The notes: generated by a model not told the origin, from the letters alone. DNA of 64,000 nucleotides from Anthoceros angustus (GCA_010909165.1 MU008170.1:806001-870000); one strand, 5' to 3'. Shown: positions 1 to 64,000, counted from the stretch's first letter. Program-made: numbers and translations.

Positions 1-812
1 GCATACAAAAGCTTTGGTCCTTGTTTCTTCCTAGCCTTCATCACCCCACACATGCCTCTAACTTTTCATTGTTGCATCACCTCAACGCCTCTGTATCGCC
101 ACATTGAGATTTCGTAAAGTTTTCAAACATAGAATGTTGCTCAACTAAACTCACTTTCCTTCGCCAAAACTTTTGCCTTGTTAGTCTAACAAGAAATTCA
201 ATTGCCTTCTATTCCCTTATCCTTTGAGTGGCCCATACACTATGTATAAAGTTTTACGTTGGTACCAAAGTTCACCCTTGTCCATTCCTCATGATTCCTT
301 CTTCTTTACGCTAAGATTCTCGCCACCTTTCATAAAGCCTCTCAATGTCGGGCTGATTCCAATAAAATTAGACGTGGCTTGTCAATGACTCATGAAGTCA
401 CGACACATGCGCGTGTCCACCTACGTGCATGTCGTAGGCCCACTCATTGGCCATGCGCACATATGGACTCCGCCGAGGCTCATTGGAGATGAGCACATAT
501 GGGACATTGCCTCCATATGCATACATGCATGCTATGCTTGTAGCCTAGTTCTAGCTTCACATGCATAGATGCATGCTATATTGGCAACATATGGTTGGTT
601 ATTTATGTTCCAAGTAATCTTATGGAAAATATTTTCTAATTTAAAAACTTTCTAAATTAGTTAGGCAATGTAGGTCCTATATAAAGGTGAGGGCAATGGT
701 GAATAGTTGCAAGAGAATACTATTTATGCTCTAGCTTCTCTTGCCTTCTCTGCGCTTTGCACATCATTAAAGGCTCAAGTGAAGTAGCCTTCCTCCTTAT
801 CATTAAACGAGG

Positions 813-1164
813 ATGGACAAAACAAAGATGGCGATTAATAAATTAATGAAGTGCGCTCACACTAAAAGAATAGAAAATGATCTTGAAGGAGCAAAAACTT
901 GTTACTTCAAGCACAAAAACTTTTCCCAAGTATCTATTCGGTGAAGACAACACTTTCCTTGTTTAAATTTAATCACGTCCATGTCCATGTTTCCCTCTTC
1001 GTAGACGTAAATAGTGCACGTAGAACTAAACACACTAATTGTTCCTAATAATCGGGAATGAAGCGATATTACTTACCTCCTTGCCATCTTGGAGGTGGAA
1101 ATTGCAGCAAAACAAAATAAATTATCCTTGGGTTCATCAGTCCCATGTATAAGCGTGCAGGCTT
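813..1164 (+). pseudogene. J-protein gene copy truncated before the J domain (exon 1, intron, start of exon 2)
   Basis: MDKTKMAINKLMKCAH... exon and DITYLLAILEVEIAAKQNK are present. The sequence then jumps at GCAGGCTT (1157-1164) into a later part of the unit. Confidence 0.8.
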
Positions 1165-2434
1165 AAATGGTGTGTTCCGTTGTTCCCTCAGATTCCTTGG
1201 CTCGTGCAGCCTCTTCCTGGTGCCTCTCCTTTGCAGTGCCTTGCGAGAGCTCATTGGTGAAACCCAGCGTATGGGTGGCGGCGGTGAGCCATGTGTTAAG
1301 CTTGCCAAGGCGTCTTGCAGACCCAACTCCGGACCCTAGCTTCTCTTGCCGCTTGAGCTCACGCTTCTTGCTCGACCTTCTTCAACAATTTTGCCTTGTT
1401 TGCCTCGCCACTTTTACCTTGTCCCATAGCGTGTCGCCCTTCTTCTTGCCATGGATGGCGCTCCCACATTGTCCAAGATTGCTTTGTGACCCAAGAAAAC
1501 CGTTGCGAATGTTGTCCACCTCCCTCGCGTCTTGGTTCTCGCTCAACGACTTCGACTTGAAACCCCGGTGTCTGGTTTTAAAGCACTTCATCTTGTAGGT
1601 ACTTTGCACAATCTCCTTCTTACATACAATCTTTGGCATATGGCTTTGGTCCTTGTTTCTTCCTAGCCTTCATCACCCCACACATGCCTCTAACTTTTCA
1701 TTGTTGCATCACCTCAACGCCTGTATGCCACATTGAGATTTCGTAAAGTTTTCAAACATAGAATGTTGCTCAACTAAACTCACTTTCCTTCGCCAAAACT
1801 TTTGCCTTGTTAGTCTAACAAGAAATTCAATTGCCTTCTATTCTTATCCTTTGAGTGGCCCATACACTATGTATAAAGTTTTACATCGTTCGTGCAAAGT
1901 TCACCCTTGTCCATTCCTCATGATTCCTTCTTCTTTACGCTAAGATTCACGCCACCTTTCATAAAGCCTCTCAATGTGGGCTGATTCCAATAAAATTAGG
2001 CGTGGCTTGTCAATGACTCATGAAGTCACGACCTGTCGCGTGTCCACCTCGTGCATGTGCGTGAAGCATTGGCCATGCGCACATATGGACTCCGCCGCCG
2101 AGGCTCATTGGAGATGAGCACATATGGGACATTGCCTCCATATGCATACATGCTATGCTTGTAGCCTAGTTCCCTACCTTCACATGCATAGATGCATGCT
2201 ATATTGCAACATATGGTTGGTTATTTATGTTCCAAGTAATCTTATGGAAAATATTTTCTAATTTAAAAACTTTCTAAATTAGTTAGGCAATGTAGGTCCT
2301 ATATAAAGGTGAGGGCAATGGTGAATAGTTGCAAGAGAATACTATTTATGCTCTAGCTTCTCTTGCCTTCTCTGCGCTTTGCACATCATTAAAGGCTCAA
2401 GTGAAGTAGCCTTCCTCCTTATCATTAAACGAGG

Positions 2435-3188
2435 ATGGACAAAACAAAGATGGCGATTAATAAATTAATGAAGTGCGCTCACACTAAAAGAATAGAAAAT
2501 GATCTTGAAGGAGCAAAAACTTGTTACTTCAAGCACAAAAACTTTTCCCAAGTATCTATTCGGTGAAGACAACACTTTCCTTGTTTTCGTTAATACATGG
2601 CACGTCCATGTCCATGTTTCCCTCTTCGTAGACGTAAATAGTGCACGTAGAACTAAACACACTAATTGTTCCTAATAATCGGGAATGAAGCGATATTACT
2701 TACCTCCTTGCCATCTTGGAGGTGGAAATTGCAGCAAAACAAAATAAATTATCCTTGGGTTCAGTCCCATGTATAAGCGTGCAGGCTTCTCAAGTTGACC
2801 CACTTGCGGATGCGAATACCATTAAAAAGGTACAAGAACCTAGCTTTGCTACATCCGACAAGAACAAAGAAGATGGAGCTGCGAATGCTTTCCAACTAAT
2901 TTTAGAAGCACAAACTATTCTTTTGGATAAAGGTGCCGAGATTTTGATACTCAAATCCAAAAATCTCGCATGTCATACTAAGGCGTATGAGGAACTACTA
3001 CACCGCAAGGTTCCACAATAAAACTTCTTGCAAGGAGCATAATAATTTGCTGAAAAACTTAAAAAATTCAAAAAGCAAAATGAGTTCTACCAAGCACGTA
3101 ATCATAACGTTCCAACTCCAAGTTTTGAAGTTCAAAATTATTATTCTAAACAAAACCGGATAAACAATATTGTGATGAAGAGTATTAA
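2435..3188 (+). pseudogene. Two-exon type-C J-domain (DnaJ-like) gene copy, frameshifted as assembled
   Basis: Across frames it reads ENDLEGAK..AQKLFPSIYS / LLAILEVEIAAKQ / QVDPLADANTIKK..DKNKEDGAANAFQLILEAQTILLDK. This matches the plant J proteins with a helical N-terminus (DFxGAKK..KAQ.LYP..VDP.AD..TIKKQYRKLALLLHPDKNK). Confidence 0.75.
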
Positions 3189-5375
3189 AGTGCCACCCGG
3201 ATGCTACATGCATATAAATATAAAACTTCTTTAACATAACATGACATGCCCCATGATGAGCTCTTTGTTTTTTCTTTATACATAGTTTTATATGAGCGTT
3301 GTGAATTTGAGCTACATTAATAAAACATGTTTTTGTGTGAAAACTATGCATTATACTTGAAGAAAAATCATACGGTTTTCACTTACATATAATGTTAGAA
3401 AAATGTGCCTTTTGCACCTCTCACACCACACAAACACTCAAACTTCTGGGGCACTACAACTCCTATGTTATGCTCATGCAAAACAAGATACACTCATTCC
3501 AAAATGCATTTCGATGTGACCTCTTCACCTTGCCTCGTAGTTACTCGCCTTCTTTGGGGGTTAAATTTGTGATTGCGTTATAGTAGCACTGGCGGCAATT
3601 CAAGGGGTGGCGGTTCCGTGGCTTGGTTCCCTCCACCTCCTCTTCTCCTTTGAGTGTCCTCCACATCCACCTCGCGTTTGCCTCGTCTTTATGCTCTTCA
3701 AGATAATTTTGCAATCCAGCTCCTCATCGTCCACCACCTTCCTCACGGGAAGATGAAAAGTCCAGCAATTTGTTGGAACATGCGGCAATTCTCCCCTCCT
3801 CCCTTCCTCACCAATGCGAGCTTGCGGCTCCTGGTTTGAGGTATCTTTGCCTCAAGCTCGCTCCAATCCGTGATTCTACAACTCCTTGCTCCTACCGGGT
3901 TCTTTGGGGTTTGTAACTCTGCGCGTGCACGTCTGGGATTTGCGATTTCTTGGTGCTCTTTGTCCTCTCCTCCTAGATTGAAGTTGCCTTAGCCGAGTGT
4001 GCCTTCCCCTCTTGCTCTTCCTCCCGTGCTCCTTCGGCCTTCCTCCCTACCGCTTCTACCGAACGGTTTGGAATCAAAATTGCGGTTGCAGGCTTAAATG
4101 GTGTGTTCCGTTGTTCCCTCACAGATTCCTTGGCTCACTGAGCCTCTTCCCCTCTGGTGCCTCTCCTTTCGGTGTGCCTTGCGAGAGCTCACGTGAAACC
4201 CAGCGTATGGGTGGCGGCGGTGAGCCATGTGTATGAAGCTTGCCAAGGCGTCTTGCGCCCCAACTCGGACCCCTAGCTTCTCTTGCCGCTTGAGCTCTTC
4301 TTGCTCCTCGACCTTCTTCAACAATTTTGCCTTGTTTGCCTTACTTTTACCTTGTCCCATAGCGTGTCGCCCTTCTTCTTGCCATGGTGCGCCGCCTCCA
4401 CATTGTCCAAGATTGCTTTGTGACCCAAGAAAACCGTTGCGAATGTTGTCCACGCTCCTCCCTCGCGTCTTTGGTTCTCGCTTCACCGCGACTTGAAACC
4501 CGGCGTTCTGGTTTTAAAGCACTTCATCTTGTAGGTACTTTGCACAATCTCCTTCTTACATACAATCTTTGGCATACAAAAGCTTTGGTCCTTGTTTCTT
4601 CCTAGCCTTCATCACCCCACATGCCTCTAACTTTTCATTGTTGCATCACCTCAACGCTCTGTATCACATTGAGATTTGCGTAAAGTTTTCAAACATAGAA
4701 TGTTGCTCAACTAAACTCACTTTCCTTCGCCAAAACTTTTGCCTTGTTAGTCTAACAAGAAATTCAGCATTGCCTCTATTCCCTTATCCTTTGAGTGGCC
4801 CATACACTATGTATAAAGTTTTGGTTAGTAGTTCACCCTTGTCCAGATTCCTCATGATTCTTCTTCTTTACGCTAAGATTCTCCACCTTTCATAAAGCCT
4901 CTCAATGTGCCGGTGATTCCAATAAAATTAGACGTGGCTTGTCAATGACTCATGAAGTCACACGACCTCGTGTCCACCTACGTGCATGTCGTAGGCCCAC
5001 TCATTGGCCATGCGCACATATGGACTCCGCCCGAGGCTCATTGGAGATGAGCACATATGGGACATTGCCTCCATATGCATACATGCATGCTATGCTTGTA
5101 GCCTAGTTCCCTACCTTCACATGCATAGATGCATGCTATATTGCAACATATGGTTGGTTATTTATGTTCCAAGTAATCTTATGGAAAATATTTTCTAATT
5201 TAAAAACTTTCTAAATTAGTTAGGCAATGTAGGTCCTATATAAAGGTGAGGGCAATGGTGAATAGTTGCAAGAGAATATTATTTATGCTGCTCTAGCTTC
5301 TCTTGCCTTCTCTGCGCTTTGCACATCATTAAAGGCTCAAGTGAAGTAGCCTTCCTCCTTATCATTAAAGCGAGG

Positions 5376-6132
5376 ATGGACAAAACAAAGATGGCGATTA
5401 ATAAATTAATGAAGTGCGCTCACACTAAAAGAATAGAAAATGATCTTGAAGGAGCAAAAACTTGTTACTTCAAGCACAAAAACTTTTCCCAAGTATCTAT
5501 TCGGTGAAGACAACACTTTCCTTGTTTGTCGTTAATACACATGGCGTCCATGTCCATGTTTCCCTCTTTCGTGCGAGGCGTAAATAGTGCACGTAGAACT
5601 AAACACACTAATTGTTCCTAATAATCGGAATGAGCGATATTACTTACCTCCTTGCCATCTTGGAGGTGGAAATTGCAGCAAAACAAAATAAATTATCCTT
5701 GGGTTCATCAGTCCCATGTATAACTGATACGGGCTTCTCAAGTTGACCCACTTGCGGATGCGAATACCATTAAAAAGGTACAAGAACCTAGCTTTGCTGC
5801 TCGACAAGAACAAAGAAGATGGAGCTGCGAATGCTTTCCAACTAATTTTAGAAGCACAAACTATTCTTTTGGATAAAGGTGCCGAGAGATTTTGATACTC
5901 AAATCCAAAAATCTCGCATGTCATACATGATGAGGGAACTACTACAAGCGGTTCCACAATAAAACTTCTTGCAAGGAGCATAATAATTTGCTGAAAAACT
6001 TAAAAATTCAAAAACAGCAAAATGAGTTCTACCAACGACGTAATCATAACGTTCCAACTCCAAGTTTTGTGAAGTTCAAAATTATTATTCTAAACAAAAT
6101 CGGATAAACAATATTGTGATGAAGAGTATTAA
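5376..6132 (+). pseudogene. Two-exon J-domain gene copy, frameshifted as assembled
   Basis: Same exon 1, intron and exon 2 as the 2435 copy; ends ...CDEEY-TAA. Confidence 0.75.
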
Positions 6133-9100
6133 AGTGCCACCGGATGCTACATGCATATAAATATAAAACTTCTTTAACATAACATGACATGCCCCATGCG
6201 TGAGCTCTTTGTTTTTCTTTATACATAGTTTTATATGAAGCGTTGTGAATTTGAGCTACATTAATAAAACATGTTTTTGTGTGAAAACTATGCATTATAC
6301 TTGAAGAAAAATCATACGGTTTTCACTTACATATAATGTTAGAAAAATGTGCCTTTTGCAAGCACCTCTCACACCACACAAACACTCAAACTTCTGGGCA
6401 CTACAACTCCTATGTTATGCTCATGCAAAACAAGATACACTCATTCCAAAATGCATTTCGATGTGACCTCTTACGCCTTGCCAGTTACTCGCCTTCTTTG
6501 GGGGTTAAATTTGTGATGCGTTATAGTAGCCCCGCGGCAATTCAAGGGTGGCGGTTCTGACGCTTGGTTCCACTCCACCTCCTCTTCTCCTTTGAGTGTC
6601 CTCCACATCCACCTCCGCGTTTGCCTCGTCTTTATGCTCTTCAACCGATAATTTTTGCAATCCAGCTCCTCATCGTCTGACCCACCTTCCTCAGGAAGAT
6701 GAAAAGTCCAGCAATTTGTTGGAACATGCGGCAATTCTCCCCCTCCTCCCTTCCTCACCAATGCGAGCTTGCGGCTCTGGTTTGAGGTATCTTTGCCTCA
6801 AGCTCGCTCCTATCCGTGATTCTACAACTCCTTCTTGCTCCTACACGGGTTCTTTGGGGTTTGTAATTTCTCTTGGCGTGCCTTTGATCTGGGATCTGCG
6901 ATTTCTTGGTGCTCTTTGTCCTCTCCTCCTAGATTGAAGTTGCCTTAGCCGAGTGTGCCTTCCCCTCTTGCTCTTCCTCCCGTGCTCCTTGGCCTTCCTC
7001 CCTACCCGCTTCTACCGAAAGGTTTTGGAATCAAAATTGCGGTTGCGGGCTTAAATGGTGTGTTCCGTTGTTCCCTCACAGTTCCTTGGCTCGTGCAGCC
7101 TCTTCCCCTCTGGTGCCTCTCCTTTGCAGTGTGTGCCTTGCGAGCTCCGGTGAAACCCAGCGTATGGGTGGCGGCGGTGAGCCATGTGTATGAAGCTTGC
7201 CAAGGCGTCTTGCAGCCGACCCAACTCCGGACCCCTAGCTTCTCTTGCCGCTTGAGCTCGCTTCTTGCTCCTCGACCTTCTTCAACAATTTTGCCTTGTT
7301 TGCCTCGCCACTTTTACCTTGTCCCATAGCGTGTCGCCTTCTTCTTGCACACCATGGCTGGCGCCTCCACATTGTCCAAGATTGCTTTGTGACCCAAGAA
7401 AACCGTTGCGAATGTTGTCCACGCTCCTCCCTCGCGTCGGTTCTCGCTTCAGCGACTCGACTTGAAACCCGGCCGTGTCTCGGTTTTAAAGCACTTCATC
7501 TTGTAGGTACTTTGCACAATCTCCTTCTTACATACAATCTTTGGCATACAAAAGCTTTGGTCCTTGTTTCTTCCTAGCCTTCATCACCCCACATGCCTCT
7601 AACTTTTCATTGTTGCATCACCTCAACGCTCTGTATACATTGAGATTTCGTAAAAGTTTTCAAACATAGAATGTTGCTCAACTAAACTCACTTTCCTTCG
7701 CCAAAACTTTTGCCTTGTTAGTCTAACAAGAAATTCAGCCGGTTGCCTTCTATTCCCTTATCCTTTGAGTGGCCCATACACTATGTATAAAGTTTTACCG
7801 TTCGTGCCAAAGTTCACCCTTGTCCAGATTCCTTGGCTCGGCGTAGCCTCTTCCCCTCGGTGCCTCTCCTTTGCAGGCGTGTGCCTTGCGAGCTCAGTGA
7901 AACCCAGCGTATGGGTGGCGGTGAGTGAGCCATGTGTATGAAGCTTGCCAAGGCGTCTTGCGACCCAACTCCGGACCCCTAGCTTCTCTTGCCCGCTTGA
8001 GCTCGCTTGCTCCTCGACCTTCTTCAACAATTTTGCCTTGTTTGCCTCCACTTTTACCTTGTCCCATAAGCCCTTCTTCTTGCATGCCATGCTGGCGCCT
8101 CCACATTGTCCAAGATTGCTTTGTGACCCAAGAAAACCGTTGCGAATGTTGTCCACTCCTCCCTCGCGTCTGGTTCTCGCTTGACTCGCGACTTGAAACC
8201 CGGTGTCTCGGTTTTAAAGCACTTCATCTTGTAGGTACTTTGCACAATCCTTCTTACATACAATCTTTGGCATACAAAAGCTTTGGTCCTTGTTTCTTCC
8301 TAGCCTTCATCACCCCACACATGCCTCTAACTTTTCATTGTTGCATCACCTCAACGCTCTGTATGCGCCACATTGAGATTTGCGTAAAAGTTTTCAAACA
8401 TAGAATGTTGCTCAACTAAACTCACTTTCCTTCGCCAAAACTTTTGCCTTGTTAGTCTAACAAGAAATTCAGCCGGTTGCCTTCTATTCCCTTATCCTTT
8501 TGAGTGGCCCATACACTATGTATAAAGTTTTTTCGTTAAAGTTCACCCTTGTCCAGATTCCTTGGCTCGGCGTAGCCTCTTCCCCTCGGTGCCTCTCCTT
8601 TGCAGGCGTGTGCCTTGCGAGCTCAGTGAAACCCAGCGTATGGGTGGCGGTGAGTGAGCCATGTGTATGAAGCTTGCCAAGGCGTCTTGCGACCCAACTC
8701 CGGACCCCTAGCTTCTCTTGCCCGCTTGAGCTCGCTTGCTCCTCGACCTTCTTCAACAATTTTGCCTTGTTTGCCTCCACTTTTACCTTGTCCCATAGCG
8801 TGTCGCCTTCTTCTTGCATGCCATGCTGGCGCCTCCCACATTGTCCAAGATTGCTTTGTGACCCAAGAAAACCGTTGCGAATGTTGTCCACTCCTCCCTC
8901 GCGTCTGGTTCTCGCTTACGACTGACTTGAAACCCGGCCGTGTCTCGGTTTTAAAGCACTTCATCTTGTAGGTACTTTGCACAATCCTTCTTACATACAA
9001 TCTTTGGCATACAAAAGCTTTGGTCCTTGTTTCTTCCTAGCCTTCATCACCCCACACATGCCTCTAACTTTTCATTGTTGCATCACCTCAACGCTCTGTA

Positions 9101-9902
9101 TGCGCCACATTGAGATTTGCGTAAAAGTTTTCAAACATAGAATGTTGCTCAACTAAACTCACTTTCCTTCGCCAAAACTTTTGCCTTGTTAGTCTAACAA
9201 GAAATTCAGCCATTGCCTTCTATTCCTTATCCTTTTGAGTGGCCCATACACTATGTATAAAGTTTTTGCGTTGTCCAAAGTTCACCCTTGTCCATTCCTC
9301 ATGATTCCTTCTTCTTCGCTAAGATTCTCGCCACCTTTCATAAAGCCTCTCAATGTGTGGTGATTCCAATAAAATTAGACGTGGCTTGTCAATGACTCAT
9401 GAAGTCACGACCTGCGCGTGTCCACCTACGTGCATGTGCGTAGGCCCACTCATTGGCCATGCGCACATATGGACTCCGCCGAGGCTCATTGGAGATGAGC
9501 ACATATGGGACATTGCCCTCCATATGCATACATGCATGCTATGCTTGTAGCCTAGTTCCTAGCTTCACATGCATAGATGCATGCTATATTAGCAACATAT
9601 GGTTGGTTATTTATGTTCCAAGTAATCTTATGGAAAATATTTTCTAGCTTTTGCATAGATGCATGCTATATTAAACATATGGTTGGTTATTTATGTTCCA
9701 AGTAATCTTATGGAAAATATTTTCTAATTTAAAAACTTTCTAAATTAGTTAGGCAATGTAGGTCCTATATAAAGGTGAGGCAATGGTGAATAGTTGCAAG
9801 AGAATATTATTTATGCTGCTCTAGCTTCTCTTGCCTTCTGCTTTGCACATCATTAAAGGCTCAAGTGAAGTAGCCTTCCTCCTTATCATTAAAGCAACGA
9901 GG

Positions 9903-10658
9903 ATGGACAAAACAAAGATGGCGATTAATAAATTAATGAAGTGCGCTCACACTAAAAGAATAGAAAATGATCTTGAAGGAGCAAAAACTTGTTACTTCAA
10001 GCACAAAAACTTTTCCCAAGTATCTATTCGGTGAAGACAACACTTTCCTTGTTTTTGTCTAATACATGGCGTCCATGTCCATGTTTCCCTCTTTCGTGCG
10101 AGGCGTAAATAGTGCACGTAGAACTAACACACTAATTGTTCCTTATAATCGGAATGAACGATATTACTTACCTCCTTGCCATCTTGGAGGTGGAAATTGC
10201 AGCAAAACAAAATAAATTATCCTTGGGTTCATCGGGTCCCATGTATAATGCGGGCTTCTCAAGTTGACCCACTTGCGGATCGAATACCATTAAAAAGGTA
10301 CAAGAACCTAGCTTTGCTGCTACATCCGACAAGAACAAAGAAGATGGAGCTGCGAATGCTTTCCAACTAATTTTAGAAGCACAAACTATTCTTTTGGATA
10401 AAGGTGCGAGATTTTGATACTCAAATCCAAAAATCTCGCATGTCATAAAGGCGTATGAGGAACTACTACACAGGTTCCACAATAAAACTTCTTGCAAGGA
10501 GCATAATAATTTGCTGAAAAACTTAAAAATTCAAAAACAACAAAATGAGTTCTACCAACGGCGTAATCATAACGTTCCAACTCCAAGTTTTGACGAAGTT
10601 CAAAATTATTATTCTAAACAAAATGCGGGATAAACAATATTGTGATGAAGAGTATTAA
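9903..10658 (+). pseudogene. Two-exon J-domain gene copy, frameshifted as assembled
   Basis: ORF track gives RIPLKRYKNLALLLHPTRTKK (HPD broken by a 1-nt indel); same exon structure. Confidence 0.75.
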
Positions 10659-11720
10659 AAATTACTTGGATGCTACATGCATATAAATATAAAACTTCTT
10701 TAACATAACATGACATGCCCCATGATGCGGTGAGCTCTTTGTTTTTCTTTATACATAGTTTTATATGAGCGTTGTGAATTTGAGCTACATTAATAAAACA
10801 TGTTTTGTGTGAAAACTATGCATTATACTTGAAGAAAAATCATACGGTTTTCACTTACATATAATGTTAGAAAAATGTGCCTTTTGCAAGCACCTCTCAC
10901 ACCACACAAACACTCAAACTTCTGGGGCACTACAACTCCTATGTTATGCTCATGCAAAACAAGATACACTCATTCAAAATGCATTTCGATGTGACCTCTT
11001 ACGCCTTGCCTCGTTACGCCTTCTTTGGGGGTTAAATTTGTGCTTGCGTTATGGTACGCCAGCAATTCAAGGGGTGGCGGTTCTGGCTGGTTCCACTCCA
11101 CCTCCTCTTCTCCTTTGAGTGTCCTCCACATCCACCTCCACGTTTGCCTCGTCTTTATGCTCTTCAATGATAATTTTGCAATCCAGCTCCTCCTTGACCC
11201 ACCTTTCATAAAGCCTCTCAATTCGGGCTGATTCCAATAAAATTAGGCGTGGCTTGTCAATGACTCATGAAGTCACGACAGCTGCGTGTCCACCTACGTG
11301 CATGTGCGTAGGCCCATTGGCCATGCGCACATATGGACTCCGCCGAGGCTCATTGGAGATGAGCACATATGGGACATTGCCTCCATATGCATACATGCAT
11401 GCTATGCTTGTAGCCTAGTGCTACATGCATGCTATGCTTGTAGCCTAGTTCCTAGCTTCACATGCATATAGATGCATGCTATATTGGCGCAACATATGGT
11501 TGGTTATTTATGTTCCAAGTAATCTTATGGAAAATATTTTCTAATTTAAAAACTTTCTAAATTAGTTAGGCAATGTAGGTCCTATATAAAGGTGAGGCAA
11601 TGGTGAATAGTTGCAAGAGAATACTATTTATCTGCTCTAGCTTCTCTTGCCTTCTCTGCTTTGCACATCATTAAAGGCTCAAGTGAAGTAGCCTTCCTCC
11701 TTATCATTAAAGTGACGAGG

Positions 11721-12470
11721 ATGGACAAAACAAAGATGGCGATTAATAAATTAATGAAGTGCCACACTAAAAGAATAGAAAATGATCTTGAAGGAGCAAA
11801 AACTTGTTACTTCAAGCACAAAAACTTTTCCCAAGTATCTATTCGTGAAGACAACACTTTCCTTGTTTCATCGTTACACATGGCGTCCATGTCCATGTTT
11901 CCCCTCTTTCGTGCGAGACGTAAATAGTGCACGAGAACTAAACACACTAATTGTTCCTAATAATCGGAATGAACGATATTACTTACCTCCTTGCCATCTT
12001 GGAGGTGGAAATTGCAGCAAAACAAAATAAATTATCCTTGGGTTCATCAGTCCCATGTATAATGCGGGCTTCTCAAGTTGACCCACTTGCGATGCGAATA
12101 CCATTAAAAAGGTACAAGAACCTAGCTTTGCTGCTACATCCCGACAAGAACAAAGAAGATGGAGCGAATGCTTTCCAACTAATTTTAGAAGCACAAACTA
12201 TTCTTTTGGATAAAGGTGCCAGAGATTTTGATACTCAAATCCAAAAATCTCGCATGTCATAAGGCGATGAGGGAACTACTACGCGTTCCACAATAAAACT
12301 TCTTGCAAGGAGCATAATAATTTGCTGAAAAACTTAAAAATTCAAAAACAACAAAATGAGTTCTACCAACGACGTAATCATAACGTTCCAACTCCAAGTT
12401 TTGACGAAGTTCAAAATTATTATTCTAAACAAGAGTACCGGATAAACAATATTGTGATGAAGAGTATTAA
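11721..12470 (+). pseudogene. Two-exon J-domain gene copy
   Basis: ORF 11951-12262 contains RYKNLALLLHPDKNKEDGANAFQLILEAQTILLDK with an intact HPD motif. Confidence 0.8.
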
Positions 12471-13006
12471 AGTGCCACCGGATGCTACATGCATATAAAT
12501 ATAAAACTTCTTTAACATAACATGACATGCCCCATGATGGTGAGCTCTTTGTTTTTCTTTATACATAGTTTTATATGAACGTTGTGAATTTGAGCTACAT
12601 TAATAAAACATGTTTTTGTGTGAAAACTATGCATTATACTTGAAGAAAAATCATACGGTTTTCACTTACATATAATGTTAGAAAAATGTGCCTTTTGCAA
12701 GCACCTCTCACACCACACAAACACTCAAACTTCTACGGGCACTACAACTCCTATGTTATGCTCATGCAAAACAAGATACACTCATTCAAAATGCATTTCG
12801 ATGTGACCTCTTACGCCTTGCCTCGTTACGCCTTCTTTGGGGGTTAAATTTGTGCTTGCGTTATGGTACGCCAGCAATTCAAGGGGTGGCGGTTCTGGCT
12901 GGTTCCACTCCACCTCCTCTTCTCCTTTGAGTGTCCTCCACATCCACCTCCACGTTTGCCTCGTCTTTATGCTCTTCAATGATAATTTTGCAATCCAGCT
13001 CCTCCT

Positions 13007-13403
13007 TGACCCACTTGCGATGAATACCATTAAAAAGGTACAAGAACCTAGCTTTGCTGCTACATCCCGACAAGAACAAAGAAGATGGAGCTAATGCTTT
13101 CCAACTAATTTTAGAAGCACAAACTATTCTTTTGGATAAAAGGTGCGAGATTTTGATACTCAAATCCAAAAATCTCGCATGTCATACTAAGGCGTATGAG
13201 GGAAACACCGCAAGCGTTCCACAATAAAACTTCTTGCAAGGAGCATAATAATTTGCTGAAAAACTTAAAAATTCAAAAACAAAGCAAAATGAGTTCTACC
13301 AACGACGTAATCATAACGTTCCAACTCCAAGTTTTGACGAAGTTCAAAATTATTATTCTAAACAAGAGTACCGGATAAACAATATTGTGATGAAGAGTAT
13401 TAA
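13007..13403 (+). pseudogene. 5'-truncated J-domain exon copy
   Basis: Entered through the TGACCCAC junction at 13007-13014; lacks exon 1. Confidence 0.75.
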
Positions 13404-14332
13404 AGTGCCACCGGATGCTACATGCGCATATAAATATAAAACTTCTTTAACATAACATGACATGCCCCATGAGAGCTCTTTGTTTTTCTTTATACATAGT
13501 TTTATATGAACGTTGTGAATTTGAGCTACATTAATAAAACATGTTTTTGTGTGAAAACTATGCATTATACTTGAAGAAAAATCATACGGTTTTCACTTAC
13601 ATATAATGTTAGAAAAATGTGCCTTGCAAGCACCTCTCACACCACACAAACACTCAAACTTACGGGCACTACAACTCCTATGTTATGCTCATGCAAAACA
13701 AGATACACTCATTCCAAAAATGCATTTCGATGTGACCTCTTGCCTTGCCTCGTAGTTACTCGCCTTCTTTGGGGGTTAAATTTGTGATTGCGTTATGGTA
13801 AGGCCACAAAGGCAATTCAAGGGTGGCGGTTCTGACGCTTGGTTCCACTCCACCTCCTCTTCTCCTTTGAGTGTCCTCCACATCCACCTCCGCGTTTGCC
13901 TCGCCTTTATGCTCTTCAACCGATAATTTTGCAATCCGGGCTCCTCACTACCCACCTTCCTCAGGAAGATGAAAAGTCCAACAATTTGTTGGAACATGCT
14001 GCAATTCTCCCCTCCTCCCTTCCTCACCAATGCGAGCTTGCGGCTCTGGTTTGAGGTATCTTTGCCTCAAGCTCGCTCCAATCCGCTGTGATTCCACAAC
14101 TCCTTGCTGCTCCTACACCGGGTTGCTGGGGTTTGTAATTTCTCGGTGCGCGTGCACTGGGCTGCTGGGATTTGCGATTTCTTGGTGCTCTTTAAAGAGT
14201 CCTCTCCTCCTAGATTGAAGTTGCCTTAGCCGAGAGTGTGCCTTCCCCCTCTTGCTCTTCCTCCCTGTGCTCCTTCTGGCCTTCCTCCCTACCCGCTTCT
14301 ACCGAACGGTTTTGGAATCAAAAATTGCGGTT

Positions 14333-14739
14333 GCAGGCTTCTCAAGTTGACCCACTTGCATGCGAATACCATTAAAAAGGTACAAGAACCTAGCTTTGCT
14401 GCTACATCCCGACAAGAACAAAGAAGATGGAGTCAATGCTTTCCAACTAATTTTAGAAGCACAAACTATTCTTTTGGATAAAAGGTGCCGAGAGATTTTG
14501 ATACTCAAATCCAAAAATCTCGCATGTCATACTAAGGCGTATGAGGAACTACTACGCAAGCGGTTCCACAATAAAACTTCTTGCAAGGAGCATAATAATT
14601 TGCTGAAAAACTTAAAAATTCAAAAACAGCAAAATGAGTTCTACCAACGACGTAATCATAACGTTCCAACTCCAAGTTTTGAAGTTCAAAATTATTATTC
14701 TAAACAACGGATAAACAATATTGTGATGAAGAGTATTAA
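14333..14739 (+). pseudogene. 5'-truncated J-domain exon copy
   Basis: Entered through the GCAGGCTT junction at 14333-14340; ORF 14360-14782 has LALLLHPDKNKEDG. Confidence 0.75.
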
Positions 14740-15817
14740 AAAATGCGGATGCTACATGCATATAAATATAAAACTTCTTTAACATAACATGACATGCCCC
14801 ATGATGCGGTGAGCTCTTTGTTTTTCTTTATACATAGTTTTATATGAACGTTGAATTTGAGCTACATTAATAAAACATGTTTTTGTGTGAAAACTATGCA
14901 TTATACTTGAAGAAAAATCATACGGTTTTCACTTACATATAATGTTAGAAAAATGTGCCTTTTGCAAGGACCTCTCACACCACACAAACACTCAAACTTC
15001 TGGCACTACAACTCCTATGTTATGCTCATGCAAAACAAGATACACTCATTCAAAATGCATTTCGATGTGACCTCTTACGCCTTGCCTCGTAGTTACTACC
15101 CTTCTTTGGGGGTTAAATTTGTGATTGCATTAGTACTGCGGCTGGCAGCAATTCAAGGGTGGCGGTTCTGACACTTGGTTCCACTCCACCTCCTCTTCTC
15201 CTTTGAGTGTCCTCCACATCCACCTCCGTTTGCCTCGTCTTTATGCTCTTCAATGATAATTTTGCAATCCGGGCTCCTCTCGACCCACCTTCCTCAGGAA
15301 GATGAAAAGTCCAGCAATTTGTTGGAACATTCTCCCCTCCTCCCTTCCTCACCAATGCGAGCTTGCGGCTCCGGTTTGAGGTATCTTTGCCTCAAGCTCG
15401 CTCCAATCCATTGTGATTCTACAACTCCTTGCTTGCTCCTACACCGGGTTCTTTGGGGTTTGTAATTTCTCTTGGCATGCTGGTTGGGATTTGCGATTTC
15501 TTGGTGCTCTTTGTCCTCTCCTCCTAGATTGAAGTTGCCTTAGCCGAGTGTGCCTTCCCCTCTTGCTCTTCCTCCCGTGCTCCTTGGCCTTCCTCCCTAC
15601 CCGCTTCTACCGAACGGTTTTGGAATCAAAATTGCGGTTGCGAGGCTTAAATGGTGTGTTGTTGTTCCCTCACAGTTCCTTGGCTCGGCGTGCGGCCTCT
15701 TCCCCTCCGGTGCCTCTCCTTTGCGGCGTGTGCGAGAGCTCACGGTGAAACCCAGCGTATGGGTGGCGGCGGTGAGCCATGTGTATGAAGCTTGCCAGGC
15801 GTCTTGCCCAACTCCGG

Positions 15818-16175
15818 ACCTAGCTTTGCTGCTACATCCCGACAAGAACAAAGAAGATGGAGCTAATGCTTTCCAACTAATTTTAGAAGCACAAACTATT
15901 CTTTTGGATAAAAGGTGCGAGATTTTGATACTCAAATCCAAAAATCTCGCATGTCATACTAAGGCGTATGAGGGAAACACCGCAAGCGTTCCACAATAAA
16001 ACTTCTTGCAAGGAGCATAATAATTTGCTGAAAAACTTAAAAATTCAAAAACAAAGCAAAATGAGTTCTACCAACGACGTAATCATAACGTTCCAACTCC
16101 AAGTTTTGACGAAGTTCAAAATTATTATTCTAAACAAGAGTACCGGATAAACAATATTGTGATGAAGAGTATTAA
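15818..16175 (+). pseudogene. 5'-truncated J-domain exon copy
   Basis: Entered through the ACCTAGCTT junction at ~15818; LALLLHPDKNKEDGANAFQLILEAQTILLDK. Confidence 0.75.
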
Positions 16176-18462
16176 AGTGCCACCGGATGCTACATGCGCA
16201 TATAAATATAAAACTTCTTTAACATAACATGACATGCCCCATGAGAGCTCTTTGTTTTTCTTTATACATAGTTTTATATGAACGTTGTGAATTTGAGCTA
16301 CATTAATAAAACATGTTTTTGTGTGAAAACTATGCATTATACTTGAAGAAAAATCATACGGTTTTCACTTACATATAATGTTAGAAAAATGTGCCTTGCA
16401 AGCACCTCTCACACCACACAAACACTCAAACTTACGGGCACTACAACTCCTATGTTATGCTCATGCAAAACAAGATACACTCATTCCAAAAATGCATTTC
16501 GATGTGACCTCTTGCCTTGCCTCGTAGTTACTCGCCTTCTTTGGGGGTTAAATTTGTGATTGCGTTATGGTAAGGCCACAAAGGCAATTCAAGGGTGGCG
16601 GTTCTGACGCTTGGTTCCACTCCACCTCCTCTTCTCCTTTGAGTGTCCTCCACATCCACCTCCGCGTTTGCCTCGTCTTTATGCTCTTCAACTGATAATT
16701 TTTGCAATCCAGGCTCCTCACTGTCCGACCCACCTTCCTCACAGGAAGATGAAAAGTCCAGCATTTTGTTGGAACATGCCGGCAATTCTCCCCCCTCCTC
16801 CCCTTCCTCACCAATGCGAGCTTGCGGCTCCTGGTTTGAGGGTATCTTTGCCTCCAAGCTCGCTCCAATCCGCTGTGATTCCACAACTCCTTGCTGCTCC
16901 TACACCGGGTTGCTGGGGTTTGTAATTTGTAATGCTGCACTGGTCTCATTGGGATCTGCGATTTCTTGGTGCTCTTGTCCTCTCCTCCTAGATTGAAGTT
17001 GCCTTAGCCGAGAGTGTGCCTTCCCCTCTTGCTCTTCCTCCCGTGCTCCTTGGCCTTCCTCCCTACCCGCTTCTAACGGTTTTGGAATCAAAATTGCAGG
17101 CTTAAATGGTGTGTTGTTCCCTCACAGATTCCTTGGTTGCAGCCTCTTCCCCTCCGGTGCCTCTCCTTTGCGGCGTGTGCCTTGCGAGAGCTCACGGTGA
17201 AACCCAGCGTATGGGTGGCGATGATGAGCCATGTGTACGAAGCTTGCCATGCCTCAGACCCAACTCCGGACCCCTAGCTTCTCTTGCCCGCTTGAGCTCG
17301 CTTCTTGCTCCTCGACCTTCTTCAACAATTTTGCCCTTGTTTGCCTCGCCACTTTTACCTTGTCCCATAGCGTGTCGCCTTCTTCTTGCTCGCCATGCGC
17401 GCCTCCACATTGTCCAAGATTGCTTTGTGACCCAAGAAAACCGTTGCGAATGTTGTCCACGCTCCTCCCTCGCGTCTTGGTTCTCGCTTCAACGACTGAC
17501 TTGAAACCCGGCCGTGTCTCGGTTTTAAAGCACTTCATCTTGTAGGTACTTTGCACAATCTCCTTCTTACATACAATCTTTGGCATACAAAACTTTGGTC
17601 CTTGTTTCTTCCTAGCCTTCATCACCCCACACATGCCTCTAACTTTTCATTGTTGCATCACCTCAACGCGCCACATTGAGATTTGCGTAAAGTTTTCAAA
17701 CATAGAATGTTGCTCAACTAAACTCACTTTCCTTCGCCAAAACTTTTGCCTTGTTAGTCTAACAAGAAATTCAGCCGATTGCCTTCTATTCCCTTATCCT
17801 TTGAGTGGCCCATACACTATGTATAAAGTTTTACATCGTTCGTGCCAAAGTTCACCTTGTCCAAATTCCTCATGATTCCTTCTTCTTTACGCTAAGATTC
17901 TCGCCACCTTTCATAAAGCCTCTCAATGTGTCGGGCTGATTCCAATAAAATTAGGCGTGGCTTGTCAATGACTCATGAAGTCACGACACATGCATGCGTG
18001 TCCACCTACGTGCATGCGTAGGCCCACTCATTGGCCATGCGCACATATGGACTCCGCCGAGGCTCATTGGAGATGAGCACATATGGGACATTGCCCTCCA
18101 TATGCATACATGCATGCTATGCTTGTAGCCTAGTTCCTAGCTTCACATGCATAGATGCATGCTATATTGGCAACATATGGTTGGTTATTTATGTTCCAAG
18201 TAATCTTATGCACATGCATAGATGCATGCTATATTAACATATGGTTGGTTATTTATGTTCCAAGTAATCTTATGGAAAATATTTTCTAATTTAAAACTTT
18301 CTAAATTAGTTAGGCAATGTAGGTCCTATATAAAGGTGAGGGCAATGGTGAATAGTTGCAAGAGAATATTATTTATGCTGCTCTTCTCTTGCCTTCTCTG
18401 CTTTGCACATCATTAAAGGCTCAAGTGAAGTAGCCTTCCTCCTTATCATTAAAGCAACGAGG

Positions 18463-19229
18463 ATGGACAAAACAAAGATGGCGATTAATAAATTAATGAA
18501 GTGCGCTCACACTAAAAGAATAGAAAATGATCTTGAAGGAGCAAAAACTTGTTACTTCAAGCACAAAAACTTTTCCCAAGTATCTATTCGTGAAGACAAC
18601 ACTTTCCTTGTTTCGTCGTTAATACATGGCACGTCCATGTCCATGTTTCTCTTTCGTGCGACGTAAATAGTGCACGTAGAACTAAACACACTAATTGTTC
18701 CTTATAATCGGAATGAACGATATTACTTACCTCCTTGCCATCTTGGAGGTGGAAATTGCAACAAAACAAAATAAATTATCCTTGGGTTCATCGTCCATGT
18801 ATAATGGGCTTCTCAAGTTGACCCACTTGCGGATCACGAATACCATTAAAAAGGTACAAGAACCTAGCTTTGCTACATCCCGACAAGAATTAAGAAGATG
18901 GAGCTGCGAATGCTTTCCAACTAATTTTAGAAGCACAAACTATTCTTTTGGATAAAAGGTGCCGAGAGATTTTTGATACTCAAATCCAAAAATCTCGCAT
19001 GTCATACAAGGCGTATGAGGGAACTACTACCTGCAAGCAATTCCACAAAAAAAATTCTTGCAAGGAGCATAATAATTTGCTGAAAAAACTTAAAAAAATT
19101 CAACAACAGCAAAATGAGTTCTACCAACGACGTAATCATAACGTTCCAACTCCAAGTTTTGACGAAGTTCAAAATTATTATTCTAAACAAGAGTACCGGG
19201 ATAAACAATATTGTGATGAAGAGTATTAA
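18463..19229 (+). pseudogene. Two-exon J-domain gene copy with the best-preserved C-terminus
   Basis: ORF 18948-19229 gives LLDKRCREIFDTQIQKSRMSYKAYE...QYCDEEY*, continuing the last J-domain helix. Confidence 0.75.
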
Positions 19230-19869
19230 AGGGCCACCCAGATGCTACATGCACATATAAATATAAAACTTCTTTAACATAACATGACATGCCCCATGAG
19301 TGCAGTGAGCTCTTTGTTTTTTTCTTTATACATAGTTTTATATGAACGTTGTGAATTTGAGCTACATTAATAAAACATGTTTTTGTGTGAAAACTATGCA
19401 TTATACTTGAAGAAAAATCATACGGTTTTCACTTACTTATAATGTTAGAAAAAATGTGCCTTTTGCAAGCAGACCTCTCACACCACACAAACACTCAAAC
19501 TTCTGCGGGGGCACTACAACTCCTATGTTATGCTCATGCAAAACAAGATACACTCATTCCAAAATGCATTTCGATGTGACCTCTTACGCTTGCCTCGTAG
19601 TTACCGCCTTCTTTGGGGGTTAAATTTGTGCTTGCGTTATGGTAAGCCGCTGGCGGCAATTCAAGGGGTGGCGGTTCCGTGACTGCTTGGTTCCACTCCA
19701 CCTCCTCTTCTCCTTTGAGTGTCCTCCACATCCACCTCCGCGTTTGCCTCATCTTTATGCCATGTTCATGTCCATGTCCGTGTCCATGTTTCCCCTCTTT
19801 CGTGCGAGACATAAATAGTGCACGTAGAACTAAACACACTAATTGTTCCTAATAATCAGCTGTGCTGTG

Positions 19870-20800
19870 CTGGGATTGTCGATGTTCCGAGTATTCTCCC
19901 ATGCTAGGACTTTCCCAAGTATACCTATAGTTGGGACATCCGTATAAGAGGCGAGGCTTTGAGTATGGCTAGGGAGGGGCCCCGGGGGAGGCCCGGCAGT
20001 GTCTGAGTGTAGCTAGGACTGAGAGTGTCCCGAGTATGGTTGGGACTGGGACTGTCCCGAGTGTGCCCCAACTGTCTCATCAAACATGTAGTAAAAAATG
20101 AGTCCTCTGTTAATAGATTTTAGCACCATGTCTTGGAGAATGCCGCCCACAAGCATTAGGCCTTAGGAGTGTGCCAAACCTAGGAGTTAGGAAATCACAC
20201 TTATCAGCACTGTGCACACACCTCTCATAAATCACGAACGGATCCCTGAAATTCAAAGGTTTTTTCCAGATTACAGCACAACGAGTTCTTTCCTGTGCAA
20301 AGCGCTACCAAGCGCGACTTCAACAACTACTGTTCCCTGCCCTAGCAACCCGTTTTCGTCCTAGCATGTCGCCATCTTCATGCACGCCTCTCAGCCACGT
20401 TCTGTCCAGCCTTGCTTCATCATTCGTCTTGCTCCCACGCCATTGGCACTGTCCTCCCACGCTTAGGCAGCCTGCTCTAACTAGCCTGTAGTAGGGGTTA
20501 CCAACCCGTCTCCTAACCTAGGGTTTAGCACTAACATGCTTATCCAGCATGCCATCTAAGCGAGAATAGACTGATTATTTGTATCTTAAAAAGGGCAATT
20601 TCTATACTAGCATTTTTTGCTAAATATCTATTCTGAAATGTTCTGCTAGTATTACCAATTGGATCCGCAATCACACCTTCTTACCTTGAGCCGCTTTATC
20701 TTTCGATTGTAGCCGGGACTGTCCCGAGTATGGCTGAGGTTGGGGGTGTCCTGAGTATGCTTGCTGCTGGGACTGTCCCGAGTATATCCCAGCTTGAGTT
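19870..20800. repeat. Degenerate ~25-30 bp minisatellite (GGGACTGTCCCGAGTATGGC-like) in two clusters split by ~640 bp of unrelated DNA
   Basis: Copies at ~19870-20060 and ~20714-20790. Confidence 0.6.
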
Positions 20801-20839
20801 GCTTGTCTGTCGTGACATGACCTATTATTCCGATGCACA

Positions 20840-21410
20840 CTGGGTAGGGACCTGATGCCCGCAAATCAATTGCTGCTTCTTATATGCTCCTCAATTGCTG
20901 CTTATTGTATGCTCCTCAACGACACCGCTGTCTCATGGGCACAAAGAAACTTCCGAAAGTATGCCTCTCCTCCACCAAAGCAGAATATGCAGCTACTTCC
21001 CTGGCGGCCAAGGAAATCATATGGCTGCGGCAATTCCTCACCAATCTTGATTAGCCATAGGTCGGCCCTACAATCCTGCTTTGTGATAACCAATCTACCA
21101 TTTCCATGACTCTGAACCCGGTCTTCCACGCCTGGACCAAGCACATTGAGATCCACCACCACTTCATCCGGGAAGTGGTAGCTAGTGGCCAGGTGAAATT
21201 GCAATATATACACACGTCTCTCAATATCGCTGACCTCTTCACCAAGGGCCTGCCGAAGACCACCCATGAGCAACACTCCAACGCCTTGGGGCTCCGAGGT
21301 ACAGATGGCTGTCTCTCAATATCGCTGACCTCTTCACCAAGGGCCTGCCGAAGACCACCCATGAGCAACACTCCAACGCCTTGGGGCTCCGAGGTTACAG
21401 ATGGCAATTC
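20840..21410 (+). mobile_element. Ty1/copia RNase H remnant with a 95-bp internal tandem duplication
   Basis: AVSW..KK...V.LSST.AEY.A...AAKE.IWLR and VFHAWTKHIEIHHHFIREVV...NIADLFTKGLP. The segment starting TCTCTCAATATCG occurs at 21217 and 21312. Confidence 0.9.
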
Positions 21411-21539
21411 TGGCTTCTCCCTCTCAACATTGGTTAAACTCACTTGACACGGCTACTAACCCTTAACCCGCTCCGGCGGATATGTAATTGCTCTGCACTC
21501 ATCAATGCATTCATTCCGTTGGCTCCTCCGTGCTCCGTT

Positions 21540-21660
21540 TTACAGAAGAAAAGCAAACCTGACATGGCTACCCAAAACCAGGCCCTCCCACTCCACCTGT
21601 CCATACAAAACAACGAGCGCTCCATGTGCCAGGCCTTTCTGGGCATGGACCTCTGCGCCA
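21540..21660 (-). pseudogene. Degenerate PPR motif fragment
   Basis: AQKGLAHGALVVLYGQVEWEGLVLGSHVRFAFLL aligns by eye with YAQQGLAHETLVVVYEKMEQEGLILANHVTFAFLL at ~34560-34665. Confidence 0.65.
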
Positions 21661-22239
21661 TGGGCGATTCTGGTCAGCGGGGGGCTGGAGGGCGTGGTGG
21701 GATACGGGGTGCAGTGGCTGATGGTGAGCCAGAAGATTAGTCCATTGCCGTACGGCCAGATGCGTTGGGTCGTGAACTCTGCTTGTGCATGGGGTCGTGT
21801 GTGGGTTCCCGGGGGATGTTTCCTGAAGATGTGATTGTGGGTTGCAGATGTGCAACAGCACGACGCGGATAAACATTGTTTGGTGACTACGGTAAGGAAC
21901 TTTCCGCGCTCAATCATATGGTAAGGTTGCAGGAGTGTAAGCCAAGGAGAAAAACAACGAGGCTTTTCCGTCAATTCAAACAGGCGTTCTTCGCTGCTGC
22001 AGGAGCGTGGCTGACCAAATTGCAAACCATCACAGCACTCCCGAGCAGAAAGGATGATCAGTGAATTCAAGCTTTTGCTGCGTTTTGTGACGACTGCAGA
22101 CTCACTTGCCAGCATTGCTATACAACCATTATGGCGTGTGGCGTTTGGGTATGTCCGGGCCACATGCGCGGGCAACTTTTCGCATGAGCAGGTTGCAGCA
22201 GAGCAGACACGAGATCTTGGCTATGGTGAAGGAAAAACT

Positions 22240-22660
22240 GAGATTCAAACAGGTACAGGAGCGGAAGAGGATAGAGGTGGAACTTGAGCACGCCATGGAC
22301 GTTGCAGCTGACAGGTCTAAGTCCGAGTCGCTTGCCAACATGCTCCATGAGATTCCAAGGCCTCGGAATGGAATCATGAACTGCACGGAGGTGTGCCTGG
22401 ACACTCATACTTCGCCAGAACAACAGGAGTATCTTGATCTGGTAACTTCGGAGTGTCTTCGTGCCAGAGGTCTTTGCAGGTGTTGAAACGTTGTAATTTG
22501 CCAGCCATGCACTCGTGAAGCTTAGTCACATCAAATGTCCTTCACAAACGTCTGAACCTTGCAGGCTCGTTTCTCAGAACAACATTTGCTGCCGATCATC
22601 ACGGGTATTCTGAGAGGGCTGGTGGTGGGGGTTCTCAAGTGCATCCTTTCCCTCAACACC
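22240..22660 (+). pseudogene. Histidine kinase HisKA (H-box) fragment
   Basis: RSKSESLANMLHEIPRPRNGIMNCTEVCLDTHTSPEQQEYLDLV resembles [34 protein letters not shown]. A GT intron follows, then HLLPIITGIL; no HATPase domain is seen. Confidence 0.8.
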
Positions 22661-22847
22661 GCCATCTTCACCTTGCTCACTGGGCCTCCTTCAGCCACGA
22701 GCCTAGCTCATATCTGGTGCTGGTTGCGGTGATGAGACGGAAAAAATACATAGGGTTCGGACAATCCTTTCATGTGCTTCCATGGAAGGTGTTGACGATG
22801 AAAAGAAATGGAAGGGTCACGAATATAATTTAACCTGTAAACATGGA

Positions 22848-23571
22848 CTACCCTGTTGCCCTTTCTCCTGCTTGTTTGGCTGCTTCAAGACATTCTTTGG
22901 CCCGTTGCACCTTTGACTGGATATAGAAACTTCCTGACACAGCGTTTCTTTCGAATAGATGCTCATACCTCTGCATTCAGAAGAAACCGCCACCAATAAG
23001 CAAAACAGCACTCTTCCAAACAAATCGAACACCTGGCACCACCAACAACAAGACTCCGAAAACGTTCTCCCAAGCTCACCTTGAGGACTTCCTCCCATGT
23101 TGCCTTCTCATCGACTCCAAGAATAAGCCTTGCCTCGGCTTCCGTCATAGTTTTGGAGACCTGGTGAGCCATATTCTGCATAGTTTCTTGAGCTACTCCA
23201 GTTTTCCCGGCATCTACAAGGCAAACCGATTTCCCCAGAATTCAGAAACCAGTGCATCCACAGAAGCAGCATGCCCCGTATAAAACCCTACCCACAACGG
23301 AGGTCCAAGGAGCGCATTCAGGGGGCAAATCAAAGGATACTTACTGACGATGGCTTGCCTATAAGCCTGCGAGACCGCCCTGAGCAGAACCCCAGAACCG
23401 ATGACGATCAAATTTGCTATGATCTTCGCAGCCTGGCACAGTAACATGGAAATACTGTGAAATTCAACACCCCTCTCCCGCGTGCACGCATTGAATTCTA
23501 CAATTCATCCCTCAGCACCAACCATAGCAAGAAGAAACAAGCAGCACAAGCATCAGCAGGGCACGCACCAT
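22848..23571 (-). CDS. PAM16: Mitochondrial import motor J-like protein Pam16/Tim16; 4 exons (23571-23569, 23432-23345, 23213-23080, 22970-22848), 115 aa
   Basis: Spliced translation MAAKIIANLIVIGSGVLLRAVSQAYRQAIVNAGKTGVAQE...EARLILGV...[35 protein letters not shown]; all GT-AG introns and the frame closes. Confidence 0.95.
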
Positions 23572-25389
23572 CGTGATTGACGCATCACAGCAGCAGCTTC
23601 AACATGAATGGTCCAACGGCGTGATGAAATCACCGAGCGCGGAAGGAAGAGTTGATGGCAACTGAGCTAGGGCTTCGACGCGAATGACCACTGGACTTCA
23701 TGGATACTGTCGACTGCTGGCCCAAATTGTAGCACTTTATTCTCATAAATTTCCACGTGGGTAAAGTGTGACACGAACAGCAACTTTTCTGTACATAGTA
23801 CATAACTTGCAAAGCCTCGAGATCCAAAGAACGACCAGTGCGAATGCAGGCCTCGAGGTTGAGGGAGGCTGCTAGGGCATGAGATTTAAGTGCCAAAGGC
23901 TAAAGTGGCATGACACTCTATGGTACTGATTACTACATGGTTCCACCTTAATAAGTTATAAATTATTACCTATATAGTCAATCTTAATATAGTCATATTC
24001 AATTAATTAAAATAAATATCAGATACCTAATAATGCAAAGGGATGTAATTTAACACAATTGTGAGGACGGCTTTGAATGCGAGGACGCAACATCCTCAAC
24101 TCCTCTCGTGGTAATTAGGCCCTTCCTTCCTTATTCCCGACTATGACATCTTAAAAGCAGTAGGTAGTTTCAAGGTAAACAGTCGCGGGGCCTAGTCCCC
24201 CTTAGCCCGGGGCCCTTTAAAGCGTTCTTCCCATTGCCCCGGTGTAGATGGGACTTCCCACGTATGAAGTCTCCATATTCCCCTATTACATGTAGTTACT
24301 ATGTGAGAGGTGACCACTAGCAAAGGAGGTAGGGGATTCACCCTTTGACATCTTCGAGCAATCCAAGAGTAGCATTTCGGCCAGGCTGCAGCACCCAGCA
24401 ACAAGGAGGTTAGGATTTCATTCTTTGATGTCCTCGAGCAATGCAAGAGCAGCATTTCAATCAACACCACCTAGTGCGCCGCCTCCGAGATGAGCACCAC
24501 AAAGATAAATGAAGACAAATCATCCCAATTCAAGTTAATCATGTCTATATTTATTTTATTATTTAATATGCCGTTAATAGACTATTTAAAATTTTCTTAA
24601 GCAAAAGCTTGTTTTCCTAGATTAGCTCATTTTGACCTCAGTTTTTGCTAGAAAAAAATACTTTAAAATCATCCTCAATTAATAGTGAGTAGGAGTGATG
24701 AAATAGTATCCTAGGGGCACCATCTAAATTAGGGCACCCTTCATATTAAAAGCCTAAGTCCGTAGTTGAGATTACTAACTTATGACTTGGCAGCAACAAA
24801 GGGCACATAACTCAATTGATTAATCCTATCTCAAGATTTTGCAGTTAAAAAGTTACAAACATGAAAGTTATGCTTCTAGAGCAATTCTACTTACACCTCT
24901 CATGCTAGAACTTTCAAAAGAACGTCTTTACCGCAGCAGCCAACACCCTTAAAGCATTCTCATAATTGTTTTCTACCAACCAACTGCTTCTTACAATTTT
25001 GTGCAAAGACTACACTAAGTCATGGTTCAAAGAAACTACTTATTTCCTACTAACTTCTACAGTTTACATCTTTTTTCATATCTTGTTTCACCACGCCTTG
25101 CTTTTCATGTTCTTAAGAGTACTCTAAGTTTCAAAGCTTTCCCTTGTTTTACCCTTCAACAAAACAAAGTTATATCTCTACAACCTGTCCCACGCTGAAC
25201 CTACAAGCTTAATTGAGAAAGTCTTAATTCCTGCAGGTCTATGAGTACCTCACGGAGGCTATGTAAGTTAACACAAATGGTGCAAGAGCAAGGGGCCTCG
25301 AGGACGCTGGTGTTGCTTAGTTGAAGCATGTTATTCTTTATCAGAACATCATGTTAAATGACTATCAAATGGAAGCCAATATAAACAAC

Positions 25390-25560
25390 ATAGGAAGCCG
25401 ATATAAATTAAGTTGGTGAAAGCTAGTTTAAGGTGGCCAAGCTAATATAAACTATATACGAAGCTGATATAAATTAAGTTGGTGAAAGCTAGTTTAAGGT
25501 GGCGAAGCTAATATAAACTATATAGGAAGACGATATAAATTAAGTTGGTGGAAGCTATTT
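25390..25560. repeat. ~66-bp tandem repeat, ~2.6 copies
   Basis: GAAG(C/A)NGATATAAATTAAGTTGG at ~25394, ~25460 and ~25526. Confidence 0.85.
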
Positions 25561-26040
25561 GAAGGTCGCCTCTGGTAGGGATCATTGAAGTTTATGGATA
25601 ACCATGAACAATCGTAGAGAACACAGACTAGTGTTTTTTACGAAATGTGGAGACTTTATGTAACAAAGTGATGGGAAAACCCATCTGCCCCAAGAAGTAG
25701 TTACCACAAAGATTGAAGATTGATATAATAATATTCGGCGAGACCCAACTTTACCAAAAAAGGAGGATGATATAATAATTACTCTTAAAAGCCATAAATA
25801 TGCACTTACCTATTTAGGTGCATAACCTTGTGGAAGCTAACCTAAAGCGTGTTTGATAGGAATCGTTGGGGCTTGTAGGTAAAGCATGAACAACTCGTAG
25901 AAAACAAAGATCAATGAAGTAATTAATACAAAGTTTGAAAATTATAAAATATTTTAATTAAAAATTAAAAATTAACACCTAGCTGTTCACCCATGTGCAC
26001 ACACATTTATGTGTGCACATTTATGAGAACGTCGCTCTTA

Positions 26041-26420
26041 AGAATCCTGCGCTTAGATCGGTACTTAGATGAGGTGATCACCGCTGTTAAGCATCATGCG
26101 CTTAGATCGGTACTTGGGTGGGGTGAACACCATTATTAAGCATCCTACGCTTAGCGATATCGGTACTTGGATGGGGTGAACACCACTATTAAGCGTCCTA
26201 CGCTTAGCGATATCGGTACTTGGATGGGGTGAACACCACTATTAAGCGTCCTGGGGGTGAACACCACTATTAAGCGTCCTGGGGGTGAACACCACTATTA
26301 AGCGTCCTGGGGGTGAACACCACTATTAAGCGTCCTGCGCTTAGCGATATCGGTACTTAGATGGGGTGAACACCACTTCTAAGCGTCATGCGCTTACATC
26401 AATACTTAGATGGGGTGCCT
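26041..26420. repeat. Compound minisatellite: ~50-54 bp unit with an internal run of a 28-bp subunit (GGGGTGAACACCACTATTAAGCGTCCTG)
   Basis: Directly visible tandem copies with no unique spacers. Confidence 0.9.
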
Positions 26421-26422
26421 AG

Positions 26423-26525
26423 AGGGAGTGGATGCCCTTGGTGCAAGTGGGGTGTACAGTAGGATTGGATGCCCTTAGTGCAAGTGGGGTGTGTAGTAGG
26501 AGTGGATGCCCTTGGTGCAAATGGC
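26423..26525. repeat. ~37-bp tandem repeat x3 (GGAGTGGATGCCCTTGGTGCAA...)
   Basis: Three adjacent copies. Confidence 0.85.
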
Positions 26526-27565
26526 TCAGGCACACCATAGTACAAGTTGTGAAGTACTACCATACCCCAGGGGTGATTCGGCGTTAATTAATTAAAATTA
26601 ATAAAATTTGAAAATTTAGAAATGATTACACTTAAAATGTTGAATATGTAAAAATTTATGAGTTTAAGATGCCGAAAACAAGGAAATTAGGGTTTGTGTG
26701 GAAAATTAGGGCATGTTTAGGGGAGGTCTATATATATCCATTAGTTTTATATATATACTTATATATTTTAATAAATGTAGAAATTTGATAAAATTATTTT
26801 TCGTAAAAATTGAAATTTTGAAAAATATAAATATCTTTGTTGAACCTTATTTTTTTTCAAAAAATAATTATTTCGGCATTATCCTGTTGAATCACCCCTC
26901 GGGGTACGGTAATAAGAAAATTCTGTCCAGGTGAACTATGATGGACTCCTTGGTCTACCTCTTTCCTTAAAAAAAAACTTACATGTGTAGGTGCATAACA
27001 TAGGTTCCTATATAAGGTGGAAGGTGGGAGCGGGACAGTCCTGATATCACAATACCAGCTACCCGAGAAGCCGAGCAGCCGAGAAGCCGAGAAGCCGAGA
27101 ATCAGTGGGTGTAATAAAAGAGAAAAAGAAAAGGACGAGGAGCGGTTGCTAACCGTGGGGGAGGGCAGGCTTAGCGAGGCGATAGCAATTAAAAACGGTT
27201 TAGGGAGTTGTCCGCAACGCAGCACACAGAACGAGAATCGGGAGGCGGAGAGCGTGGCGAGAGAGCAGTGAGAGCAGGGGCAGTAACCGTAGCGGCTCGG
27301 CGAGACAGCGTGAAGCCTGAGAGTTGTTGCGAGAGGCTTGCGATTCCGTGCAGCCCTGGAAGCGGTGGGGCAAGCAGGTGGATCGCCTAACCCTGCTCTG
27401 GTGCCACCGAAAGTTAGGGAAAGAAAGTGAAGGCGGATTGGAATACGTGGTACGTGAATTTCTACTGCCTCACCTGTGTGAGCTGCGCTGAGGAGAGGCT
27501 GCTGCTCCCCTGCCTCCCTCCACTCGGCAGCGACGAGGAGCGAATTTCGTGCGGTGCGGCAGCCA

Positions 27566-27620
27566 AGCAAAGCAAAGCAGAGGAGAGCAGAGCAGAGCAG
27601 AGCAAAGCAAAGCGAAGCAG
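27566..27620 (+). repeat. (AGCAA/AGCAG)n pentamer microsatellite upstream of the RRM gene
   Basis: AGCAAAGCAAAGCAGAGGAGAGCAGAGCAGAGCAGAGCAAAGC. Confidence 0.85.
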
Positions 27621-28172
27621 CGGAGGGCAGGCAGGGGATGTGACTGCACCTGCACCTGCTTGTGGCCAGGAGCGAGTCGGAGTCGGGAGCCGAGCCGCGC
27701 CGCGCCGCGGCCACGCCTGCGTCCAGGCCGGGACAATTTGGGAGTAGCGTCTTCGTGAGCGGCCGCGCCTCGCCTCGGGGGGAGTGGGGAACCTGCTGTC
27801 TTCCTCTTAGGGTTGGACAAGACGCAGATCGGGGCCAGGATGTATGCTCAGGTTATTGCCGAGGAAATTCCCCGCGGTGTTGCTGTGTTGCCTATATATG
27901 CCTGACCACTTGCCGGACCTTGTGTTGTGTGGAGTTTGGCTGTCGTGTGCTGTGGATTGAGGGTTTCTGCGGTCGCGGATTGGATTTTCGCTTGCTTGCC
28001 GCGGGCGTGGTGTGTAGGAGGCTTGCTCGGCGCAACGCGTATCGCTCTGATGTCGCGGTTACACATGATGCTGCAGAATGACCTGCAGCAGGACTTTTTC
28101 CTGAAAGATCAAGCCAAGAGCCTGCTAGGCCATCCGTTTGAGGGTGGCACGGTGGAGGAGAATGGACATAAC

Positions 28173-29670
28173 ATGACAGACTTCGGGGCGGCTTGGCGGT
28201 ATCAAGCCGATGCTCGCCGGACTGCGCCACCCGCTCAACTTCCGGCTGCGAAGCGCACGCGCAGAGATTTCGGTTGGTGTCTGTCCCCGCTTTCGTTCGC
28301 TCTCTTGGACTGCTTGCCGCATGGGCAGCGCGTCACCCTTCTCATCCTGTTTGCTCTCGTCGGTGCAGAGGATGTTCAACAAGCTCGGAACGCATATGGT
28401 ACGCCCAGAACTGCTGCTGGTGGCAATGGTGTAGGTCGAGATGTAGGTGCTTACAATGCTAGGGACAGAGCAGCCGCAGGTTATGATGATCGCACAGCGA
28501 GGGGTTGGAGAGAGGGCGAGGCTCTGCAAGCCACGGACCTGGTGAGCGTTTCTGCTTGAGTCATCATGTGGGGGGTTTGTTGTATCACCAGTCCCCCCCC
28601 TCCCCTTGCTTCGGAAGAGTAGTAGATCCTTTGTTTCTTATTCAGCCGCATATCTTGGTTGTGGCAGTTGGGCTATGGCGCTGGCGCCTTGTCCGCAAAT
28701 GATCTAGGCATGGGAGGAGGCCCTGGCATGGGTCTTCAAGTGGGCGGTGGCGTCGCCATGGGTCTCAACATGGGTCTGGACGAAGCCACTTTAATGGGTC
28801 AAGCCGGCCGTATGGTTGGTCTTGATGTCGCCATGGGTGGGAGACCTACAAGCGTGGGGTTGAACGGAGTCTCACAGGAATCAGAGCTCATGCGTGCGAA
28901 TTCTGAAGTTCTTCCCCCTGATGCCTCATCAACTCTTTTTGTGGATGGTCTTCCCTTGGACTGCTCCCGGCGTGAAGCTGCACGTACGACAGTTTTCTTT
29001 CTTCTTTTTCTTTGCTAGTGTCCCTTCGGCTAGACTGCTTTCCCTGCTACTCTGTCACGTCGTACTTATCTTCTCTTATGTTCTCAACACTGGTGCAGAC
29101 ATCTTTCGGCCCTTCATCGGTTTCAAGGAAGTTCGCCTTGTTCACAAGGAAGCCAAGCGAGTTAGTTCTTTGTTCCCCTCCCTCTAGCTTTTTTTTCCTA
29201 ACATTTCTGGGGTTTATGTACGTTGTCAACAAGCAGTGCAGCATGATCTATAGTGTGATGATTTTTCTCTGTGGATGTCTCTCTGCCACTGATATTGCTT
29301 CTGTACTTTCCGTGGAGCATTTTATGTTATCTTGCATTTTCATGCTTCAGGCATTGGGCGAGAAGGTGGTACTCTGCTTTGTGGAGTTTGCAGATGCCAG
29401 ATGTGCAGCAACTGCTCTGGAGGCACTGCAAGGTAAGTTTGGTGTCTGGCTGTTGTGCCACATTACTTCCGTATGAGGATCCAATGAACCAGGGTTTGAT
29501 TCCAATGTTATCGTGTGCATGCAGGATACAAATTCGATGAGACAGATCCCGATTCATATTCTCTTCGGTTGTCCTTTGCCCGCCATCCTGGCCCCCGAGG
29601 GCCACCTCCTCGTGATGACTACCGCCGTCGGGATGATGACTATGGTCATCGCTCCAGAGGTCGCCGATAA
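28173..29670 (+). CDS. NSR: Nuclear speckle RNA-binding protein (NSR/RBPMS-like RRM); 6 exons (28173-28272, 28369-28541, 28668-28983, 29099-29160, 29351-29432, 29525-29670), 292 aa
   Basis: PPDASSTLFVDGLPLDCSRREAAHIFRPFIGFKEVRLVHKE...VLCFVEFAD..CAATALEALQGYKFDE is the NSR RRM signature. GT-AG introns, frame closes at TAA 29668-29670. The start could lie at an upstream in-frame ATG. Confidence 0.9.
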
Positions 29671-32444
29671 ACTGAGCCAGGTGTTCTACCTTCAGGTAAG
29701 AATCTACTCATGTATGCATGTTTGAGCTGCCTGAATGTGTCTGTGTTGGGACTGTGAGGTCACGACTTACTCTTCTAGTTAGCCTCTAGATGGTTGGTAT
29801 ATCACATTAGCTCTGGCGTGACCTCCTTGGGTGCCTAATCTAATTCTGCGGAACAAAGCCAGAGATCGTCAAGCTTCCCCATACTGATCCAGGGCTGGAA
29901 TGGATTCCCAGTTTCTGTCATAGCATGGGTGTCTGTTCCTAGTGTGATACCGGCTAGCGTACTGGCAAACCTTGCGGACTTTTAGATGACTTTAATCTAC
30001 ATCGTGAAGCCCAATGCCATTTTGATGGAGCAATCAGGCTTGCCCAAAGCACTCTTCATTAGTGACGAGCCGATAGTTCGTTTAGGGTGTAATGATGCAC
30101 TGATTATCCTGATTGCGATCTCTTTTGCTTTAGCCCTCGCTGCTGTGTCTGAAGGATGCATATTCGGCCATGTCCTAACGAGCAGTTATTTTGATAACTG
30201 TTGGTAGTTCTCTGTGCTGAACGTGTCTGAACAGAAAATTTAGAACTCTAGGTTGGTTTGCTGGGCTGCCAGCTACCCAGAGTCTAGTTTTCTAGATGGA
30301 TATGTGCAGGTCAATCTCATCTTTGCTCTCGTGATGCTTTCTTCTCATGACTAGTTACTGACTTTAGAAAAGCCTCGTTGTAGATTACTGTTCATCTGCT
30401 TTGCCCTCTGATTAGTGTAGCCTTTCGCTTCAGGTGTTGGCCACTTCGGCCTGCGGTAGATAACTTCGTGATTATTGGAACTATTTACGTGCAGCTAATC
30501 AGCCGTTTCCTATACCGAGCTGAAGGACACTGAGCGGATCGTTTCTGGCGTCTCTGAGTTTCGCGGATGATTCTTCAACGTACTTCTTTTCCGCTGCGAA
30601 GGTGTGATGATTCTCTGCGTAACGGCGTCGTGTGTATATCACTTGCGTGGAGAGGAGCGAGAGGAACATAGTAGTGTTTTGCCTTCTTGGACGTTTCCTC
30701 CATTAATCTCTCGGCAGGCCATATGCTGGCCTCAGATGGGTTGTAGGCCATCGGGTCATTGTTCTTGCAGTCTCGGTTGTAGGGCTTTAGTTCTTCTCGC
30801 TCTTAAACTTCATCTCGCCACTTTTAGATTTTGCATAGTAGAGAACACGAAGGTCAGGATATTGGATTGATAGATTAGGAAGGTGAATCCGGCTGATGAA
30901 TTTTGCTCATGTCAATTCTCGTCTTAAATGTCCTAGGGTCAGACCTATAAAATCGTTGTAAAGTGGAAGCAGGTCTTTTCGTTTCGTGCCTCTTCTTTTC
31001 TCCCGCGCAAAGGGCTTTTAATGTACTCTCCGTGTCAGCTGCCCGCTTATTGTTGAGAGTTGGATAATGTGCTGATTTTCTTTGCTGTAGGCCACACGAT
31101 GTTTTGATTATTGCTAGAGGCTTGCTGTGGATGGTGGGTGTGAATGGGCTTATTCATGATTCCTATGGATTCTTGTCCCAAGTTCATCTAGATGACCTTT
31201 CTGTGTCTGGGTTCCGTGGTTACAAGGCCTATATTTGTTGTTGCTACTGAGCTTTGTTGTGTATATACTACAGGTTGTAATGTGCAGAGTAGCTACTTAG
31301 AGGCTATGTCTGGAGCTTTGCGTTTTTGTCTCAGCTCATGTGTGATCCTTGAAATTTGTCACTTGTGCTAACATGTACTTGGTCATTAGTTTGGGCTGCT
31401 CTGTCTAGAACCTCAGGTCTGTGGATCCTCCATAGAACCTGAGACTTGTAAGCGGTCTGTGTGGACGGCAATGTTGTCCAGAGCTCTAGGGTTGTGGTGT
31501 GTAATTTGGAGTCAGGTAACAGGCCAATTACTCTTCCAGTAAACTTGGCACATGTGGTGAAACAAGTGTTTCTTGGTTTTCTTTGTGTGTTTGTTGATGA
31601 GAAGTAGTCCTGAAGCCCTGAACTGTCCCAGATCCAATGATGCTGGCATCCAGTCCTTGTGCGGTTGATTTTTTGTTGGACTGTCGCAAGACATTGAATG
31701 ACCCGGGGAACATGTTGAATGACCTGAATGATCTGGGGACCATGAAAATCGCTTCAGTTAGTTGTCTCGAACTTGAGAAACTGAGAAGCATGTTTCCATG
31801 AGGACTGCCAGGGGATCTCAACTTTCGAAGCTTGTATATTCACGCCAATGTTTCCTTTCCCACAGCTTTATTTCCTGAAATGGAAGAGCAGGTCATCCGG
31901 AAGGCCTTGGCCATCATTTTTTTGCTGGAAGTGGCTACAGTTCTGCTTGATTCTGTTGTTTGCCATGTAGTATGTCTAACTGATGTTGCCTCTCACTTAC
32001 GTGATGAATTTGAGAGTAGAGAGTTTTTTCTGGTTGAGCAGTTCCCACTTTCTGGTTGAGCAGCTCGAAATTAGGAGTTGAATTGATTTGGACAAAAGTT
32101 TTTCCCATCCCCATCCGGGAGCTGTGATAATTCAATTTCTGTCCTTTGTTCCACTCTTTAATCGGCATTTGTTTCAGTTCCAGATCGCTGAGCGTCGAAG
32201 ATACGGTGATTTTTACTTGGAGTCCTCCCGGTCGCACCATGGTTACGGAAGAATGAGCGTCATTTCCTTACGATACTTCTGTGACCTCGGACAGGAGAGG
32301 ACAGGATAGGAGAAGAACACTTCACTTCCGTTCCGATTTGTTTCGCGGAGGAAACTGATAACTTTCTGAACAAATTCGGCGACGATAATGAATCGTACCG
32401 TGTCGTGAAAGGTGGTGGTGAGAATCCACACCACGCAGTGTCCT

Positions 32445-33579
32445 CTAGGCTGTAGAGTGTTTAGCCAAGAAACTTCTTGCAATGTTGCTGGAGCAAACGT
32501 TTGTAGAGTTTGCATACGCTGTAACGGCTTCGATAACTTGTGGTGTAACAATGTCTTGTTGCGCCAGACAAGAAGGAGAGAGATGCATTAGGATGCGAGC
32601 CTGCGCCCGTTTAGCGCATGCGGATCAACAAATTCTTTCGTACCTTTCCGGGTTGAAGGGGAGCAGAGATAATACAAAGTAGTCATAGCTGCCAAAGCCT
32701 ACAAAAGAACCACACGCATAGTACTACAAATATCAGAATTTCAGGTCATATTGCGTTAGCCAAGAGCTTGCAAGCGCACTCACCGTCTTCTGGACTGGGC
32801 TTGACAGACAAGAGATGACAAGGGGAATTCCGTCACTCTTAACAACAGCTTCAGCATTTGCTGGATCTGCAAAAAACGGCCAGCAATGAATCCACGAATT
32901 CCATGGAAAGTATTCCTCTCGCCAGAAAAGAAGTCCCCCTCGGCCCAAATTATTATTGCACCTGGGGAGCAGTTGCACAGGCCTTCCATGCCAAACTGGA
33001 CAAGCTTCTCGTTGGACTCTGTCAAGCAGTCCAGGAAGAGATCTACGACATGGAGCTGAAGCTCCGGATTCAGGCAAACTCCAAGTAAGATTGATACCAT
33101 GGTCAGCTGGAGCTGGAACAAAAAGCAGAGAAATCATTGGTCCTACCTTTCGAAAATCAGCATAGTTGAGTGGATCGTAAGCGAAATTAGCCAAGTGAGC
33201 AACAAGTCGTTCTTTCTGCTCTGCTCTCTGCTCTGCACTCAAGGAAAGCTGAGAATTTCACAAGGGCACGACAATGGCTTCGGAAGGACGCTATCACGCG
33301 TACGGGACAAGGTAAAAGAAAAATGAAGAAAATTCATGCAGCTTGCAAGCTATTTATTTCCACAAGTGATGCGAGCTACCGTCGTCCACGGAATTCTGAA
33401 ACTGAGTCACTAGCTCCTGCACTTCCACCTCTGCAGAATGAGCGCAGCGAAAGCAAATACCAAAACACCAGGAACGAAAAGGAGAGGAGAAACAGCCAGC
33501 TACAAACCTGGAGGTATTCATCACGAGGAGTACCGTACTTTCCTTGCCTCTGCCTCTGCCTCTCTGCGCTGCTGAACAT
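32445..33579 (-). CDS. ARMC7: Armadillo repeat-containing protein 7-like; 7 exons (33579-33508, 33416-33380, 33220-33147, 33055-32962, 32866-32784, 32698-32644, 32554-32445), 174 aa
   Basis: MFSSAERQRQRQGKYGTPRDEYLQELVTQFQN...KERLVAHLANFAYDPLNY...LFLDCLTESNEKLVQFGMEGLCN...GIPLVISCLSSPV; frame closes. Confidence 0.92.
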
Positions 33580-34239
33580 TGTTCTGGGTTTCCGCAACGG
33601 GACACAGACATCAACAGAGGAGAGCAGAGAAGAGCAGCATTCACTCCGCGATGCAGTTTTCAGGTGCGAAATGGTGATGACTGGCCAGCTACAATCGATG
33701 CAGAAACAATCTTGCCCCTCAATACTCACAATGCTCAAATATCATTTATAACCTGATCTGGTGAAGAGTCGACACGAAGAATACTTGGTGGATTGTAAGG
33801 GTTGGCAGCAGCTTTGAAGTTGACTTGTGTTTGCCGACAAGTAAGCCTGAGCGACATCACCTCAACCTCAGGGCGTGCGAATCAACTTCCACACGTTGTG
33901 GGGAGTGGAACTCAACGCAGCAAAGATGTGGACATCAATACCAAGGTCACCCAGTGAGTTAGTTGTACAGCTGCTTAAGCTTCGCTACAGGCTAGGAGTG
34001 CTGGTTGCGTCTGAGACAGCTCTTAGTATTAGGCTCCCTCCGATGCTCATTCCTGAAAACCACAAGCCTAACCTTAATCTTGAAGTCATTGCAAAGACGC
34101 TGGCGTAATGCACTGCACATGTGTTTGAAGGCAACAGGCTGTACAAGTGTAGCATGAGATGCGTAGGTAGGTCAGGAGTGAGTTCACTAAAGACTGCCGG
34201 CGGATGCTCACAAGACTATACTCTTTGGGTGGGGAACTA

Positions 34240-35330
34240 GTGGACATGTGGAGAGCTGAAGATGCATGCCAGGGTTTTCATAGCTTGCTTGACCTGCGGT
34301 GACGTGGAATGCCTTGATAGCTGGGTATGTACAGCAAGCGTTAAGGACTCGGTCAAGAGGCGCTTCACGTGCATGGACAAATGGGAGCAAGAGGGTCGGC
34401 CTTATTTTGGCTGACCATGTTAACATATGGACGGACATATGGTTGGGCAACTGCCTGGTGGACATGGATGCAAAATGTGGGGGACTGGGTGATGCACGCC
34501 AGGTTTTTTGACAGCATCGCCTTAAAGGATGTGGTGACATGGACGGCACTGATAGGTGGGTATGCCCAGCAAGGCCTGGCACACGAAACGCTCGTTGTTG
34601 TGTATGAAAAAATGGAGCAGGAGGGCCTGATTTTGGCTAACCATGTCACGTTTGCTTTTCTTCTGAACCTTGGCCTGTACAGGCAAGCACAAGTGCCTTA
34701 CTTCTAGAAGGGCAGGCACAGCTGCAATCGCAGATCGTTGAAAGAGGAGTGCTGGATATATGACATGGTGTTGGGAAACTGCTTGGTGGACAAATAAAAC
34801 GCCCACCAGCCTGATGGTGCTACTTTTACTTGCCAAGGGTTCCAGTAGCATGCATGCAGCGGTAGCCATATGGGACCAGTCCACGAGCTCAGGCCGCAAG
34901 CACTTAGATTCCATGGCTGAACAGCATGGCATCAAACCTACTGTTGCTGTTGAGCATTTCAATTGCATGATTGATCTTCTTTTGCCGGGCGTGCAGAAGA
35001 GCCAATTAGACGAGGCAGGGGAGATGCAGCCTATTATTATGTGAGGGTGAGGGCCAAAGTAATGTTGTGTGTATGCCTGCAAAAAGTCATGGCGGATGCG
35101 GAAGAAGCTGCTACTAGAGCTCAGAGACCGACTGACTGATGAACACCTGGGATGGATTCAACACAGTACTGGAGATCACTAAGCCTTAGTTTTGTTCTTG
35201 CTCCCTGGATAGAGAGAGGGCGATATGCTGTTAATTTGAAAGCGTTGTTAGGCTGGAGCCTCAAAGGGCAGTGTCTACATGTATGTGCTCATGGCCAATG
35301 AGTGGCAGGTAGGTAGGTGGACAGGCGCAG
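34240..35330 (+). pseudogene. PLS/E-class PPR pseudogene
   Basis: VTWNALIAGYVQQ, DVVTWTALIGGYAQQG, HGIKPT..EHFNCMIDLL and a degenerate E-domain YVLMAN; multiple stops and frameshifts. Confidence 0.85.
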
Positions 35331-35690
35331 ACAGGAGTGAATCACGGAGAAGGGCACCAGGCAGCAGGAGGGTAACAGAAGCCTGGAGTGGCGGGCATGC
35401 ATGTGAAGAAACATAAAGAGCATACAAATTTTTGTACATTATATCTAACTGAAAACTTCATAACTATTTTTCTCAAAGTATTAATTATATGAAAATTCAT
35501 ACAAAATATATTTTGATAATGTAGGTCATTCACGACAACAATAAGTAAATTCACAACGCTGATCTACAAATATTATAAAACTATATATGTGTACAAAGAA
35601 AAAGCAAAAAGCTCACAGCAAGTCGTAGGGTTTGTTATGTCAAAGAAGTTTCATATTTATGCTCATGTATCATCTGGTGGTACTTTTCAA

Positions 35691-36622
35691 TTAATGGCTT
35701 GAGTACTCTTCATCACAATATTGTTTATCCTGGTACTCTTATTTAAAATAATAATTTTGATCTTCATCAAAACTTGGAGTTGGAACGATGTCGTTGGTAG
35801 AACTCATTTTCTTGCAAGAAGATTTATTGTGGAACTCCTTGCAGGCATTAATTAGTCCTTGCATTCTTCTAGTCGTACTTAGACTAAATGCAAGGACTAA
35901 TTTTAAAATTGAATTCTTCTAGAATTTTCGTTGGTAGAACTCATTTTCTTGCAAGAAGATTTATTGGGGAACTCCTTGCAGGCATTAGTTTCCTCATACA
36001 CAGGAGGCTGCGAATGCTTTCCGACTAATTTTAGAAGCATGCTTCTAAAATTAGTCGGAAAGCATTCGCAGCTCCATCTTTTTTGTTCTTGTTAGAATGT
36101 AGCAGCAAAGATAATTTCTGATATCTTCTTTTAATGGTATTTGCATCTGCATGTGGGTCAACTTGAAGAAGCCCCTACCAATTCTACATGGGACCTGTTG
36201 ATCCCAAGGATAATTTGTTTTGTTTTGCTGCAATTTCCACCTCCAAGATGGCAAGGAGGTAAGTAATATCATTCAATCCTGATTATTAGGAACAATTAGT
36301 GTGCTAGTTCTACACGCAGTATTTACGTCTCGCACGAAAGAGGGAAAACGTGGACATGGATATGGACATAGACATAGACATGCCATGTGTTAACAAAGAA
36401 ACAAGAAAAGGGAACAACATGCTGTCTTCACCTGAATAAATACGTGGGAAAAGTTTTTGTCCTTGAAGTAACAAGTTTTTTTGCTCCTTCAAGATCATTT
36501 TCTGTTCTTTAATGTGAGTGCGATAAGAAAGATAAGGAGAAGAAGAAGACATGGGAAATTGCCCTTTGCCATGCTTCTAAGAACTCAATTCATTTATTAA
36601 TCGCCATGTTTGTTTTGTCCAT
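35691..36622 (-). pseudogene. Diverged single copy of the array J-protein gene, inverted; homology extends upstream to ~37050
   Basis: The minus strand reads AKNLLLQGQKLFPRIYSG, intron GTGAAG...AATCAG, then LNDITYLLAILEVEIAAKQ...QVDPHADANTIKR..LLLHSNKNKKDG. HPD is changed to HSN and there are in-frame stops. Confidence 0.85.
36007..36072. repeat. 66-bp perfect palindrome (fold-back)
   Basis: GCTGCGAATGCTTTCCGACTAATTTTAGAAGCA|TGCTTCTAAAATTAGTCGGAAAGCATTCGCAGC. Confidence 0.95.
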
Positions 36623-37796
36623 CCTCGTCACTTTAATGATAAGAAGGATATACATATATATGTTCGAAGACTATATGACTTGAGCCTTTTATGAGAAGAA
36701 AGAAGCATATATGAATGAAGGCTATATGACTTGAGCCTTTGATGCAAAGCGAAAGAAAACAAGAGAAGCTAGAGCAGCAGAAATAGAATTCTCTTGCAAC
36801 TGTTCACGATAGCCTTGACCTTTATATAGGACCTACATTACCTAATTAATTTCATAATTATTTAAATTAATAAATATTTTAAATAAGATTACTTGGGATA
36901 TAACTAACCAACCATATGTTGCGCAAATATAGCATGCATGTATGCATGTGGAGATAGGTAACTGGGCTACAAGCATAGCATGCATGTATGCATGTGGAGG
37001 TAGGTAACTAGGCTACAAGCAAAGCATGCATGTATGCATGTGGAGGTGGGTAACTTGTACGATTTGGGAAGGCCATCTGCCAGATGCATTGTGCGATTGG
37101 TGTAGGCTATATATAGCCAGAAAGCATGGTTCAAATTTTAACGAAACACAAGCTGTGAATTGTTTGCGTGTGAAAGCGAGAATGGAGTAAAAAGCCAAAT
37201 CCAAAAGGAACAAAGCATGAGGGGAGACAAAATCGTCATGCCCAACCAGCTGCAGCACAGCATACCATTTTTTGATAATTGCTGCAAGTACAAGACATAA
37301 CATCAGTATTGTACAGGTGAGCAAATCAAGGTAGGAATAGTATCTTATGCCCCATGGCATAGCCTGCAAAGTTTTCAGCAAGTACCCAATTGGTATTAAG
37401 ATGCAGGCAACTAGCTGAACCACATTGTGAATGGCTTCTGTAGAGATGGTGAGAACCATGACAAGAATACCAATATGCCAAAGTTAGAGCAATTGAAAAC
37501 CAGCTGCTCGTCTGTAGAAGAAAATCAAGAACCAATTTCCAACAATAAACAGGTAATTGCTGGTCAGTCATTAGCAGAAAAGCATACATGAACAATCTTT
37601 TTTGTAAGTGTAGGATGGTACTAAAATGTGGTTAGCTACAAGTGTGCAGGAGGTGTAAGGCAAGTATAAACAATACTGTCACACACCAACTAGTTGTTTG
37701 CCAAGGGTATCATGGCCTGTTTGCCATGACCTTTTATTCCATCATTAGTTCTACTGGGTATTCCTAGCTTTCAGACGTTTCTTCTTGGTTAAAAGT

Positions 37797-38190
37797 AGAT
37801 ACAAGAAATTAGCTTTGCTGCTACATCCTGACAAGAATAAAGAAGATTGAGCTGCAAATGATTTCCAAGTAATTTTAGAAGCACAAACTATTCTATTGGA
37901 TAAAAGGTATCGAATGACTTTTTATACTCAAATTCAAAAATCTCGAATGTCATACAAGATGTACGAGGACGCTACTTCATGCAGGGAGTTCCACCAAAAA
38001 ACTTTTTGCAAGGAGCTTAATAATTTGCTTAATAAATTTCAAAAAATTCAAAAGATAGCAAAATGAGTTATATCAACGATGTTATGATAACGTCTCAACT
38101 CCAAATTTTGACGAAGATCAATGGTACCAAAATTATTATTCCAAACAAGAGTAATACGATAAACAATATTATGATGAATTGTACTCAAGT
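37797..38190 (+). pseudogene. Further diverged J-domain exon fragment
   Basis: RYKKLALLLHPDKNKED*AANDFQVILEAQTILLDK, followed by sequence homologous to the array 3' part. Confidence 0.8.
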
Positions 38191-38429
38191 GATTAATTCA
38201 TGAAAGTGGTTATCTCTGCTGTTAAAAGGCCTTAAAGGTCCTCTAACTTAAGTGGAGTGTATACACTTATTCTATTCACCATGAAGATTTTAAGATACAT
38301 TGTACCTTCATTTATTCTTGGTCTAGGCTTAAAGGTATAAACGCAAAAATGATTTTCCAAATACATGTGATCTATTTTTAGAAATACATGTGGTGATTCT
38401 AAGATGCGTTCGTTATATCTTCATTCACT

Positions 38430-38870
38430 CTTGCGTTCTAGGCTTAAAGGTGTGATGCTTCAGGTTTTCAACAAGTTTATACATCTGGAGGAATGTCACC
38501 GTGCAAACAACATAGGTATGGAGTTTTATCAAGGAACAACATAATATTTGAAGCGGCTGAATATACACCAAGCGGCTCCGAGGGTCTTTAAACTGGGAAG
38601 GGTGTTTTTGATGGTTGTCGGAATACCCCTTTTGGGATGTAATTGCCAAATTCGCATTGAAAAAACGGGTTTAACTCATAGTCATGGCATCTTCCTTTCC
38701 ACCAGACCACTAGTAGAACGGTGGTACCGTTTAGCAGCATCACGAGGAATAATACCCATGTTGGCTCCCCATCCTTGCGGGTGCAAAATACTTGCCTCGT
38801 GGATTTTACGGTGCCATTTATTCAATCATTGTGAAGAGCGGCGATATGTGTTTGAAATCATATTCTGGAA
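38430..38870 (-). pseudogene. Remnant homologous to the unknown gene at ~60350-61200
   Basis: ATATTTGAAGCGGCTGAATATAC is shared at ~38545 and ~61093; both translate on the minus strand to VYSAASNIM. Confidence 0.6.
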
Positions 38871-39521
38871 CTAAGGAGTGCCATACCGGGTCTTTGAAAT
38901 AATGTTGTAGCGTGAACGCTGGGTAGGTGGCATGGGCAGGCATGCGGCGCCCATATCAACCGAATGCCGTTCTTAGTGGAGTTGGATCAAGTTTACATCA
39001 ACATTGATAGTGTCATTATTGGATCAAGATTACGACATGAAGCTGGTGGATTGTGAAACGGGCGAATGCTCACCAACGCCTAAATGCGTCATATACAGTA
39101 AGGGGTTTTTACTAGTGAAAGGCAACCATACATGCCGGGATGGTATTGCGGCTGACGGAAGCATGTCCAATAGAAGGCGAGGTTTGGAAGGAACTCAATG
39201 CGGCATGATGTCACGTTTGTCTTAACAAAGCGATTTCAAGAGAAGGTAATATATTGTCCGGCATGTTATCATGAAACTATAATCGATCGCGGCATGTTAT
39301 CATGAAACTACGTGCTTGAGTTGTTCCACACTTATTCCCAAACCCAAAACTAATGACATTACTCCTCTCGAATCGAGACCCTCACCCCCTCCTTCAATGG
39401 CGTCATACCATCATTGTCACTCTCCATCGCCTCATTGGAAGTGCATGGGGAGGTGCATTGAGAGCACTTGCCTTTCTCCTTTACAGACTTTTTATCCAGC
39501 TATGACGGATGTGTGCGCGAC

Positions 39522-42500
39522 TTTCACGATGGCTGCGCGCACAATCCCGTGTCGCTAGGAAGAAGTCCGTTCAAGGGAATGATAGGCTCCGCTGCTTCTG
39601 TGTGATTCTACCGTCCTTGCTCCCCTCAACACACACACATACTCCTAACTACTCACAACGTTTCACCGTGACAGCTATGGCTAAACGTTTAAGGACCCGT
39701 CGTCTCAGATTGCTCACATACATCCCTCACGCATCCGGCCCTTTCCTCTCCTCACGCTTACACTCTTCGCCTTAGAAAAGACGCGGGTTACGCAGCCCCT
39801 CCTCGCTGCTCCGCCGGCCTCCGTCCGGCTCTACACCCTCCCGAGTTCCTCCACCACGCCCAAATTGCTCTGGTGCCTGCCGCCGGGCACGAGCACGGTC
39901 ACCACCCTTCCCCGCACACACCACAACGCTAAGTCCGCCACCGGACCTTGATCAATCTCCCGAGCTGCCGCTCGCCTGACTCAGACTCACGTTAGCAAGA
40001 AGACTCACAAAGGTCTGCAAGAACGCATCAACACCAAGAGAAAGATGCTTTACTAGAGCAGCCTCTTATGCGCAAGGCCTTTATTACACCCCTATTCGAA
40101 ATGATAGCCAGATACCCTAATCCACATCCTATTTCTCCCCTATCTCCTTCGCTGATCGTGAAGGTCCTGGCCCCTCCGGAATGGGTGGTCCAACTCCCCC
40201 GACAGCTTGTGCACCCAATCGGATGATCCGTGAGGCGGGCCCTCCTCTCCCGAATCTCGTTATACGGCCCCGACAACCGCCACAACGCCATCCTCCCTCC
40301 CTCGGGGTCCTTGGGCCACCGGCCCATTCGCTCTAGCGTAAGTCGGCGGGGGGCCTCACCGCCACCGGCCCTCGAGGTCTGCCTCGACCCCCGAACTCGT
40401 GAGTCCGCTTATTTCCGGGTCCTGATCCGACTGGTCGGGTCCCGACCGTGGTCCGGACTTACACGGGTCCGGACTGTGGTCCGGCCTCCGGGTCCGGACA
40501 AAGTCCGACTCACGCCCACCCGGTTTCCTCCTCACGGACCTCCGTGGCTCCCTCAAGTCCTCCACTCCCGATCGCCCAAGTGACTCCTTCTGGCCCCTCC
40601 TTCCTTCCATGGTGAGGTGCGGTGCCTCGCCGCATCCGCCGCTCTCCTCTCGCCGCTCCTCTCCGCCGCCTCGCTATCTCCAAACAGGCCACTAGGGTCC
40701 CGTGGCCCCCTGTGGCCTTCATCTCCTTCTCGAGCCTTCCAGGTCCGTCTGCGGGCGCCGAGAGGCTTCTCATCAGAGCTGGTAATAGGCAAAGTCCGAA
40801 TCGACTTGTTGAATTGCTCTTCCACGCCCGAGCACCGATACTCCCTCCGCCATAAGTGTTCCGGAGCGGCCGCCTTGTTGGTTGGGCCACCTCCGCCAGA
40901 TTTGACATTGAGCCGGGTCAGATCACGAGGCTACAAGGCGGCCTTCCCTCTGCACTGTTGCTCCACCGCCCAGCCCCCGCTGCTTCCTCTCCATTGCCAC
41001 CACCCGCCATAGCGCAGCTCTTCCGCCTTTCTCACCGGACCAGCCTTCTTCGCCTCCTCCGCTCATTCCGCCTTAGCCCGCCAGCCCCTCTCCGGCGACA
41101 CTCCGTCCGACCCCGACTTCCTCCAGCCTCAGAGCGGCAACGCCCAACTCCTCGATAGTCGCCGATTTTCCTCCGCCTTCGAGACGGAGCCGAGGCACTA
41201 TTTCGTGCTCGAGTCGTGATTCTCTGCTGAGAATCACCCGCCTCGACGCATCTTGGAGTTGTAGCCCAGCTGCTGCCTCCACCTCCCGCCGCCTCCTCTT
41301 CTCTCCTGCATTTTGGAGATCTCCTATCTCCCGAGTGCCGGCCTCTCTCCTCCTACCGCCGCTCGCCCATAGCCTGTGCGCCTTCGACCTCCTGCCGACT
41401 CTTCCACCGGCCCGATCACAGTGATCCCGGCCGCTTTGCGGCGACTCCTTCGCCGCTTTTACTGGCTCGCCCACTTGGCCGCTCTAGCCGGCCGCCCGCC
41501 AGTCCCGAGCTCTCGCTTGTGCCCGGCCTCTTCCGCCTCCCGCCGCCTCACCGAAGGTCCTCCGCCCGCTTGGCCTCGAGGCTTTTCACTCACAAAGAAC
41601 CTTCTGGCCTCTAACCGCCTCGGCCCGCCACCCGGCGCTTCCTTCCTCGATCCGAGCGAGGGACTCCGCCTTTTCCTTTGCCCCCGGCCGCCTTCACTTG
41701 CTCTTGAGTTCCACCATCCTCCTCCGGGTGGCCTCCACTTCGGGTCTTCTGCACACGAGACCCCAAAGCATTCCGTCCATGACGGTAGTGGACTCGCCGT
41801 GTTTCTTCCACGGCCGTCAGTGAGGCCCCACAAAGTCCGTGAGGGAGCCGGCATTTCTCGGTCCGCCAAGGACCTCCATACCGCATCCGAGTAAGTCCGA
41901 CCGGGTTCTCCGGACCTAATCAGACCCTCGTGTCCCGAGTGGTGAGTCCGAGTCTCACCCTCTTGGCCCTCTTGGCCTCTAACTCCTTTGTGCCCTCTTT
42001 CTCCTGGGGCTCGGAGGAGGTGAGGGGTCCGGAGCAAGCTCTTTTGCCCCTTCTGCGGGAGGGACCGGCTCGGGTGGGCTGCGCTGACCTCCGCCTCCTT
42101 GGGCCACGTCCCTTCGCCTCCCCACTACCTCTTACACTGCAAGGTGGGTAAGGGTACCGCACCTTCCGAGGTGCGCGTAGGCGGCACCGTCTTCCGCCTC
42201 GGCTCCCGCTGAGTTCGTCGGCTCGCAGCCGTGGTTGTTGGTCTTGTCGCCGGAGCCGCCAACGCCCTCGGCATCGCCTCCCTGTGCGCTCGAGGGCACC
42301 AAAAGGAGGAAGGGAATCTCCTCCCAAACTTCCCTGGTGGTGAGGGGTTCGCTCACGATGGAGTCCGGAATCCTCCCGCCGCCTCCTCCCGAGTCCGCTT
42401 GGTCTGGGACGACCCCCACCTCGGCGCCTTGCACGCCTCGCGTGGCCTCCACCTCCCGAGCGCTGCTCAAGCCTCAGAGCTCGAAATGTCCCCATACATG

Positions 42501-43653
42501 AATCGTATGGGGTCACCCGATGGCGAGGGCTCCTTAGCTTGCGTGCTCCCGATCGAACCGGCGAAGATAATCCTTCCCATCTCTTCACTGAGCGCATGCA
42601 GAATACCACAGTTATCACCAAGGTGATCCACCTTGGTGAGCAGTTCCAATGGACAATGATCCGGCTACCGCCCTTACTCGATCGGCGCAGATCGGATATC
42701 AACCATCCGTTGGTTGTCCGCTGCCAGCCTCAAGACGCGGGCGGGCCCCCTATCTTCGCCTTAAGGGGCTCGCACCACGCCCCTTCTTCCTCCTTGCGTA
42801 GGCCATCCTCGGGACCTCCAAGGTCCATCGCCTGGTCCTCCGGAGGTTCTTGGATCGGACCTCCTTGTTGATCGCCGCCAACATCTTCCGCAAACTCCGG
42901 ACTAGAGTGACTGTCAAGGTCCGACCATTTGGAACATCCATGCCACCCACCACCCTCGCCTCCGCCGGGCCCAAGTCCGGATAGCCGGTCACAATGTTGC
43001 GCTCCACGAGGGTCCATGGCTCACTCCGGCTTTTGGGTGCCATTGCTTTCTCCTCCTCTTGTGCCGCCGGGCCGAGTCCGGCACGATGTTCCTCCTTCGC
43101 TTTTGCTCCAACCTTGACGGAGCCGCTTGTCGACCGGGCGCCCAAAAGATAGCGCCAGAGAGCCGGAGGAGCGCAAGGACGTGAGGATTGTCTGAGGTCA
43201 CGCAAATGACCTCCCTCCTTGGAAGTAACTGGCAAAGGCGCCTGTCCGTGAATCGGGGTCCGTGCATGGCTTACTCGACCCTACGCCCGCTTACTCGCCT
43301 TACGCCGCGGCCGGGCGTGAATACCGCTATAACGGCCTGCTTACGGCCCCGCCTGCATGCCCGACCTCCACTCGTGGGCCCACGTGGCGCCGCCTGCCTG
43401 CCCTCACGCCCGCCTCCTAGGTTACTTTCTGATTATGCTTTTTTGACTGGAGTGGGTTCCGGACTTATCCGTTACTCTGTAGTCCGAGCTTGCCATAGTG
43501 GTACCGGGGTCCGTTGTTCACTCAGTCCGAGTATACTCCGAGCCTCGTCCAAGCGCTACCCCAATTTATTCCTCCTTTTCCGCCTTATTTATCCTTCAAT
43601 CCTAAAAAGCGAAACCCTACTTATTTCTTAACTCCCGAAGTGCATAGCCCACA
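39522..43653 (-). repeat. 3' LTR (~4.13 kb)
   Basis: On the minus strand it starts TGTGGGCTATGCAC at 43653. The other end is degenerate (plus TTTCACGATGGC vs TGTGACGATGGC). Confidence 0.9.
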
Positions 43654-43669
43654 TACTCCCTTCTCATCC
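43654..43669 (-). other. Polypurine tract
   Basis: GGATGAGAAGGGAGTA immediately precedes the TG of the 3' LTR. Confidence 0.85.
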
Positions 43670-43759
43670 GCATGCCTCCGCCAACACTAAGCATGATACT
43701 TCTTCACCCGCCACCCGTGAGTGGGCAGCCTCTCCATCTAGTCGTGAGCCGGAGACCCG

Positions 43760-46700
43760 TTGTCATATACTTGCACCACTTGGTACGGACCCATCCATCT
43801 CGGTGAAGTTTGCCCGAAAATGCATGTAACGACTATCATAAAGGAGGGCCAGTCCCCTTTACATACTCCCGATTCGCTGATCGTGCCAAATCTTCACTGG
43901 TTTTGCACCAATCGCATCTTCACCGAGCTTCTTCCCCGTCCTCCGTGTGCAACAAACCCCAAGAGTCGCTCTGGCTTTCCTCCTCCGCCTCCCTTCCATC
44001 ATTACTCGAAAAGTGGGCACTTCAAACCCACCGGCATTACGGAGAGTGTCCGTAGGTCAAGTAAGGGTCCGTTGTGTGGTCACCTTCTGCCCGAACGCCC
44101 ACAGTGGATGGCACTTGGTATCCACCATGGGCGTAGTTCATGTGAGTTTATTCAATCCTGATGAGCCCATTTGTCTTCTCTGTCACCCCATTGGCCTTAG
44201 GATTGTAGGGTGCCGTCTTGCGATGATTGATGCCGAAATACTCCGTCATGGCGGCCACCACATCATTAAGGAAATGGGTTCCCCTATCACTTACCAACCA
44301 CGGGACATCCGTGGTTTATGATGTTCTCGCAGTGAATTTGGCCACGTTTGGAGTCCGTTCTTGTCGCCACCGCCTCTACCCACCGTGCGAGTCCGCTGCC
44401 ACCGGGATGTATCTCCTTTGTGTGTGTCTTGTCGAGGTCAGATAGGTCCAACAAAGTCAATACCCCACTTTTCGAAGGTGCGCCAAATATGGTACTAGCG
44501 GCCACCGTGTCGTCGGGGTTGGCTTTCCGATCCACCGACAAGCATCACACTTCTTCACAAACCGGTGGGTGTCCCCATACATTGTTGGCCACCGTATCCC
44601 GCTAAAATCTTTTGGTGGTGACTGTCTTTGCGTAGTGTCCTCCCCAATCCTTCGTGCATTCCCCGACGACCGCTCCTGCTCGCCGGCAAGTACCTGCTTC
44701 TACTCCGTCCCTAATTTGAACACACACCGTTGTACATTCAAGGGTCGAGCATAGTGCACGAATGCCTCCTCCGCCACGAGTCGACGGGAAGCTCCATTCC
44801 CAGAGGTACCGCTATTTCTTCGTAGGTCGGACGGCCGCGCGACCCTCCCTTCTCCGCTCGCTAAGGCCCTCGTAGCTTGGGGTTCGTCGGCTCCTCCGGT
44901 TGTACTTTTACGCGGCAACCAATGTCTCATCCGGAACGCATCTTCCGATCTCTCAACACCGCCTGCTTTTCAATCGTGACAGAAATCGCATTTTGGTGCC
45001 TCCCTTGTCTTGTTTCCACTTGACGTGAACTCCTGCAGCAACAATATCCACCTTGCTATCCGTCCGGACAGTCCGCCTTATTCACCGGATGCCAACAAAG
45101 TGGTCTACATAGAACACAAACTCACTGGTAGTAGTAGTGTCGAATTTCTTGACATATACCATACCCGTGGCCTCTGTAGTTGTGTATTTTCCCGCGTGGT
45201 GAGCCGTCCGTAGTATACGGATAATCCTCGCTTGTCGTCCTTCCGGCTCAGACTACTCCGATAGCAAAAGCGGACACTCTACATACACATGAAATTTCTG
45301 CTCTCCGGTCCTCTTAGAACCGTGCGCTTACCAAGGTGTTACGTAAATCCGAAGGCCTCCTCTCGCCTCCGTGACCAGTCCAAACCTCCTCCTTCCGCAG
45401 AGTTCTCAACTTAGCCCCTCTCGAAAGTCCTTAATAAACCGGTAGTATCCCACCATTCCTGTGAAACCTCTCGGCTCCTTTAGGTTCGTGGTGGAGGCTG
45501 GATGACCGGACCTTGTCCCGTCCACCTCGATTCGCCACCGACACCGATGTCCCACAAGATTCCCTCCGTCATTCCAAAGTAGCATTTCTCGGGTGTAGGC
45601 TCAATTGAGTCTCCGCTCAAGCACCTTCTTAGATGCCCAAGGTGTTTGTCCCGCTCCCCATGCACACAAAATCATCCAGAATATCTCCATGAAGTCCCTC
45701 GAAGTCACGGAAGACGTTGGTCACCATACGCATGAACGACGGCGCTCGGTCATCCCAAAGGCACTTCTCTTGTAGGCAAACGCCCCCACTCAGTAGTGAA
45801 GGTCGTCTTGTCCCAAACCCCCTTAGGTGCAATTGGTTGATCCGGAGTAGCCATCCGAAGGAGTAAGTAGTCCGTCCGCCCACCTTGTCCAAAATGTCGT
45901 CACGAATGGCATGGAAGTGGTCCTTCTCCGCTGGCGTTGAGCTTCCTCAATCTTGGCATACCGAATTTGTCTGGCTGCTTGGGAACCACCACAATCGGGC
46001 GACCCACTGCTGATTGATGGGGAAAATGATGTCCGCCTCCGTGTACTTATCAAGGACCTCCTTCACCTTGATCGAATACTTGGGGTTGAGCTTGTATTGT
46101 CGGATTCGACCGGGCACCGCTCCCGGCTTCAAATCGATCTTATGCTCTCCCACTTCTTGAATGCCCTTCATGTCCGTGACCTTGAAGGCGAACACACGCA
46201 AAACTCCCCAGTGCTTTAGTCCTTCCTTCAGTCCGGAGGCATGCCTTTCTTAAACTTCGTGAATTTGCTGGCCGGACCTCCACTTCTTCCACGTCCGGGT
46301 TCACTGCCTCTCCGCCGCCTCGCTGGCCCAAACCCCTCGTCCTCCACTCGGGGATCCCTCTCGCATCCCCATTCCTCAAGAGCTCGTGAGGTGAATCGTG
46401 TTACTCCTTCGATGTCCGCTTTTCCTTGGTCCGACTCTTGTCCCCCCAGGCCGGGTCCGACCTCCTCTTCACTTCCTTCCTCCAGGCTTGTGGCGTTTAC
46501 TCAAAACAATCAACCACTTCGCGCCAAAGGCATCCCGCCGTAGTCCATCTCCTCCTCGGACCACGGATCTTGGCGAAAGGGTACGCCTCCTGAACTATCT
46601 TGTTCGTCGCTGGAGTCCTCCACGAGGTATACCCTTCCGGTAGTGCTCACGTTTCACAATAGGTGTCCTTGCTCCGGTGATAGCAACCCTCCCTTCTCGC

Positions 46701-49700
46701 ACCTTAGGGTCCCACCACCGCTTGAAGTGAATCTCCTTCCTTCCAAAGTGTAGCTTTATGCAGGCCAACCCCCCATGGCCGCCCAAAGAACACCTCATAC
46801 CCTAATGGTCCGGCCGGTTTGATCACAACAAAATCCAGTTTGTAGGGTGCGCCGGCTATGGTGGCCAAGACTCCGGTTAACTCCCCCGCCGGATCTCTTC
46901 TTGACATGTCTGCCATTCTCAGAGTCTTCGTTGAGGGTTCGAAGGATGTGAAGCCCAATTTTCGTGCCGTGGCTTCAGTGATGAGGTTGACTCCGGACCC
47001 CGTGTCCAACGGTACATCCTTGATGATACATCCAGAAATCTCCACTTGTACCACTGGCGCCCCTGGGTCCGTATGGGACACCACCCTCACTTCCACTGTG
47101 CTACCCTTCCTGGCTTTGGTGCTCCGCCGAGGCTGGGTTTCCCTAACCCGAGACCTCTGATTTCGGGTTATCCTCGTTGCCGAAAGGACACAAGGTGCCG
47201 CGATTCATCATCGTCCGCCACATTAAAGGGAGGCTTCTACCCCAATCGAGGATCCTGCTGCTGCGTCCTCATCCTCTCCCGGTCACTTGTGTTCGGTATT
47301 CTCCGGATGCTTGCGCATTTCCTCCGCAACATCTCCACCTCCGGACTCGTGGAAATCGGCTGGCGGGAGGCACCGTTCTCCCCGTCCTGCACGGAGAACT
47401 TCCTTGGTAATCCTCCGAGCTGCCGTCCAGCTCCTTCATCGGTCGGATCCTCGTATTTCCGTTGATTGCCTTCCTCGGCGTCGTGGCGCTTCCTCGATCT
47501 TGTTCTTCTTCAATGGCGCCTTTCGTCGCTCCTTCCTTGACTACGAGTAGACACCTCCAAGATTTACTCCCTTCCTTCGACACCACCTTCTTGTTCTTTT
47601 CCATCTCGCGTACTGGAATCTCTTCCCTCCGAGCATCTTGACTGCAGCAGTCTTAGGAGGTGGCGTTGGTGGTCGGGTTCTCCGCTTGGTGGCATACTGC
47701 CCTTGTGCGGGGTTGGGACATAGCGTCGCCTGCCATATGCCCACCGCTGCCGCCACACACGCTCAAGTCCCCATTACCGCCTGGGTACGGACACGCGTTG
47801 GAGTAATGGCGGATTCCGCAGTTCCAAGACCACCTGCGGAGGATACGAAGGCTCCCATGCGGTCTTTGCATCGGTGGGGCCTGTTGGTGACGGACCTCGG
47901 TTGACGGATACATGGTTTTGGGATATCGCGGCCCGGAGGGGCTTCTGACTGCAGGCCTCTTCCCATTGCTCCTCGCCTCCTCGGAACTATCTTGTTCGTC
48001 GCCCGGTGGAGTCCTCCTGAGGTATACCCCGGTAGTGCTCACGGTTTCTCCACAATAGGTGTCCTTGCTCCGGTGATAGCAACCCTCCCTTCTCGCACCT
48101 TAGGGTCCCGGTCCCGGCTTGAAGTGAATCTCCTTCCTTCCAAAGTGTAGCTTTATGCAGGCCAACCCATGGCAGACAACACCTCATACCCTAATGGTCC
48201 GGCGGTTTGATCACAACAAAATCCGGTTTGTAGGGTGCGCTATGGTGGCCAAGACTCGGTTAACTCCCGGATCTCTTCTTGACATATACGCCATCTCGAG
48301 TCTTCGTTGAGGTTGAAGGATGTGAAGCCCAATTTTCGTGCCGTGGCTTGGTGATGAGGTTGACTCCGGACCCGTGTCCAGTGTACATCCTTGATGATAC
48401 ATCCAATCTCCACTTGTACCTGGCCCCAGGTCGTATGGGACACCACCCTCACTTCCTGTGCTACCCTTCACGGCTTTGGTGCTCATGTGGGTTTCCCCTA
48501 ACGGCCCGGACCTCTTGTATTTGGGTTATCCCTCGGCGGTATCGAAAGGACACAAGGTCTGGCGATTCATCATCGGTCCGCCACATTAAAGGCGAGGCTT
48601 CTACCCCAATCGAGGATCCTGTGCTGCGTCCTCATCCTCTCCCGGTCACCGTGTTACGGTATTCTCCGGATGCTTGCGCATTTCCTCCTGCAACATCTCG
48701 GTCACCTCCGGACTACGTCCGGTGGCTGCGAAACCGTCGCGGAGAACTTCCTTGGGTAATCCCTCGCGGAGGCTGCCCGTCGGCCTCCTTCAGCCGGTCG
48801 GATCCTCTGCTGGTATTTCCGTTTGATTGCCTTCCTCGGCGTCGTGGCCTTCCTCGATCTTGTTCTTCTTCAAGCTGGCGCCTTTCGTCGCTCCTTCCTT
48901 GACTCACAGTAGACACCTCAAGATTTCCACGACTCCCTTCCTTCGACACCCCGTACCTTCTTGTTCTTTTCCATCTCGCGTACCTCAGGAATCTCTTCCC
49001 CTCCATGGTGAGCATCTTGACTTGCCGTCAGTGCGGTCTTAGGAGGTGGCGTTGGTGGTCGAGTTCTCCGCTTGGTGTGGCATATCGTACCGTCCTTGTG
49101 GGGTTGGGACATAGCGTCTTGCACCATATGCCCTTGCGATCGCCACCTGACCGCTCGAAGTCCCCATTACCACCTCGTTGGAGTGCGGACACGCGTTGGA
49201 GTAATGGCGAGATTCCGCGGTTCCAACGGACCACGGCCGTCGGAGGATACGAAGGGCTCCCATGCGGTCTTTGCATCGGTGGGGCTCGTTGTGTATTGGA
49301 CCTCCGGTTGGCGGATACATGGTTTTGGGATATCGCGGCCCGGAGGGGCTTCACGCACGATAGGCCTCTTCCCATTGCTCCTCGGCCTCCTCCTCGTATT
49401 CGTAGTCCACTTGATGCACCGGCCTTGAGGCGGTTGATTTCGAATGGCCGTGTTTCGGCACACGGCACACGAGATGCGTCGCCGTAGTCGTTTTCCGCCT
49501 CTCGGTCCTTAACTGGTTTATCGCGGTCCTCTACTCTCTTTATCACTTTTCCGGTCCTCCGCACTGCCACCTCCTTTGAGGGAGTCGGGTCCGTGGAGCT
49601 TCTCGGAGGTCCGGTGTCACCACCTCCTTCTTACCACCGCTTTTTAGCCGGCCTTCTTGCTCTTCTTCTTGGGGATACTCTTCCTCGCTAGAGACCTCCG

Positions 49701-50500
49701 TCTCTTCTTGGACGATTGCTCCTCCTCAAGACACCTCCGATTGGTCTTCCTCCTCCTCTCAAGACTCTTCCTCCTGAGTCGAACCCGTTTCTTCTTCTTC
49801 TTCTTGCCTCCTTGAGCGGATTTCTTTATCCTCGATGTAGCGATTCCTCGTAGTTTTCCGCCTCCTCGACCGCCTTGCCCACGTCCTTCTCGGCTAGCAG
49901 CAGGACGTGCCTGGCCATGGGTTTGGCTAGACCGGCCGCGAACCACCGTACCGCTTGCATCGTGGTATGGGTTGGATGCCGATCCCTCAGGGCATAGAAC
50001 CGCTCGATGTACGAGCCCAGCTTCTCCTTCTTCCTCGCTGATTTTCCAACTTTGATAATACATACCCCTCTGGTCGATCCTCGAAACCGTTCTAAGAAGG
50101 CATTTTCAAAGCTTCAAACGAGGCGGGTGGGGCATTCTCGATTCGATACTTTCATTGAGACCGTCCCTGAGAACCCCTTGGAAAAGCGGATGAGGCTGGC
50201 CGCTCCTCCTGAAGTTGGCTTTGGACATGAAGTCCTCCACAAAGGTCTCGCATCCCGCTCCTTCTTCCCTCCGAATATGGAGTACGCTTGTTTGGTCGAG
50301 TAGGGGCCATGGCCGCCATCGAGGTTAGGCGTGTCCTACCTTCTTCCGTACGCCCTCGTACCGCACTGTCTTGGTCCGACAATTCGACCACGTTCTCCCT
50401 CCTCCTCCGATCGACTGCTGCTCTCGTTGGGTTTGACGTCTCTCCCCGGCTCGGAGAGCACGCGAGGTGACCACGTCCGATCCTCCCGACGTTCACTCTT
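43760..50500 (-). pseudogene. gag-pol (frameshifted as assembled)
   Basis: Gag: FLERF..EKLGSYIERFYAL and CCHC-like WNCGIRHYSNACP. Protease: LDTGSGVNLI (~46981-47010). RT: HKIDLKPGAVP, SGYNQ, LDDF (~45668-45679). RNase H: FVFYVDH..GRIARWILLLQEF. Integrase: KWGIDFVGPI..WVEAVAT, then WMGPY. Confidence 0.92.
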
Positions 50501-50576
50501 GACCGCCGCCGACCGCCACGCATTCACTTACCTTCTCTTCCTAAGGACGACTTTGCGCACCACGACGATTTCATTC

Positions 50577-50587
50577 CAACGGCGCCA
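50577..50587 (-). other. Primer binding site, tRNA-Asp type
   Basis: TGGCGCCGTTG lies 3 nt after the 5' LTR end (...CATCGTCACA-TTT). It is the same PBS start as in Athila-type elements. Confidence 0.85.
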
Positions 50588-50590
50588 AAA

Positions 50591-53500
50591 TGTGACGATG
50601 GCACACAATCCGTGTCGTTGTAGGAAGAAGTCCGTTCCCAAGGGAATGATAGGCTGCCGTACGCGTGATTCTACCGTCCTTAGCGCCTGCTTCCAACACA
50701 CACACATACTCCTAACTACTCAACGTTCACCGTGTGCCGGATGGTAAAGCGACCCGTCCGTCCGTATCGTCACATACATCCTCACGCATCCCCTTTCCTC
50801 TCTCCTCACACGCTACACTCGTCTTAGAAAAGACGCGGGTTACGCGGACCTCCTCCGTCGTTCACGGGCCTCCGTCCGGGCTCTACACGCCTCCCGAGTT
50901 CCTCGGCCACACGCCCGTTCGTCGGCTCGGGCCGCGCCCGGACGAGCACGGGTCATCACCACCCTTCCCCGACACACCACAACGCGTTAGTCCGTCACGG
51001 GACCTTGATCAATCTCCCGAGCCGCTCGTGCTCGACTCAGACTCACGCAAGAAGACTCACAAAGGTCCGCAAGAACGCGGCATCAACACCAAGAGAAAGA
51101 TGCTTTACTAGAGCTTTCTGCGCCCAAGGCGGCGTCTTTATTACACCCCTATTACGATAGCCATATACCCTAATCGCCGCCTACCATCCTATTTCCTCCC
51201 TATCTCCTTCGCATGGGAAGGTCCGGGCCCCGGAATGGGTGGTCCAATCCCGTCCCCGACAGCTTGTGGCGCACAATCGGATGATCCGTGAGGCGGGCCC
51301 TCCTCTCCCGGAATCCTGCCGTTACACGGCGGTCGACAACCGCCGACCACGACGTCATCCTCCTCGGCCTCCTCGGGTCCTGGGGCCACCACCTATTCCG
51401 TAGCGAAGAGGGGCTCCTCATCGCTGCAGCCCCTCGAGGTCTGCCTCGACTCCCCGAACTTCGTGGAGTCCCCGAGTCCGTCCAGGTCCGACCGGGTCCT
51501 CGGACTGGTCCGGACCTCGTGGTCCGGACTTATTACCGGGTCCGGACTTGTGGTCCGCCTCTCCGGGTCCGGACAAAGTCCGGACTCACGCCCACCCGGT
51601 TTCCTCCCTCACGGACTCCGTGGCTCTCCTCAAGTCCTCCGCTCCCGATCGCCCGGTGACTCCTTCGTGGCCCTCCTTCCATGGTGAGGTGCGGGTGCTT
51701 ACCTCGCGATCCGCCGCCTCCCTCGTTGCCTCCTCCGCTCCTCTCCCGCCTCATTCATCTCAAACAGGCCACTAGGGTCTGGCCGCCCCTGGCCTTCATC
51801 TCCTTCTCGAGCCTTCCAGGGTCCGTCCGTGCGTGGCGCCGAGAGGCTTCTCGCCGTGAGCGTAATAGGCAAAGTCCGAATCGACTTGTTGAATTGCCTC
51901 TTCCACGTGTGCCCGAGCACCGATACTCCCTCCGCCATAAGTGTTCCGGAGCGGGCCGCCCGGCTTGTTGGCCACCTCTCCGCCAGATTTGTGAGCCGGT
52001 CAGATCACGCGAGGCTGGGGCGGCCTCGGTCACCTCCTGCACTGCTGTTGCTCCGCCTCAGCTCCGTTTCCTCTCCATTGCCATTACCATAGCGCAGCGC
52101 TTCCCTTCCGCCTTTCTCACCGGACTTCTTTTCTTCCGTGCTCGCGCTCCGCTCATTCTCGCGCCTTAGCTCCGACTCCCTCTCCAGCGGTACCTCGTCC
52201 GACCCCGGACTTCCTCCTTCTCAGAGCTCGGCAACGCCCAACTCCTTGGATAGTCGCCGATTTTCCTCCGTCTTGACGGAGCCGAGGCACTCTATTTCGT
52301 GCTCAAGTCGTGGATTCTCTCGTTGAGAATCACTGCCGCCCGACGCATCTTGGAGTTGTAGCTCAGGTGTCCTGCTGCCTCCATCTGCCGCCTCCTCTAC
52401 TCTGCACTGCATTCGGAGATCTCCTATCTCCCGAGTCGGCCTCCATCTCCTCCTCCTGCCTTGCTCGATAGCCTTTAGTTAGCTCGGTCACCTTTCCACC
52501 CGATCACGCCCAGTGATCCCGCCGCTTGCCGCGGCTCACTCCTTCGCCGCCTTTACTGGCCTCGCCCACTTGGCGCCGCTTAGCCGGCCGCCCGCCAGTC
52601 CCGAGCTCGCTTGTGCCCGGCCTCTTCCGCCTCCCCGCCCCCTCACCGCAAAGGTCCTCCCGCCTTGGGCCTGAGCTTCACTGTCAGACCTGAAGAACCT
52701 TGGCCCGGAACCGCCCGGCCTCTCGCCACCCGGCGTTCCCTTCCTCGATCCGAGCGAGGGACTCCGCCTTTTCCTTTGCCTCGGCCGCACTTGCTCTTGA
52801 GTTCCACCATCCTCCTCGGGTGGCCTCCACTTCGGGTCTTCTCACTGTACCACAGAGACCCCAAAGCATTCCGTCCATGTGAGTGACTCGTGTTTCTTCC
52901 ACGGCCCGGTGAGGCCCCACAAAGTCCGTAGTGAGCCGGCATTTCTCGGTCCGCCAAGGACCTCCATACCGCAGCCCCGAGTAAGTCCGACTGGGTTCTC
53001 GGACCTAATCAGGGACCCTCGGGTCCGAGTGGTGAGGTCCGAGTCTCACCCTCTTGGCCCTCTTGGCCTCTAACTCCTTTGTGCCCTCTTTCTCCTGGGC
53101 TGAGAGGAGGGGGGTCCGGAGCAAGCTCTTTTGCCCCGGGAGGGACTGGCTGGGTGGCTGCCGCTGACCTCCGCTCCTTGGGCCACGCCTTCGCCTCACC
53201 TCACCTGCAAGGGGTAAGGGCACTGCACCTTCCGAGGTGCGTAGCGGCACCGTCTTCCGCCTCGGCTCCCGCTGAGTTCGGGGCTCGCACCGCCGTGGTT
53301 GTTGGCGTCGCCGTGCCGAGCCGCCAACGCCTCCGCAGCCCTCTCCTCCGCCCCGAGGGGCACCAAAAGGAGGGAAGGGGAATCTCCCAAACTTCCTGGT
53401 GGTGAGGGGTTCGCTCACGTATGGAGTCCGGAATCCTCGCGTCCTCCTCCCGAGTCCGCTTGGTCTTGAAGGACGACCCCACCTCGGCGCCTTGCACGCC

Positions 53501-54724
53501 TACTGGGGGCCTCCACCCCTTCCGAGCGCCTCAAGCTCTCCTCCTTCAGAGCTCAAATGTCCCCATACAATCGTGTATGGGGTCGCCCGATGGCGAGGGC
53601 TTCTCGCTCCTTAGCTGTGCTCCCGATCGAACCAGGCGAAGATAATCCTTCCGCCTTCTTCCTCACTGAGCGCATGCGAGAATACAACAGTTATCACCAA
53701 GGTGATCCACCTTGGTGAGGTTCCAATGGACAATGATCCGGCTACCGCCCTTACTCGACCGTCGCCAGATCGGATATCAACCATCCGTTGGTTGTCCGCG
53801 TTCCAGCCTCAAGACGCCACTGTGGCCCTATCTTCCCTTCGCCTTAAGGGGCTCGCACCACGCCCCTTCTTCCTCCTTGGTTGTAGGCCATCCTCGGGAC
53901 CTCCAAGGTCCATCGCCTGGTCCTCCGGAGGTTCTTGGATCGGACCTCCTTGTTGATCGCCAACATCTTCCGGGCAAACTCCGGACTAGCCGGTGTCCAG
54001 ACCATTTGGAACATCCAGATGCCACCCGCACCAATTCCCCGCTTCCTCCGGCCGGGCCAAGTCCGGATAGCGCCGGTCACAATGTTGCGCTCCACGAGGG
54101 TCCATGGCTCCTGACTCCGCCGCTTTTGGGTGCCATTGCTTCTCCTCCTCTGGGCCGCCGAGTCCGGCACGATGTTCCTCCTTCGCTGCCGCTCCAACCT
54201 TGACGGTGCGCCTTTGTCGACGCCCAAAAGATAGCGCCAGAGAGCCGGATTGGAGCGCAAGGGCTGTGAGGATTGCTCTGAGGCGTGAATGACCTCCCTC
54301 CTTGGCCGGCTGGGAAAGGCGCCTGTCCAGAATCGCTGGGGTCGCATGGCTTACTCGACCCTACGCCTGCTCGCCTTACGGCCGCGGCACCGCTATAACG
54401 GCCTCGCAAGGTTACTTCACCTCATGCATGCCCGACCTCCACTGTGGGCCCACGTGGCGCCGCCTGCATCCTCACGCCCGCTCCTAGGTTACTTTCGCAT
54501 TTCTTATCCTTTTGACTGGAGTGGGTTCCGGACTTATCCGTTACTCGTAGTCCGAGCTTGCCATAGTGGTAGGGGTCCGTTGTTCACTCCAGTCCGGAGT
54601 ATACTCCGAGCCTCGTCCAAGCGCTACCCCAATTTATTCCTCCTTTTCCGCCTTTATTTATCCTTCAATCCTAAAAACAAACCCTACTTATTTCCTTAAC
54701 TCCCCGTGAAGTGCATAGCCCACA
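50591..54724 (-). repeat. 5' LTR (~4.13 kb)
   Basis: TG...CA termini on both ends; colinear with 39522-43653. Confidence 0.92.
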
Positions 54725-54789
54725 CCCACAAGATGTTTCGAAGTTAGTTTAAAACCATAGTATACTATAACGGTGACAAATGCCTTTTG

Positions 54790-56290
54790 GATGTTTGGAG
54801 GTCTTTTGCACTTCCCTCGCTTTTCAGTGGCTCTCTCATTTCACTCCTCAAAATACTCCCAACATATTTGCCCTCGTAAGCATCGGTGTGGTCCGCTCGC
54901 CACTGCACAAGTATATAGGGTTGGTTGCGAGATGGACATTAACAACCTTCGCTACCTGCTATGTGTGTCGCCTTCACACGGCGTCACAATGAACATTCCT
55001 TTCTATCTCTGATATTGCCATTCATCCTCTCCATTTCCTCCTCCGGCTCGATACTTTGATAGGCCCCAGTACCCTTTGTGGTATTTCGCACAACAAAGCC
55101 TCATCAAATACTGCTTCTTCCGGTATCTGCATTGGAGGAACGTGTGCCTCATCCGCTGCCCTGTCGTACATCTCCAGGGGTTATGCAGGACAAGTCCAAT
55201 GTTATGGTCTACTATATTTGCGATTTTAACTTGATCATTCCAGAAATCCGTCCACCATTCTTCCTCCGCAGTAGTCAAATAAGTTGGTAGCTTTATCAAT
55301 CCTTTCTTCAAGTGATCCACGCCTTCACGTGCGGTAAGACCGCCCTCACTGCCCTTTCGCCCGCAGTGCCATCAAGGGAGTCGGGACGACGTCGAACATG
55401 AGACAAAACTCCAGCCCATCTTCTGATTCCCACAATGGCGAGGTAGAGTAACGCTTACTTGAATGACAAGCATTTTCCGCGGCCGACTTTGTCTTCCGTG
55501 TGATTTTGAACGGTGTTGAAATGATAGGTTGTTCAACTTCCGCACCGCTGTATTTCCGTCAATCCTCGCTCCTATAGGCCACACGAATGACCTAAGTCGG
55601 CAACCTCACAACAGCTTACCTCTGGATTTGGCGTGAATGACTCCTCAAAATTTCTTGCATTGTAGGTAAGGACCGCCTCTTTATGCTTTAAATGCTTGGA
55701 GAAACAAGAGAACATTTGATCTACTCGGTCGGTGTATGCCCGACAAGAAGGAAACCAACCTTCACTTTCTCAAACGTCCCGAGTTCCACAAGCATGTTCA
55801 AATACGCAAATAAAAGCTGGTTCTTGTTCTCCCTACATGTGTTGTCCAATCAGATATAACACCTTGGGAAGTAATCCTGCATAGGTATGTATAACATCTG
55901 GATAATGGTTATTGTCGAGTTTGCATCATTGCTAAATTTGCATAATCGAGATAGGCGAATGTGTAGTTATGTATCATGCATGACCACATGTCGTGATTCG
56001 ACTCTCCTCTTTCAAGTCCTTGGGCCACCTCAAAATATGTGGGAGTGAAGTTTTCTTGGTCCATACCATCGATTGATAACAACATATATTTATGAGGCTC
56101 CTTGTAAGATTTTGAGCGATGCTTGGTCAACTTCTTCCTTTCCTCCATCAATCGTATCGATGCTTGTTCGGCCTCTTGGTACAAGGCATTCGCATCACAA
56201 CAATACGGTCGAGATATGGCCAACCATGAAATATACCAAAAGAAGCTATCCGATGATTGGACCAATCGAATGTTATATGCCATCACGCTT
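54790..56290 (-). mobile_element. Sola1-like (DUF7869-type) DDD transposase, frameshifted as assembled
   Basis: Across frames: ERKKLTKHRSKSYKEPHKYMLLSIDGMDQ.KTSLPH, NDANSTITI, PKVLYL.LDNTCRENKNQLLFAYLNMLVELGTFEKVKVGFLLVGHT.DRVDQMFS. This gives the D..DN..ENKN..GHT...D pattern. The superfamily is assigned from motif recall, not a search. Confidence 0.8.
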
Positions 56291-56639
56291 GCACAAAATC
56301 AAATTGTAAATGACATTGAATAGAGATCAATAGCGTGGCATATATACTAAACATGGCGGCGGCAACGTTCATGCGTAGTCGCATGCCGGCACTTATGCGG
56401 CTTGCTTTTCCGCGCTGGCACCATACCACATGGGAGACGGCGTCACGGAATGTGCCGGCGGTGACAAAATCAGCCGACGGGCATTGCGTGCTTTAAGCGG
56501 CATGCTTGATGTACGCGTGGGCGGCATGCTGCCCATGCGCCTCTTCATGCAGGGGCGGCATGCGGCGCCTGCCACCAGGACATTGTGGGGCCCGGCGTGG
56601 CGGCGCCGCCTTACTTTAGAGCCGCCGCTAAGAATGTGA

Positions 56640-57900
56640 GCGCCAGCATGCCATCGCCCTTGCTTGTGGCGCTCTAGTATCCGCATAGGATGGGAAAGCG
56701 CGAGTTGAAGCATGCCTTGTAGATGCATGGGATGCGCGGCGCCCTCGTGCAATCCTCATGCGGAAGGATGGACTCCATTTCTCCATAGCGGAGCGGGCCG
56801 ATGTGGAGTATGCCTGCGCATGCGCACTCGGAGTTGGGACCATGCAAGATTGGAATGGAGCAAAAGGACTACGGTTTGATATGCATACTTCTCCGGCTGT
56901 GCCATTTCGCGGTTAGATACCAAAGTCCAACATCTCAACTTGTTCATCTTTGATTGAAGTGCCTATTTCAACATTCAATGACCAAGGACCCCCTCACTCA
57001 GGATTGGTTTTTTGGTATGTTGAAACGCTTGAGCAAAAAGATGGAGTTTGTGAGGACGCATCCTTTGCATTGAATCTTGAGATGTCTCTGTCCCATGGGC
57101 ACGCAGAACATGGCGCGTGATGTCTTATTACATTGGAAAGCCGGCATCGCTCTCCATGCTAAAGCATGGGAGGGCATCGAGGCACCCTGCCTTGGGGATA
57201 GCATCTCATGCCTCTACTCCCACACTTACTGCCCTATGCGCCTCTTCAAGGCCTTTAAGCGATTGCATTGGAACTGTCCCATGAGGTGAGTATAAACCTT
57301 GTCTCTTGTTTTGGCACAGAAATTAGGGCGCAAGAGGCTGAAAGGTCTCCCTCCGGCCGCCCCATCCTCAAGAACTGCTGTTGCTCTTGGAAAGCTTCTT
57401 TCGTAAACTTGGGGATGCATAGTTTGTTGCAACAAGGCTTGGAAATCTTCACCGCAGATCTCCTCGCTCTTCTTAATGAAAGCCTGCCGCCAACGAACAC
57501 AAAACCCGCATCATGCTAGGTTGTAATGTCTCAAATAGGCTTGGGATGGTATGTGATGGCATTGCCACCACTCCAGCCTCGTAATTCGTGGAGGTGTCTC
57601 AAATACATCCCGTCCTCTCCATTGGGAGCTCCCCCATGTCCACCACCACGGGTTGAACAATCCCGCCGCGGCGCGACTCTGCTTCCTTCTTGTCTACGGC
57701 GATCCTCCTCGCACGGACTTTTTGCATGGTGAGTACATGTTCAAGTTCCTTGAAGTTGAAATTACATCTTGGGGCATCTGGGAATCTTTGGTGAGTCCTT
57801 CGCCACCAGGACTGCACCAAGCACAACATAGCATTACGGACGAACACATGACACCACATTGACCGACAAATTAGCAAAGAACTTCGCAAAGATGTGACAA
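56640..57900 (-). other. Cys-rich coding-like exons (possible transposase N-terminus or separate ORF)
   Basis: KPCCNKLCIPKFTKEAF and ECACAGILHIGPLRYGEMESILPHEDC; frames are broken and no family is recognised. Confidence 0.4.
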
Positions 57901-58439
57901 CAATGAATGCGAATCCCTACTGTGGTCATGGAAGGAAGATGAAACAGCCCGCCCCATTCCGGTCGTGGGTGCCACCAGGTTTGCCTCTCTTTCCGAAAAG
58001 TGAATCAAGTACTCTCATGAACTCGGAAGCATCATCTCCTTCCCGCACTTCATCTAACAGGACTCAACATGTTCGGTGAATGCCAATTGAGCGCAAGCTA
58101 GGCGAGATAATGCACGGTGAACAAAAAGCATTACCTCGGCCGTGCGCGTGGCCTGCAAAGATGGTTGCGATGTTGTAGCCGGAAGGTCGCCACGGCCCAA
58201 TCGTCCTCCACAGACTCCAATGAGCTTCGGCTCTTTGTTCATCCCGTCCTCAAAAGAGTCGGAAGGTCATTAAAATAGGAAATGAGTGATTGGAGAATCC
58301 TACACAGATACGCTACAGCCAATGTGCTCTTGGAACTAATGACGGCCAAAAGCTATGCCGCATGGTACGTTAGGACCGCTTCATTTATTCAAAACGACTA
58401 CCGGATCATGACTCGCGTGATGAACGCGGTTTCTTAAGG

Positions 58440-60330
58440 TCAGTTCCCAATTAGGGTTTAATGAGAGCCGCATTGCCCTCCCCGCCAAGCCCGAGTTACG
58501 AATACGCCGTGAGACAGCAGGCGTGTCATCGCGTGGAACATTTGGTGTTTGAGGCACAACGATGTGCGATCGAATTCTCGCGGAGGACGCCATCACCGCA
58601 AGCTCCCCAACGCTTTTCGGACGTGCTCATCGACGGAGAGGTGTCTTTCTTCCCAAAGCGTGGATTTTGGTCCTCAAGTTCTGGATTTTGATGATGCTTG
58701 TTGGCGCGGGACATGGCGGCGCTTGAAGCAAAAAGGACTGCGGACATTGGACCGCCACATGGTGCCCTCTTGGAAGCCCGGCGGAAGAAAGGAAGAAAGC
58801 AGAAGGATGCGAAGTTGCTGTAGAAGATCCACCTGATTGGTCTTGGCTCTGTGGGAGCCAATCACTGCGGAGGAGCATGTTGTTGGGGAGGCGGGAGAGG
58901 AGGAACAAAGGCGGGTCAGCGGTTGCAAAGGCAAGCACGACCAAGGCAACGGCGGTGTGGAGAAGCGTGGTATATCCGGGCGGCGCCGAGTTCAGACCCA
59001 AACCCATCCCCTACGTATGTGGAGGCAGTGCGGCTCGAGGCACACAAACCGGCTTGAGGACACGGTGCTTAGAGCAAGATTGGATTTGACACAAGAAGGC
59101 GGATGAAGACAATGTAGTGTGGACTCCCATCTCAAGCTATGGATTTTGGGTATGGATGCTGCAAACCAAAGAGCAAGAGCGGTGGGTTTGTGGGCAACTA
59201 TGGATGCAGCCAAGGAGATCACGAAGTCCACTTCTTTGCACATCACGGCCGTATGAATTTGAGGTACGCTCACGTGAGATGATTACATTGTCTTTGTGTT
59301 GAAACTAGCATGCTTGCACAGAAAGAAGTGTGAGCCAAAACAACTGTCTTATACTTTCCGGGAGGCTTTGCGAGGACAGAATGTAAGGATACATTTTCAT
59401 GTGGTTGCGAATGTTTGCGTGCCTGGTGACAGTAGCCACATTCTAATATCGTGGATGTTTGTTTTGCTCAGACTGCGAAATCTTTCTACAGATGTTTGTG
59501 TGAAGCCATCACGAACTCAATTGTGAGTCCTCGACGGGAAATGTCATTGCGGAGAACATGACAGGGACTTCCAGACTTTGCTTTGGATTTTGAGGATGAC
59601 GAGGTAGAGTTCGGACCTTCCGATGAGGAGGATGGGCCTATCCCCGAAATCCTCGGTCACTCTGATGTGGAGGCATCCGAAGAGGAGGAGGACCACGAGA
59701 AGGGCGAGGAGGAGAGGGGAAAGTATTCAGGCCATGCTATATGTTACGAGCAAAGTGGGCGGAGGGAGGCGGATTACGGCCCTCCGGGGAGCATTCCCAA
59801 GGGCGTCGGCACCGGCACCATGGGCGGAGTCCCTATTCCCGCCAGATTTGACAATGAGTGAACCCCAAGCCTCCATCCCAAGAAAGGAAGAAAGGCGGGG
59901 ACGGACAATTTTCGCAGCAGATGAGTGCAGATGTTGGCGGGGTGGGCGCGCATGCCGGCGCCCGTGATGTCTTGATGGTGAGGTTGGGCGCGGCATGCGC
60001 CAACCTCGTCCCGTATTCTTGAGCGGGCGCCCGGCGCCCGTACTCAGGTTGATGAGGAGGCGGCCGCCCGTGAAAGTCCACGGTGATGAGGAGGCGCGGC
60101 ATGCCGCGCCCGTGAAGGTGCACCGGCCGATGAAGACGGCGCCGCATGCCGGCCGTGAAGGTGCACCGGTTGATGAAGAGGGCACCGCATGCCGGCGCCC
60201 GTGTGCACATGTGGATGAGGAGGGCGCCGGCATGCGGCCCGTGAAGGTGCACATGTCGATGATGAGGCGCGGCATGCCGGGCCCTTGTGGTCGATGAGGC
60301 GCCGGCATGCCGGCGCCGGAAGGCACTCCG
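58440..60330 (+). other. Unknown multi-exon gene with an acidic tract and a repetitive C-terminus
   Basis: Chain of plus-strand ORFs, a GT-AG intron at ~59385-59460, DFEDDEVEFGPSDEEDG, then ~14-aa PVKVHxxDEEGAGMPA-like repeats. Confidence 0.45.
59945..60320. repeat. ~36-42 bp GC-rich tandem repeat built on (G)CGGCATGCCGGCGCC
   Basis: About 8 copies, ending in the 20-bp perfect palindrome GGCGCCGGCATGCCGGCGCC at 60298-60317. Confidence 0.9.
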
Positions 60331-60349
60331 CGTTCTTATGAACAAGTGG

Positions 60350-61200
60350 CATCAGGGTTGAAGAGTGAGTAGGAATTCAACACAGTGTAGGTTAATGTTG
60401 AACTCAAAAGTCAAATCATCAATGGACTTCCAGGAGGGAGTGGCAAGGTTCCATAAATGCTTAAGAGCGTACAGACCCTGCATCCTGATATTTTTAATAT
60501 GTTGTGATCGTTTTATCCGAAGATGAGACCCGGGCTTCCACATCTGTTCAAACCGTGCAGAGGGAGGGCAAGTGCTTGGAAGAGTGTCTCATCGAAATAG
60601 GAATTATCTCCAACTCCTTTTCGATTACTTGGCATCATGAAAAACATGTCTAATTTGCCGCAATTTCTGTAATTCCATTGAACATATCTTTGCATTCGAG
60701 AATGCCTGGAAAATAACCCTTCAAAGTGGTAACCCACTTTCCTTTCAAACATGCCCCTCCTAACGGGCTACACAATTTATGCGGCCGCACCGTAACACAA
60801 GGCACCACGAAAGCAAACAAGGTCAGAAGGAGAACGAACGATCTCAATGCGGCAACCAAGAAACAAACATCAAATTAGATGCTTGCAACTGAAAGTCATC
60901 GACCAATGCCACCCAGCACAAAACCCCTAAAGCATGAAAGAGTGTGTCGGCATGCTTGCGCACTCTCACACCCATCCAGCCCAAAACTACGAAAGCACAA
61001 GAGAGCGTGCTGTTTAAAAAAGTACTCTCTTTTTAGCCCGTCTCTGGAAAGAGGATCTTGACACTTAACCATAGTAGACCTTAACACCATTATATTTGAA
61101 GCGGCTGAATATACAAACCCGCTTCCGCAGAAAAGGGACCAGTTTTCAAAAACACCCGGTGGGCACCAAATTCCCACATAGAGTTGTTTTCTGTTTTTGA
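60350..61200 (-). other. Unknown gene (ORF-X), frameshifted or spliced
   Basis: Consecutive minus-strand segments: VYSAASNIM, KGKWVTTLKGYFPGILECKDMFNG, SYFDETLFQALALP, LYALKHLWNLATPSWKSIDDLTFEF. Confidence 0.5.
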
Positions 61201-61460
61201 GTGATGGTTCATGATATCCCTACCCTAAGGCAGGTACGTATTCCACCGATAATGCTTCTTAGGTATGGTATGAATGCATCGGCATGCCGGCGCCTTGCGC
61301 CATTTCCATCGGAGCGTCTGTCATTCACGGTACATGATTGACTGAATAAAGGTATGATGCAATAAACTAATTATGTATGTAGTGAAAAAGGCGCCAACAT
61401 GCCGGCGTCTCCTGTAAACTTCCTTCACTCTAAGGAAACACAAAACCTAGCACAAATACC

Positions 61461-64000
61461 CTAGCTTCCGAGTTCTTCAGCAGCAGTCTGAGTCTCTGGT
61501 GGGCACTGACCAGATATGCTATCCATCACCAATTCAATGCTTTTGAGACGGGCGTGCTCGGGGTCTTCGAAGTTGTCGTTCTCCATCATGGCATTTTCGG
61601 CATCCAAAGGATCAATAGGATTGCTTTCGGTGTTGTAGTCCGGATGCCACACTGCGCTCAAAGTTCTCTGTCATCATCCAAGATTTCCCCCGTTTTCTCC
61701 TTCATTCAGTTGAACCCCAAAGGTACAACCTGCGCTTGGGAGACACCCTTCTCGGACAAGCTCAATTCCTTTGCCCAAAACTGGGCTGGTCCTCGTCGAT
61801 GTGGCTCGTGATTCAACTCCTCCTCAGCGTCCGGGAGTACTTCATATCCATGAATCCGTTGTGGGATGAATTCCGCGCAACGCTTGTCCAAATCCACTGC
61901 AATGCAATTTCGACCAGCAGCCCGATTATTTGTCGTTCCGCTCCCTGCACACGCATCTACAATCCAGTCCCCCTCTTTCGAGAAGTTTTGATCGACGAGC
62001 TTCAACCCCTGGCCTCGTCGCACACTGCTAAGCTTGTCCAATGACATATATAGCGCTTCTTCACGACGATGTTATGCCCAATGATTTGCCCGACCATTGT
62101 TGAAAGAGCCATGGACGTTGTTAGGCAACATTGAAACCACCTTAATTTGGTAGTGGTAACCCCCATTACCGTGATGTACTCCACAGTATCATATCCACCC
62201 TGATCATTATGCATATTGGTTTTGTCCCACACAAAGGAGACCATTCCTCCACCAATGCACCACTGTCGCATTGCCTCCCTTACAATATGCAGCTCTTCCA
62301 CACCATGCATAACTATCATTCTGATTTCTTCGCAGCTTGTCATATCATGGAAAGAGTGAAACACTGTGCCAATTTGTGTCTGATCCATCTTCACATCATG
62401 CTTTCCTTTGTGGAATCCTCTTGGCACATCCATAACCAGCAATGTATACTTCCTCTTCCTTAGAAATCCTCGCATGTCCAACACATCTCTTGCAACCACT
62501 TGGTATTTAACAATAAACCCGTCGTTGGCACAGTAAATGCCTATAGGCCTTCCTCCATGTCCATGTTAGCCAGGGCCCTTTGTTCGTTCTCCAGACCTTT
62601 CCATGTGTGCACTTCAAGTATGAAAGCCTGGAAGTCTTTTGGCAGTTTCTTCAGATCTTCTACATCTTTCACTTGCTACACACAGCACATGTTAGGTGGT
62701 TAGTGCACAACAAGCTTGTCCGAAAAGATGCAGCGGGGCGCGGCATGCGCCCTCCCACTACTTCCTTCTAAAGCCTCAATTCCAACATGAGGAATGGGAG
62801 GCGCGGCATCTGCGCCCTCCCTACTTCCTTCTAAAGCCTCAATTCCAACATGAGGGCGCGGCATGCGCCTCCCCGCCCTACTCTGTGTACTAAAGAAGAG
62901 ATATACCTTCCCAGACGCTGTTTGAAACCTTGCAATGACATCGTCCGAAGAGTGCATAGGGTATTCCTGCCGCACCATGTCGAAGAGTCGCATCCTAAAT
63001 GCTTTGCCATAGCCACTTGTATGACATGAAGTTTCTTCCATAGAGTGAGCTCCTTGACATACCATTGAGGTCAAGCAAACCTGTCAAAACCTTTTCGTCA
63101 CACTGATGAGCATTTTTTGTCCGGTCTCACGGTGGAATTCCTTGGAAACTGCGCCATGGTTTCCCCTGCATCTCTTTCGGCTTCACGAAAACGCTTTCAA
63201 CCGTCTTCACCTCCTCTCCAACTTTGCGTTTGCCCTTGCTCTTCTTGGTGGTGCCCGCTGCAACATGTTTGGCTTGTTCTGGGAGCTCCATCGCCTCCCA
63301 CTTTGAAAAGATATTATCGACATTTCTCCAAACCTTTCCCTCCAGTTTCGCAATGCATAGGATATGTGTCCTGTTGTCCACTTTGTTCTGGTTATACTGT
63401 TCATCTTCCCGGCCTTCGTCATCCTCGATCAGTAAGCGAACGAGTATAAGCCTCGGGGCTGGGGGTGGAAATAGCAGATCTCAAAGCGTGGACACTGCTG
63501 AGGGTTCAAGCAGGACACTCGCTAGTGCTTAAAATGGGCTTGCTAATCTGTTCGGGCTGCTTTGGATGCTACACGTGCCTTTGCACCTGGCGACTTTGTA
63601 ATGCTAGCACACACATAGACCAATCGGGCTTGCCTCTTGATGTGACCTTTGTGCTCCTCATTTCTAAGTTGGAAGGGGACGACGTTATTTTTTACAGAGT
63701 AGTAAGAGTAGTTTTGATAGTTGCATACATAAGTTTATTTATTAGAGCTACATACGGCATGGCCTAAAGTCTAAAGCCTATAGAGTCATATAGATAGATA
63801 TTCTAAAGTCATATGGCTGCCTATTATAGAGTTACATAGGGTACAATAGGCTTTGGCAAGGCCGTCATGTTTCGGCCGGCCGCGGGCTTTTCCGGGTTTC
63901 TGTTCAGGATTTCGGGAGCGGCGGTTTGCACGGTGGGTTGTTAGGTGCTTTGGCGGGTTGCGGCCCCTCTGGCCGGGGGCCTTCGGCCAGCCCAGCGGGG
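61461..64000 (-). CDS. Large spliced protein with a C-terminal beta-class N4C/N6A DNA methyltransferase domain (MTase ~61790-62500); 5' end beyond the window; frameshifted as assembled
   Basis: Motif-IV-like LLVMDVPRG (62419-62430 for DVPR), then FVWDK, then motif I WIVDACAGSGTT (61931-61957) and GRNCIAVDLDK..EF...RI. A GT-AG intron at 62676-62906 separates it from upstream helical-domain exons, and an acidic tail ends at 61461. Confidence 0.8.
62735..62880. repeat. ~58-bp tandem repeat (2.5 copies) inside the methyltransferase gene intron
   Basis: GCGCGGCATGCGCC...CTACTTCCTTCTAAAGCCTCAATTCCAACATGAG is repeated. Confidence 0.85.

Follow-up and report, generated by a model that had tools for sequence, protein, structure and literature searches.

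The closest described counterpart of the locus analysed here is Sola1-1_Ec32 of the brown alga Ectocarpus, a Sola-1 giant DNA transposon of 21.5 kb in which a gene encoding a ParB-like domain and an N4C/N6A methyltransferase lies opposite the transposase gene (PMC12477816). The authors of that study proposed that the accessory protein binds and marks its own element (PMC12477816). Related accessory genes are also on record for transposons of red and green algae. In the red alga Bostrychia, Plavaka (KDZ) elements carry the accessory genes PAG2, with a PF01555 methylase domain, and PAG3, with a ParB-like domain, and inverted-repeat arrays beside the ParB gene have been proposed as its binding sites (10.1101/2025.02.11.637652). 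The Bostrychia elements belong to another transposase superfamily, and their ParB and methylase domains sit in separate proteins, the former joined to a 2OG oxygenase and the latter to a SET domain. Sola transposons have TIRs and a 4-bp TSD (PMC10741241).

Permuted PF01555-type enzymes of bacterial origin that write 4mC are also known from eukaryotes. Marchantia DN4MT1 has the motif TSPPY and no extra domains (10.1101/2021.02.12.428880; PMC8885841), bdelloid N4CMT has a chromodomain, and neither has been reported as transposon-borne. The bacterial enzymes CcrM, M.RsrI and M.MboIIA share the fold and motif order of the family described below, and a fusion of ParB with PF01555 exists in bacteria too (Atlas row).

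We analysed a 64,000-nt stretch of Anthoceros angustus (GCA_010909165.1 MU008170.1:806001-870000; hereafter the window), with the region at about 54.7-64 kb as the object of study. This region probably holds the decayed remains of a Sola-like cut-and-paste family, intact members of which encode a DUF7869 DDD transposase and, divergently, a ParB-like and methyltransferase gene; here the family is present as a fossil. The architecture has already been published, and the window is a land-plant case of a known kind of element. The notion of a transposon-borne methyltransferase, raised for this locus in an initial annotation, is therefore not new, having been published for Ectocarpus (PMC12477816).

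The pairing of the two genes is a property of the family. In all six transposase-bearing contigs that we retrieved (L003, L005, L006, L007, L008 and L010; independent loci from other sources, two of them on Riccia sorocarpa chromosomes), the ParB-like and methyltransferase gene stands head-to-head with the DUF7869 transposase gene, and the two remnants in the window are homologous to both partners. Transposase and methyltransferase thus travel together in the family. This arrangement is exactly that given in the published description of Sola1-1_Ec32. The host there is a brown alga; the named relatives here are from land plants, namely the Riccia loci and homologous proteins of Ceratopteris, Adiantum and Ginkgo. 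In the intact members, the second gene encodes an N-terminal ParB/Srx domain with an HTH, fused to a permuted beta-class SAM-dependent amino-methyltransferase. Pfam returned no significant ParB match for the ParB-like ORFs of the family, and the putative ParB-like assignment of the N-terminal module rests on its predicted fold: the model (pLDDT 82) matches ParB/Noc/KorB with probability 1.0 and E=3.5e-6.

The Riccia copies look intact, with annotated gene models for both genes and dozens of element-specific palindromes throughout the element. Both genes of L005 lie within an 11-kb span framed by a perfect 21-nt inverted repeat; the left arm of this repeat adjoins an assembly gap, so that no TSD can be read. 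The 'giant' size that had been attributed to the element in the window is not supported. Features of the studied region are listed in the table.

Table. Features in and next to the studied region of the window (positions counted from the first base of the window).
Feature	Position	Strand	Evidence or description
LTR retrotransposon, old, nested, neighbouring	39537..54724		4.1-kb LTRs, 82% identical
DUF7869 (Sola-like DDD) transposase pseudogene, core and part of C-terminal region	55174..56184	-	Pfam PF25273, tblastn
Four GC-rich GCATGC-centred palindrome sites, next to transposase remnant	56381..56563		
Possible transposase N-terminal remnant (weak)	57345..57452	-	N-terminal parts of P0033, P0042, P0028, E=0.03-0.8
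Main palindrome array, 8 sites	59950..60317		43-nt tandem units at 60063-60289
Further palindrome sites, 3' of methyltransferase remnant	60950..61411		GCATGC cores at 60950, 61282
Methyltransferase C-lobe: degenerate QKP motif (RRGQG), motif I DWIVDACAGSGTT, NCIAVDLD, acidic tail	61464..62071	-	family HMM E=5e-20
Methyltransferase N-lobe, non-canonical motif IV DVPRGF at 62430-62413	62167..62675	-	family HMM E=1.1e-25
Intron, phase 0, GT..AG, conserved	62676..62906	-	matches junction of spliced P0011 vs unspliced genomic L001
Accessory-gene exon remnant: linker after ParB-like domain (VWRNVDNIF... PWRSFQGI ... EYPMHSS)	62910..63480	-	N-terminal family HMM, tblastn

The DDD transposase recognized initially was recovered with all three of its motifs in order, in broken frames. 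Its 42-aa LDNTC piece matches DUF7869 in Pfam at E=3.1e-15 (56.7 bits, against a gathering cut-off of 26) and the next piece at E=6e-4, and tblastn with 60+ DUF7869 proteins finds the remnant, for example with P0022 at E=5.6e-16. The acidic motifs IDGMDQ (56073-56056), LDNTCRENKN (55849-55820) and DRVDQ (55730-55716) follow one another on the minus strand, each in a different frame, and stops interrupt the HSPs between them. The possible N-terminal remnant is matched by its three queries at one spot and in the correct order, at values that are not significant alone. Equating DUF7869 with Sola1 would follow from the shared architecture reported in PMC12477816.

The methyltransferase gene remnant spans 61.46-63.48 kb on the minus strand. 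It shows the beta-class order that had been noticed initially, with motif IV (MDVPRGF, 62433-62413) upstream of motif I (DACAGSGTT, 61957-61931), and one intron is supported in it; this intron contains a 63-bp tandem duplication (62737-62855) with two palindrome sites. The linker exon matches the N-terminal family HMM at E=1.6e-16, covering positions 383-468 of 536 only, and is found by tblastn with the P0011 and L003 ORFs at E about 1e-15, in HSPs whose frames (-1/-3/-2) abut at 62984; its reading frame is interrupted by a stop at 63127-63129 and shifts near 63060 and 62984. The N-lobe, found by tblastn with P0001-P0011 at E about 1e-14, has a frameshift and a deletion of ~12 aa near 62560. 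In the C-lobe there is a frameshift near 62050, and the acidic tail lies in yet another frame. The damage to this gene thus amounts to at least three frameshifts, one in-frame stop, the degenerate QKP motif and the lack of the ParB-like 5' part, the ParB core being absent from 63.5-64.0 kb by the family HMM. Both genes in the window are pseudogenes, and no function is possible for them today. Queries of 2.1 kb and 0.87 kb gave no match among public sequencing runs.

PF01555 itself scores 20.2-20.4 bits (E=6e-4) on the pieces from the window, in the motif I region only and below the gathering cut-off of 26.7, while the homologues P0001, P0003-P0006 and P0015 exceed this threshold. The assignment of the remnant to PF01555 is thus probable, and rests on the family HMM (E=1e-25 and 5e-20) together with these homologues. 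A phmmer search of the PDB with the window piece alone gave no match; the family profile matches the beta-class enzymes RsrI, MboIIA, CcrM and DpnA there. The predicted model of an Arg-type homologue (P0004:40-330, not the window copy; pLDDT 80, pTM 0.83) matches CcrM at E=4e-13 (TM 0.61) and also RsrI, MboIIA and PvuII, and the structure of Adineta vaga N4CMT matches it at E=5e-11.

At the position of the catalytic tetrapeptide (D/S/N)PP(Y/F/W) in motif IV the window has DVPR, and relatives from SRR33208241 have DLPR; Riccia, the environmental loci L004, L006, L008 and L010, and P0003, P0007 and P0009 have D-I/V-P-Y/F. The Arg-type D-x-P-R-G is kept across contigs of another organism at 30-40% identity. 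The methyltransferase tree has a basal polytomy in which Arg-type and Tyr-type sequences are not separated as clades. In the lineage of the window, the substitution of Arg for the base-stacking aromatic residue of motif IV may have altered or abolished activity. Beta-class enzymes and ParB-N6_N4_Mtase fusions of bacteria and phages have DPPY, in contrast to D-I/V/L-P-Y/R-G here, and the plant genes differ further from those fusions by their introns, long acidic linkers and eukaryotic transposon setting. Compared with DN4MT1, the family has a ParB-like fusion and a motif IV that starts with D (DVPRGF in the window, D-I/V-P-Y-G in relatives) instead of TSPPY; therefore, the tie to DN4MT1 or N4CMT suggested earlier finds no support.

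The GC-rich palindromes that had been described as a shared motif family are real. All 20 CGGCATGC/GCATGCCG sites of the 64-kb window fall in 56381-62859, an interval with 19 palindrome sites against 0.4 expected from dinucleotide shuffles. The main array ends in the perfect 20-nt palindrome GGCGCCGGCATGCCGGCGCC (60298-60317), of which a copy with 3 mismatches lies at 61390-61409. Element-specific palindromes are also present in L005, L007, L008 and L010, the Riccia types being TGTATGCGCGCATACA and CCCATGCG-N-CGCATGGG, and the Bostrychia inverted-repeat arrays parallel the palindromes in the window.

On the 3' side of the transposase remnant, the finding is bounded by the LTR retrotransposon, which adjoins it, lies outside the element and has differing flanking 5-mers in place of a TSD. 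Between 54725 and 64000 our search found short imperfect pairs, with no convincing TIR, no TSD and no element boundary; the right side of the candidate element runs past the end of the window. The last 600 bases, where the 5' end of the methyltransferase gene is cut, match nothing else in the window, and the partner of the methyltransferase remnant would be expected past 64 kb. The two or three additional genes that had been placed between the remnants are not substantiated: compared with Pfam and with the relatives that were fetched, the ORFs of 56.4-61.4 kb gave no match. Two canonical copies lying tail-to-tail would be expected to leave a second methyltransferase or ParB remnant on the plus strand in that interval; none was found by family HMMs or tblastn. 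A weak tblastn match to fern ParB-like proteins at 56831-56947 (E about 0.1-1) received no support from the family HMM and is attributed to chance.

How the two remnants came to lie together can be judged from their layout. They are on the same strand (minus), in tandem and 4 kb apart, instead of head-to-head as in the six loci; therefore, we regard them as a rearranged copy or two partial copies, and not as an intact cargo-bearing element. The lack of the ParB-like 5' part together with the tandem layout likewise marks the locus as a fossil. Two partial copies of one family, or a single rearranged copy, in a TE-rich region is the most likely explanation. The proposal of one cargo-bearing element holds for the family, in which the pair does co-occur, and fails for the window, whose gene order is found at none of the six loci with both genes. 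It is rather unlikely, though the strongest of the alternatives, that the locus is one decayed element of a lineage-specific variant in which both genes share a strand and the methyltransferase gene comes upstream of the transposase. The same palindromes adjoin the transposase remnant (56.38-56.56 kb) and recur within the methyltransferase gene and past its end (60.95-62.86 kb), as such a variant would have it, but the divergent order of all six loci with both genes speaks against it, the 4-kb spacer matches nothing, and the methyltransferase remnant, without its ParB-like 5' part, is itself a fragment. Phylogeny bears on the same question. The transposase remnant sits on a very long branch, and its placement varies: one run joins it to the rows of Riccia and Adiantum, another to L003; after removal of distant long branches it groups with the L003 transposase (support 86), whose partner is of the Arg-type too, and this grouping favours the single variant element. 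The transposase and methyltransferase trees nevertheless leave the window remnants unplaced, and one common sub-lineage for both is not supported by them.

The literal form of the earlier reading, an intact and possibly active giant transposon that methylates its own DNA, can draw on the presence of both gene families within 9 kb and on their common motif family, but it is very improbable given the transposase motifs scattered over three frames with stops, the disrupted methyltransferase frame and QKP motif, the missing ParB core and TIRs, and the non-canonical orientation. We consider it just as implausible that a domesticated host amino-methyltransferase gene happens to stand beside an unrelated transposon remnant. 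The methyltransferase-bearing contigs L001 (16 kb) and L002 (8 kb) do carry a homologue with no DUF7869 nearby, and the spliced ORF P0011 shows a relative being processed as an ordinary gene would be; against this, the copy in the window is a pseudogene, the partners occur together in every transposase locus, the palindromes are common to both remnants, and the searches met very few members of the family in protein collections and none in annotated flowering-plant proteomes. We therefore retain the reading of the locus as rearranged or partial remains of the Sola-like family. Relative to Sola1-1_Ec32, the copy in the window is dead, arranged in tandem and has Arg in motif IV; it adds no more than one fossil copy, useful for the attention it draws to the family and to the unusual Arg variant of the catalytic motif.

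At the level of the family, the element would be moved by its transposase. The ParB-like module would bind the element-specific palindromes scattered along the element, as ParB binds parS, and the methyltransferase would then mark nearby adenines (N6) or cytosines (N4) of its own element's DNA; we infer both palindrome binding and self-methylation. As a tentative and rather speculative extension, non-flowering land plants (liverworts, ferns, Ginkgo) may harbour a Sola-like family, recently active in some of them, whose ParB-like and amino-methyltransferase protein recognizes element-specific palindromes as ParB does parS and places 6mA or 4mC on the DNA of its own element. In that case the Arg lineage (D-x-P-R-G) could be non-canonical yet functional, either acting on a new target or serving as a reader and not a writer, and the family could be a possible route of amino-methyltransferases into plant genomes.

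The family extends to land plants an architecture recently described in brown, red and green algae. A transposon that carries a DNA-modifying enzyme of its own could mark or shield itself, a possibility relevant to the interplay of mobile elements with host silencing. With the intact-looking Riccia copies, it would become possible to test directly whether a plant transposon writes 6mA/4mC.

All recognisable coding remnants of the 54.7-64 kb region lie on the minus strand. Among them are the DDD transposase motifs reported in the initial annotation, which are present there together with a Pfam match to DUF7869 over a 42-residue stretch starting at LDNTCRENKN (E=3.1e-15, 56.7 bits, cut-off 26); the stretch that follows gives a second match (E=6e-4). 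More than 60 DUF7869 proteins align across 55.17-56.18 kb. The three motifs fall in three different frames and stop codons occur within aligned stretches, therefore the transposase remnant is a pseudogene. Relatives of full length count 865-930 residues and carry the first motif around residue 340-390; of the N-terminal part, the window shows faint traces only, near 57.35-57.45 kb.

The methyltransferase remnant has the order noted earlier, with the catalytic motif first and motif I last: LLVMDVPRGF lies within the stop-to-stop frame 62005-62565, which precedes the frame carrying GDWIVDACAGSGTT (61709-62071), and this succession of motif IV and motif I is that of the beta class. Searched exhaustively with phmmer, 1.84 billion representatives yielded just nine matches, the best at 33% identity. 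The PF01555 match expected of the enzyme is weak in the window pieces (20 bits vs a cut-off of 26.7 in Pfam, confined to motif I), but most of the nine matches pass the threshold, and a family HMM built from them recovers both window pieces, with E-values of 1e-25 and 5e-20, and has no other match in the window. PDB matches of the family profile are TTHA0409, MboIIA, RsrI, CcrM, DpnA and the A. vaga N4C enzyme. A structure model, built not on the window copy but on P0004:40-330, a homologue with Arg in motif IV (pLDDT 80, pTM 0.83), matches CcrM (E=4e-13, TM 0.61) and also M.BceJIV, RsrI, MboIIA, A. vaga N4CMT and PvuII. By these profile and model matches to solved enzymes, the family is one of genuine beta-class amino-methyltransferases.

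Homologues P0010 and P0011 carry the match upstream to 63435 and show a conserved region ahead of the enzyme domain (VWRNVDNIF... PWRSFQGI... EYPMHSS). The gene does contain an intron, as had been noticed, and a single one, backed by comparison of spliced P0011 with L001, its unspliced genomic version. The other breaks are not introns, because residues that follow one another in the homologues match DNA segments that abut or lie close together but are read in different frames (HSP frames -1, -3, -2, -1, -3 along the gene, with direct abutment at 62984). The YQKP motif is degenerate (RRGQG), and the family HMM did not find, in 63.5-64.0 kb, the ParB-like core that lies upstream of the linker region in relatives. 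The window methyltransferase gene is a 5'-truncated pseudogene.

Features of the locus and its left neighbour
Feature	Position	Strand	Detail
Old LTR retrotransposon	39537-54724		4.1-kb LTRs, 82% identical; locus to its right
DRVDQ motif	55730-55716	-	Transposase remnant
LDNTCRENKN motif	55849-55820	-	Transposase remnant
IDGMDQ motif	56073-56056	-	Transposase remnant
Palindromes			Beside transposase remnant
Palindromes	60.06-60.29 kb		43-nt tandem array
Palindromes			3' of methyltransferase remnant
Palindromes			Within methyltransferase intron
Frameshift	near 62050
Frameshift and loss of ~12 residues	near 62560
Intron	62676-62906		GT..AG, phase 0; exactly where P0011 and L001 differ
In-frame stop	63127-63129		After WRSFQGIPP

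We sampled contigs that encode a relative of one gene or the other, with methyltransferase or transposase homologues as the starting point. Contig L003 (9 kb) encodes an intact 619-residue DUF7869 ORF (Pfam E=1.7e-49) head-to-head with a long methyltransferase gene; no DUF7869 was found near the methyltransferase gene in L001 (16 kb) or L002 (8 kb). In 5/5 transposase-seeded loci with DNA, a ParB-like and methyltransferase gene lies head-to-head with the transposase: on two Riccia sorocarpa chromosomes (L005, L007), in two environmental assemblies (L006, L008), which encode ParB-like proteins with 73-75% identity to one from Ceratopteris, and on L010. The pair is thus present in all six transposase-bearing loci, and both window remnants match both partners there. 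Named transposase relatives come from Riccia, Ceratopteris and Adiantum. The N-terminal module has relatives in Ceratopteris and Ginkgo, there as a fusion with PF01555, and these sources agree with the window having a land-plant host. A gene for a Peptidase_C48 (Ulp-like) protein is found a few kb away from the pair at L007:16703-19815 and close to the methyltransferase gene at L001:11918-12892; some elements may carry it as a third gene, or it may belong to a neighbouring TE. The 11-kb Riccia unit on L005 is flanked by two ion-channel (Ion_trans/EF-hand) gene models (1-3804 and 24013-24286), and its inverted repeat has a 100-N assembly gap adjoining the left arm. Densely packed 100-200-nt repeat units in both orientations occupy L006:100-4633, 3' of the methyltransferase gene, and could be a subterminal repeat array.

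Gene orientation is divergent in 6/6 loci, whereas in the window both remnants lie in tandem, that of the methyltransferase upstream of that of the transposase, with ~4 kb of unmatched sequence between them. The canonical partner of the methyltransferase remnant would be expected on the plus strand past 64 kb; that of the transposase remnant is expected on the plus strand at ~58-61 kb, where neither the family HMM nor tblastn detected one. Trees give the window remnants no firm placement. Given this layout, the undetected partner and the loose placement, the locus is therefore interpreted either as a pair of partial copies from one family or as a single rearranged copy. The initial observation is borne out in part. 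The proposal that transposase and methyltransferase travel together is right for the family by its divergent pairs; it is wrong for the window copy, in which both gene families are present, but as pseudogenes in a broken, non-canonical arrangement.

Pfam gave no significant match for the N-terminal module. Its model (17 sequences; pLDDT 82, pTM 0.74) matches Noc, ParB and KorB across the ParB/Srx and DNA-binding domains (Foldseek probability 1.0, E down to 3.5e-6); the first domain is also matched by sulfiredoxin, and an invariant YYVIGG-x-HS-x-EARRQL is placed where Srx and ParB carry their signature motif. In language-model features, residues 255-549 of the L006:6814-8463 protein score 0.96 against DUF3723 clusters from fungi; the structures predicted for these clusters resemble ParB in turn, which suggests, as a lead only, that DUF3723 may also be a ParB-like family.

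The window has 20 CGGCATGC/GCATGCCG sites, all of them inside 56381-62859 (count 19 observed vs 0.4 expected), and none in the GC-rich LTR element. They build GGCGC-GGCATGCC-GCGCC-like palindromes, whose distribution upholds the earlier observation of a motif family shared by both genes. On L005, TGTATGCG|CGCATACA occurs at 11 sites, all within 11 kb bounded by an inverted repeat; L007 carries CCCATGCG-N-CGCATGGG at no fewer than 15 perfect sites (at least) between 5521 and 14169; and in L008 and L010 palindrome clusters sit in the intergenic region between the divergent genes. Because palindromes are binding targets of ParB-family proteins, the element palindromes can reasonably be regarded as candidate binding sites of the ParB-like module. 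The same idea has been proposed for red-algal Plavaka PAG3 (10.1101/2025.02.11.637652).

In the surroundings, the 4.1-kb LTR length of the neighbouring retrotransposon is unusual, the 5-mers flanking it show no TSD, and an integrase-like match lies inside it at 44.2-44.4 kb. An exact 24-nt direct repeat, ATATTTGAAGCGGCTGAATATACA, extending to 33 nt at 94%, occurs at 38544-38567, ~1 kb left of the retrotransposon, and at 61092-61115, ~350 nt downstream of the methyltransferase pseudogene; its length excludes a TSD, and the copies are direct, not inverted. Pentatricopeptide-repeat-like ORFs at 34293-34704 (+), e.g. VTWNALIAGYVQQ, are consistent with a land-plant host gene close to the TE cluster. 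Seven perfect short palindromes between 177 and 17750 share the inner arm CTTGTTAG and belong to array units repeated in the window's first 20 kb.

Motif IV reads D-L/V-P-R-G in the window and the SRR33208241 contigs, and D-I/V-P-Y/F-G in contigs L004-L008 and L010 and homologues P0003, P0007 and P0009. Asp at its first position is the pattern of N6-adenine enzymes, e.g. RsrI, MboIIA and CcrM, which are also the top structural matches; this pattern does not in itself give target specificity. In Marchantia DN4MT1 the motif is TSPPY and the enzyme lacks any additional domain (10.1101/2021.02.12.428880), in contrast to DVPRGF in the window and D-I/V-P-Y/F-G in relatives. Bdelloid N4CMT bears a chromodomain; the present family has a ParB-like module. 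A tie to these 4mC writers is accordingly not supported beyond the shared fold. A literature search found no mention of DUF7869 and no description of the land-plant family. For Ectocarpus, a TE survey reports Sola1-1_Ec32, a family of 21.5-kb elements with a ParB-like and methyltransferase gene opposite the transposase (PMC12477816), and a Bostrychia study describes Plavaka accessory genes containing PF01555 and ParB domains (10.1101/2025.02.11.637652). This kind of element is already known; what is new is its land-plant membership and the Arg variant of motif IV.
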